A stretch of 64,000 nt of DNA from Antedon mediterranea (GCF_964355755.1 NC_092677.1:9260101-9324100), one strand, 5' to 3'. Positions 1 to 64,000 are shown, numbered from the stretch's first letter. A program made the numbers and translations. Notes: generated from the sequence alone by a model not told the origin.

Positions 1-355
1 TTTTCCCTTAGGTTACCAAAATTACCCTGTAGAAACAATATACCATTCATCCTAACACTTCTATTACTCTGAAATCTACCCACATTTATATACCACATCC
101 TTAGTTAAAAGAAAGCACTTGTGCTTTGTATAAACTATAATTGATTACTTTAAATTTCCTTTATACTTGTAAGAAACAGGATATTAAAGCATCCTGTGTC
201 TTCCTTTAATACACAACCATAAATGAAAGTTGTATTAAAGTACAAAGAAAAAGTTTACAGGTAACATGTCGATATAGTTTGTTTTGTTTATTCAAATAAT
301 TTTCCTTTCAGTTTTTCTTATATTTAAGAATATTGCATGCATATATTTTTTCAAG

Positions 356-1785
356 GGTCTTGTTGAGAGGGACGAAGAGATAAAGTCGGCCAGGACAGAG
401 GCATTAAAGATGCAGCAGACACTAGAGAAACGTCTTGAGGATGAGTCTGGTGCCACTCAAGATCTCCAGGATATGGTGGAGAGGTTGACAGAACGGAAGG
501 AGATGTTAAAAAACAAGGTTACAGAACTGCAGGCAGAACTGGACGAGAGTAAAAGAGTTTACGAGTAAGTATTTTTATTTTAGTCCAATAAAGGCAGTTA
601 TTATTTAATATATAGGATAAATAATATCCTTGATTTATAAAGTGCCTAATGTTGTGAAACCTTTTAAGCTCTGTACATATTATTAACCCGGTCGTTGGAT
701 CAAACACATAAGGAAACATACTCCCATAATACAGCTAGTAAAAACATTACATTATATTTCTCCAGGGGTTTTTGGGCAGAAAGAGGATTGAAGATAATAT
801 TAATAATAACTAATGTTTTTTTTTTAAAGCAATCTGGACAGAAGATGGAAAGATAAGGGTGAAATCATTTCGCAGCTGGAGACACAAGTGCGGCAGGTGA
901 AACAAAATTTTGATGACAAGGAATCCAAGTTGCTTGCTGCTAGAGACAAGGCCGTTGCATCAGAAAGGTATCATATAAAGGTTATGAAGAGATAGAGCAT
1001 GTATCAATTTCATTTATTCACACAAAGTAGACCTACTGCAACAGTGGAGTTGTAGCTTGAAGGTTAAGCATGGTATAGTTTATCCATCCTGTAATTAGTG
1101 AGTGAATCTGCTGATAGATTATAAGGAAAAAAAAACAATTTTTAGAAATGATTTGATATCATTTATTATAGAGTTGCTCTGGAGAAGATAAGTGCAATGG
1201 ATGATGCGTTTGCCAACCAGTTAACCATGGTACAGGGAAAGCATGAAGAAGAATTAGAGAAATTGAAGTTTGAAAAACAACGGCAAATTGATGAGGCTAG
1301 AGCTAAGGTATTGGGGAATCTTGTCCAATAACAATATAGATATCACAAACTGTGTTGATACATAAATAATAAATATATACAAATCATTTTCATGACTATA
1401 ATAATTTAATGATAAATGTATAGGGTTCATTCATGATGCATATTTGATTCATACATTTTTGTGTGCAGTTAAACTTTACAATATATTTACCTACCTCCAC
1501 TAATTACTGTCCCTTGTATGTTTGTAGGTATTGAATAAACGCCCCATAAAAACCAACAATTAACACCCTGAGGCGTTTCAAATAAATACATTATGTATGT
1601 AAATATGCATTAAATTTATTATATAAATGAATCCTGCAAAATATGATCATTTTCAGGTTTTGACTGTGGAGGAGGAGATGAGGCAGATGTTGGTAGAAAC
1701 GGCCAATCAGAAGAAAGTGATGGAAGGTAAGCTGCATAGATTGACACAGGCATTCTCTGACATACAACAGGAAATGACATCGTGA
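356..1785 (+). CDS. LRRCC1: LRRCC1 (leucine-rich repeat and coiled-coil centrosomal protein), last four coding exons; 5' part lies outside the window
   Basis: GT-AG exons 356-564, 830-967, 1172-1307 and 1657-1785 splice in frame. They give ...NLDRRWKDKGEIISQLETQVRQVKQNFDDKE...MDDAFANQL...VEEEMRQMLVETANQKKVMEGKLHRLTQAFSDIQQEMTS*. This matches the recalled vertebrate C-terminus (KWHDKGELL..LETQVKEVK..MDDAF..EMRELLEET..NKKTMEAKIKQLAFALNEIQQDM). Confidence 0.9.
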
Positions 1786-3807
1786 CATCCAGGATTTGGT
1801 AAGCAATGCAGACATTGTGTTAAAGAGCTATCCCTACTTATGGAGTGGTTGGTGCAGTTAATGCTGGTTGAGCTGTCATCATAATTTATATGTCTTCTTG
1901 TACCCAGGAGTGTAATGTGTTGGAGCAATAAATGCAGCAGTAGTGTTAGGAAATAATTATAATTTTTATACATTTTTTTGTTTGTCATTAGTATTAATAT
2001 TTCTATTCTTACTAATGCCATCAATCATTAACATTCTTATCGCCACTGTAACATCAGTGACAATCAAAATATTACTATATATTAAAGTGATATAAATATA
2101 CAAGGGATATGGGTCTAAGGTCAGAAATTGCATTTCCGGTCATTTTTCACTAAAATGTTTCATTAGACTGAATATGAATACAGTATAGGCCAGTGATTGT
2201 TGATATTTAAAAACTGATTTGTGTTTGTCCAAACAACCTTTCACCCTGACCTTTTGTCCTTTTGCCACATTTTCAAAATGTGTAACCAAGTTAGAAATGA
2301 TTTGACCATCCTAAACAATTTTATGAGATCAAATTCTCAGGACCTCAATGTTGATTTAGTTGATCCATGGAGGTATATACCTCCATGGTTGATCCAGTAC
2401 TAATGCTATATGCTATAAATTCCTTTATTTTCGTGACTCTAAATTATTGAAGATTTTGCCAATCATATTGAAATAATTGAATAAAGACCTTAATATTGTT
2501 GTATGCTCTATATTGGGAAAATTAAGCCAGTGTGTAAAAGCATTTAGATAGAATTAAAATATTTACCGGTCTTCTAGGTACCTGTTTTATAGTACAGGAT
2601 ACAACAAGTGGTTTGTGAAGGTCATTGGGTATTAGTAGGTGTTAACTTTGTCACTTTTAATTAAATCATGGTTTAGCTGCAGCCATGCTCTAAAACCATA
2701 TTCATATAGAATCAAAAGATAAAGATTAGTCCATGATTATATTTACTAGTTTTACTAGATAAACAGAAGTGACCATCAGCAGACAGCTGTCTAAACTACA
2801 ATGTATCAAATATAAGATCACCTTTTGGCATGCACAAATTACCAGTGCATTGTTAAAACCTTTGCCATATAGGGAAACAATAGATAATTATTAATATAAG
2901 TAATATAAATAGAGTACTTGAAACCAGAAAAAATAATAACCGTCGTAAACAATAGTTAAAACCATAGCATTAACTAACATCACTGCTTTTTGCTAATATT
3001 TGCATCTCCATTGAGATCCAGCCACTGATACCCACAGCATTGTCATAATTTGTTCATTAATTTGATTTGATTTATAATATGTATCCAGATATTTACAGAT
3101 TCAGTGGTATAGAAACCAATATATTGTTGTCTTATTTAACAGTTGAAAAAAACAAAAACAGGACATTAAAACAAACATAAATTACAAATTACACCACATC
3201 AGTGGATGTCTTGAAATTTCTCAGAACACTTTGTCCCCCATTTTTTGTTCCTTGTCCCCCTTTTTACCCTTTGTCCACTTGTTTTGTCACTTGTCCCCAT
3301 TTCTTGTCACTTTGTCTCTATTTATTGTCTAAGTGATCATCACACTTTATATAAACAGAAAATGAATGCTTAGGTTGAACAAATTCATTGACTTATTTAT
3401 TAATATCTCTGTGTAACCTTTAACACTTTCATTTCTTCCTTAATCAATGCAAGTCAATGCTTTTATTCAAAATTATTTTAATCTGATTAGAAATGGGAAG
3501 GAAATGATAGAGGCTAATAACAGAAAACAAATTAATTACATAATTATAATGAGGAAGTTGTGATCTCACAGCAGCAGTTACAATGTTAATATCATTTTGT
3601 TTAAAGGTTTGCATGGCATACAGAGGTTTACGATACTGCATGTAATTCCTAAAAAAGGAAGTGTGTAGAGTTGAGAAAGGCTTGCAGTGACGTTTTTGTT
3701 GTTGGAACTAAAATGTTCCACCTCCTGCAGAATGGCTTTCATGCAGTTCTGGATTTCAGTCGAGGTGAGAGTCTGTCTCTACACAGAACATACATCAACC
3801 TTCTGCT

Positions 3808-4021
3808 TCTCTTGTGTTGGTTACTGAAGTACAAGTTGGCAACTGGTTTGTGGTAGGATCTTTTACAGTGGTGTGCAATCTCTTGTGTTGGTTGCTGCAG
3901 TACAATTTGGCAACTGGTTGGTGGCAGGATCCTTTACAGTAGTGTGCAATCTCTTGTGTTTGTTGCTGCAGTTCAAGTTCGCAACTGGTTTGTGGCAGGA
4001 TCTTTTACAGTTGTGTGCAAA
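3808..4021. repeat. ~71-bp tandem repeat, 3 copies
   Basis: Unit tctcttgtgttggttgctgcagtacaa...ggcaactggtt..ggatcttttacag..gtgtgcaa recurs near 3809, 3880 and 3950. Confidence 0.85.
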
Positions 4022-4057
4022 TTGCTGACGTCTTTAGATTGTCGGTACCTGTCTATA

Positions 4058-4130
4058 TACAGTAAAACCTTTATTAAGGGGACACCTTCAGGACCCAAAA
4101 AAGTGTCCCCTAAATAGGAGTGTCCTTATT
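4058..4130. mobile_element. Small palindromic MITE family (CCCCTATTAAGGGGACAC core); other copies near 7530-7720, 8640-8765, 25240-25320 and 44480/49345-49410
   Basis: Recurrent tattaaggggacac...gtgtcccct..atagg inverted motif; tacagtaaaacc start suggests a TA target (Tc1/mariner-like). Confidence 0.6.
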
Positions 4131-4890
4131 ACTTTAAACTATTTAGACAGCTGAATACAGTAGTATTGTATAGCATGCAGCCATCTAGGACCTTTTCCAG
4201 TTTACAAATACATTTCAGTAATTCTCCCATGTATTGTGATTTATAGCAAGTTACGATTAACTTACATAATGTACATAAAAATTCATTCAGACATATATAT
4301 AATATTGATATTCATTAACTAAAAACATGATATTTATGATGTATATTATTATTTAATATTTCTTGTATATTGAACTATTAAAATACAAAAGCCAATAACA
4401 TAACTGATATAACATTGGGAATTATCTATCAATAAAACATCTTTTCTCTCTTATTATCATCAAAATAACATGTATTTTTTATTTCATTGTTTTCTATAAT
4501 AACTACAAAATAAATGTGCTATAAACCCACAAACAGTGAGACACTCTTCAGGCCTATCTTCCATGCTACACCATAAGTTCAAACAGAAAAACCAACAACA
4601 GAGTATAATAGTTAACTTAAAAGGGTCATGAATGGTTCACAAGAGAAAATACTTCCGGAGCATGTAAAGAACCTTCACCATGTGACTGTGTTGATCAGTT
4701 TGGACAGAGAAAACTTGTCTTTTTTTTAACTTTTTCATCATCATTAAATGTTATGCATAATCAATTCATAATATATGAGCATTCGATGACATATGATCTA
4801 ATTCCTACTACTGCATATTGTGTTTACTGGTCGTCTCCACAGTGTGTTAGTTACCCAATAGTGTACGTTCCTGGATGTCTTTATATGGAC

Positions 4891-7449
4891 TCATAACTTT
4901 GCAAATCCCTCTACTGTATCATCCATGTTTATTGGTTCTTGAGTTGATTTCTGAAATCAAAATGAGACAAGTTTCGATAGTAAGCAGAGTTCTCCAATGC
5001 AATATTAAACCATAAATATTTGTTTGACGGTTTACAAATCACAGGCTTCAGGCTGTTTAGATTTTCATTTATCAACAAATGATAAATAGTTTATGTTATT
5101 TAAAAAGTTGTTTTACAAGAATTTAAAGTTGTTTAATTCTGGGATAAAATTGTCCATGCCTCCCAGGTCACGATTTAATTTCAAGATGGTGCGGTTAAGT
5201 GTGCTTGGAATTAAATATAAACAAACATACGAAAACAAACAGTGAGCTCATTTAATTCATTTTGACCATAAATCTGTGTTTTATTAAGATTTATTTCGAT
5301 CTACAGTATATACAATTGAATTATTTGAAAATTCGGCAAACACTGGTTAGATTTAAATAGGCATTCCGCATGTTTTTAATTTTTAATGGTGACATTTTGG
5401 GAGTATTTTTTCTATGTAGGCCTACTGTATATGGATTCTGAATAATGAATGGAATGCCTATGGAATGGTTTCTTGGATAAATGATCTCTGCAGTGTATTC
5501 ATTATAAGTATTTAATAGACTGCTCGTCGTGGACTTTCTTAGTTATATTAATTAAGGGGCTATTCAATTTATACGCGTACGTGTAGGCCTAGTAAAGTCA
5601 GCCGAAAACGTCGCAGTTTGTAAAGATCGTAAATTGTATTTCTTAAAATCCTGACCACTGTTCACGCAAGAGGCATTTTAACCCGATGGCGTAAAGTACG
5701 ACGCTAAAAAAAAAATACGATAGATATGAACGTCATTTGTAATTGTCTTCAGTATATGGACAATAATAACTAGAACGAAGTCCGGCGGAAAAACGTGACT
5801 TTTTCTTGGAGATCGTATTAGATTTCATTGACATTTGAGACGCTAAAAATATACCGGTAATTGTTTGTTAGGCCTATAGGTCCATGGTTGTTGGATACAT
5901 TATAGAATACATGGGCTTCATTCATGGGCCTATTGTATCAATACCGTAGTCTTCTAGTGACCATGAAATGTATTCTAAAACGAAACAAACGTGAGCCTAT
6001 AGGCTATATTTGTAAGATTTCTTCAAGATCGTAAATTACATTTCTTAAAATCGTAGACATTTTTTCATGCAAGAGATAAGTTGTGACAGGACTCGTATAT
6101 CTTACAATCAATGTTGGTGCATGATCGTAAGTCACAAGCTTAAAACCGTAATAACATCATATTAATTCAACGCCGGTCGGTATGGATTCGAAGATGAGGA
6201 GGCCTAACTATGTTAATATGATATGAAAGGGTACAGCAGACAGTGGTCTGTTCAGTGACCGACAACTTCTCCAGACTCCAAAACTCCAACACATTACCTT
6301 CGCACCCCCCCCCCCCCTCCAAATCAGTATTATTTATTCGAATGAACGCCCCGCTTTTGAATAAACAATTTTTACTGTATTTTATCACTTCTCGATATTT
6401 ATTAATTGTTTTATTTTCTCATAATTATAGGGGGTATTTATTTGATTACCATATTATAAAATAAATAAACGCCTCCCTTGATTAAACTCCCACTAAAACT
6501 CATCCTGAACAATAAACGCCCCGGGCGTTTATTCGAAATATGGTATGTAGTTGCAAGGATAGAATCGGAGGGAAAGAACTGGTTCGGAGGAAAAAGAACC
6601 GGATCGATTATGACCAAAATCAAATAATTTTCTCCCATTCCTATTGACGTACCCGCACACAATAAATATAAATACACACCCCTACTTTTACAATGGAATA
6701 ACCAAACCAAAAACTATATTTTATCAATTTACTTACCAGTTGCGTGGCGACTTTTTTTTGTTTATCTTTTTTCTTCTCAGCAATACTTTGTTGAAGCTCC
6801 TTAAATGTATCATTATTGCTTTTAACTTTGTTTTTATTTTGGTGATTTAACTAAAAACGAAACACAAAGGCCTTTAATACATATCATATTTTCATTTTTA
6901 GTCGTGTGCAACGCGACTCTACAGCTCACTATGTCGGTCGGTCGGTCGGTAAACACTAACTTGTCCTCCCCTACTAACCGTCCTGTTTCGTAAAGTCCCT
7001 ATTACTACAAGACGACGCGCTCTTATCTCAGGATGGCATTCCACATGGACAGCGTCTTTGAATTATAATAATAATAATAATAATAAATAATATATTTATA
7101 CAGGATAAAACAATCAGATAACAGTGTATCTGTTTTACATTGTGGTCCTGTCCTGAATTATATAAGACGTTGTCTATATCGTTGAGACTAAAACATTTGC
7201 ACTTGAATTAAGTCACATACACTATATCGATTTTCTCTAAACATTCTTAAAAAGGAATTCTACATTATAATATTTTACTTGACACCTTACCCTCTTTAAG
7301 TTCGTTGAAACTGACTTGGCCTTCAATTGCTGAGCTTTCACTACTTTATGATGTGAAACTTTGAACACTTTCATTGTTGGTCCTTTTACTTTTCCACTTC
7401 CCGTCTTCAATTTTCCTCCCGGTTGGTTTTTCTGTTTGGCTTTTCCCAT
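4891..7449 (-). CDS. RBIS: Ribosomal biogenesis factor RBIS (C8orf59), 3 coding exons
   Basis: Exons 7449-7291, 6850-6737 and 4950-4891 (all phase 0, GT-AG) give MGKAKQK...VFKVSHHKVVKAQQLKAKSVSTNLKR-LNHQNKNKVKSNNDTFKELQQ...-KSTQEPINMDDTVEGFAKL*. This resembles recalled human RBIS (VFHIAS..KAKPVTTNLKKIN..PVNVDEATRLMALL). Confidence 0.85.
6325..6545. mobile_element. MITE with TATTTATTCGAA termini, same family as 36091-36411
   Basis: tatttattcgaatgaacgccc at the left end; gggcgtttattcgaaatatggta at the right end. Confidence 0.55.
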
Positions 7450-10211
7450 CTTCAATTCTTCGTATGCCTCCTTATCACCTGTAGTCAGAGAGTTGTAATA
7501 ATATCATTTCCTGTAGTAAAGGATAAAACAGTATAGAACCCTAATGAGGTTGAAACCCCTAAAAGAGAACAGCACTAATAAGAAGACACTTCTAATAAGG
7601 GGACACTTTCGTGTCACAAAGACACGAGAGGAAATATATGTTTACTACTACAATAACTACTACGACCCCTATTTAGGAGATACACCTTTTTTTAGTCCCG
7701 TAGAAGTCCCATAATAGTGTATGTTTAATTGAAGAGTAGGCATTTTCTTGTATGCTCTACTACACATGTCCTTTTTGTATGCACCGTACCCGTAGAGTAG
7801 AGTAGAGTCTTGACGTCACTTGTCTTGACGCAAACAAGCTCACAATAAACTAAAAATAGCAAACAATAAAAAATAGGCCTAATTTACTAATACAATGGCG
7901 GTGTACGTCCACGCACACGCAAGTCTCCGTGTAGTTTACGTAACAACTATTATATGATTAGGCCTACGATGACCTTAATAACTATATCCTTCTAAATGTA
8001 ATTAGCCATACACACGGTAATTATATAAATTAGAGAACGTTTTTTTTTTTTTTACTAATTATCATATCGTTTAGTGAAGGGTAAAGCTAGCCCCGATGCC
8101 CTTTTAAAAATTAAATTAAATCTTTTTTAAACAAAATGTAAAATAAATGTTTGCGGATTTACTAGGGTTCATTAAAAAATTACGAGCAAAGCATTCTTTA
8201 AAATATTTCTTAAAGTAAAGTATGTATAAAATAACGATATGAAAATGTAAATAAAGAGTAAACAATACAAATATAATATAGGCTAATAATAATGTAATTA
8301 CAAAGTCATAATCCTTGACATTGTGTCATATTTATTCGATGACAGATGAGACCCAATTAAAAAAGGTTGCCTGAATTTTGTGGGGGATAGCGAACTTTTT
8401 GATCGATAAATTATTTTTGTAAACGTCAAATTCTTTGCTCTATGCGTCAAGAAGGAAGAAAGACAGATAGCCGATGGGAAAGAAACGTGTCGTTGACCAA
8501 TTGTTAACAATAGATGATGAGCGATAGAAATAATTGATATGACCCAGCTTTAGAGCCAAGTGAACCATGGATTATATTGTGCAGGTGAGGTGAACTATTC
8601 CTAAACAAATAATCATTATACTGGTTATTCTTACTTCACTACCCCTATTAAGGGGACACCTTCTGGGCCCAACAATAATCATTATACTGGTTATTCTTAC
8701 TTCATTACCCCTATTAAGGGGACATCTTCTGGGTCTAACAAAGTGTCCCCTGAATACGGTAGGGGTTGTTTCTTATAATATAAATGTGGCTTGGCTCACG
8801 ACAACAATCTGCAAAAAGCGTCAACGGACCTGTTCTTGTTTAGTTATTTACCTGGATAATTCCACCCACCAATGTTTGCTTGAAACCAACTTATATTCGG
8901 GTACTACTAAGCCTGGCAGACCCACATCGGAAAACTTCATGTGGCCTACCTGACAAATAACATCACCATGAACTGAAATAACTGCGTACATTCTTATTCC
9001 GTGTTGATAACTAAATCAAAAATAAATATTACCATTGACCGGTTATATAGAATAAATGAAAGGTTAGGCCGTTTGACCGACCGAGATATAACGATCAAAC
9101 AACGGACTGAAATGGTACCAGACCGCCTGTGCTTCTGTTGATTATCAAATCATTTATTTACTGCATCAACACGCAATATTTACAATTGATTATAACAGGG
9201 ACCGGCTGTTTGCAGCTGAATTCCAGAATCATTGGAATTAAATACAAGACGGGACTGTATTCAACTTTAAATGTTGAAACGGGTACCGTACTATTTTGTC
9301 GAAAATTTGTATCGTATTCGGAAACTAATCACTGTTGAAACATTTAATGACATATAATAACGTCAACATTAATGTTAGGCGTTATTGGCTTCCAGGAGCT
9401 AATTAAAAGTATAGAGTGTTGGATTTCAGGTGTTGACCCATCAACGAACGTCATGGCGATTATAAATAGACGACGGTCGTAACATTTCGACGTTCCTCCA
9501 AAGCCCATGAAACTTCAGTTTCGTAAAATATGGATGGCACATAATAATATATACACACACATTTATCAAGAAACAATTACTTTATACCTTTAAGGCCATG
9601 TATACGATGTATGAAATATTTATAAACAAAACAAAAATATTAGTTATACCGTTATGGTACAATGTATCGACAAACCGGAATTCGCCAAACGTCAATTTGC
9701 CAATGCGTTTTTTTCGCCACCGAAAATGTCGTTAAGGAAATTTGCCGTGAGGTCTCGTAGGTCCGACAAATAGAGGCCTTGTAATGTGTGTGGCATCGTC
9801 CAGTACCGTTTCGTTCCGGATTTATCAAATGTTACACCGCAACGTCAACACGGAATTACCGATACCGTTTTGTATGAAGAAATGAAAACAAAGGATCTGA
9901 ATAATATACTGATCTTGTAGGGCAAGCTATCGCTTCTAACCCAGGTTATTGTCTGATCTCATCTTTAGTGCATCGTATCATGTACTTGATGGGTTTAATC
10001 GGTTCGATTGTGGATAATTACACCTATTTATCATCTAATAACCCATTTAATCAGTTATACATAACAGTTATTCAGACTCAAATGCCTCGTTAGATGGTTC
10101 TAAGACGTGCATTTTATAGTTATTCAAACAGAATGTACGCGCTTTTTCCCGTAATGAAACCTTTCCCCCTCGCGTGCAGAAGCAAGTCGGAAGTAGAGTA
10201 TTTTAAGTTAA

Positions 10212-10763
10212 AGATGTATTGTCCCTTGAAACACAAAAAAATGAAGGTCAAAATATACTAAATTTTAATTGGCCATATCAAAGTAATATTAAAGTTATTC
10301 ACTTTAAGTCGAAAATTCGAGCCAAAAACAACAATGTTACGTAATTAACAGCTAAATTATTTTGATTAGGCCTACATTTCGTCTGGAAAACAGTCGCGAG
10401 CGAAAGTAAACAAAGATTTCAAACCATGAGTATACATTATGCATGATGCTAATTAGGATTGTTTACAACTTGCACGGTTGAGAAGGTGTTTTCACACAGA
10501 TCATGAGGAAGTTTTATGATTATGCATACAGAGTAGCCAAATAAGCGCATTGCGTTATGAGATATGTTTTGATTGAAAACTTTGACTGGAAGTAAAATTT
10601 ATTTTTTTAACCAAAAAACGTCTGTATTTCAGTTAAATTATATTTTTTTCGACTAATTTTTGGTGAAAGTTAATAACTATTATGATACTTCAAAATGACC
10701 CACTTTTTTTCGAAATCTTTTTATTTGAATTTTTTTGGAATTTGACAAAGGGACAATACATCT
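10212..10763. mobile_element. Non-autonomous DNA transposon, TTAA TSD, AG...CT termini (Kolobok-like)
   Basis: ttaa|AGATGTATTGTCCC ... GGGACAATACATCT|ttaa; the same TIR bounds 50531-50876. Confidence 0.8.
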
Positions 10764-11393
10764 TTAATGAGGACGCAGAAGATTTATACAGTACTATCAT
10801 GCATGCAGATGAACATATATAAATTGTCCATAACGTTATATAGGCCGACAAGACATGTCCTCAAATATGTCCATATATCGTACTCTACACCGTAGATAGG
10901 CAGGTCATCAAATGTAAATTACAGTAAGCTATAGTACATTACAGGACATCCTTAATGTTCAATGTTACTAATACGTAAATACTTTCATACTACTATTCAA
11001 TACTATTTCCACTATTCTTACAGTGTTAGTATAAGGCCTACTACAAATGATGGTATTTTGCGTTATACTAGATTCCCTTCCCCTCAATGGAAATGAAAGC
11101 CTGTCAATTACCGTAAGTTACGCCCACTCGGTGATTTAAGCTTGGCGTAACAACTACTTCCGACCAGTTATTTCGCTTGTTATAGTAATTGATATCACCA
11201 ATCACATCGCTCGATACACGATCAGCCTCCTTTTAATATTGTCACAAATAAAATCAATCGTTCACTGGTCGTGGGGCATTATATATTGTCTTGTCATGAA
11301 CACACGAGTCGAAATGACACTGTCGTGACAACGGTGATAATTCATCTCCATTGTGACTATTTTGACTTCGAATAATTTGCGGTTTATTTCAAG

Positions 11394-14300
11394 ATGAAGA
11401 ACGAAGTTATGGTATTGAAACTTGTAGCGTTCGTGTTTTTGGTTTTAAGCACAACGTATGCTGAAAATGAAGGTAATTAACTAATTTGTATTGATGTTTT
11501 TGAGTTTAAGAAGTCGTTAAGTTTCATTAAATCAATTAAATTGCACGTCGAGGCATTTAAAGTAACTAATCGCCGTATTATCTGTACTTTACACAAAAGC
11601 CGTGATATTGATTATTACTGTATAGCGTTGCTGATGATTGACAATATTCTGAATAAACAATTTAGGCCTACATGATGACCTATTAATTGTAGGTATAATG
11701 TTTATAATAGCAGTAGACCTACACATAGAATAGCCTAATAGGTAAGCCTAAGTAGAACCACGTAATAGGACTATGATGCAACTATTTAAAATTAATAGAA
11801 ATGTTTATTAATTATCTTTGTCAAAAAATAAACCAGTCCACTGTATCTTTCATATAAGGAACTATACCTATTTACTCAATTATAGTTTACCAGTAATATT
11901 TTTTATTCATAACAACAGTAATGAACTGGTTGATAGTTCGTAGTATTTATGATAGACAATCGGTTTGTATAGTTCAGTTCGAATGCTATTCAAACCACCC
12001 ACTTACCGACCATAAACCTCTTCTCACGTTAGTAAACATAACAGTACTCATAACATTATTAATATATCTTCATAGGTAGGCCTACATGCGCGCGTTTTGA
12101 CAGGTTTAAGTACTTGGACTTAAGGCCAGATCAACCCCCAACGTTACTTTTTGTCTACTGCAGTGCAGTAGATCGTTTACATACGTGATGATATGTTCGT
12201 TTCTTCATTTCATTGATAACACTGCGACATACCCATGCAGACTTGTAAGCAAAATTGAAAGTTTTACAATATCACGTAATGTAGATCGCGCTGTAAGTCA
12301 GAATTAGAGTTAATTTCCGGAGCAAATCAAACATCAAATGTACCGTATCTATCCGATATTTTCTTGAACCATTGAATGAAAAGATATTTGTTCATTGGAA
12401 AACGGTTAATAAATAGACAGACATAGACATTATGGAAAATTAACTTATTAAACATAAATCTCGTGAAAATTAAAGCATATTTTCGGTTCGACTAGCAGGC
12501 TAGTGGTTCGTGGTTTTTATTTTATGCTTTGGGTAAATACTTTAGTCAATTGACTCCCCTTTATAGAGCTTATTGTAATCCGTCTCTGTTGGTATTAACG
12601 GACACACACACTTTTCAACCAATTTGTATTTTAAAACGTAAGCAAATCTTTACAAATGACATTCTTTTTAACAATAATAACATAAGCCGCAACAGGTTGG
12701 CGGATTACCTGAAGCGAATAACTTTATCTAGTCACGTTACAAATACATTGTGTTTGGATATAACAATTGTGTACAAGCCCGAGAGATTATCACAGTATTA
12801 AGACCCGTTCACACCGAGCCCGGATTGCGATAAAAATGAGTGTACATAACTGGTTAAGAATAGAGCCTGTTCACACTCATTCCGTACAAAACGTGCGTGT
12901 GTGATCGAAAAACGTAGCTAACTATCCCTAGCTTAATCCGGGCTCGTTGTGAACGTCATTGAAAAAGTGCACAAGACATTTGAACGGCTTTTGGGGACAA
13001 ACTGCTGGAAACTATCTGGAAACTTCACAGAAATTGATGAGTTTGATAACACCAATACTGTAATCAATTATCATTATTTTCGACTCAATTTCTCACCCTG
13101 TAGGCCTTATGTACAACCATAATGCTCTTCCCTGGAGTGAAAACGATTACCTCCCGCAGTGATCAATCAATAATATTTTACCCTTATTACCCTCTAAAGA
13201 TCAATAATTTAACACGTTGCAAGCTTTGAGGTGTAAATGGTCAAATGCTGTGACATCATTTTCATTGTGGTGACGCAAACATACACTGCAGAAATTTAAG
13301 CTTGTTTCACAACGCTGAATTGATCAGCGACATTGCTTGTGATTACTTGCGCTGCGTCCAGTGTCAACCAAGCTTTATGAATTTTAAACAGATAATAATT
13401 TTATTTGGAAAATTATTGAATGGAAGTGTTTTTTTTCTTTTGAAATTAGCCATGTCCAAAAGCCATGATAATAAATAAAACTTACACGACTGATGTCCTG
13501 TCTTGTAAAGCGGTAGTCGATTTACCGTTTGGTCAAATAACCTTGATTTTACTCTTTCCTTCCCTTTATACCGTATTTACTTACAAAGATTACCGGACCT
13601 TATCCCTGCGTTATCCCTACATTACACAGACCTGAAATAGTTGGTTTGATTTTAAACTGCCACACAAACTGTTAATTAATTAGTTTTAATCGATTTTTAA
13701 CTTAATCAATTGGTTCTAGAAATTAATAATTAAACTCATCAGTTTATCGATATGTTTTTCAATTCATATGGGATTTAAATGATCGGAAACGTAATAGCGT
13801 ATATTTATATTTTGATTGATTTTTCTTCAAACGCATTACCTCAAACATATACAGTATTTTCTTATCAACTACGAAATTTTAGAATCGTGTCCCGCGATAT
13901 TTGGTAGTCTGGGAACACGAAATGTATGCAACACTACAATGACTAATTAAACACAGTACTGTACTTGAACGGGTCAACATGGGTCAAAATTTGTAGAATA
14001 CTGTATATCAATACTTTTAGACAATGAATTAGTCACAAAGAAAAATTATATACTATAATTTTTCTGTCAATCAACTGACCAACCTAAATGAGTCGCCAAC
14101 AAATCTAGGCACCAGATGGACATTATGGTCATCATCGGATGAAATAATCCATAACTCCTCCTCGTATGCTGGCATTTACAGGCAAGGTGTTATTTCCCTT
14201 TCCTCTTTGTTGATTACCGCTGACATACTATCTTATGAACTTTCATATCGTAAATATACTTACGTTGACTACTGAGATATAGCATCTTTAAAATCATTTG

Positions 14301-17300
14301 AGAATGGAAGTAGTTGTGACAGATTTGAAATAAACCATTGTACATACATTTAATCATCTTCAGCTATTATTCCATTTGTACGTCTATATTCCTTTATGGT
14401 CACATTTGCTGGATTTTCAGGAGATATTTTGTACTGCATTCTTATTACGTAAGGGATGCTGTCACTTTAAAATAACGAACTTTAGAATCGAAATGTTACG
14501 GAAATAATTCCGATAGGCCTATTTGTTTACAAATACTTTTCAGAATCATGTCTCCATTCGATGTTGTCTTAATGATTCGGTCTACGAGAATGTGCGCAAA
14601 CATTGAATGTTAGTCGATTACAATAATAACATTTTAATCCTTTAAAAAGGCAACGGCATTCAGCAATATCACTTAAACATCATAAGTTTTTTTACAATCA
14701 CCGAAGATAATAATTATTATTGGACACATTAAAACAATTTGGGTAGCCGGTTGGTTATGTTGTTGTTAACCATGTGTAGTAATTGCGCACCGCATGACCG
14801 ACGTGAATTTGTGGCGGTTTATCTGGGAGCTGCACACGACTTGTCTACAAGTCTCGTTCGTACAACCGTCATCCAGGTCAGGGATTGCAATCCTGCGGCG
14901 TCCATGTGTTGCGTATTTTTCTAACATTTTAAACAGTTTAAAGTGTGCCAATTAACACATGTTTCTTATCAAAAAATGTCTAAAACATCAAGTCAAGTAA
15001 TATTGTTCCGAGTAGTCTTATGGAAATATTATTGTTCCCACTGATGGTACATTATTTGCCTGATAGGGATTTAGATCAGAGGTGAAGAGTGAAATTTTAC
15101 CCCTAGCCTGGTTTGAAGTGAATACGGAAACTATTAAGAGATTACGAGAACAATGCAATGAGCTAATGTACTGTGGTGGTCGAAATTAATTCCTTCTTGC
15201 TCGAACCAACGATGTATTTAGGCTTCAATGTAATCCTAAAGCTAATACACTATATAAACATTAATCGCATACAATTCTAAAATAACCAGTTCAAACATGT
15301 TTATTTTAGTATTAACCATCAACTATATCGAATCACCTTTTCGTTAAAGGTGAGATACTTATTGCATCCTCCAGGTCGTCGAATTGTTCCCGTCTATCCT
15401 TCATCTCTTCCTCAACTATCTTCCCTTTTAGGCCTATGCATTCATCTATTATTACGTCTATATTCTTTTATGGTCATATTTCCTGGATTTCAAGAGATAT
15501 TTTGTATTATTCTTCGTGAAAATGAAGATTATTGTCTTAATATTGGTTTCCGTATCTTACGTAATTTGCATCGGTAGGATACGGTGCCCGTCTGTCCAGA
15601 GCATAATAGTTGCTCTCTGGTCCGACTGACTTTTTACATCAATAACTAGCGTGTCATGATTGTTTAGGGTAGAAGCTTTACAACTGTTCCTTATTACATA
15701 TTAAATAATTACTAACTATTAAACAGTGTATGTAACTAATTTGTTCGTGTGGAAACCGTTTAGCCATGCCTCGAGGGGGTGAAAGTCAAGGATCTATAAC
15801 CAAGGTCGGCAAGCCCACCTTTTGCTATCCGCACTTTCTCACTCAACTGGCTCACCCAAGAAATTGCATGTAGGCCACGCATAATATGTTTTTAATGACC
15901 TATGACCGGGAATTCTCAGTGGAGTGATATTTTTAGTAAATGGGTAGCTTATACAAGTCAGCCTTACCCTAGTTCAATCCTGACGCATAAATTGTCGCCT
16001 CTAACAGGCGGCAGCAGCATTATCTCATATAATTATTTTCCGATTTATACTATTTCATTCATAACCACAAGTATATTTATTTTGTTATACTTATTATTTC
16101 ATTTTTAAGTTTATTACAAATGGTAAATTTAATGGTGAAATGCGTTTACCCATCATAACAATTAGCTTAAGTTAAAAGAAAGAGTTGAAACAAATAATAC
16201 TGTGAGTGTGGGCTATCCTTTTAAATTTTCTTTTCTGTGTCAACAACTAATAATTACATTTTTAAGTATGCCTTATTTTCCAATAAATTCAAATTAACTC
16301 TCCCGGATTCGGTAAGGGGTGGAAGTGATACTTGTTATCTTGCTATTCGGAAAAAATGTTCACACCTCTAACATTTGACCACTGGAGTATAATTTAATCC
16401 GATTGATTTAACCAAAAACCGCTTAACTGATCGCGAACAAGGAATCAGAAACTTTCAGCCAATACACATTTACAATGAATTCGCTGATGATAGACAATGT
16501 TTAGACGGTATTGACCAAACTTAAACAAACATATCTAGTGTTCTTTGTGTATATTTGATCACTAATTGGTTTTTATGTCATGCTCTATTGATATCCTATA
16601 CCCCAATTAATAGGCTATATTCAAAGTCCCTGTCGCCATTGAGATGTTCCAATTGGTTTGATCACACAATCAATGTCTTTATATTCATTTTCGAACATTA
16701 TTATATATGGTCTACTGAAGTAAACTGAATAGTCTGTTTCTCTGGACCAGCAAATGTGTGTAATAGGGCCTATAGACATTAGTTAGGGCCTATAGACATT
16801 AGTAATCTTTCGTTGTGCATATTGAATGCCTACAAGGTTGTAACAGGGTGAAACTTTCACTCTTCAGTTTGATTACTACGATCTATTAATCTTTTTTTCT
16901 TTTTACATGCCATGTAGGCCTAAGCTTACATTTATTTTAAATGTACATTCCACAACGTACAATTATACAGTGTAAAATACTCTACGAAGTAAACTGTGTA
17001 TCGTATCATACCACCAAATCTATTTCATTTTCAGCAACATTTCATGGGCTGACTTGCCCGATGTTCTAAAATAAGTATAGTGTTTATTATTATGACTATT
17101 ATAGTACGTTTAGGATACTCTGCAACTAGATATATCTTATTATGGGATCTTAATTGTGTATATCCTGTCTATCCAGTAATTTGTTGTCTATATGTCAAAT
17201 CGAATACTTTTTTATGTCAGTCTGAAAATATGTGTAGGGAGTTCCAAGGGAAGTTAGCGGGTCAAAGTGATAGGAAAGTAATGATATTAATATAGGCTAC

Positions 17301-20300
17301 AAACATTCCAATTATGATATAATATAAATATAAATCAACGATGATATAATGTTTAATAAAAATAAAACTTCTCCTGTTTCCAATATTAAATCACATTAGT
17401 TCAAGAAACATAATTTGGGTTTTAGATAGAACGAAGTTAGCTCAATCTGAATAGTATCCGAGTTACAACCGATTGTGTAAGTTAACGCCGTGTCGATAAC
17501 TCCGATATAAATCATCAAATCAGATTCATCCAGAACATCCAATGTTACTTTAACTCCGATAGGCTAAGTTTCAGAATGTAATGACAAATGGTGATGGTGA
17601 TAGAAATATCTTCCCATCGTCGGATGTCTTTTTTTAGTTTGAACTCAAAACAAGGTCGCAATGTAATCTTGATAAAGAAAAGATCGTGTAAACAAAGCTA
17701 ATGGAAGGTAACAGAGCAGCATCTAGGTAAAAAGAATGCTCTAATAATGTAAACTATTGTTGAGTATAGATCTTTGTGCATTAGGACTATACTTAATAAT
17801 AATAACAGGTAAATAAGTAAACAACTAATATTAGAAGAACTCCATAGCAGAGTTTATTTTAGAAATACCTTACAATATTGACCAAGAACTTAAGAGAAAG
17901 TAAATATGTGTTTTACATGTTCAAGTATGATAAAGTTTGTTATTTGCTTGATTCTGGGTCTTGATAAACTGAATTGTCGCCCTATTTCACCATGAAATAG
18001 AAAATGACAGGATCAAAGGCCTCGGTTCTTTCGTATGTATACTTTACTCTCTTATAAGTGTCGAAATAACCATAACTTGCGATAACATTTATATCCATAT
18101 AAACATCCCTTTGTTCAAAAACATTGTTCTCAAATTTAGATTTGAACTCGTGGTAAAGTCTCACCATAATTGGAACATGGCTCCATCGTTGGAGCAGGGA
18201 AGTATTATCTTTATACCTACCTGGTTGGAGGATAACATGATGCATCGTTTTACTTTCCTCAATGCAATCGAATTATTTTATTAAGATTTCCCTTCTAAAA
18301 AGTTTTTGTAAGAGTTTCCAATTTCTTTCTTAGGCCTACATACCTCGTGAAAATTAAAACGATACCTCTCTGCTATATGCTTGCGTTCAACGACAATACA
18401 TCATGCGAGATAACATATTTCCTTTTGAAAAACTACAAAACTTGCATGAAACTACCAATATTTTCTTGAAGGAAACTACATTTAATACATGATATTCTGT
18501 TTCTTTAAATACTCGATATCAAAAAAAACCCAAGGAAATTGATTAAACCACATGAACTCTGTACCATACCTGGCAAAACAAAACAATTAAGGAAACTCTA
18601 ACGACAGCCAAGTCTGTAAATAACGGTTTTCAAACACCGCAACTATGATGTGCTCGTTACAGGAAAGAAAGTTATTAATATTTAGCAGATATCTTTGTCT
18701 ATAAATATAATAAGTACCCACATGGTACAGTATACATTATAAGCCCTCAACCAATCTTAGTATGCTTCAGCAATAACACAATTGGGATGTGAACTAAAAG
18801 TTAAATAGGCCTACTCCTAAAATGTAAGAATCCCTTCAATCAATGATCCATATACATAGTCATTAGTGATTCTAATTAAGCTTGGTTCCCACTAGAACGT
18901 AACACAAGGACGTAAACGCAACGCAAGCGTTTTAACCAATGACAAGCAAAGTTATAGACAGTTAGCAATCACAAGCGAATATCCATCGCTTGTGATAGGT
19001 CAATTCACTTGCGTTGCGTTACGTCCTTGCGTTGCGTTACGTCCTTGCGTTAAGTTCTAGTGGGAACCAAGCTTAATTAGAGACCAAAACTGAAAAAAAA
19101 CCCTTTCTAAAGCTCTGTCTACAGACAAACTAGTTTGACAAAAAAAGTGAGAAATACCCAGATATGGTACCGTAGTGATATGACATCATCATGTCCATAT
19201 ATGGCCACATCACATTTTTTGTCACATAAAGTTTGATAGTGTAGACACTAACAGAGCTTAATAAATATAGTGGTCTTTATTTTGAAGATTTTATAGGGAA
19301 TTTTGTAGAAGTACTGTACAGTATAATTCAAAGTATTACAAAATCAGGACAAACGTTGACTTCTGTATCAACTTTAGCATTGACAATACATTTTATCATA
19401 TGAATTGAAAGGTGTAAAGTATGGGATTTACAACTTTTGTTTGAAAAAACACTTACAACCCAATACTGGTATGCTGACTGAATGCATGACAAATACTTTC
19501 AGAAAAAGACTTTAGTATTTTTTTTTATACAAAAACAATAATCTCTGGTAGGTGATAACACACAAAATATTGATAATTCAGACGGATCAGTAGTTATGAT
19601 AGATATGATTTTAAAAAGCTAATCAAAATCTTTGGTTCTAATATATTAAATTACTTAATTTTCTCTAAGGTCCTAAAGTATTATTTGAAATTAAATTTCA
19701 GTTAGTTTTTTATTTATTTCAACAATATTAACACACAGTGGTCTCTCATCAGTGTAATGTAACCATGGAGATTTGCAATATACTTTTACAGTAATCTATT
19801 TCATACAGTAATTGCTCACACTGTCTGTCCATGGTCAGACATAGCTACAAAGTGTCTTCTTTTGTGACAGGTTGATACAGTTGTTAAAAACAAATCAAAA
19901 ACTAATAATAATCTCATGCTATTAACACTAGGACATAACGCTATGAAAACAAAGTCACACATAGAGTACTGTATAACATATTTTTATAATGTTATTGATA
20001 AATTTCTTATCATGCTGTGAAATGAATAATCTGCGTTTCTCATTATCAATGGAATGATAAAAGGGATGGAATAGAAATTTACTTTTTTATCCACTAGCAA
20101 AGCTTTACTAGTTGGAAACAATTTAACTAGCAAAATGACAACCCAACTAGCAAGCTAGAGTTTTTTGTGTTCTGTAAAAAGTTTACAGTATTAATTGGCA
20201 AGTACCTTTTTAAATTAGAACCAGCAAACAATTAACTGGTTTTGACATTTTTAACTAGCAATTATGAACAATAATCTACTAGCAAATTGCTAGAATTTAT

Positions 20301-23300
20301 AGCCATCCATAGCAATGATACCAATTCAAAATAATAGGTAATGAATGAAATATTAGAATAAAAAACAGCTACTTCTACGAATCTAATTTCATACAACTGG
20401 TTTATTTTAAGTTGATAGTGAACAGTACAGTGTGAACTTTTTTAAATAAGTACAGTAACTTGTTGAATAGGTAAATATTATTCAAAAATATATTTGATCT
20501 ACACACAACTTGATTCAAAATGAAAGATGTTTCTGTAATACGAGAAACATTACCTTCAAAACACTGATTTACAAGATAAAATTTAAACCTTTTAATTTGT
20601 TGACACGTAATCTTATCTCTAATCTCCGCCTTTCTATTCCAATCAGTAAGTTCTTGTACAGTTTATGAAATGTGTAGTTGTAATATACAGATTGTATATA
20701 GATTGTTATCACTAACTGTATATGCTTGTTGAACCAATTCTTACAATGATTCAACTTTCAATGCTGCAGGGAGAATTCCCTTCTAGGGTGGTCAAAAGTT
20801 TATCAAACTAAAGCAAGCAAACAATGATTTCCACAGTACGCGTGTCGTATGCATGTTTTAACTAGAACAAATCAAGCAAAAAAATCTTTTTTGCACCAGC
20901 AGCTTATTTATATCAACGATTGTGAAAAATTCAGATAATTATTTATTCTCATGGTTTAACAGAGACTTCATTTACAAAGAGAAACAATTCTCTGTTATTT
21001 TAAGACCAATTAAAATAAATGATACTGATCTACAAGACCACTGACTGTTTAACCTTAACCTGATTGTATATAATGTGATTGATATTAAAAATTGTTTATA
21101 GTAATTTTCTATAAAGAATAATACCTACACTAAAAACCATGCATTTAATACCTCTGTACACCTATTACAGATAATCTATTCTCTTTGTTGTCTGAGTATG
21201 ACTGTTTAGTCATAACTACCCAATTTTAAATGAGAGGCCGCTTGGATTATCTGCCTATGATAAAGAAAAATTCACCTTTGTAGAAATATCAAATTCAATT
21301 TTGTTTTTCTTTAATCTTTTACATTTTACCAACAAAATTCAAAACCTGAGAAAAAGAAATGGGATCACAATGAACTTTACCTGCATTCTCTACAACAGAT
21401 AAACTATAAAACTTCTTTATCAACAAAAGTTTTGCGTTACATTACTTTTTTTTCATTTGTCTTCTTCCTCTTGATCATGTAAACCAAAACACAGACAAAA
21501 ACTAAAAACAACAACTGCAGTCATAATTATGGGATTCCAAATGATAGGTTACAAAGATTATCTATCTATAAATAAACCAAGCATTCCGTTTATCAATCAC
21601 TATTTTTTATTTCCATGTCTCTACCATGTTTCCTAACGCCTTCATGTTTCTTAACAAGCAAAACACTAACAAGGCAGATGTGGAAACATAATTATCTGAA
21701 ATTATGCATTTATTGAAATTTGGTATACTCAAACGTTATCCATTGCAAAAGAAAAATTTTTTTTTTTATTTATTTGTCATGATCATTTTAGAACTGTAAC
21801 AACACTTTAAAGGAATTATTAGAACACATATTTATAAAAATGAAATTGATGAATGAATTTATTATTTTTTGTAGATATTGGGGTTAATGAAAAATCCAGT
21901 GCTGACTTTTCTGCAGTGGACTCTTTGATGCTTGATTTTTTGAAGAAGAACCATTACTCTGGCGCAACAATGGGGATCTCTAAAGGCAACCGTCTGCTGT
22001 ACACTCAAGGTTATGGCAAAACCACAAGTGGAGAGATCAAGATGCAACCAACCACACTCCTGCCAATCTCCAGCTTGTCAAAGACTATTACAGCAGTAGC
22101 CATCTTGAAGCTTCATTCAGACAATCAAATGAACTTGACAGATAGAGTGTTTGGACCATCAGGAATTCTTGAAAATATTGTTCCACTAGATTCAGTCATT
22201 CGGGATAAACAAGTTCTTGGAATTACGGTTCAGCATCTGTTAGAACACACCAGTGGATGGGGACAGATGACACCATATTTGTATGATCCTATGCTGAATC
22301 CGGTTTACTTGGCTCGAGGTCATAATGTCACAAACATCGCTCTTGAAATGGGCATCAATGGAATTTTAACCCACAATGACATTATAAAGTTCATGTTGAC
22401 TAAGAACCTTCAATCAACTCCTGGAATGAGATTCCACTACTCAAATTTTGGTTACTGTATTCTTGGAAGAATCGTGGAAGAGATATCTGGAATGCCTTAT
22501 GAAGAGTACATAAAAGAGGAGATTTTGAGTCCGTTGGGAATGATTCACACCAGACTAGGACCACATCAAGATGGTTATATTGGTGATTCTTTACAACCTA
22601 CTCTTAACTTTGATGAAGGAGCTCTAGATATATTCACAGATGCCACATATACTCAAGATCTCTTTGAACTCTGGGACTCAACTCTTGGCTGGTTCTCTAC
22701 AGTTTATGACATCTCTAGATTTGTCAACGGTTTAACAGAAGGTAGTTTGGTGGATCATTCAGTATTATCGCTACTCAGGACTCGTCCGATATCACTGATT
22801 TCCGCAAAGAAAGAGAGATGGTATGGTTATGGGGTCTTTACTGATCGCAGTCAAGCCTGGTGGCAGGTTAGTGATCAGAATGGTGATGAAATACTTTTAC
22901 ACCACATTAGATGTAGAAACAAAATTACAGTAAAAGATGGACAAACATTTTGCAAGGATAATGAGGATTTGAGTGTGGTGATCATTATGAGTTCTAACAA
23001 CAGGAAAGACATCAAACAGTTGTCAGAATCTCTAATTGCATCTGTTGAAACCTGGCCAGCTTCAGATGAATTATCTGTAAACGATCTAGGCATAAAAACG
23101 AATGATGATGTGTTTGTGGCATCGATGATTCCAGAGAACGACATAAAAGCTGTAACAAACGCTTTCTTACGACTGAAGTACAATCCCTCTTGGATGGATG
23201 CTTATGTTGTTAATGGAAAGACTCTTTTTACAGTTGTATTTAAACTAGACAAAAAACATAACTACAGAGTTGCTTATTTAAAAACAAAACAGAGCTTGAA

Positions 23301-23883
23301 CTTACTTGTAGAGAAAAACTTAAAAGATGGTTACACCATTTCTTTTGTTGTGAGCTGCAACAGCCAGCAGGACTCTGGACGTACACGTCACTCCGTCGTT
23401 TTCAGAAACCGCAAAGAAAGTAAGAAAGAAGATAACTCTTTAACCTGGTGGAATCAATCATGGAAAAAATATATCACAGGAACACTGAATTACTATAAAA
23501 GTTATAACTATGCACCAGTTATACAAAGTGTTATAGTGCATAAAGGTATGAAACATGTAAGCTACAGATTTGAAAAAAAGAAATCCAAAAACTGGAAGTC
23601 ATACGTGGATTTACCACGAGAAAGCCTTGAGCAAGTTATTAAAGAAAACGCTCAACATAATCGTAGATTACGATATTTAGACAGTTATTTTGAGAATGGT
23701 GAATTATTATTTTCTGGAGTATTTACATCAGATTCAAATACATGGATGGTTCAGGTTGATCTAACAGAAACAGAACTAAGAGAAAACTTGACACAAATGT
23801 CCAAAAGAAACTATGAACCTGAGATGATCATTGGGTATGAAGCGAATGAGCAACCTATGTTTGTGGTTGTTTGGAAGAATTAA
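11394..23883 (+). CDS. Secreted serine beta-lactamase/AmpC-fold protein with C-terminal BTRD1 (polyglycine-hydrolase-like) repeats; 2 coding exons
   Basis: Exon 1 (11394-11472) encodes a signal peptide, MKNEVMVLKLVAFVFLVLSTTYAENE, and ends in phase 1 at G|gtaatt. The exon 2 acceptor gtag|AT at 21875 is also phase 1 and opens the 2-kb ORF. Motifs SLSK (SxxK), LLEHTSG and YSNFGY (YxN) are present. C-terminal repeats read YNPSWMDAYVVNGKTLFTVVF, RRLRYLDSYFENGELLFSGVF and YEPEMIIGYEANEQPMFVVVW. The join of exon 1 to exon 2 is inferred. Confidence 0.85.
12802..12957. mobile_element. Short MITE with inverted termini
   Basis: cgttcacaccgagcccggatt ... aatccgggctcgttgtgaacg. Confidence 0.6.
18879..19073. 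mobile_element. MITE, PIF/Harbinger-like (TWA flanks); degenerate relative near 13299-13376
   Basis: Perfect 20-bp TIR AGCTTGGTTCCCACTAGAAC/GTTCTAGTGGGAACCAAGCT and a palindromic interior. Confidence 0.8.
19111..19258. mobile_element. Hairpin MITE family AGCTCTGTCTACAC...GTGTAGACAGAGCT; other copies at ~31060-31162 (partial), 32914-33020, 40549-40707, 41057-41183 and 52471-52594
   Basis: Six similar 110-160 bp palindromic copies, mostly with TWA flanks. Confidence 0.85.
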
Positions 23884-24329
23884 TTTATTTGTATAAAGAT
23901 GAATATATTTATTAATTTATGAATTTAAATAGACAAAAAACAATGATGTTCAGCATTAGGAAAAGAAGAAGTGACCTAACAAAGAAGAATTGGCTTAGTA
24001 ATATGAAATGTGCTAAACAAAGAAGAACATTAATTTGTTTCTTTAAAAACAAGAATATAAGAAATGAATGCAATTAGTACGGCACTGTAAATATTATTGT
24101 GTAAATACGTTATTAATAAAGGAATACTTAGATGTTTACACAAATTTGTCATATTTTTGTTTAGTCTAAAAGATTGCTAATTAGTGAAACCTGAAAGTTC
24201 CCACTTAATTAAATTACTGTACTACACATTGAAAGAACTAATTATGTGTGACATTTACACCAAGGCCCTTCTTCAACATATTTTAGAATGTAAACAAAAA
24301 CAGATTCTAGTTCTAGTTGTTAAGACCTA

Positions 24330-24682
24330 GAGGATCGTAGGGGTGTAACAGATGAGATTCAGTGTACTCATCATGATACGATACACAGGGCATAAGCCAT
24401 TATCTCTTCTCCGGGCTGGTGGGGTTTTGCTGGATGGCCGTCGTTGGTTCTGTTGAACTGGGTGTCCAACCACCCTACTCTAAAGGAGTTAATAGGGTAC
24501 CGGTTTAGCCGCCGGTGTGTGACAGTGGCTGTGAGTGTGTGGACTAGTACACTGGACATACGGTTTATAGTCCTTATCCGAGAAGAATCGTTCTACTGTA
24601 CCACCAGAACCATGTAGCGAGTGAGCCCTAAACTCTTGCCGATTATACGGTTCCACTGTCTTAACCACTTGGCCACTCACTT
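24330..24682 (-). mobile_element. tRNA-derived SINE with Deu/Nin-like core
   Basis: The minus strand starts with an A-box-like GAGTGGCCAAGTGGTTAAG. It contains TTCTCGGATAAGGACTATAAACCG, resembling the recalled DeuSINE core TCGGATGAGACGTTAAACCG. A related copy lies near 39170-39410. Confidence 0.6.
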
Positions 24683-25800
24683 AGAAACTGAGAAAGATAC
24701 TTGAAAAAATGCTATATGAACACATATTGTACTGTATTTAGAAATAAAAGAAGTTGAATCATAAAAGTGATTGTATCACTAAATCAATATTAATTGATAC
24801 TTTTAAACACCCTAGAGATATTTTTGTGAAGAAGGAGCTGTATAGCTCTACACCATGCTAAACAACTGGTAAGTATAAAAGCCTTTAGGTAATTAACGAG
24901 TACTTTACAAAGGAAAGTGCTTTATTGACAATGAAAGGAATGCAATAAAAGTTACAAAATTAGAGTTCAACTTTGTGGTACTATCAATTCTGTTTTGCTT
25001 GATCTTTGAAAGGAAAATGTCCTAAATGGATTTATACTGTATCTGCCCACATGGATGAGAAGGTAGACATTCTGAGTGGGGACAAGTTATGCATTCTGGA
25101 TCTGATATATTCATAAAATTTCAACTGTTTGTCCTTTTCTGCAATCAAATAGACAATTTGTAGTAGAAGAACACCTTATTCAGGAAACAGTCACTTTCCT
25201 GTGAAAAAAATGAAGTGAGCAATATACGTGACACAGCCAACCTCTATTCAGGGAATACTTACTAATAAGGGGACACTTTTTTGGGTCAGGAACATGTCCC
25301 CTTTAATAGGGGTGTACCGTAGATAGTTTACGATAGTTCTCCACTTATCAAGGTACACTACCAGTCACCAGTTACTGTAACTATTTAATTACATGACCTA
25401 GAAATTGTATGCGAACCCCAAACCCGAGCTTACTCTTAAAAATTAAGATATTGTCTCACATAAATTGATATCAAGTTACTGATTCCGCTTAATTAATATT
25501 TTTGTAATAGAAAAAAAAATTTTTGCCACATATGGTGTGCCATATTAATAACAGAGGGCGACATCTATATTTGCATTGTGTGAAGGCAGTAACTATTAAT
25601 ATTATACTGTAACTACTTGGCCCCCCCGCCCAGTACCCAAAATATAATAAAATACCACAAATAAATTAATCATACATTTTAATTTACACAAAATCCTGTT
25701 ATATATTGCTTAATAATTGTTGGGACAAAATAACCTCAATTATTCCACAGACCCTTTAGACCTCAGCCTGCTGTCTTACCGTCAGGCTGTATATCCGCCA

Positions 25801-26538
25801 GGCATATGACCGGTTGGGCCGCCGACAAGTTGAGCCGCCGGTAATTTCTATGAAACGCCCAGCGCGTCTCTTACGACATTTCGCGTAGTGATTAGAGCGG
25901 TGTCCTAGTACAAGTTCATGGTCTTTATGTTTATTATGTCATGAAAATAAATAATATATAATTACATACTACAATGTTGGTTTGAACCACCATAACACAG
26001 CAAAGGAAAGTAGTCATATTTAATAATTAATTGTTTTTAATCTTTCAAGGTAAAAATGCTGTGCACTCTCTATTTGTCTCGCGTGGACGTGTAGGCCTAC
26101 CCAAAAGACTAATAGAGTATTGATATTCTTAAAATGATGTTAAATAATTAATATCTTTTATTTACTATATCTTTTAATATCATATTTTATTGAATTTTAC
26201 AATTTTAATACACAAAATATTTCCCTAAAAAACGGTGATTTTATGTAATTATTTAACCTGAGGGGGCAACATGTTTACGTCATTTTTGGCTAAAAACGAT
26301 CATTTTCGGTGATGTTTTAGGTCTTTTATTTTGGAATCTACAAGTACAAGTCAGATTTTCATATTAGTTCTTTAAATTGTAATATTTAATACTATACTAA
26401 AAAGTGTGATATAAACTTCGTTATCCCTAATGAAAATAGAACTTCTATTAAATAAAAAACGAGCACCGGCGAAAGTTAGCATTTGGCGTTTCATAAAAAA
26501 TAACGTTTTTCTGGCGGCGGCTCAACCTGGCCTAATCC
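25801..26538. mobile_element. Non-autonomous DNA transposon, 8-bp TSD ATCCGCCA, GG...CC termini (MULE/Merlin-like)
   Basis: atccgcca|GGCATATGACCGGTTGGGCCGCC ... GGCGGCTCAACCTGGCCTAATCC|atccgcca, plus subterminal inverted tatgaaacgcc/ggcgtttcata. Confidence 0.75.
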
Positions 26539-27149
26539 ATCCGCCAGGGGGGTTCGGGACCTGTTGAGTGTTGTGCTGTGAATCTTTACTGTTGTAGGCC
26601 TAGCTACCTCTAACTATAGGACTAGAGCTGTAACTCAAAAATACTTTGGTATTGTAATTTATAATAGTAGTACAAACGTATAAGCACAACATTAATGAAA
26701 TTATTAAAATAATCTATTACAAATTACAAATGAGTTGAATTTCCGAAGTTTACCTTAAAAAAGTTGCTGTTCCAAGAAAATACAGACCACGTTGAATTGT
26801 TTACATTTAGCGCCCTCCTTCATTTTCCACTTTATACACAATAATGATTTAAAAATAAATTTAAGTATATTTTAATACTTTAACGTAAATTCGAGACACA
26901 TTAAAATAAAGTATGTATAAATAAATATTTTACAATCAATTTGTAAATTATAGATTTTAAATATGAATACAATATTATTAAACACTCATCTCATAGTTTT
27001 TTGTGAGCCTAATCAGACAGCACACGTCACACATCATAAAAATAATATCGGCGGCGGCAGTTTCGAAAATCGAAATTCCTTCACACTCTGACAACAGAAG
27101 GCTAGAAGATCATCAAAGCGAAAAAAAAAAATATAATAACTGATCAATA

Positions 27150-30100
27150 ATGAAAGTAGATTCAGGTAATTCGACTACAAAATGTCTGTAGGCCCTTTCA
27201 GTAGGCCTAGGCTAGGCCTCCTAGGCTATATTTTAATTTTATAGTTTTATCTAAGCTAGCTAGGCTAGGCCTAGCCTAGTAGCTAGCTAGCTAGGCCTAG
27301 GCAGGCTACTTCCTTTAGGCCCTAGCTAGGCCCGGTGATTCCTAGCTAGGAGGCCTAGGCTAGGCTAGACCTAGTAGCCACTAGGCCAGCCCACGAAATT
27401 CAGAAAAAAGAAGGTCGGCAAAAAATTGCCGACCTTAAATTCGCCAAGGTCGGCAGTCTCGGCAGTTCTAAAAATAGAAAATTCACCCCAAGCAAGGCCT
27501 AAACCTCTTGCTAACCTAAAAGGCCTAGCTAGGCCTAGCCTCCCTAGCTATATGTTATGCAAAAAGAACTAGCAAAATTAACTAAAATATAAAAACCTAA
27601 CACTAAAATCTACAAGATAAATTCTATTTGATAATTAATTGCTGAACATCATGGTTCTGGAGCTAGCCGTACACAGAGCATAGTTGCTTGCTTGGCATAA
27701 CAGGGTATTCCCCTACACAGGTCTGTGGCGCGCAGCGCTGTGCCCAGCCAGCTTGGTTGATAGAAAAGCATGCAGCTCACACACAAAATGATGTAATGGT
27801 TGAGTGAATTCAGGGATCATCTTAATTCCATGGTTTGTTAACTAAACACAACATGGTGGTGAATATGCCTGTTAAAATTTCATTGATACGATCCCTTAAA
27901 GTACCATGTTGTTGCTAGGAGGCTTGAAAGGAGGGATCTAGCCTAGTTTCTAGGTCGGCAATCTCTTGCCGTCCTCTGACAATTTAAGGTCGGCAATAAG
28001 GTCGGCAATTGCCGATTGCCGACGTGAAATTCGTGGGCTGCTAGGCCTAGTACTTTAGTAGGCTAGACAGACTTCGAAAAATTCCCTGTACTCTACTAGT
28101 TAGAGGGCCTACTATAGCCTGGCCCTAGTAGGCTCAGCTAGGAAGTTCTACTCTTAGTTAGGCCTAGCCTCTCCAGGAAAGCTATATGCGCGCCTAGCCC
28201 TAGCTAGTAGTAGGGCCTCTAGTAGGCTAGAGAGGGCCTCTATTAGCTAGTAGGAGTAGTAGTAATAATAACGGTAGGGCGGCCTAGCTAGACGTAGTAG
28301 GTAGGCCAGGGAGGAAAGGGGCTACTACTAGGCCTACTAGTACTAGCTTCTAGTAGGCACTACTTTAAGCCTAGGATAGGCTAGGCCTAGTACCTAGGAG
28401 AATCTGTTTTAAAAATAAACTTTCAAATTAGTTTATTAGGCCTATATTATGTAGCGTAGTAATATGAAATTCAAATATGATTTAAATATTAATATTTTTT
28501 TTACTTACAGGTGAAGATGCAAAAAGGTAAATAGGCCTACAATACATTGCATTCACTTCAGATGATTTTCTTTAACCACGTGGTCATGCATGAGTAGAAA
28601 GGAATTGTTTATTAAACGTTTTGCAGAGTTTTGTAAAATACTAAACAAACCATAAAAAGACCTAGGCCTATTCCATAAACAAAACACACAAAAATAATTT
28701 TGACAAATTTACAAGATGACCAGCATAAAATCCGTTTTGTTGTAACTTTACATTGCTCATTCTACCAAATCTTACACATTAGTGGATGAGTTTTACATAA
28801 AGTCTTACATTTTTAGTACAGATTTTCCTCTTGGAACATAAAGAAGTTATAAATTGTTCTTCTGTTACAGTGATGGTGATTCTATAAAGGTATTTTTGAG
28901 AATAAGGCCTCCTTCAGAGAATGATTTAAATCTTGGAAAATGTCTGGAAGTCTGCCCTCCAGATACTGTATGCGTCCAGGCTGTAAAACCAGAAAAGAAA
29001 GCCTATCGGTTTGACCATGTAGCTGATGAAAATACAACTCAGGTTGGTAACATTAGATTTTAAATTTATTGACATCAATAACTCCCCCAAAGTAAATAAA
29101 TATGAGATTTAACTCACTCATTTCCACCATAATACACACACTAACTTGGGTTAACATTATTTTGACAGGAATTTGTGTTTAATGCTGTTGGTAGAAAAAC
29201 AGTGGAGAGCTGTATTGCTGGTTACAATGGTACCATATTTGCATAGTAAGTTTTTGTTAATTATTATTTAATATGTTCTCAGTATCTTTTTTATTATACA
29301 TTTACTGTAATATCTTATTGAATTTCAAGATTTGAAACAAAAAACCAAACAAATAATACTTTATTCTAAACCCCAGCGTCAAATTTTTTGTTTTTGCTTT
29401 AGTGGTCAGACTGGCTCAGGGAAGACTTTTACAATGATGGGTAACCAAGTTTTTCATTATGGCAATATATATTTTAATTGTTCATATTATTATGCTATGT
29501 ACAATAATTGAATAATATGTGTATGAGTATTATAAACTAAATTAGATACTATTACTGTATCTGGTTTTATATTTATTATTTTCCAGTATTAATGCAGCTT
29601 CTTATATTATTTTGTGTAACTCAGGTCCCTCGGAAGAAGAGAATTTTGAACACCCATTGCGAGGTGTTGTTCCTCGCAGTATTGACTATTTGTTTAGTTT
29701 GATTGAAAGAGAGAGAGAAAAGGTATGCTTGTGTAATTCAGCTATGATTTGTTGGAAATAATGTACTTGTCAATGGTATGACCCTTTATACATGACCCCC
29801 AAGAGAGTCATTTACAAATAATTATTGATGCAGGGGTGCTGCGCAGCAAAAAACCTAGATGGTACTTCACATCAATAAACAATGGTGTATCAATGTCTGT
29901 CTTTTTACCACCCACCATATCATTAACAACATGGTCACATTGTATCAAAATTGGTGCGTCATGGTCACCTGAGAGAAAGTCACTTTTTTGACGCAGAGGT
30001 GTGTCATGGTATTCATATGACGTACATCAGACAAATGATGCACCTCTCCCGGGGGTCATATAGTGGGTCATATAGTGGGTCATACAATTGACAAGTACAT

Positions 30101-33100
30101 AACCTCTATACACCTTTAACTACTCTAAAAATACACAGAGGTTAAAAGATTCATATTAAGTATCTTATATTCTCTGTTAATGACGTAATGAATTTCAACA
30201 TTTTGTTAATTTTTAGCGTGGAGATCAATTTGAATTTTCGTGTAAATGTTCATTTCTGGAGATATACAAAGAGCAGGTGTTTGACCTTCTTGACCATGCT
30301 TCAAACTGCCTGCAGCTGAGAGAAAATGTTAAGCATGGTGTGTATGCAGATGGACTTATTGAAAACCTTGTCAGCAGTCCTCATGATGCTTATCAGGTTT
30401 GTGTGGAAATTTAATAAAAAATCATTGTTGGTTAATCATCACTTCTGAACCTTTTTCCATGCTTCAATCCCTGCCAAAATAAGGAAATTCATTCTCTAAG
30501 CTAGCCCCAGTATTCTGGTCAACTGCGCTGATTACTGGCTGCAATATTATAGAAGTATATTTCCATATGTGGAAAAAAACAGGGTAATAATGTGAAAACT
30601 TCATTTGAACATATATACAGTATATGGAATTTGTGCTATATAAATAATACATTATAAGTTTTAATCCAAATTTACCAAATATCTGAAAACACTATTGATA
30701 TTACCTTTTGTGCAGCCTTTGTTGGTTTGCATTTTTTTATGTTTGCTTAGTTAAGTCCCTTTTTATATTCATTTCATCATATTGTTATTAATAAAATTAT
30801 TTTAGAAATAAATGTTTAGTATTCATAACTTTAGAACATAGCTATACTTCATATTATATGTTGTAGGTTTTGTGTAGAGGATGGTTGAACCGTCGAGTTG
30901 CTGCCACATCAATGAACCGTGAAAGTTCTAGGAGTCACGCCGTCTTCACTGTATCTATTGAAACAAAGGTATAGTATTCATATTTACTCAATGAATGTAG
31001 TTTATTCCATGAAGATTTGTATAAAAAAACAGGAGAGTTTAAGTGGAGTAAGGATGTAAAGAAAGGATTTGCCAAAATATGGTAGTGATATGAGATCATC
31101 ATATATGGGCATACCACCTTTTTTTGTCACATAAAGTTTGAATTGATAGTGTAGACAGGGCTTAATTTTATGCTTAAATATGGTAGTGATATTATTTGAT
31201 TATTTTTTTAAAATTTGTCTTTAAGGAAAAACAAGGAAACGTGAGCAACCTTCGAGTATCTCATCTACACATGGTGGATTTAGCCGGCAGTGAACGTCAG
31301 AAGGATACACAGGCAGTCGGTACAAGAATAAAAGAAGCAGGCAGTATTAACTCATCATTGTCAGTGTTAGGCCGCGTGATCACAGCACTTGTTGATATCG
31401 GACAAGGAAAAAATCGATATGTGCCATACAGGGAGTCAAAACTTAGCTTTCTTCTGAGGGTATGTTGAACTTTTAATAATGCACTTAGTTAGAATGAAGA
31501 CCGAAAAAAAATAGTCGAGACCAAAATCAAAATAACTATGTAATTATTGTTTTTGTTATTATTTTCAGGATGCATTGGGTGGCAACACAAAGACGTTTAT
31601 TATTGCAAATGTTCATCCTGGTTCTCGGTAATTTATCTCTAATTTTATTTAATAATAATTAATATTATTTTCCATTGCTATATTTATTTTCAATACATTT
31701 TAGGGCCCATTCAGACATAGTTATTTACCCAGTAAGTTGGTTTCATGGGTACAGTTATCATGGGTAGGAAAAAACTTACCCAGGTAAATAACTAAGCTTG
31801 AGCGCTTTGGTAAATACAGTATGTGTGCTTAACAAATATTATTAAAAAGAGTAAAATTACCGGACGCAATGTTTTCTGCTGTGTTTTTTTAGTCAAATTG
31901 GTGAAACCATATCAACTTTGAATTTTGCAAGAAGAGCTAAAATGATTAAAAACCGGGTAAGTACATAAAGTAAATTTTCTGTACACCACTTTCAATTTTA
32001 TGCTTAAATAATACAAAAATGCGTTTATTCATTCTGTTGTTTAATCTATTAGTTTTTTTTATCCTATAGGCCGTGATAAATCAAGATACCCAAGGTAGTG
32101 TGGTACAGCTACATGCTGAGATTAAGAGGCTCAAGGATAAGCTTAGTCAATATTCATCTGGTGTAATCCCCACTAATCCAGTCGATAACACAGGTCAGGC
32201 CAACACGAAATCGAGAAAAAACTGAAAAGTTTTGTATCCATTTTAGTGTTTTAATTGTTAGTATTTATTTACTCTTTTTGTTGTATTTTAAATGAATGAA
32301 TAAAAAAAAATATCTTCTTTTTGTTAAACATAGAGATCGGACCAGTTTCTTCCAAGGGTTGTGATACCAATAAATGGCAGACATGTTTCTTTGAGGCTAT
32401 GCTTTTGTGGGAGAAAAGTGACATGGCCAACAAAGTAAGGCTTCTTAGTTTGTATTTACTTTCTCACCAATTACAAGAACACCCATCCTTTCTAAACTCA
32501 TCATAAGTGTAAGTTACAGAAAATTACTAGGACAGGATTGAACCAACACTCTGATAAGGGATGACATTTCCTGCCAAGCTACAGTGCCACATTGCCTACC
32601 TGAATTATTTCTTTTTTACGGTACACATTTTTTTTTTCTATTTAGACATTGACAAGAAAAATTTCACAGCTTCAGAACTTGTGCAAGAAAAAGGATAACT
32701 TTCTGATGTCAAACAAGATGGTGATTAAGTTGCGAGAGAGTGCCCTCAGTAGATTTCAAGAAGCACAGAAGGAGAAATTGACATTAGATGACAGAGACAA
32801 CAGGATTGTAAGGCTTCTTCTGGTATCATGTCTGGTTGATGACCATTGTTCTCCAGAGTTCCCTGTTATATTATATGCAGTTTGAATGAAATTGTTGGTG
32901 GTGCTGAGTGTTAAGCTCTGTCTACACTTTTAAACTTAAAAATATATAGACATAATGATGTTATATCACTACCATATTTGTGCATTGCACACTTTTTTTT
33001 TTGATAGTGTAGATAGAGCTTTATTGATTGTAGAGAGATAGTCAAATGTTCAGAGTCCTGTTAATTTTAGTAGTCTTGGTTTTAAAAAAATGTATAAGTA

Positions 33101-36100
33101 CATATAAAATGTCATTTTTATACAGTTATTCTGCACATGCACACATGTTCCTGACTATGCGCATAATAATTGTCAGACGAATTAGTAGTATTTATGGATG
33201 TTGCTAAAACAGTCCTGCTGTTCAAACTACTGTTCATTTCTTTAAAAAATTCTTCATACATTTATTTATACCACATAATTATACATTTTATAGATCTTTT
33301 TAAATCTTTATTACAACATAGGAGGACCTACAGAAAGAGATTGGGCATCTAAAAAAACAATTAGAGCATAACCCAACCGTTGCAAAGTTTGCAATGGAGA
33401 ACTCGCACTTACGATCAGAATTGAAAGCCCTACAGGCATCAGGTGCTGTTTTAAGTATAAAAGAAGAAACATTGAAACACAAAGAACGACTACAGAAGCA
33501 GTTTCAAGAGCTTACTAGTGAGATTGATGGTATGTAGTTAACCAGATTATAGTTTTTTTAACCAGGTTATAGTTTTTTAACCAGGTTATAGTTTTTTTAA
33601 CTAGGGTATAGTTTTTTAACCAGGTTATAGTTTTTTAACCAGTGTATTGTTTTTTAACCAGGTTATAGTTTTTTAAACAGGGTATAGTTTTTTAACCAGG
33701 GTATTGTTTTTTTAACCAGGGTATAGTTTTGTAACTAGGTTATAGTTTTTAACCAGGGTATAGTTTTTTAACCAGGTTATAGTTTTTTAACTAGGGTGTA
33801 GTTTTTTAATCGGGGTGTAGTTTTTTTAACCAGGTTATATAGTATTTTAACCAGGTTATAATTTTGTTATTGCATGTTATGCTGTCTTATTTTGTAAACT
33901 TAAGAATGTCATGCTTTTTGGGTTTTTTTTTAAAGAATTAAAGAAGACTGGTAACACACCCTCAAGTGCTACTCAGGGACGAGAAGGCAACACAGCGGTG
34001 GCTACGGTTGAGCGGTTTCGTTCGCAGATAGACAAACTTACCACACAGTTAATTGCAGTAAGTTTAAATTTTGTTTACTTTTGTTTTTATGTGGTTACTT
34101 ATTTCTTCAAGATTGTCATATCTGAGGTGCTGAATCCAAAACAGTTAGGTTAGGTGCCATTTTCATTTTTACATTCTGCTGCTGTTTTAAAATTACTGTA
34201 CTATGTTAAACCATGTGACATCACCAACCACTGAAATGTAACCACCAAAGCCTTTTTCCCACTAGCTAATCGCAAATTCCTGAGTTATAATTGGTTGCAC
34301 ATTGTTCCAGGTTACAAAAATAAGATGAACATATAATATGCATGTGCAATCAATTTGTCTAGTGGAAAACTGCCTTAACAGAAAGTCAAATTGCATCATT
34401 ATGCTCATCATTAGTTGGTCAATTGAAAATTTATTTACTTTGCATTAGGCTAAACAAGAACTTTCGGAACAAGTAGAGCTGCACAAACACAAACAGGTTG
34501 AGTTGGAGTCACAAGTCGCAGCAGAGCGCAAAACCAACAAAGAACTGCAGCATGCTCTCAATGCTATCAAGTTAACCAGCAAGATGGAAAGAGATGAAAT
34601 TAATGATCTACACTTGCAAACTATTAAGGTGAGTCTTCATAATACTGCTGTCATAACACTAGAATGTCTGTTTCTACCATAATATGATGGAATATGATGA
34701 TATACAACGTTTTCAAATCAGCTTAGGAGTACAATAAAGTATGATTAACCCAGGAGCGGTTGCAGGATTTTGAGATGGGGGTGGGGGCATGACACGCTGA
34801 GTCACAGCCACAGCGCCCCCCCCCCCCCATGCCATAAACATGTGCAAACCTACATATTACTTTGACATCGCAGGCATGGGGTTTAGCGCCTAGTCAGCAC
34901 ACTGAGTGCGTTGGACTGTTTGACCAATTGTCAATAAAAATGATTACTGAAGTATTGGTTTTCATCAAATTATAAGTACATTTATAACTATGTGGATTGT
35001 CATAGATGTTTTTTGTTTTGGGGCTGTGGGCATGTCATGGGTGGGATGTTTTCCTCATCCATAAAAAACCCTAACTACGAGCATCTGGATGGTAGATGGT
35101 ATTATAAAGCTTCCACTAAGGATCAATTATCATACCTATTTTTCAGACAATTACTACACCCAAGAAAGCTAGCTACCACTTGAGATCTAGATTGATAATG
35201 CAAGCTAAAGACAACACGCCAGGTGTACCAGAGTTTAACTTAGAAGAAGATGGTGGGATATTAGGAGAGAAAATGCCTGACCACATGGTGGAACAGTGCA
35301 ATGAGGCATTGACGGATGAAGTTAAGAAATTACAGGTAAAATATTTGAAAGTGACTAACAGAGCAATGGCTCTGTCAACACAACATGTTTCTTTTTCCCC
35401 CATCAGCACATGAGACCATGTTCTTAGTTTTCTATGCCAATAACACAAAAAGAATTAAACAGCACAGTTGACCTTGTCAATAGAAAATAAGACAGACACA
35501 CTGTTGACCTTGTTGATAGGAATTTCATGCACGTTTGAAAGTCCTGATAGCCATCACACAAAATAATGACTATCGGCATGTCTATGCTGATAGAATCTAT
35601 CACTACATTACATAAGACCGTGCCTATAGACTACTTTAAATTATACATTCTTTTATTACTTATATATGTAATGCATTCAGTTAATATTAATTATTCAACG
35701 GTTGTTGTTGCAATTTCTTTCAGAATAAAAACAATGAATTATTACAACTACTTGAAAAAACAGACACAGAATGCTTCAACTTAAAACAAACAGTTTCACA
35801 AACAGAGCAACTTAACCAGGTGAGATAAGAGAATCATTTTGTAAAAATAAATTTGAAATACCTTTCTTCTAAAACCTATATGGCATAATTTTTTTATAAT
35901 TTTGTTTGTTCTATAGAGGCTTGAACAAGGACGTATTCAACTAACCAATCAAATCAGTTCTCTTACAACACAACTGGAAACTGTAACTAATCAATTCGAA
36001 GGTAGCGCTTTCTATAAAAAAAGTTTCTTATTTCAAGCAATGTGGCCTGTGCATTAATATCTTATCACACATTGAATTGTAACCTAGATACCATATTTAT

Positions 36101-39100
36101 TCGAAAAAAGGGCCCCAGAGCATTTATTGTTCAGTAGGGTTTATAAGAGGAATGCTTATTCGTGGAAGGTGTTTATTTTTTTATTATAATATGGTAACAT
36201 GTATAATCAAATAAATTCTCCCCAAATATGAAAAAATACAAGACAATTAATATCAAAATATGCTTGGTCTATTCTACAAATAGAAATGTGTTATAATTCA
36301 ATACTTTGTGTATATGCATGTGGCGGGGCGTTTAATTGGGGTGAGGGGAGGACGTCTATTCAAAATGATGTTCTATGAGGGTGTTTATTCAAATAATTCA
36401 AATAAATACGGTATATCTAATACCTAATTAATTTTGTCGATAGTTATCAAATATGAATCAGAAGATTTTAAAGTATTATTACCGCTAGCCTACAAAGAAC
36501 TTGATGAAAAGAAGAAAGAATGTGTACGCATTGAGCATCAAGCGGCAGAAGACATGGATCTACTGCAGGTTAAGGTTTGTAATGTGCTTTCCTAAATATC
36601 TGTTCTGTTTGTTACGCAATGTCCAGAATACTATAGACTATATACATTGACTATAGATTCTATGAGAACACTACTTTAAAGCTCAGGTACAGGCATGAAT
36701 TTTAAATATAATATCTGGTTAATTGTACATAAATCAAGTATTTGTAAAAGGAATCAAGACGAAAAAACATAAATTTCCCTTAAAATGGTCAAATACAAAA
36801 TTTGGCAAAATTCTGCTATAAAAACCAGGAAGACTTTTTTTCAGTAGTTAGGTAGTTAACCTAATGTAATAACATTTATGGTGACTCCCTAGAAGGTGAA
36901 AAAGATGGTGGATATACGGTGGATAATTTTTGCTATAGCATGAAAATAAAAATCTGAAGTTGAATAAAAATACCAGAAATGTAATATTCAAGTTATATTA
37001 CCTATATTTAGTCATCTGATAACATTTTTTACCACACCGTTTGTTTTTCATAGCTTTTTAAAATTTCTCTCTATTTACAAAATTTGTGTACAAAAGAATA
37101 GAGATTTTACTGTGTAATTTGAACTATCCCCCCACTGATAAGAAAGTGCTTGTTTTCTACAAGCTCGTGTAACACAAATAAAATCCCAAAAATTATGAAA
37201 CATAGGGGAAACTATAGATCGATAATTATTGGAATGTATGATCAATAGAAATTTTTTGCCCGCACCTGTCCTTTAATTCAAATATTGATCAGAACCTATA
37301 CTGCCCTTTGATACCCAAAAAAGTGTAACCTTAATTTATTATTTAAATTTGTATTTAAAGAGTTTACAACGATTCAGACTTTACAAAAACAATATATTAA
37401 GAAATATAACTATAATAATAACAAAATTTTAAAACACAATTCATTAATTTAACATTCTATGTACTAAGGTAGTAATATTTACAAGATAAAAAATGTGCTC
37501 AAAGGTTTTTACAAAGAAAATTGGTGTCTTCTAAATAGGGAATGATGTGTGTTAAAACAGATATTTCTCCTTGTTTCTTTCACAGAAAAGTGACACCTTA
37601 ATGTCCCAAAGGAGGGGCTCTATGTATTTTTTAGCATAAAATAGAACACCTATTGTAGGAGAGTTATCTTAATAAGGGTGTCCCAAAGGAGAGGCTCTAT
37701 GTATTTTTTAGCATGCAATAGAACACCTATTGTAGGAGCTAACAAGTGTTATCTTAATAAGGGTGTCCCAAAGGAGAGGCTCTATGTATTTTGGAGAATT
37801 CAATAGAACACCTATTGTAGGAGAGTTATCTTAATAAGGGTGTCCCAAAGGAGGGGCTCTATGTATTTTTTAGCATGCAATAGAACACCTATTGTAGGAG
37901 CTAACAAGTGTTATCTTAATAAGGGTGTCCCAAAGGAGAGGCTCTATGTATTTTGGAGAATTCAATAGAACACCTATTGTAGGAGAGTTATCTTAATAAG
38001 GGTGTCCCAAAGGAGGGGCTCTATGTATTTTTTAGCATGCAATAGAACACCTATTGTAGGAGCTAACAAGTGTTATCTTAATAAGGGTGTCCCAAAAAAG
38101 AGGCTCTATGTATTTTGGAGAATTCAATAGAACACCTATTGTAGGACCTAACAAGAGTTATCTTAATAAGGGTGTCCCAAAGGAGAGGCTCTATGTATTT
38201 TGGAGAATTCAATAGAACACCTATTGTAGGAGAGTTATCTTAATAAGGGTGTCCCAAAGGAGAGGCTCTATGTATTTTTTAGCATACAATAGAACACCTA
38301 TTGTAGGACCTGACAAGAGTTATCTTAATAAGGGTGTCCCAAAGGAGGGGCTCTATGTATTTTGGAGAATTCAATAGAACACCTATTGTAGGACCTAACA
38401 AGAGTTATCTTAATAAGGGTGTCCCAAAAAGGAGGGGTTCTATGTATTTTTTAGCATTCAATAGAAAACCTATTATAGGACCTAACAAGTGTTCTTTTCT
38501 CTCTAAAAGTGTCTCCTGAACATGACCTGAATTTACTTGCATGTATGAATGCTTTTCTATTGTAGATTGTAATTGTTCTATATTAATGATTTGTTCACAG
38601 GTTTGCCAAGTTGACCACACTATGATGGCAAAGCAGAGAGAACTAGATGAAGTATATGAACAACTTGACCGATTACAGGTGCAATGAGCTTTGAACTAGT
38701 CTCTCATAATGTTTCTACACTAAGTAGATCTCCTGGCTTGTTGCTATGTCCAATATTATTTTATGGCTGGTTCTGTATTATTACGATTCTGTTTTCAGTG
38801 TTGCATTAAATGTACTGATGTAGTAATCACGTGAAAAATGAACAAAGCACATACATATCGTCACCGTCTTCATGTCAGTATGTTCACAATACAATGATTC
38901 AAAAATGGGTATCACAGGCATTATAATGACAGAGGTTTGCGCCAATGTATAAATTATTAAAGTTGTCTTTTGTAGGATGATAATGTAGCATTGCAAGCAG
39001 AAGTATCTGTGAATGAGCAACAGACTGATAACCTACAAGCACAGTTAAATGAAAAGACTGGACAAAACTTACAGCTTGAGTCCGAGGTTCAGGTAACAAA

Positions 39101-42100
39101 ACTACAGTGCAGTACAGTAAACCTGTAATGTATTTGTATGATATTATTTGAGGAAAAATTCTCTATGAACCCATGGCAGCTACAATGCAGTGCCTAACAT
39201 GAACAACTGAGATTGACCAGTACACTGGGGTAACTACCTACTACTCCAAAAGATGCACTGGATTCTGATGATGTGTACACTGGACCAGTTTTAAGTTCTT
39301 TTCCGAGAAGAGTTGTTCTACCACCAGAACAATGGTTGAGAAGAGCCTTGAACCTGTGCCGATATTATTGCTACAGTTTGCAGTCTTGCTTTAATCGGTG
39401 ACTAATTTTTTGAATTGTGCAACTTTTTCTTTGACAGTCATTGCTTGAAAAACTAGAGTTGGAGATGCAAAAGAGTGGAATGTTGATGAGAGAGATTCAA
39501 AGTGAGGCTTCAGAGCAGCAGAAGCAGTTGGTAGAAGAACTGGAAGAGCTACAGGAAACGGCAAACCATAGGAACAAAGTATGCCAGTCACAGGTATGAT
39601 GCACTAATGATTGTGTTCACATCTGGTAAATAATACAAATGTAAATGTCTGAGAATAAGCTGTCTCTTGCAGTGTAATTTGACTGAATTGCACACACCTG
39701 TGGACGACACATTTTCTTCAAACAGCGCTATAATGTCTATTGATGACTACAAGTGACAAGTATGCCCCTTACTCTTTAAAAAGATGCGTTGGGTTTTTTA
39801 AGGTTCACTAACTTTCAGTGTTTTAGTCACTAATCCGAGAAGTCTTGAGAAGAGCATGTGTCAATTTTAGGCCAAAATAGTAAACTATCTTCAACATTTA
39901 TCTTAGCAGGTCATGTCTTATTAGGCCCCCCCAGTTATTGTCCTACAATTTTTTTTATTCCATCCAGCAAGAACAGCTACAAAAGGCAAGAGAAGAATTG
40001 TGCACAGCACAATCCACCATCACAACTATGCAAAAACGATCAGATGAAGATAAGGTAATTGTGAATTCTATTCTGGATTAGTATTGAAAGCTTGTATAGT
40101 TTTTATTCACTTGCTGAAGTTGTATCCAAATTTTGCTTTCTCTGCAATAAACTGGTTAATTGTTTTTTTCATTAAAATGGGCAAAAGGTGTGAATATAAC
40201 TTTTTTGTAATGAAAAGTTATGAAATTATAAATATAGTAACCATGAACAGGGGGCATTTAAAAAATATGCAACAACAATTATATTGTTTTTCTTTCACAG
40301 GAAGCGGTTTCAAATTTGATGACAACAGTACAGGAATTAAGAGCCGGGAAGCAGAGGTCAGATAGTGACCTTGCATCACTGGAGTCCACTATACAGGATT
40401 TAAAAACTCAAAGTGACGAGTTGAAAACAGTTGAAGAACAACAAACGAGCAATTTGCATAAATTGGAGGAAAATATGATAAAGAAAGAGGAAGAGATACA
40501 ATCACAGAATGCTGCTCATAATATGGAGGTACAATTAAGTTTAAAACAAGCTTTGTCTACACTATCAAATTAGTTTGACAAAAAAAGTGTTATGTGCAAA
40601 TATGGTAGTGATATGCTTAAATACTGTAGTGATATGACATAATCATGTCTATATATGGGCACATCACATTTTTTTGTCACATAAAGTTTGATAGTGTAGA
40701 CAGGGCTTTATATAATGGCAGCCTTAGATGAATGATGTCCCAATATTACAGTATTGTCACAGAGGGGGTAGATACTTAATTATTTTTATATTATTTAAGT
40801 ATTTTGCTGTTCAAAGGAATTAAGCATCTCTTCATACTAGTATTCTAATTTTTTTTTTTAATAGTTGGAGATGTTAAAAGAAGATCTAGATGAGGCTCTA
40901 ATGCAAGCAGACAGTTTGAGGGAAGCGCTGAGTAAACAGACACAGCTAGCAGTATTGGAACAAGAAGAACAGAAAAAGAAACATGAGGAAGTGGTTAGTA
41001 TAACATTACATTTAATAGGGATGCAGCAAGAGAAGCATTGGTGTTAAAACATGTACAGCTCTGTCTACACTATCAAACTTTATGTGATGTGTCCATATAT
41101 GGACATGATGAGGTCGTATCACTACCATATTTGGGCACATCACACTTGTTTGGTCAAACTAGTTTGATAGTGTAGACAGAGCTTAAGGGTGATTATGGGA
41201 AAAAAAAAAAAAGTATTTTCAATGACCCATAGCTTCCTTGTGTGGGTGCTATGTTGAAATTATGCTGGGAGGATAACATGAAAATAAGCGCTACTGTAGT
41301 CTGGGTGGAAAATTTCTGAATGTAGGTATCTCTACCCAACACATATATATGTATATAGAGTATACACCATAAACAATAATAATCCAAATGAGGTATATTT
41401 GGAATAATATGCATAGTAAGATGACACTTTGGTATGTCATTATTGGAGATATATTGTTCCCCTTAAAAAAAAATAGGTTGACTTTGGTTTGATCTTTAAG
41501 TATAAGTCCTGTTGTATCTATATTTTATCCTTTGTGTACTTTTGTTTTAATAATAATATTAATACATATATATAATAGATTCGAAAAAAAGACACTGAAC
41601 TGTCTGAAACAGTGACTATGTATGAAAACAAGCTTAGAAAGATGGAAAGCCAGCAGAAGTCAACAGTGAGTGCAACATCCGAGGTCCAGGCTCAGGCTGA
41701 CCAGCTTCAGACCTGTATAGACGAACAGGCAGCAGAGCTTGTGGTGCTGAGAGACAGCCAAACCAAAGCTAGGGAGCTTATTGAACAGTTTGAATGCAGT
41801 AGAGAAGAAAAAAATAAAGAGATTGACAGCCTTAAGGTATTAAACAGTTTTTTGGGATTTTTTTTTCTAAATCCTTTTCTTTTTTCTTTTTGTATACTCT
41901 CCAATGGCGTAACGTCTATGATCACGCTCACTGACTAAACCCAGGAGCCCTGTAGTTTGAGGGGCCCCAGGGCATGAACAGTCAACTGCAACTACTCCGT
42001 GTTAGAGGTCCCTTAGGAGTGCTAAACCAGGAACCTACGCCACTGATATTCTCTACATAATTATTTGCAACCATATTTAATGTATTGTGATCTATATTAA

Positions 42101-45100
42101 TAATCTAACATGAACTATTACTACCTAATGGTGGCATGGTTGCAGTGAGTGTATATGATAATGTTGATTTCATCTACACAGGTTGAACTAAAAGAAATTG
42201 AATCGTTAAAAATAAAGAATGAAGAATACGAAAATAAATGCCATCAACTACAAATGGAACTGGACGAAACTAATGAACGGTAAAGTTATTTCGTTTTATA
42301 TAATAAACTAAATATTTGCTTGTACAGTATTAATAATATTAATTTAATAAGTTTCAAAATTCTGTTTGTAGGTTGATGGAAATTAGACACTTATCAGAGG
42401 AATTACGAAGTCAGGCAGATCGTGCTAATTATGGATTTGACAGTTCAAACAAGATTAAGGATGAGGTTATTGAAGAGAAATTTGGGCTCTTGAAAGAGTA
42501 AGTGCTGTAAATGCTAGTGTTTTCCACCTCTTGTGTACTGTATGTAAAATAGGAACTGTGGAGTGGAGAATCCCACTTGGACATCTTGTCAGGTGATTAG
42601 ACTGCATGCTAAAAAATTGACTTAGTTATTTTTTATTTTAGAATTGCTGAAATGAAAGAAGTGTTAAACGAAGTTGAAGAAAGTAAAAAACAAATTGCAG
42701 GAGAATTAGAGAGGTAAGAGATGTATACAAATATTTCCTGGGCTTTCATTGTTTTATATACCGTACCACGCAATTTGGCAGTAGGCTAGGAATGAATACA
42801 TAGATTTGATTGGAGTAGGCTTAGCTCCTAGTGGCAGAAAAAAGGCCTGCATTTGATAATATGTAGCTTCAAGATATGTAATACTTTATTCCCAAAGTAT
42901 ACTTTATTTGTTTCTTCATATTTTTACTGGCCGCTAAATTTACTAAATGCTCTCTAAGTCAGCTTGCTACACAATCGTTGCGTCATACGTGTGGCTCTGA
43001 TTGTATTGAAGATAGAGGAAACAGACATCCACAGTTTAGCCGGTCTATAGTTCAAAGGCATGCCGGTATATAGTGTTTAATATACTGTAGATGTCTTTGT
43101 TGACACTACTGTTAGTGTAATTATTAAAAACACCTCAAAGCCTTCAACATTTGCTACAACAGAAGGACAAATAGCAAGTTTAATATGTTGTTAATACTGA
43201 CATTTCTATTTCCACTATAGAACCAGAGCATTGGAATGTACAGCATTCGAGAAGAAAGGGCAGCTGGAATCCAAACTGGAAGAAATAATGGAAGAAAAAT
43301 CTCGACTTGAACAGGTATGTGAATTTGTACCCAGTAACATTCATAGTTTCCATTTTGTTTATATAGTTATTGAGTACTTAAATATATCTGTACTTCATTT
43401 TTCTTTGAATGTGTTAATGATAATGCTATTATAATGAATTTAATTGCCATAAAAATAGGACAAATTCTTAAGCCTTATGTCCACTTCATATTTGTGGTCC
43501 GGAAGTAGTGTTTAGATATCTATATTTAGATACCTCCATTTCTTGATTTCTAAAAGAGAGCATTAAAACTAGTGTACCAATTAGCTAGTCGAGCAAATCA
43601 AGTATTTATTTATCAAGTACTTGCAGAAATATATTATTATTTATTGAAGTAATGCTTCCAAACCATAGGTGATTATCAGGTACAGAAATACATTTTTTAT
43701 TGAACTAATATTTTCAACCATAGGCCATTAAAAGGTTTTTACTGTTAGTCAGAAATAGAATATTTAGAGTACTAGTACTTCCAACAATAGGTTATTATCA
43801 GGTACAGAAATTAATTTTTGATTGAACTAATAGTTTCAACCATAGGCCATTAACAGGTCTTTACCATTAGTCAGAAATAGAATAATTATAGTACTAGTAC
43901 TTCCAACAATAGGTTATTATCGGGTACAGAAATGAATTATTTATTGAGCTGATATTTTCAACTATAGGCCATTATCTTGTCTAGTCAGAAATAGATTATT
44001 AAATCATATATGTTTTTATCAGGTAACATGTATATCGAATTAGTGCTTTCAACCAATTACTAGCTCTAGTCAGAAATAAAACATTTATAGTTCTAGTGAT
44101 ATTATATCGCGAGGTCTAGACATAAGTAGAAATAACTAGTACCTTAGATCACCCTTAGAATACCGCCGTAGAAGAACACTAGATACTTTCTCAACCATAG
44201 GTTATAGTCACTATTAGAATACTTTCGTCCAATATCATTTAATTAAAATATTCAGCAATAGGCCTACTTCCGGTACTTATTTGTGAATGGAATGTTTTGA
44301 CCTTTTTTGTAAATTATACACAGGATGTTGAGAAGACTAGGAAAAGCAATGAAGCCCTGAGGACAGAGAATACGAAGCTCGTAGGCCATCAAAACCTAAA
44401 GCAAAAAATTCAGCATCACATTCAGATTAAAAAAGAAAATAATCATCTGAGAGAGGTAATTGAACAATTGGAAATATAGTAGCACCCCTATTAAGGGGTG
44501 TAACTGCAGCCTACTTATAGGAGGCCCTCTAGAGTTCAGATAGATAAAAAGTAATAAGAGAGAATAAGGGCCTGTTTCTGCTGCAACTGCTCAAAATACG
44601 GTATAAAAATACGGTATAAAATACGGTATTTTTTATACCGTATTTTTTAGTACCCCGTTTCTGCTAACAATACTTCTTGGGTGGTCGTGTTAAATTTCAT
44701 CTTTTTTACCCAAATTGCCATTCATTTATTTGGTCGATAATTAAAAGTCGCAATAAAGGAAGTTTTACGTCTCACTTTCAACAGCCTAGCCCTAGTGATA
44801 GAGATGTTGTGAGAGCACAGAAAACATCGTAATGGGGACAATTAATTCATTCCCTCCCCGAGTTATTGTTTTTTGCAATGTTGTACTGCTTTCGCAGGCT
44901 CTTCAGCTTTGAGTTTACTTGCTTTGGAGAAAAGTCTATTCCATACTCCTGCTTTATTTTTTTAGAAATGTCTTTATAAATGTGGTTGTCCCTTTTATTA
45001 GTTGGCCAGACATTTTAGCTTCCCCACACACATTTATTTAGTAAAACTGTGACGTCTTCGCTCCACATTTTCGCCGAATATATCTATAGGCCTACACGTG

Positions 45101-48100
45101 TGTAAAGCAGCTGACAGCGACAGAAAATAAAAACACGAATGTTGACCTTTTGTCATGTAAAAAAAAAATACGGTATTTTTTATTGTCAGCAGAAACGGGT
45201 ACAAAAAATACGGTATAAATTTGTAAATACCGTATTTTATCCACAAATTTTGTGGGGAAAATACGGTATACAAAATACGGTATATTTTTTATGAGCGCAG
45301 TTTCTGCTGCCAAAAATATACCGTATATATACGGTATTCAAAAAATACCGTATAATATACGGTATTTAGTTGGCAGCAGAAACAGGGCCTAAGACATTTT
45401 TTATGACATAAAGTTTAGAGATAATCATTCTTAAAAGTATCTTTACCATAGGCTCCAATAAGGCTACAAGGTATTTACACATGGTTATTCATGTGATTGT
45501 AATTATAACTTATGACTTGTATTTTTAATTAGTTGAGTTTTACTTCATTGCTGAGAGCTAGCCCTAGGCTTTAGGGTATCATGTTCCCCAGCCCCATGAG
45601 TCAGACCTGTGCTTGTCTGCCTGTACGATGATGATATGATTAGGCCTACATTGTAATGCTAATCTTTGTTTTATTATAGTTTTCACGGTGTTTATTCAAG
45701 TTGCTAATGATACTGTAATTTGTAGAGATACAAGAGATAGTTCAGAGAATAAATAAAGGAACATCAGTATCTACAAAATTTGTAATTTATTTATAATGGA
45801 CGCCTACGGTAACAGTGAAAACTTAGCTGATGAAAACTCAATGAATCTAAGAGAACAGAGTTACAGACGCCCTACAGCTAAGGCCCTGTCAATTAGCATT
45901 GCTACTGAAGTAAAACTGTTGAGTCAAACTCGGAGAAAGGCTCAAGAAGCATCAAGTGAACTAGAGTAGAAGATGTTCCAAGCGACGAATTTGAGATACA
46001 AACTGCATTATGCAAAGCTAAAGCTGCATTAAAGGAATATAGTGATGCTTGGTGCGTATTGAATAAATTGTATGCACAAGATAGAGATGGTATTCATCGC
46101 GAAGATCACCTGGAGAATGAGAACATATATCTCACCATTGCCAACTCCATCCAAGCTAGTATAACAAGTGCTATGGATAAGGCACATGCATTAGCCCTTG
46201 AGTGTCAAGCCTCAAAATCTGCAGCATCAAAGAGTTCATGTCGATCTATTGTTAGCATTAAAGCTCAAGCCGTGGCGAATGCTGCTGCAGCCAACAAAAC
46301 TGCTCAATTTGTTGAAAAAATGGCTAAACAGAAAGCAGACCTTACAGCAAAGGAAGCTGAAATGGAAATTAAGAAAGCAGAAGCAAGGCTTGAAGAAATA
46401 AGGCGGGAAGCACAGCAAAGAACAGAACATGCCAAAGCCGAAGCAGAGTTCAAAGTTTTAGAGGCTAAACCAGCTGCAGCTGTAGAGAATGCACGAGTTG
46501 ATGCAATTCAACAGGAAATTCAGAACGGATATCGAGAAATTATGACCACCCCACACCAAACCTCAAATGATCATGCACTAAGGTTTCGCAACCTAACCAA
46601 ACCTCAACCTCTAATGACACAGACACAAGCAACAACAGCCCAACCAACAATGCCTCAAAATCAATCTAGCAGTACCACAGACTTAAACGCTTTAGCAGAA
46701 GCCTTTTCTTCAGCCTTCAGTATGAACCGCATACCAGCACCAGAGCCACCAATATTCTATGGCGATCCTCTTAAGTACTATGATTGGAACGCATCCTTTA
46801 GATGTTTAATCGAAAATAAAGGAATTTCTAAGGCAGACAGAATTCACTACCTTAAGAGATACATAGGAGGCCCAGCAAAGGAAGTTGTCAGTGGATACTT
46901 TCTGCTACCAGGTGAACATGCTTATGAAAACGCTAAAGCAGTTTTAGAAAAAAGATATGGAAATCCATTTATAGTTTCCGAAGCATTTAGAGACAAATTA
47001 GACAGCTGGCCAAGGATTCAAGCAAGAGATTACAATGGCCTTAGGCGACTCTCTGACTTTCTGAACCAATGCAACATAGCAATGAAGGAAATGAAAGGCT
47101 TGGAAGTTATTAATGACAGCAGAGAAAACCGGAAAATTCTTCAAAAATTACCAGATTGGTTAGTGAATAGATGGCGAAGAAACGCAGTGAGCGCTATGCA
47201 AATCAAGGGTAGTTATCCAACATTCAATGACTTTTCCACATTTTTGACGACCGAAGCTGAAATTGTTTGCGATCCTGTTACCTTAATACCAGAAAATGAA
47301 ACAAAATTCACAGAAAAAAGTTCAAGATATCGAAACCAATCTCAAACGCTAGCCACCAGTATCAGTGGAATGTCATCATGCTTCATGTGTAAAATGAATA
47401 ACCATCACCTAAGTGACTGCAGAGCGTTTGCCAGAAAACCTGAAACCGAAAAACAGCAATACATCAAGCAAAATGGTCTATGCTTCAGCTGCTTACAACA
47501 TGGCCATGTGTCAAGGAACTGTAACCAGAAAAGTATTTGTAAAATTTGCCAAAGGAGACATCCAACAAGTCTCCATGTAAAGGAGAGAGATTCAGCTCAC
47601 GAGATGACTGAAGCACAAATGCAGGTTATCAAGTTACAAGAGACTGTCACTAAGAAAGAGACACTATTGCAGGATTTAGCCACAAAGTATGCTAAGAAAA
47701 ATGATGAGTTAGCAGAAATTAAAGAAGAAAGAGATCTGGTTAAAAGGAAATCAGATGACGAACTTGCTTATATGAACAAACAACTTCAACAGGCTGTAGC
47801 GTCTAATCCACCTAACATTAGTGAACAATTGGCTTTACTACATGCAGAACTTGATGAGACTTATGGACAACAAATTGTTATGATTAAGTCACAGCTGCAG
47901 GAAAGACACCAGAATGAAATGCAAGAATTGAAAAAGAAATGCGAAGAAGATGCTGAAACTAATAACAAAATTAGAGATGCATTAGAACAGAATTTAAAGG
48001 AACTCCAAGACCAATTAGATGAGAAAGAGATGGACTTAGAGGCTTGTCAGAACATCCAAAAAGACTTTGAAGATCAAGTTGCACTTCTTAATAATCACAA

Positions 48101-49671
48101 CAAGGAACTAACAGAGAAAATGGAGAAAGAAGAAGATGTAACTTTGCAACTTCATCGAGAGCTTGATGAAGCTAACCAAGAAATACAGAAGAAAACTTCA
48201 GAGTTAGATGAAAGAGTTACCCAGTTTATTGATGAAAAAGAAAGATTGGAAAATGAATATCGGAAAAGGTTTGAAGATGAAAGTGCCCATCAAGAAGATA
48301 TCCATCGCATTGCATTAAACCAACAGCGTTCTGAAGTTGTTGCTGAAATTGATCGCAAAATGAAACCCAAAGTAGAAGAAGTTGAAGACCATTTCAAGGT
48401 TCAATTCTGTACTGAAAAATCGGACAAAGAGAACGAATTTGTTCAAGAATTCCAGAACATTCGACAGCAGTTAGCAGAATCTCATGCAGAAGAGATTGAA
48501 GCTGTTACAAAGAAAATCACAGATGAATTAACTGAAAAGCATGAGATTATGCTAGAGGAGGAAACGAAAAAGCTCTTCAAAGGAATAAATGATATATCTG
48601 AAGAGAAGGTATCGACGGAGCAGAATCGGAATAAAGATTGGATTGAAAATCAAGGAAAAGAATTAAAGGAACAAATTGTAAATATAAAAGTCGAGCTTCA
48701 ACAAGTGAACGAAAAGAATTCAAAAATACAAACTGTTAACTTATTCTTTATAGTTTTGGTAAATATTGTTAATATACTTCCAGTTTTGCATTGCTTGTGT
48801 TTATTCTGGCAAGGGTGGGAGTTAAGGTTAAATCATAGATGATTTGGGTGGGAGTGCAACTGCAGCCTACTTACGGGAGGCCCTCTAGAGTTCAGATAGA
48901 TAAAAAGTAATAAGAGAGAATAAGACATTTTTTATGACATAAAGTTTAAAGATAATCATTGTTAAAAGTATCTTTACCATAGGCTCCAATAAGGCTACAA
49001 GGTATTTACACATGGTTATTCATGTGATTGTAATTATAACTTATGACTTGTATTTTTAATTAGTGAGTTTTACTTCATTGCTGAGAGCTAGCCCTAGGCT
49101 TTAGGGTATCATGTTCCCCAGCCCCATGAGTCAGACCTGTGCTTGTCTGCCTGTACGATGATGATATGATTAGGCCTACATTGTAATGCTAATCTTTGTT
49201 TTATTATAGTTTTCACGGTGTTTATTCAAGTTGCTAATGATACTGTAATTTGTAGAGATACAAGAGATAGTTCAGAGAATAAATAAAGGAACATCAGTAT
49301 CTACAAAATTTGTAATTTATTTATGATGGACGCCTACGGTAACAAGGGGACACTTTTGGTACCCACAAAGTGTTCCTTTATTTGGGTGTCCACTAAATAG
49401 GAGTGTCCATAGACCATATTGACCACAATTTCAACATATATTTCCCTATATTTGTATCATGGGAAAGTGTCACTTGGGGTGTCCCAAATGAAATATACAC
49501 ATTTTGTTTTATTTCTCTTTTTGGAATGTTTACTTTTCTAACTGTACTTTTATTATTTTACAGGAAGTTGCAAGACTTAACGCCGAGCTCCTGAAGCAAG
49601 ACTTGTTAGACGGCTTCAAACGCAAACGACACTGCAGTCGTAGAGAAGAGCCAGAGTCACATTCGGCATGA
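27150..49671 (+). CDS. KIF15: Kinesin-12 motor KIF15, about 35 exons
   Basis: Start [25 protein letters not shown] (exons 27150-27165, 28511-28526, 28871-29042). Motor motifs [60 protein letters not shown] and DALGGNTK follow. KIF15-type stalk segments [17 protein letters not shown] and [13 protein letters not shown] and the HMMR-like tail [27 protein letters not shown] (44324-44455) are present. Last exon 49564-49671 reads [12 protein letters not shown]...SA*. Confidence 0.95.
27185..28400. repeat. CTAG/TAGGCCTA-rich low-complexity tracts in KIF15 intron 1, interrupted by a TIR element
   Basis: Dense taggcctag/gctagc palindromic words at about 27185-27386 and 28041-28400. Confidence 0.8.
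27387..28040. mobile_element. hAT-like non-autonomous element
   Basis: TIR CAGCCCACGAA(A)TT / AATTCGTGGGCTG with subterminal aggtcggca repeats; ctaggc on both flanks (possible 6-bp TSD, but the flanks are rich in that word). Confidence 0.7.
29762..30099. mobile_element. MITE with TAA TSD
   Basis: taa|TGTACTTGTCAATGGTATGACCC ... GGGTCATACAATTGACAAGTACA|taa. Confidence 0.8.
33536..33862. repeat. ~20-bp minisatellite, about 16 copies, at the start of a KIF15 intron
   Basis: Unit ttaaccaggttatagttttt. Confidence 0.95.
36091..36411. mobile_element. TA-flanked MITE (Tc1/mariner-like)
   Basis: ta|CCATATTTATTCGAA ... CAAATAAATACGG|ta. Confidence 0.65.
36680..37272. mobile_element. TTAA-flanked non-autonomous DNA transposon (Kolobok-like)
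   Basis: ttaa|AGCTCAGGTACAGGCA ... TGCCCGCACCTGTCCT|ttaa, an imperfect TIR. Confidence 0.6.
37590..38520. repeat. Tandem array of 77/85-bp units, about 11 copies
   Basis: gtgtcccaaa recurs at 37678, 37763, 37840, 37925, 38002, 38087, 38172, 38249, 38334 and 38419. Confidence 0.95.
39170..39410 (-). mobile_element. Deu/Nin-like SINE, degraded copy
   Basis: Minus-strand gttctggtggtagaac..ttctcggaaaagaacttaaaac is shared with the copy at 24330-24682; followed by ccagtgcatcttttggagtagtagg..ccccagtgtactgg. Confidence 0.5.
41902..42045. mobile_element. hAT-like MITE with 8-bp TSD
   Basis: atactctc|CAATGGCGTA ... TACGCCACTG|atattctc (TSD with one mismatch). Confidence 0.7.
43655..44040. repeat. 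~122-bp degenerate tandem repeat, about 3 copies
   Basis: ttccaa.cataggt.attatcaggtacagaaat...caaccataggccatta...agtcagaaatagaat recurs near 43658, 43781 and 43903. Confidence 0.75.
44499..45814 (+). repeat. 5' LTR, split by a MITE at 44568-45389
   Basis: tgtaactgcagcctac...gagagaataa [MITE] taagacatt...ggacgcctacggtaaca matches the 3' LTR. Confidence 0.95.
44568..45389. mobile_element. PIF/Harbinger-type MITE, TAA TSD, inserted in the 5' LTR
   Basis: taa|GGGCCTGTTTCTGCTGC ... GCAGCAGAAACAGGGCC|taa. The empty site is visible in the 3' LTR. Many atacggtat/ataccgtat subterminal repeats. Confidence 0.92.
45796..48842 (+). CDS. BEL/Pao Gag fused in frame to an AKAP9/pericentrin-like coiled-coil; one frameshift near 45965
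   Basis: The frame is open from 45960 to 48842. DUF1759-like [19 protein letters not shown] and three knuckles ([41 protein letters not shown]) are followed by about 400 aa of acidic coiled-coil containing [25 protein letters not shown] short upstream ORF from ATG 45796 stops at 45969 in another frame. Confidence 0.85.
48855..49344 (+). repeat. 3' LTR
   Basis: tgcaactgcagcc...cggtaaca followed by TSD agggg; contains AATAAATAAA near 49278. Confidence 0.95.
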
Positions 49672-50530
49672 ATAAAATGATGCCGATATAAATGTATAAT
49701 TATTTTAGTTTTGATACTGAATATAGCAATTAGTGATACAATTATGTTCCCTCACCTGTTTTCGCTTAGAAATTTAAGTTTGGTACGTTTGAAATAAACA
49801 ACAGTGGGTGATAATTTCTTTTAAAACTATGTAAGAGTAAAAAAATTGTATTAACCATAGAGATTATTTCTATATGTATTAACTGTTAATATTAGGACAT
49901 TTTAGTTTATTACACTGTATATATGATTCCCCTACGTGTACAAAACAATATAAGCATATTTCATACATTAGGAAGAGGTTAGACAAAGGGCATGGTTTAG
50001 TCTAGTTTCTAGACCGAAATTAGTAAAACGATGACTATTTTGGGACATATGGTGTTTGATACATAATACATGGGCTGACAAGCATTTGATCATAATCCAC
50101 ATCTAAAGATAGATATTAAATTATATACCCTTATTAATTATTAACTTCATCTTCAACTTCCTTTCATCATTTCTTTTTACATACAACAGATCAGATAATA
50201 CATCGCGTTGTGATTGATCCAATTACTTGTGCTGCACTTGCATCCAAATGGAAACCCAATCGTTGGGCTGCTAGTCTCATTATTTCCTACTAATCAATAA
50301 CATCTTCTCATTGGTCAGTCCATCATCTTTTGGCGCCTACTATCAGTTCATTATCATTATGACGTCATTACAGCATCTTTTGCTGTACCCCGAGTATCGT
50401 ACATTCGTGCTTGTTAATCTAGCATCCTTATTAATAGAGTATCTCCCAATTATGTGCCAATGCATGTAATCATGTCCAATTATTGTTATAAAGTAGGGTA
50501 GCAGGGAGTGACAACTGCTTAATCCTTTAA

Positions 50531-50876
50531 AGATGTATTGTCCCCCAAAATCATGAAAAATAAAGATTTTTAAAATCGGACTTTGAATAGGCCATTTTGC
50601 AGTTTTAATGAAGTTGTTCACTTCCATAATAAAAAAAAACGGGGGGAAAAATTATTTCACCTATAAAAAGACAAAATAAACAGTTAAATTACCCAAAAAC
50701 TCATTGTCTTCCAGACAATTTGACCATTTTTTGCTTTAAATTACATTTTTCTTAGGTAAATAAATTTTTTTCAGACCCAATTTTTTGTGAGAGTGAATAA
50801 CTATTATGTGAAATTAAAATAACATATTCAACAAAAAAATTTATAAAAAATATTTTTATAGGGGGACAATATATCT
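50531..50876. mobile_element. Kolobok-like MITE, TTAA TSD; same TIR as 10212-10763
   Basis: ttaa|AGATGTATTGTCCCCC ... GGGGGACAATATATCT|ttaa. Confidence 0.8.
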
Positions 50877-50974
50877 TTAAATAAAAAAAAAAGGCTTTTG
50901 AATTGTATATAGTGCTCAATTAAATGAAACTTATGCTCACTGGTTGCTTGTGTTTTCTCTAACTCATGTTTATA

Positions 50975-51650
50975 TACCATAGATTAACTTGTGTGTACTA
51001 GTGTATATATCCCATAGATGAACTTGTGTGTATACTTGTGTATATCCCATAAATGAACTTGTGTGTATACTTGTGTATATCCCATAAATGAACTTGTGTG
51101 TATACTTGTGTATATCCCATAGATGAACTTGTTGTATACTTGTGTATATCCCATAGATGAACTTGTGTGTACTACTGTATATCCCATAGATGAACTTGTG
51201 TGTACTAGTGTATATCCCATAAATGAACTTGTGTGTACTAGTGTACAGTATATACCATAGATTAACTTGTGTGTACTAGTGTATATACCATAGATTAACT
51301 TGTGTGTACTAGTGTATATCCCATAGATGAACTTGTGTGTACTAGTGTATATCCCATAGATGAACTTGTGTGTACTAGTGTATATCCCATAGATTAACTT
51401 GTGTGTACTAGTGTATATCCCATAGATGAACTTGTGTGTACTAGTGTATATCCCATAGATGAACTTGTGTGTACTAGTGTATATCCCATAGATGAACTTG
51501 TGTGTACTAGTGTATATCCCATAGATGAACTTGTGTGTACTAGTGTATATCCCATAGATGAACTTGTGTGTACTAGTGTATATCCCATAGATGAACTTGT
51601 GTTTACTGTATATCCCATAGATGAACTTGTGTGTACTAGTGTATATCCTA
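50975..51650. repeat. 33-bp minisatellite, about 20 copies
   Basis: Unit cccatagatgaacttgtgtgtactagtgtatat; explains the repetitive ORFs at 50984-51673. Confidence 0.97.
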
Positions 51651-52613
51651 TACAATACAATTTTCATATTTGATATTACTTCCCACGCTCTATTTCTTTG
51701 TGGATGCCCTATTGTCTTTCTTTTATTGCCAACACTACTAGAAATCTTAGATAGTCTGCGGATAACAGTACAGTATCACATCATGAATTCAACTGTATAC
51801 ATTAGTTAATACTGTACTATAGTACAAAATACACAATATTTTTTTTATTGGTTAGGTTTATTATATTAAAAGAAATTCCATTGCATTATAAACAAAACTG
51901 GCCCATGATTATATATCCAATTAAATTTCTTGTTTCTTATTATTGTTTACATTTTTAGCTGAGAAAAGCTAGCATTTATTTCATTCACACAACTCCATAA
52001 TCAATTTTACTTCCATAGTATAGAAAAAGATTGCCAGTGACGCTGGGTACTGTCAGATAGGTATTTGGTACCTTTTGCAACTTAAAAATAATAACAGAAA
52101 TAAGTACAGAAACACAACATTAATGAGACACATGTATAACAGCACCAGTTTACTATATCTCAATCACAAATCTGCTACCAATGGCTGGTTAGTAGAATTC
52201 GTCTTCTTCACACTTTGGATGAATATTAAACATTTTCAACCTGGAATAACCTTCATAGCACAATATTGACTACAAAAACAATGATTGACTATTTACACTG
52301 AATCTCATGAGCGTCTCTGTGTATCCATCTCTACATAGAGTTGCATATATACAGTAGGTGTACAAAATATTGATAGTAGACTAATTGCACAAGTTTCCAT
52401 GATAATGCAAACATTTTAACCTCTTCTGGGAGGAGCTGTTGTCTAGATTTGTATCACTAATCACGCATAAAGCTCTGTCTACACTATAAAACTTTGTGAT
52501 ATGCCCATATATGGGCATGATGATGTCATATCACTACTACCATATTTAGGTACATCACACTTTTTTGTCACATAAAGATAGTGTAGACAGAGCTTTAGTT
52601 GATGTTTGTTCTA

Positions 52614-55600
52614 TTATACTGATGAAGCAACCATTTTGTTCACTTCTGGATTTAGCCAGTCTTGTGTTATATCATCTAAGTGACAGTCAAAATCTTGTAA
52701 GGATAAATAGGCTTTTGATCTTAAAAGACTAGATGTAACAGCTAGACAGGAATCTCCTTCAAGTTCCACACTGTTAAAAAAATAAACAAGATATTTGGCC
52801 TTAAACATTGTGTCTCCATTTTGAGAGACCATTATTCACTAATTTTAAAATACTGTATACTATACTACTGCAGAGCAATGTTCAATAGTTTTGCAGTTGG
52901 TTTGTGGATTTAAAAGCATTATAGTGATAGTGTTCCTACCTGTCCCTTGCTTTCTTCTTCCATTCATTGTTCACCGCTGTATACAGATCAAACACTGGCT
53001 CTTCACAATCCATAGATAGTCTACTGTTATCCATCTAAAAAAACAACACAACCTACATTACAGTGAGCAGTGTGTTGATTTCATTTTTTTTCCAGTCAGA
53101 TATTACCTTGTTTGAAGGGACTGCTGGATTTAGATTTTTCAATTGTAAAGCCCAACCACAGACACCCCTCAAACTAATTTGTTGAACATTTAAATGCAAT
53201 AAGATAAATTAGCTTCAACACTTCATGTCACAATTTTGAGTTCACTCACTCTCAAACCAATATCATAATAAATCCTAGATCCCCCAATACTCTTACTATA
53301 GCTATCTTGCAGAAATGTCTAATACCCTTTTCACAAACAGTAACAAGTTGTAACCAGGTTTGCAAAGTGTGAACACAATTTTCTGGAGATTTCACTAGGG
53401 ACCCTTGTGAAATGTCTGGACACAAACACACTGATGAGAGGCCTGTTTTTGTTCAAATAGCTCTCAACCATGATGTATTCATGTATAAAAAGTGTAATAA
53501 ATCAGGAGATCAAACCTGTTTACAAATTGTTATAAATTGCAACAATTTATGCAGATGTAAAAAAGCTACAAGTTTCTTATTCAACTAGTAAACTAGTTTA
53601 CAATGTCTGGTTGTGTAACTGTATTGAAGATTGAATCAGGAGAAATACACTTACCATAAACAGGCAAGCACCATTACAATTTGTATGCACCTTATCTGCA
53701 ATTCTTGTTGCCACTCCATTTGGTCTATAAGAAAAAACATTTGAATATTTAGGTTATGGAAAATTTTTTGATTTGTATTAAAAAAAAAAAAAGAAACAGG
53801 GCCATGGACGGCCAGCTTGAGGCAGACAAGGCGCTTGCCTCATCTGAAATTTTCCCTAATTCCCCAGCACAGATCGTCATATTTTATGTTAATAATTATA
53901 TTTAAAGCCTCGTCTGTTTTTAACTTTTCGCTCTGGCCACCTTGAGAAATAGAAGTTCTTACTTGTTATCATCAACTCTTTCATTTGCCTGATAGTATCC
54001 TGCTATAACTAGTCCATTCATATTACAGTACTCATCTATCTGTAATATAACAATTGATTTATTATTGTGTTTTTTGTCATTGATTTGGGTTTGCTTCTCT
54101 CCTCACTGTTTCTATTCAAGACAAGAGTGCGGTAATAATAGACCTGGGTGGTGAGGCAATCTAGGTCCTGAGGGTTCAAGGGTGCATCCCTTTGACCATT
54201 GGTGAAGGGTGCATCCCTTTGACCATTGGTGACATATATGTTTTTAATAATAGCATAGCATAGAAAGAAAGAAAAATTGTGATTAGTTAAAATTCTTGCG
54301 TAATATAATTTTCATATACAATATAAAACCCAATTCTATCGAACTGAATGGCTCGATGGTGTAAATGATGAGGCTATATGGGGTGGGGGGGGGGGTGTTG
54401 TGACTCTCTGCTTGACAATTTTTTCATCATTTGCCTAGACTAGAAGGATGGGTTTATGAGGGTCAATTAGCGATGTTTATGTTCGTGTGAGGACCAATCA
54501 CAACGTAGTTGATGTCAATTCTCTATTTTAATAATAAATGGCATGTGTTGTTAATTAGTCTTGACAAAGAAATGAAAATATTTCTTTTTGGCCGTTTCCA
54601 GCAGCTTGTAAGAGGGACCAGTTGTAAATGTATACAGTATTCTTTAAATAATTCTTATTGTGCGGATCGAGGTGACACTGACAGTGATGGTATAACAAAT
54701 TAAATTATTTATACTTAACACGTTCACTGCCACGGCGTATTTATACGTCAAAAATTGCGTGTCGCTACTTGCCAAGACGTAATACTACGTCAAAATCGTA
54801 GCACTTTTGTATTGTATGTAGAATCGCTGGCAGTGGTGATTGGAACAGGAATTATCGCATGGCAGTTTATGAATGATGTACGTAAACGATAATCTAAAAA
54901 TAAATGTCATATGTTTGTTTGTGTTTATTCCCTCATGCATTGAATATGGTTGATACGATGGCGCCCTCACACTCAATATAATCATCTCAAACATGTCATA
55001 AATTGCGCTAATAGTAAATAAAAATAATAAAGGATGAAATGATTCAGTGTGGTTTACTGTTTTTATCTCTCGATGATAGGTTTGACCGATTTTAGCGCGG
55101 AAAATCCCCGACGTATATTTACGTTCCTGGCAAAGTCAATAAAATTGTTGGACCATTGCCAGTGACGTATTTATACGTCTCAACGGTTTTTCCCGCCATC
55201 GTATTTTGAATGACATCATGATAGTCTGTGACCAGATGTTACACTTTCAAACTGTAATTTAATATGTAAACGGGACTTGGCACTGGGACAGAAATTACGG
55301 AAAATGCCTTGGCAGTCAATGTGTTAAAAGAATAAATATTTGTTTATTTCAAAAATTAAAAAAAAGAGGGACCGATCCAAAAAGAGTATACGTAATTAGA
55401 AATATGTCATGATACACAATTCTAGATTTGTATTTGACTAGCCTTTAGACTTAGGCCTATAAGATCACTTCCTCTATACAAACCTCAATGTAGAAACAAA
55501 TCAATTTGATCTCTTACCCGTAGTAACGCTATCTCAAGCATAGGGGCTAGCCCAAGACATTGATGAAACAACGGTACACAGTCGGCAAAATACACATTTT

Positions 55601-55724
55601 TTGCATTTAGTTTCTTTTTATCTGCTAACAATACCCCATTCACTGCACTATGGGGATATTTAGCAGCATGTAGAGCAAGTTTAACGTATGCTTTCACGTC
55701 AACTTTTACATGCAAGTCAGCCAT
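52614..55724 (-). CDS. EMC8: ER membrane protein complex subunit 8/9 (UPF0172), 5 exons
   Basis: Exons 55724-55518, 54039-53963, 53724-53655, 53034-52940 and 52770-52614 splice in frame. Motifs: AYVKLALHAAKYPHSAVNGVLL, DCVPLFH, LAPMLEIAL, IAGYYQANE, LQDFDCHLDDITQDWLNPEVN. Confidence 0.95.
54719..55323. mobile_element. piggyBac-like MITE with TTAA TSD in EMC8 intron 1
   Basis: ttaa|CACGTTCACTGCCA ... TGGCAGTCAATGTG|ttaa, with internal acgtat(a)ttatacgt repeats. Confidence 0.75.
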
Positions 55725-56785
55725 CGTGTTTAAATTGACCCGAATTTGACCCAGAAAGAACTTTATTTTTGAAAGATGAAAATTCACACAAAGAGTAGAA
55801 ACAAACAGTAATTGCAGCACAGTCTCTGTTTATTGCATTTTTATAGAAAGAAACTGGTCAAAATACACTATTTAACAGATCACTTGTTCAGAAAAAAAAT
55901 TAGCTAAAAATGTTGGTACTACTGTACTACGAATCAACACTAATCTAATGTTTGTTAAAAAAACAACTAAAATAGAAATGCGATTACTGCTATATTTGGA
56001 ACTTCATATATTTTATTTTTGTATTTCAAAATTAATTTATATTATATGAACAAATTGATAATAATGCTCACCATACACTGCAAAACAAGCTTATCTAAAA
56101 ATGTATTTTTCTTTTCATGTTTTATTATTATGTTTTATAATATTAATCATAATAATAGTAGTTATATTTTATTATCTTTTGTATTATGTATGTACATCAT
56201 CTGTATATTATATACTGAATTTTATTAATCATAATCATATTATATATATTCAACTTCAACAGTTTATCTATATATTCATGTAAATAAAGTCAATTAGAAT
56301 AATTATACAATGAAGAATCAAAATATATTTAATGAATACAAGCACAACATTTAAAAAGGAACAAACACGTAATATAATACTGTATTTAAAAAATCAAACA
56401 AAGTTTTTCTTCTTTGACTTAGTAAAAGCCAAGTAAGGAACAGAAAGAGCACACAATTATTCCATGCGTAGTACATTTAAAATAAAAGCATTCCTTCGCA
56501 AGGAAATAATATCTATAGCACATCTAACTTCTCTTTGGTAATCTTATCTGTTACATTAGGTTCTCCATGGAATGTTTCATGGTTTTTTCACTATACTGTA
56601 GATAATAATGCATTTCTCTAGTACCATTTAAGAATACCATACTAAAAACAAGCATAAACTCTAGTACTGTAAATAAACAATAAACACATCGAAAAGTAAC
56701 TTTATATCATTAGAGCCACTACATCATGCATAAGCCAACTACTCAATTTGTGGTAAAGGTCATGGATTGGTTACTCTCCCCAAGC

Positions 56786-57520
56786 TTAGTACAGCACTTC
56801 AACACAACACACTTTATAAAACTCTTTAAAGACATTTAATAGATTGACCAATGGGAACATGATAACGGCACCAACAAAAGACCCAATTTGTATTAAAGGT
56901 GACAGATATTGGTTACACCCAAAGTGTATGGTTAGTACAGCACTTCTTCAACACATATCACACTTTATAAAACTCTTCCAAGACATTAAAAACATTGACC
57001 GATGGGAACATGATAACGGCACCAACAAAAGAGTAGACCCAATTTGTATTAAAGGTGACAGATATTGGTTACACCCAAAGTGTATGGTTAGTACAGCACT
57101 TTTTCAACACATATCACACTTTATAAAACTCTTCAAAGACATTAAAAACATTGACCAATGGGAACATGATAACGGCACCAATGAAAGACCCAATTTGTAT
57201 TAAAGGTGACAGATATTGGTTACACCCAAAGTGTATGGTTAGTACAGCACTTTTTCAACACATATCACACTTTATAAAACTCTTCAAAGACATTAAAAAC
57301 ATTGACCAATGGGAACATGATAAAAACGGCACCAATGAAAGACCCAATTTGTATTAAAGGTGACAGATATTGGTTACACCCAAAGTGAATGGTTAGTACA
57401 GTACCTCTTCTACACACACATCCACTCCTTCACATGGGTCTTTATAATACTCTTCAAAGACATTAAAAACATTGACCAATGGGAACATGATAACGGCACC
57501 AACAAAAGACCCAATTTGTG
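56786..57520 (-). repeat. ~150-bp tandem repeat built from the SLC52A CDS end, stop codon and proximal 3' UTR (5 units including the genic one)
   Basis: ttagtacag (reverse complement of CTGTAC-TAA) near 56786, 56932, 57088, 57239 and 57393. Each unit carries QIGSF.GAVIMFPLVNVF-type sequence. Confidence 0.9.
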
Positions 57521-59099
57521 TTACTATGCCAAACCACAGCAGCAGGCGGCGGTTGTTAGGTTGACTGCGCATGATACCTCCTATTGTCGCCTTGACATAA
57601 GAGGATAATCCAGCCACTGACATCCAGGCCAAGATCTAGAAGGCAACAATATTGTAAGTTGTTTTTAAATTGGTTTATGAAATAAATAATTATGATGTTC
57701 AGTTCGATTTAGACAACAACATATTTTGTTAAAAGAATAAATGTAATACAGTATTTTGAATTTCTACCATGTTTTGTTACACCAAATAATGAAATTAATC
57801 AACTTGTTATTTTTAAAAAAGACAGAAGCTCACCACGAATACATCACCAGCAGCAGAGAATTGAAGGGGAGGCGTAGGACTCATGGCTGCCGTCAACATA
57901 CAGTAGGATCCTGCTAATGTGCATAGGAATGTTAGTACTGAAACCAGTGTGATACTTGAATACAACTTAAAGGAGACTGTCAGGTACACAATTGGCATAA
58001 CAATGTTGTCCAGAGCAGCTGCTAAATGGAAGGTCTGCATGCTATAAGGACCACAGGAGTAGGTCTGCACTGATGGCAGTATGGAGTTGGTAAGGGCATT
58101 GATCCATCCAAGAAGAACAAGCAGATAGATGACACGTCTTCTGCCAAGGAGTCCAAATGGTAGATTAAGACTTTTGATTTTGATGTCATCTGAATCTACA
58201 TTCTTATTTTCTTCAGTGTTTTCATCAGAATCTTTGTTAGACATCAATGAAGTATCTTGCTCTCTAACTTCACCATCTTCAGTATCTCTTTTCCCATTAC
58301 TCTTCAGCATATATGTACTGGTTGAAACATCCTCTACCTCTTGTGCTTTGTTCTTTATCTTTGAACGTTCTTTCTTGGCAACAGGTAGAAAATTCAATAG
58401 AACAAATGACGTACTACTAATAAATGTCATGACAAATAAAAATCCAAAAAACACTTCTGATGAAAATCTTCCTTTAGGATAAACAACCTCCCAGTCCCGG
58501 CATTGCAGCTCTACTGTGCTATTGCCTTCCATAGTTATATTTGTATATACATCTGATACTGGCACACATTTTGGTTGTTCACCAACACCTTGAATTAGGG
58601 TGACTATACTCGGTAAGAGGGCACTAAAGCCCTCTCCTATGAAATAGTACATCAGATACTTTCCCGGGAATCTTGATATAAATGGTAAATATGTCACAGG
58701 TGTTGTGCAAGCGATGGTGGAAAATAAAAATGTTAAAATCAGCATAATTGTGCTGTGCTCCATATTATCAACTTTCCAATATGTTGTTACATCCCAGAAA
58801 AATATCATCAAGAATGTTGATAATGAGGCCAGTGATATTAAAATGTAAATAACTGGAATTTCAAGTTTTTTATTCTTCGGCGCCCAATAAGTTGCAATTG
58901 TGAATAGGAACGGTCCAAGGTTTCCAGCCTGTGTGATGACAATCAGGTAAGAGCCCAACGTGTAACCTTCAGGTACACCAGACGCTACAAGAAGAGGTAA
59001 TTCTACCCATAATGCATTGATGGCTAACCATGTTCCAGAGCCAAACAACATAACAAGGAACAATACAGGCCAAGAAAAGCTATCTGGTTTTTCCTCCAT
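57393..59099 (-). CDS. SLC52A3: Riboflavin transporter of the SLC52A family (SLC52A3-like), 2 coding exons
   Basis: Exons 59099-57834 and 57635-57393 (phase 0). Motifs: FGSGTWLAINALWVELPLLV, PEGYTLGSYL..ITQAGNLGP, FIGEGFSALLPS, ALTNSILPSVQTYSCGPY, MSPTPPL, QIGSFVGAVIMFPLVNVF. The symbol denotes the family; the gene is probably co-orthologous to SLC52A1-3. Confidence 0.93.
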
Positions 59100-59651
59100 C
59101 TTTTCTGGTTAATCTTTTATGTTTCTAAAAGACAAAACAAAATCAATAATCACTAAAGTAAAGATTTTTTCCATTTCAGGTTCAATATTAATCTAGGAAG
59201 AATAGAGTCGGAAATTGTTTAAATAAAGAAAAAATTAGTGCAAGTCGAAATACAATCTACAGTGTAGGTGGGTTATTGGATGTGCGGTTCAAACAGTGGT
59301 AGTAAAATTGAGGCCAATGCTAATGCACTTTCACACCTAGGTGAGAATACAATAAAAAATACAGTAAAATAACCTCAATCAGTAAGTAGATTGAAGTCAG
59401 GTGCAAAGTTGCATTAGCCCCGATTTATTTGTTAAATTTTATTTGTGATTGACCTTTCAAATAATGAATGAGATCTAATTCTAAGCATTAGTTACAACAA
59501 ATTTGGAGTCAAAATACAACACAGGTGAGAAACGGATATAGCGCCCCTAATACTACCATACTACTATACTAGGACTAGTAGGCTAATTCCTCTCTCTATC
59601 GAGACCTCATGTGATGTATACTACTCTACTACTCTAGATAGAGGCTTTCTA

Positions 59652-61228
59652 GGCGCTACTGCAGTTTCGCACCACACCGTTATATCTTCGATTTCTTACC
59701 TAAACTTTCGTTTTTTACACTCACAACATAATATTATGTAACATGTTTATACGATTCGACCACTTACTAAGTAATTTTTTTTAAATAACAATACTTTTCA
59801 AAACATTTTAAACAATACTGAACTCGCTGTCCAACACACTGCGAAATGTTCGCCATCTTATATTTATCACTTAATTGCCAGAATTTATGCTTCATTTTAC
59901 CCCAAAAATTGTAGAAACTATAGAGGGCAGTGTTATAAAATCCGATTCAGAGCCATATATATAAAGAGTTACGACATTGGATTTAAGTCACGTGATATGC
60001 AGATCAATTTGTGTCAAACTTGTCTCCGTTAATGCATGTAAAGTATAGGAGCAAGAAATTACTTTAAACTTTTTCTTATATTAAAAAAAATGTAATTGCA
60101 CATTTTACGGTGGAATATCGACGTGCACAGCGTACAGAACCACCAAAGAATATTGCGCGCGCGTACGCTAGTACATTATAACGTTCGATTGATTGATTTT
60201 GGAACAAAACATCCCATAACTACGTCCCATTAATAACAATTATGTAATATTTTCAATTCATAATGCATGCTTTGATGACTAAATAAAATAATAAAGTGTC
60301 GTGGATATATTTGTTAATATATTGAATAGGTATGAACAATATTAAAATAATAAAGGCAAATTATTACAAATGAAATGATGAACGAGTCTCTGAAAGTTTG
60401 TGTCAAAAACACACAGAGAGCCATATACTGTATAAAAAGAGGGGTGAATTTGTGTGTTTTTTGTATTGGTTCATGCTTTGATGTATCCTGACTTGCATGT
60501 AGGCCCTAGCATTTATTCTTTTGTTATTATAGACACAATATATATATGTTACCAAATTAATACCATTAATAACTTTATTTACTAAAATAAAAACGGAATC
60601 TAAGCGTTATTTCATTGACAACAAAATCTAAAAATAATGCATGGAACTACAGGAAACGCTATACAAAAGAGACGCGCGCGCCCTCAGCGTGCGAATTCTT
60701 TGACACAAAAATGGCTTCTAATTTTCAATGTCGTAACTCTTTATATATATGGCTCTGATCCGATTACACATATAGGCCTAGGCCTATTTAGTTTTGAAAA
60801 ACAAGAAATGTTTTCAGCTGGCGAAATAATAAAGGTTAAATTAATATTTCATTATTATTAGTATTATTATTCATATTAATGGTTCCTATCAATGTTTTAT
60901 GTACGGACTCATATCGTCGCCGTTTTGATATGTACAGCTGGTTCTTTATAAAAACCACTCTTTGCAGTTTAAAAATAAAAACAGAAAATAAAACATACAT
61001 TGATTTCTGGCAATTTTCTGATTCTAAAATGGCCACAGTTCGATCGAAGTATTCGCGAAAAAAAGAGCTGTTTTGAAAGGCATTTTTTGTTATGTTAAAG
61101 GTAATTAACGGTGGCTAAATCATGGGAACATGTTACATAATGGCCCAAAATTGTATGATGTGGGTGTGAGAAAAAAATTAAGCGAGAAATCGAAGATAAA
61201 CAGTGTGGTGCGAAACTGCAGTAGCGCC
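59652..61228. mobile_element. Non-autonomous Mutator (MULE)-like element, 9-bp TSD GGCTTTCTA
   Basis: ggctttcta|GGCGCTACTGCAGTTTCGCACCACAC...CTTCGATTTCT ... AGAAATCGAAG...GTGTGGTGCGAAACTGCAGTAGCGCC|ggctttcta. Confidence 0.88.
59948..60757. mobile_element. hAT/P-like element with 8-bp TSD ATCCGATT, nested in the MULE
   Basis: atccgatt|CAGAGCCATATATATAAAGAGTTACGACATTG ... CAATGTCGTAACTCTTTATATATATGGCTCTG|atccgatt, a perfect 32-bp TIR. Confidence 0.9.
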
Positions 61229-61239
61229 GGCTTTCTATA

Positions 61240-61455
61240 AACTAGACTCTACCTGACTAAGCTAGCCAGCCAGGGTATCTGACTAAGCTAGCCAGCCAGG
61301 GCCTAGGTAAAGCCTGCTATACCTAACTAGCTAGGCCCTCTAGTAGGCTAGCCTAGCTAGCTAGGCCTAACCCTAAGTAAGCCTAGGCCTAGGCTAGCTA
61401 GAAAAGGTTAGGCCTAGTTTATAGTACTACTACTCTAGCTAGGCCTAGCCTAGAA
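61240..61455. repeat. CTAG/TAGGCCTA-rich tract
   Basis: Dense ctaggcctaggctagc words, like those in KIF15 intron 1. Confidence 0.75.
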
Positions 61456-61828
61456 AATGCTTTAAAAATTGAACTTCCAATACATCTCTAGGTTTATATA
61501 ATAACTTACAATATATGGTTTCCTTAATTATTAATTCATTATAAAATATATTTGAACAAAAACTTTGTGAATCATTTTCTTCGATACTAATACACCACAT
61601 AAACTTTTATGCCGTGCTCAACCATGCATAACAAATCAAGTTCTGCTGCTGGCTGCTTCATGCTCAGAAATCGTGGACCATATCTTCGATGCGTTTCGCG
61701 CGTCAAAAAAAAAAAGAAAATGAAATTGCTTGAAATAAAAAGTTAGATACTGTAAATTTCATTAACATTACAACTACAATATTTATTTGTTTTTACTATA
61801 TTTTGAAATATTTACATCGTTTTGGTCC

Positions 61829-63424
61829 CAGTGGTAGCGCCAGCGGGGGGGGGGGGATACGGGGGCTATATCCCCCTCGTCGGGGAGCCTAGCCCCCCCC
61901 CCCCTTCGTCGGGGAACACGGGTACTTTTTGTCGGGGAATATAATATACAGTAAAAAACGTTCGCGTTCACTTCATATAGCTTCAACGCCTAGAAAACCA
62001 CGACGTTCCATTGACCGTGAGAGTAGGCCTACGTCAGAGGGCTATTATGCACTTTTATGCATTCATTATTGCCAGAGATCTAACTACTAAACAATAGCTA
62101 GTACGGACTTGTTTGGCGGTATCCCTTTGTACGAATCGTTCACCGTTGGGTCGAGACGCGTGATATCATGTTCCATCTAGGGACCAAAATGTGTAATGTA
62201 GTTATTTTCCAGGCGAAGTTTACCGACGGTTACCGAAGGGAACACGGGTACTTTTTGTCGGGGAATATAATATTATACAGTACAGTAAAAAGCGTTCGCG
62301 TTCACTTCGTAGCTTCAGCGCCTAGAAAACCTCGACGTTTCATTGACCGTGTGAGTTCGTCAGAGTGATATTATGCACTTTATATGCATTCATTATTGCC
62401 AGCGATCTAACTTACTACTAAACAATAGCTAGGTACGCACTTGTCTGCCGGTATCCCTTTGTACGAATCGTTCAACGTTGGGTCGAGACGCGTGATATCA
62501 TGTTCCACCCAGGGACCAAAATGTGTACTGTAGTTATTTTCCAGGCGAAGTTTACCGACGGTTACGTCGTGTACTGTGTCGACGTACGCTACACTACAGC
62601 AAAAACGAATTATGTTAATTGTTCGTATGTTCACCAATGTTTTAATTTACAAGTAACCTTCTGTACCGTGGGGCACCTAAAATAAATATTTCATCCATTA
62701 CTAAACAAAAAAACATGCCATTTTCGCTTAGCCAACATAATATTATAGCTAAGTTATTAAATTTTCAATGTCCTGTATGTCATGAATTTCTCACCACTCG
62801 GAAGTCCAGATGGTACGCACGCATACACTTGGGAGGAATAAAGTTATTTCCCCGACTGAAAAAGGTCTACGCTTGCGTTTGTTAAGCCTCTGGGCCTGAT
62901 GTTTCCAAAGTATAAAATGCAATTTTTTGAAGACCTGCAGCTCTAGTTTTAAACATTTTCTTAGCTCAGCCCCAACAATAAAGCTGGTCATATTTCGAAG
63001 TACAAGAAGTGCATTTTCCGGGACCTAACATCTCTATTTCATATTTCATTTCTTAGCTCAGTCACAACCATGATAGGGATTTATATATTTTGTTTCATGT
63101 TTTGAAGTATAATAAAGTCCAATTTCCGGGACCTCCAACTCTATTTTAATTATTAAAAATATGGATTGAAACAGTCATCGCGCATCGTTTTTTTGCACGC
63201 AGTATTTTATTTATGCATTATAAAAAATGGAAAAAATTGCCACCCTAAATCTGATTAAAATGACCTCAAATAACACTAGAACGGGTTGCTTCCGGGGCTT
63301 CGCCCCCCTGGACCCCCACCGGGGGCCATTGGCGGCCTCCTGGTCCCCAGCCTAGTGATGCTCGCATATCCCCCTCGTCGGGGAATGTAGCCCCCGCGTC
63401 GGGAAGATCCTGGCACCACCGCTG
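61829..63424. mobile_element. hAT-like non-autonomous element with an internal ~325-bp duplication
   Basis: TIR CAGTGGTAGCGCCAG / CTGGCACCACCGCTG with gttttgg near both flanks and GC-rich subtermini (cccctcgtcgggga). About 61910-62235 is repeated at about 62238-62565. Confidence 0.7.
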
Positions 63425-63635
63425 GTTTTGGAGTGTTTTACCATGGAGATCGCTGATATAATTTTACAATTTCCCTTGTAGACGACACATGTACACGCAT
63501 ATTGCGTTATATTCATTTAACGGCGTCACACAGCAGAACCATTGAAGCGTGAATTCAACGTGGATTTTGTGAAAAGAGTGTGTGAATTTGTTTTATTGAT
63601 AAGATAGAATAGTCATATAAATCACATAAACAACA

Positions 63636-63712
63636 ATGGAAGTCAGACTTAACAAAATAAAATCTGCAATTATGGCGTATCAAGACTATCCTAAACCAGG
63701 CATCTTATTTCG
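63636..63712 (+). CDS. APRT: Adenine phosphoribosyltransferase, first coding exon; gene continues beyond the window
   Basis: MEVRLNKIKSAIMAYQDYPKPGILFR with a phase-2 donor CG|gtaata. This matches the APRT N-terminal (F/Y)PD(F/Y)PxPG(I/V)xFxD motif and the recalled position of intron 1. Confidence 0.85.
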
Positions 63713-64000
63713 GTAATAAATATGTTATTTTTTTTGTTTATATACTACTGTAATATAATAATTTTATTAGCCACAACAATTACACCGCAGGAGTGTAAAA
63801 GTAGTAAGTAACGTAGTAGTAGTGGTAGGAAAAAAAAGAGTTAATAACAGTTAGGCTTGTTAATAATACTTTGATCCTATGACAATGAACAAAGCCGGAG
63901 ATTAAGCCTCTTGCTTAAATCGGACATTCTTCATATACCTATTCGAAAAAGAATTTTTGTATTGTATTGACGAATTATTGGTAATTTATATACGTCGATT

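Follow-up and report, generated by a model that had tools for sequence, protein, structure and literature searches.

A pol-less BEL/Pao element of the crinoid Antedon mediterranea with a host AKAP9/pericentrin coiled coil fused in frame to Gag

Results

Structure of the element

The window, a stretch of 64,000 nt of Antedon mediterranea DNA, carries a BEL/Pao LTR element (44499-49344) whose pol region is replaced by host sequence (Table 1). The element is inserted in the last intron, and on the same strand, of a kinesin gene with an HMMR_C tail, which we take to be KIF15-like. Both LTRs have TG...CA ends, with a short target-site duplication outside them. The first-pass annotation, made from the sequence alone, had judged the LTRs about 98.5% identical by eye and had reported AGGGG at the flanks; the alignment gave 98.8%, and the duplication was found on both sides. 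Beyond that annotation, this copy has two defects, a MITE in the 5' LTR (presumably PIF/Harbinger-like) and a frameshift early in gag (around 45960-45970), as a result of which the frame opened by upstream ATGs stops at 45967-9. The window copy is a damaged one.

In translation, a single stop-free frame of 960 codons extends from 45960 to 48842. A BEL Gag closing with a third knuckle at about 47576 had been recognised in it, and this was borne out by the DUF1759 match and by the end of the third knuckle at exactly 47576; the Cys-His box spacings read from the translation (CX2CX3-4HX4C, CX2CX2-4HX4-5C and CX2-4CX3HX4H) fit those in the accessible text of PMC554778. Relatives of gag were present in seven of 71 stretches in metagenome contigs, and in none of 26 in viral and none of 101 in prokaryote contigs. 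Only one of them, the RT-bearing L001, was long enough to be used, and the Gag of the element is 39% alike to its Gag; no LTR-end motif was found in the other six (L002-L007), and a pattern scan across the seven loci gave no match. The pol enzymes had been described as missing after Gag, and a Pfam search of the element indeed detected no protease, RT, RNase H or integrase family. The element is therefore a non-autonomous derivative and not an autonomous BEL/Pao member, and it contains no RT for phylogeny or for placement in a BEL/Pao subfamily.

Table 1. Features of the element and its surroundings (positions in the window)
Feature	Position	Strand	Basis
Kinesin exon upstream of element	44330-44454 (start approximate)	+	Pfam HMMR_C E 3.1e-07; spliced to 49564 in runs X1, X10
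Target-site duplication, left copy, 5 bp AGGGG	44494-44498	+	identical bases at 49345-49349
5' LTR, split by MITE	44499-45814	+	484/490 aligned positions match 3' LTR (98.8%); K2P 0.012
MITE, 822 bp	44568-45389	.	terminal inverted repeats, TAA duplication; gap in LTR alignment
LTR-internal 9-mer complementary to bases just past LTR; candidate self-primer and splice acceptor	45678-45686	+	57/20000 shuffles reach 9 nt; fold z -2.36; contigs join at equivalent place of 3' LTR
gag 5' part, out of frame with remainder in window copy, ends in stop	45796-45969	+	three-frame translation; homologous to start of P0001/P0002
Primer-binding-site position, no TGG start	45815-45823	+	pairs with 45678-45686
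BEL/Pao gag	45960-47589	+	DUF1759 46755-47186 (Pfam E 3.6e-13); triple Cys-His box 47379-47576
Captured N-terminal coiled-coil part of host AKAP9/pericentrin	47590-48728	+	sense, host frame; without 18 nt (at 47944) and 387 nt (at 48655-48663) of host gene
5' junction, 16 nt common to host gene and longer element	47590-47605	+	host contigs match from 47590 (X2, X5, X7, X10); element contigs diverge after 47605 (X2, X3)
In-frame 387-nt internal deletion, 9-nt overlap	48655-48663	+	contig record offsets X7, X10; not GT..AG bounded
3' junction, 6 nt common to host gene and element's 3' end	48723-48728	+	host contigs diverge after 48728; element contigs join at 48723
Read-through of element's own 3' end, hydrophobic tail of about 37 aa	48729-48842	+	best 19-residue hydropathy 2.4; in 3/3 RefSeq copies
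Polypurine tract	48846-48854	+	purine-rich run, adjoins 3' LTR
3' LTR, uninterrupted	48855-49344	+	LTR alignment
Target-site duplication, right copy, AGGGG	49345-49349	+	matches left copy
Last coding exon of host kinesin gene	49564-49671	+	AG acceptor, translation, spliced contigs

The captured piece and its donor

Approximately 380 captured codons are fused in frame to Gag, and they match AKAP9/pericentrin proteins of echinoderms and hemichordates best, as the first-pass annotation had expected of a protein search. The AKAP9 resemblance that it had pointed out is specific: the alignment with an Asterias AKAP9-like protein (35% over 283 columns) scores 108 bits, and 200 heptad-block shuffles reach at most 39.7. 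Among 1.84 billion representatives there were five matches: two are unnamed relatives, and the others are a sister copy, a 'putative AKAP9' of a sea cucumber and a sea-urchin protein. Furthermore, a profile search (2532 proteins scored) found two PACT-bearing AKAP9-like proteins, and the homology of the donor gene to PACT-bearing proteins is specific. In the 4993-aa starfish protein P0012, PACT occupies residues 4751-4832 and the capture maps to about 266-670; Pfam detected no PACT domain in the fusion itself and only sub-threshold coiled-coil families on the captured part. A PDB sequence search gave no match below E 0.1, and an Atlas lookup of low recognition, a weak lead, put FAM184A, an unnamed set and an AKAP9 fragment all at 0.92.

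In DNA, the donor gene is about 95% identical (57 differences in 1074 nt, in organism B). Among candidates for the donor protein of the window species, one of 7984 (672-2000 aa) was a sister copy and none of 5066 (1776-5000 aa) scored; the protein may be longer than 5000 aa. About 400 aa of stop-free coiled coil had been described after Gag: the frame is open throughout, but the captured part is shorter, the last 37 or so codons being the element's own 3' end.

Copies and transcripts

RefSeq contains three copies, each on a scaffold of its own (contigs of 28.6, 31.7 and 36.2 Mb), and all three cluster members have both junctions; at the two other loci, full 1014-aa frames are annotated. With at least three copies at separate loci sharing both junctions, the earlier claim that the element spread after the capture holds. 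Further transposition as a non-autonomous element is seen in the window copy, with its own target-site duplication, and in the three members on three contigs; since no such duplication was seen for the other copies, we infer their retrotransposition.

Six of the 11 listed runs were compared (X1, X2, X3, X5, X7 and X10). None of the runs carrying the sequence was recorded as RNA in the run search, and RNA status was assigned because the kinesin contigs are spliced. X1 has the spliced kinesin junction and one contig of 2381 nt that extends from gag across the capture and into the LTR and has 12 differences relative to the window copy, and X5, from another sample and study, has low intron cover and a contig spanning the 5' junction; fusion-carrying contigs thus come from RNA runs of two individuals. 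In X3, depths were 25-56 in unique flank, 300-350 in the capture and 223 at the helper junction, which is a hint only, contig depth not being copy number.

Junctions and parents of the chimera

Host contigs continue as coding sequence before 47590 and past 48728 in four of four runs. One X2 contig links 47605 to 48723 with further sequence in between, and X3 contigs depart at both points. The second parent is a longer relative of the element, which is known only from contig ends and could supply pol in trans. Donor homology and the contigs of both host gene and longer element support the capture of host AKAP9/pericentrin in place of pol, as proposed before; as to transposition with pol in trans, a longer relative does exist in the contigs, but its pol domains were not seen in them.

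The sequence common to both sides amounts to 16, 9 and 6 nt at the 5' junction, the internal deletion and the 3' junction (lengths taken from contig end points), and the rough chance of so long an overlap at a given junction is 5e-8, 1e-4 and 4e-3, respectively. Host sequence stands in for a portion of the internal ORF, with discontinuous parts of the element on either side and microsimilarity at the switch points, as in LTR-mediated retrocopies. Offsets are identical in X7, a DNA-sized run, and X10, an RNA run, so that the piece corresponds to one exon and intron loss cannot be shown; for the same reason, asking whether the capture crosses exon junctions, as had been suggested, is uninformative. 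The 387-nt gap was also considered as an intron and was ruled out, as it is still present in X10 and has no GT..AG ends.

Reading frame and substitutions

Post-capture changes among the rows listed (40 of 104 and 40 of 119) comprise 15 nonsynonymous and six synonymous sites (n=21), ten other variable sites having been classed separately and excluded. From these 21 sites, which give low power, omega, a check put forward earlier for the captured part, is 0.60-0.88 (95% limits 0.22-2.76) and not distinguishable from 1. The changes appear to fit neutrality, with no sign of constraint, and an omega interval so wide would still admit moderate constraint. The frame has, moreover, outlasted two in-frame deletions (18 and 387 nt), which hints that translation through the region matters. 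That the 5' junction, both deletions and the 21 substitutions should all leave the frame open has a chance of about 1 in 90, or 1 in 30 once it is allowed that the finding was chosen on account of its in-frame junction, and pure neutrality is a poor fit to the retained open frame. The host piece itself is probably a neutral passenger.

Discussion

Origin of the chimera

We consider it likely that the pol-less chimera arose through RT template switching, and that it spreads with the enzymes of an intact relative. Host AKAP9/pericentrin mRNA would have been co-packaged with element RNA, and RT would have switched to the host mRNA immediately past gag and returned to the element close to the end of pol. 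The product retained LTRs, primer site, polypurine tract and gag, so that the enzymes of a helper could copy it. The host piece would then act as a stuffer with drifting amino acids, and its open frame would probably be kept by the need for translation through the RNA, to provide Gag in cis and to avoid nonsense-mediated decay, or in part by chance.

Another explanation, which we regard as improbable, is that the AKAP9 piece is kept for an activity of its own, the coiled coil taking Gag and RNA to the Golgi/microtubule-organising region, or dimerising with host AKAP9, to the benefit of the element. The frame outlasted three frame-sensitive events, the fusion was seen in RNA of two individuals, and the hydrophobic tail looks specific to the chimera, since a small indel at 48749 sets the longer element apart. 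A T-rich read-through is, however, hydrophobic by composition, and in an assembled LTR particle a fusion that follows the nucleocapsid would point inwards. Against it also stand the missing PACT, an omega of 0.6-0.9 that is not distinguishable from 1 (21 sites among the rows listed) and the start of the capture midway in the first coiled coil, with 135 codons lost. The first coiled coil of human AKAP450 (aa 159-463) dimerises and is targeted to the Golgi through GM130, and the captured piece overlaps, by position, the later part of this region (accessible text of PMC3105543); the human numbering is transferred by position only, and GM130 binding in echinoderms is putative. Selection for tethering to the centrosome or Golgi, at which the first-pass annotation had hinted, thus finds no backing: PACT, the domain that targets the centrosome, was not captured, the 15:6 changes among the rows listed fit neutrality and the capture lies inside one exon. 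The functional claim for the captured piece is weak, and it is just as improbable that a young BEL/Pao family gained by fusing Gag to the Golgi-targeting coiled coil of AKAP9 and a new hydrophobic tail, steering its assembly to the Golgi/microtubule-organising region. If the fusion were selected for localisation, a retrotransposon would have gained a host targeting module, the counterpart of a Gag-onc fusion.

Slightly less probable still is a capture at the DNA level: an element already integrated would have suffered a break, microhomology-mediated repair would have copied sequence of the AKAP9 locus into it, and transposition of the product would have followed. With the piece inside one exon, an RNA template is not required, and microhomology is also typical of DNA end joining. 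Nevertheless, sense orientation, exclusively exonic content, a pol that is replaced and not inserted into, and a third overlap-marked jump agree with the RT pattern in the accessible text of PMC5131818. It is very unlikely that the host has begun to domesticate the fusion as a new gene, for example to restrict the helper or to serve as a dominant-negative fragment of AKAP9; it is transcribed and has full frames at the two other loci, but the LTRs are intact and young, the copies dispersed and the window copy broken, no constraint was seen, and no junction-crossing contig occurs among the organism B matches listed, though contigs cannot show absence. An assembly artefact or a chance coiled-coil likeness can be set aside almost completely, for although coiled coils yield spurious matches and FAM184A and the AKAP9 fragment scored equally in the Atlas, three loci have the same junctions, independent runs carry them, the donor gene matches at about 95% and the shuffle control was passed; the chimera is real, and neither misassembly nor low-complexity likeness.

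Primer-binding site

A tRNA-type primer-binding site is expected in BEL/Pao elements. Directly after the LTR there is no TGG here, and the site pairs with the element's own LTR over 9 nt, and over 8 nt in L001. The window element resembles in this respect self-priming Tf1, elements of the Tf1/Tj1 type being defined by a primer site that is complementary to their own 5' RNA (PMC4600332). Tentatively, and with more doubt than confidence, this pairing suggests that this lineage of BEL/Pao may use its own 5' RNA, possibly after splicing, as the primer of reverse transcription. Our literature search found no report of self-priming in BEL/Pao, and the accessible text of PMC3601003, PMC12440569 and PMC3118150 makes no mention of BEL/Pao primers. 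If true, BEL/Pao self-priming would extend the mechanism to a third LTR superfamily.

Comparison with known systems

Acutely transforming retroviruses with Gag-onc fusions are similar, with Gag joined in frame to a truncated host gene, replication-defective and helper-dependent. Unlike these, the window element has no env, no infection and no sign of a growth or replication advantage from the host piece. Bs1 of maize is likewise a pol-less LTR element with host gene fragments that still multiplies (as cited in the accessible text of PMC5131818). It differs in belonging to a plant and in combining pieces from three genes, whereas the window element is an animal BEL/Pao with one donor. Likeness to BEL/Pao (Belpaoviridae) such as Sinbad, as far as the accessible text of PMC554778 goes, lies in the LTRs and triple Cys-His box spacings, and the difference in the absence of PR, RT, RH, IN and a tRNA-type TGG primer site. 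The relative L001 has protease-like and RT sequence after Gag in one frame. The capture and the AKAP450/AKAP9 fragment AK1B (accessible text of PMC3105543) are both N-terminal coiled coil without PACT and overlap by position; starting at about residue 265 of the starfish protein, the capture lacks the first part of the AK1B coil, and it extends further and has two deletions, binding being putative.

The closest parallels are animal LTR-mediated retrocopies, in which 25 of 29 junctions had shared sequence at the switch points (median 6 bp), two of the retrocopies (CG17604_r and CG10212_r) having undergone further rounds as non-autonomous elements and one mosquito case being flanked by BEL18_AG (Tan et al. 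2016, accessible text of PMC5131818). Common to these and the window element are partial host mRNA in place of an internal ORF, sense transcription, short junction overlaps and further non-autonomous rounds. Unlike the cases in that text, the window element has an entire Gag that continues in frame into the host piece, parents that can both be traced, a crinoid host, and a lineage aged about 2% with the frame still open; as no exon junction is crossed, the usual intron-loss criterion is inapplicable. Our literature search, which had most subscription journals outside its scope, found no description of a retrotransposon that carries AKAP9 and none of retrotransposons in Antedon. Because the host gene and the longer parent element are present alongside several chimeric copies, junctions and later changes are readable at base level and the retention of the open frame is testable, and the capture of a gene by an animal LTR element is cleanly recorded here in nature. 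Both the architecture and the mechanism have been described before (accessible text of PMC5131818), and the window element is a new, well-resolved case.

Element structure and location

The BEL/Pao element occupies, in sense orientation, the final intron of a gene for a kinesin, which we take to be KIF15-like, and the kinesin exons flanking it are spliced across it in sequencing run X1. As described in the first-pass annotation, its LTRs are near-identical (484 of 490 aligned positions; K2P 0.012) and AGGGG flanks both ends, and Gag continues without a stop into a coiled coil. The frame has 960 codons and contains DUF1759 and three Cys-His boxes, the spacings of which are those given for BEL/Pao in the available text of PMC554778. 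The frame from the upstream ATGs meets a stop at 45967-9, and gag of the window copy is therefore frameshifted. The read-through tail could serve as a tail anchor or degradation signal; in this region, the longer element (the presumed pol-bearing parent) differs from the chimera by a small indel at 48749. The tandem arrays explain several spurious ORFs.

Coordinates of the element and of other features in the window
Feature	Position	Strand	Remarks
BEL/Pao element	44499-49344	+	AGGGG duplication on each side
MITE	44568-45389		inside 5′ LTR; 822 bp, GGGCC-type inverted ends, TAA duplication
Stop-free frame	45960-48842		
Read-through tail	48729-48842		holds strongly hydrophobic 19-mer
Skipped LTR segment	49002-49209 and equivalent part of 5′ LTR		208 nt, GT..AG-bounded; skipped in X1 (RNA) and X3 (DNA) contigs
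Kinesin gene	about 31190-49671	+	motor-domain exon, HMMR_C tail
Short inverted-repeat family	40548-41187, 52467-52598, 19107-19247, 31066-31172, 32913-33028		about 130-165 bp; at least six times
Tandem array	37602-38493		unit about 77-85 bp
Tandem array	50967-51676		unit about 33-35 bp
Tandem array	56741-57523		unit about 140-156 bp
Tandem array	33538-33869		unit about 38 bp
Tandem array	43624-44026		unit about 122 bp
Gene-like or long ORF	21853-23883	-	by eye, resembles a beta-lactamase-fold serine hydrolase
Gene-like or long ORF	55485-55829	-	by eye, resembles an EMC8/9 exon
Gene-like or long ORF	57813-59108	-	by eye, resembles a riboflavin transporter

Donor gene and junctions

The proposed capture of AKAP9/pericentrin sequence was upheld by protein searches. 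HMMER against 1.84 billion representatives gave five matches (the sister copy, a sea-cucumber 'putative AKAP9', a sea-urchin protein and two unnamed relatives), and a profile built from them retrieved AKAP9-like proteins of Asterias and Saccoglossus with PACT, the centrosome-targeting domain, near the C-terminus. The captured part shares 35% identity with residues 266-539 of the Asterias protein, followed by a second, weaker collinear stretch (about 597-672). Its score is 108 bits, whereas 200 heptad-block shuffles gave no more than 39.7 and the reversed sequence 26.9. The donor segment is accordingly N-terminal in AKAP9/pericentrin and separated from PACT by some 4000 residues.

Contigs of organism A (judged by its share of words to be the window's species) and its close relative, organism B, were compared with the element. 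In host contigs the match starts at 47590 and ends after 48728, and in-frame coding sequence continues beyond both points. A single organism B contig holds both captured pieces; it differs at 57 positions over 1074 nt and has, relative to the chimera, an additional 18 nt at 47944 and 387 nt at 48655-48663; both deletions are in frame. The captured piece lies inside one exon, since these offsets are identical in X10, an RNA run, and X7, a run of DNA size; the exon-junction test suggested in the first-pass annotation therefore gives no signal. Other organism A contigs track gag to 47605, depart, and return at 48723, both ends being contained in one X2 contig; the ten codons upstream of 48723 resemble, we presume, a BEL pol C-terminus, and these contigs likely represent the putative pol-bearing parent.

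Copies and transcription

A search with the coiled coil revealed a RefSeq protein from Antedon mediterranea, 1014 aa long and 98% identical. It belongs to a three-member cluster encoded on contigs that measure 31.7, 36.2 and 28.6 Mb; the third (28.6 Mb) is identical to the window frame from its first internal Met. Both junctions and the tail are common to all three. Very likely, then, the window belongs to this crinoid and the chimera multiplied after its formation. Between the sister proteins P0001 and P0002, 16 of 598 residues differ in Gag and 6 of 379 in the captured part.

Runs X1 and X10 are RNA, as seen from the spliced kinesin junction, and X5 is probably also RNA because exon depth (49.5) far exceeds that in the intron (about 3). 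One 2381-nt X1 contig starts in gag, crosses the captured part and reaches into the 3′ LTR, and its 12 differences from the window copy indicate another copy as its source; X1 also covers the intron flank (depth 32). In X5, from a second sample and study, a contig spans the 5′ junction with 30 letters beyond 47590, the minimum counted as a bridge. The chimera is real, multi-copy and transcribed, the contigs revealing neither strand nor level of transcription.

Selection and possible targeting

The low-depth X5 path has the same letters as the organism B gene and, because of this agreement, was taken as the host allele. Among the 40 of 104 and 40 of 119 rows listed, at least 21 sites have both hosts alike and the chimera different (15 nonsynonymous, 6 synonymous). 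Omega is 0.60-0.88, depending on how transitions are weighted, with 95% limits of 0.22-2.76; the captured part shows no sign of constraint, within limits wide enough to allow a moderate degree of it. Of the 57 differences, about 27-32 seem to be peculiar to organism B, suggesting a capture later than the species split. Neither the 5′ junction nor the two deletions nor any of the 21 substitutions closed the frame; the chance of this is about 1 in 90, or 1 in 30 once the way in which the finding was chosen is allowed for, which counts against pure neutrality. Amino acids drifting while the frame remains open points to selection on translation, not on AKAP9 activity.

The centrosome/Golgi tethering advanced in the first-pass annotation fared poorly, with no constraint seen in the captured part, PACT far away and the coil start missing. 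The captured part, fused after Gag, would lie inside the assembled particle. Targeting by the captured coil keeps some room, as human AKAP450 aa 159-463 binds GM130 (PMC3105543, in the text available), but the first part of this coil is missing from the captured sequence.

Proposed mechanism and comparison with known systems

The junction overlaps, as estimated from contig end points, measure 16, 9 and 6 nt; for a given junction the approximate probability of such a length is 5e-8, 1e-4 and 4e-3, respectively. Host mRNA would have been co-packaged, reverse transcriptase would have jumped onto it at the 16-nt match past the last knuckle, made a 387-nt jump at the 9-nt match, at that time or later, and switched back to the element's own RNA where 6 nt match, close to the pol end; the product, with all cis signals, would then have integrated and been copied further by the enzymes of a helper. 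This order is likely, and corresponds to the model in the accessible part of PMC5131818, the individual cases of which are in its supplements, where closer parallels may be found. Among the literature searched, no publication on this element was listed.

TGG is absent directly after the 5′ LTR. Instead, the 9 nt there (45815-45823) are the reverse complement of LTR-internal 45678-45686 (a length reached in 57 of 20000 shuffles), and the region folds with an adjoining stem at z -2.36. A distant relative from metagenome contigs, L001, with Gag 39% identical to the element's followed by RT, has an 8-nt complement (254-261 and 444-451) in the same geometry behind an apparent LTR end, likewise with a pyrimidine tract and AG before it. 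Contigs joined at this LTR spot by a GT..AG junction occur in X1 (depth 125.5; unspliced 3′ LTR contig, 124.7) and in the DNA run X3; the letters between are marked not known. The skipped segment is a candidate LTR intron, short-LTR variant, or both. The motif could equally be due to a tRNA-fragment primer or a conserved splice site, and two elements are too few to establish self-priming. Tf1-like self-priming in BEL/Pao is possible: as in Tf1/Tj1, in the portion of PMC4600332 available, the primer 3′ end would here too abut the LTR end.
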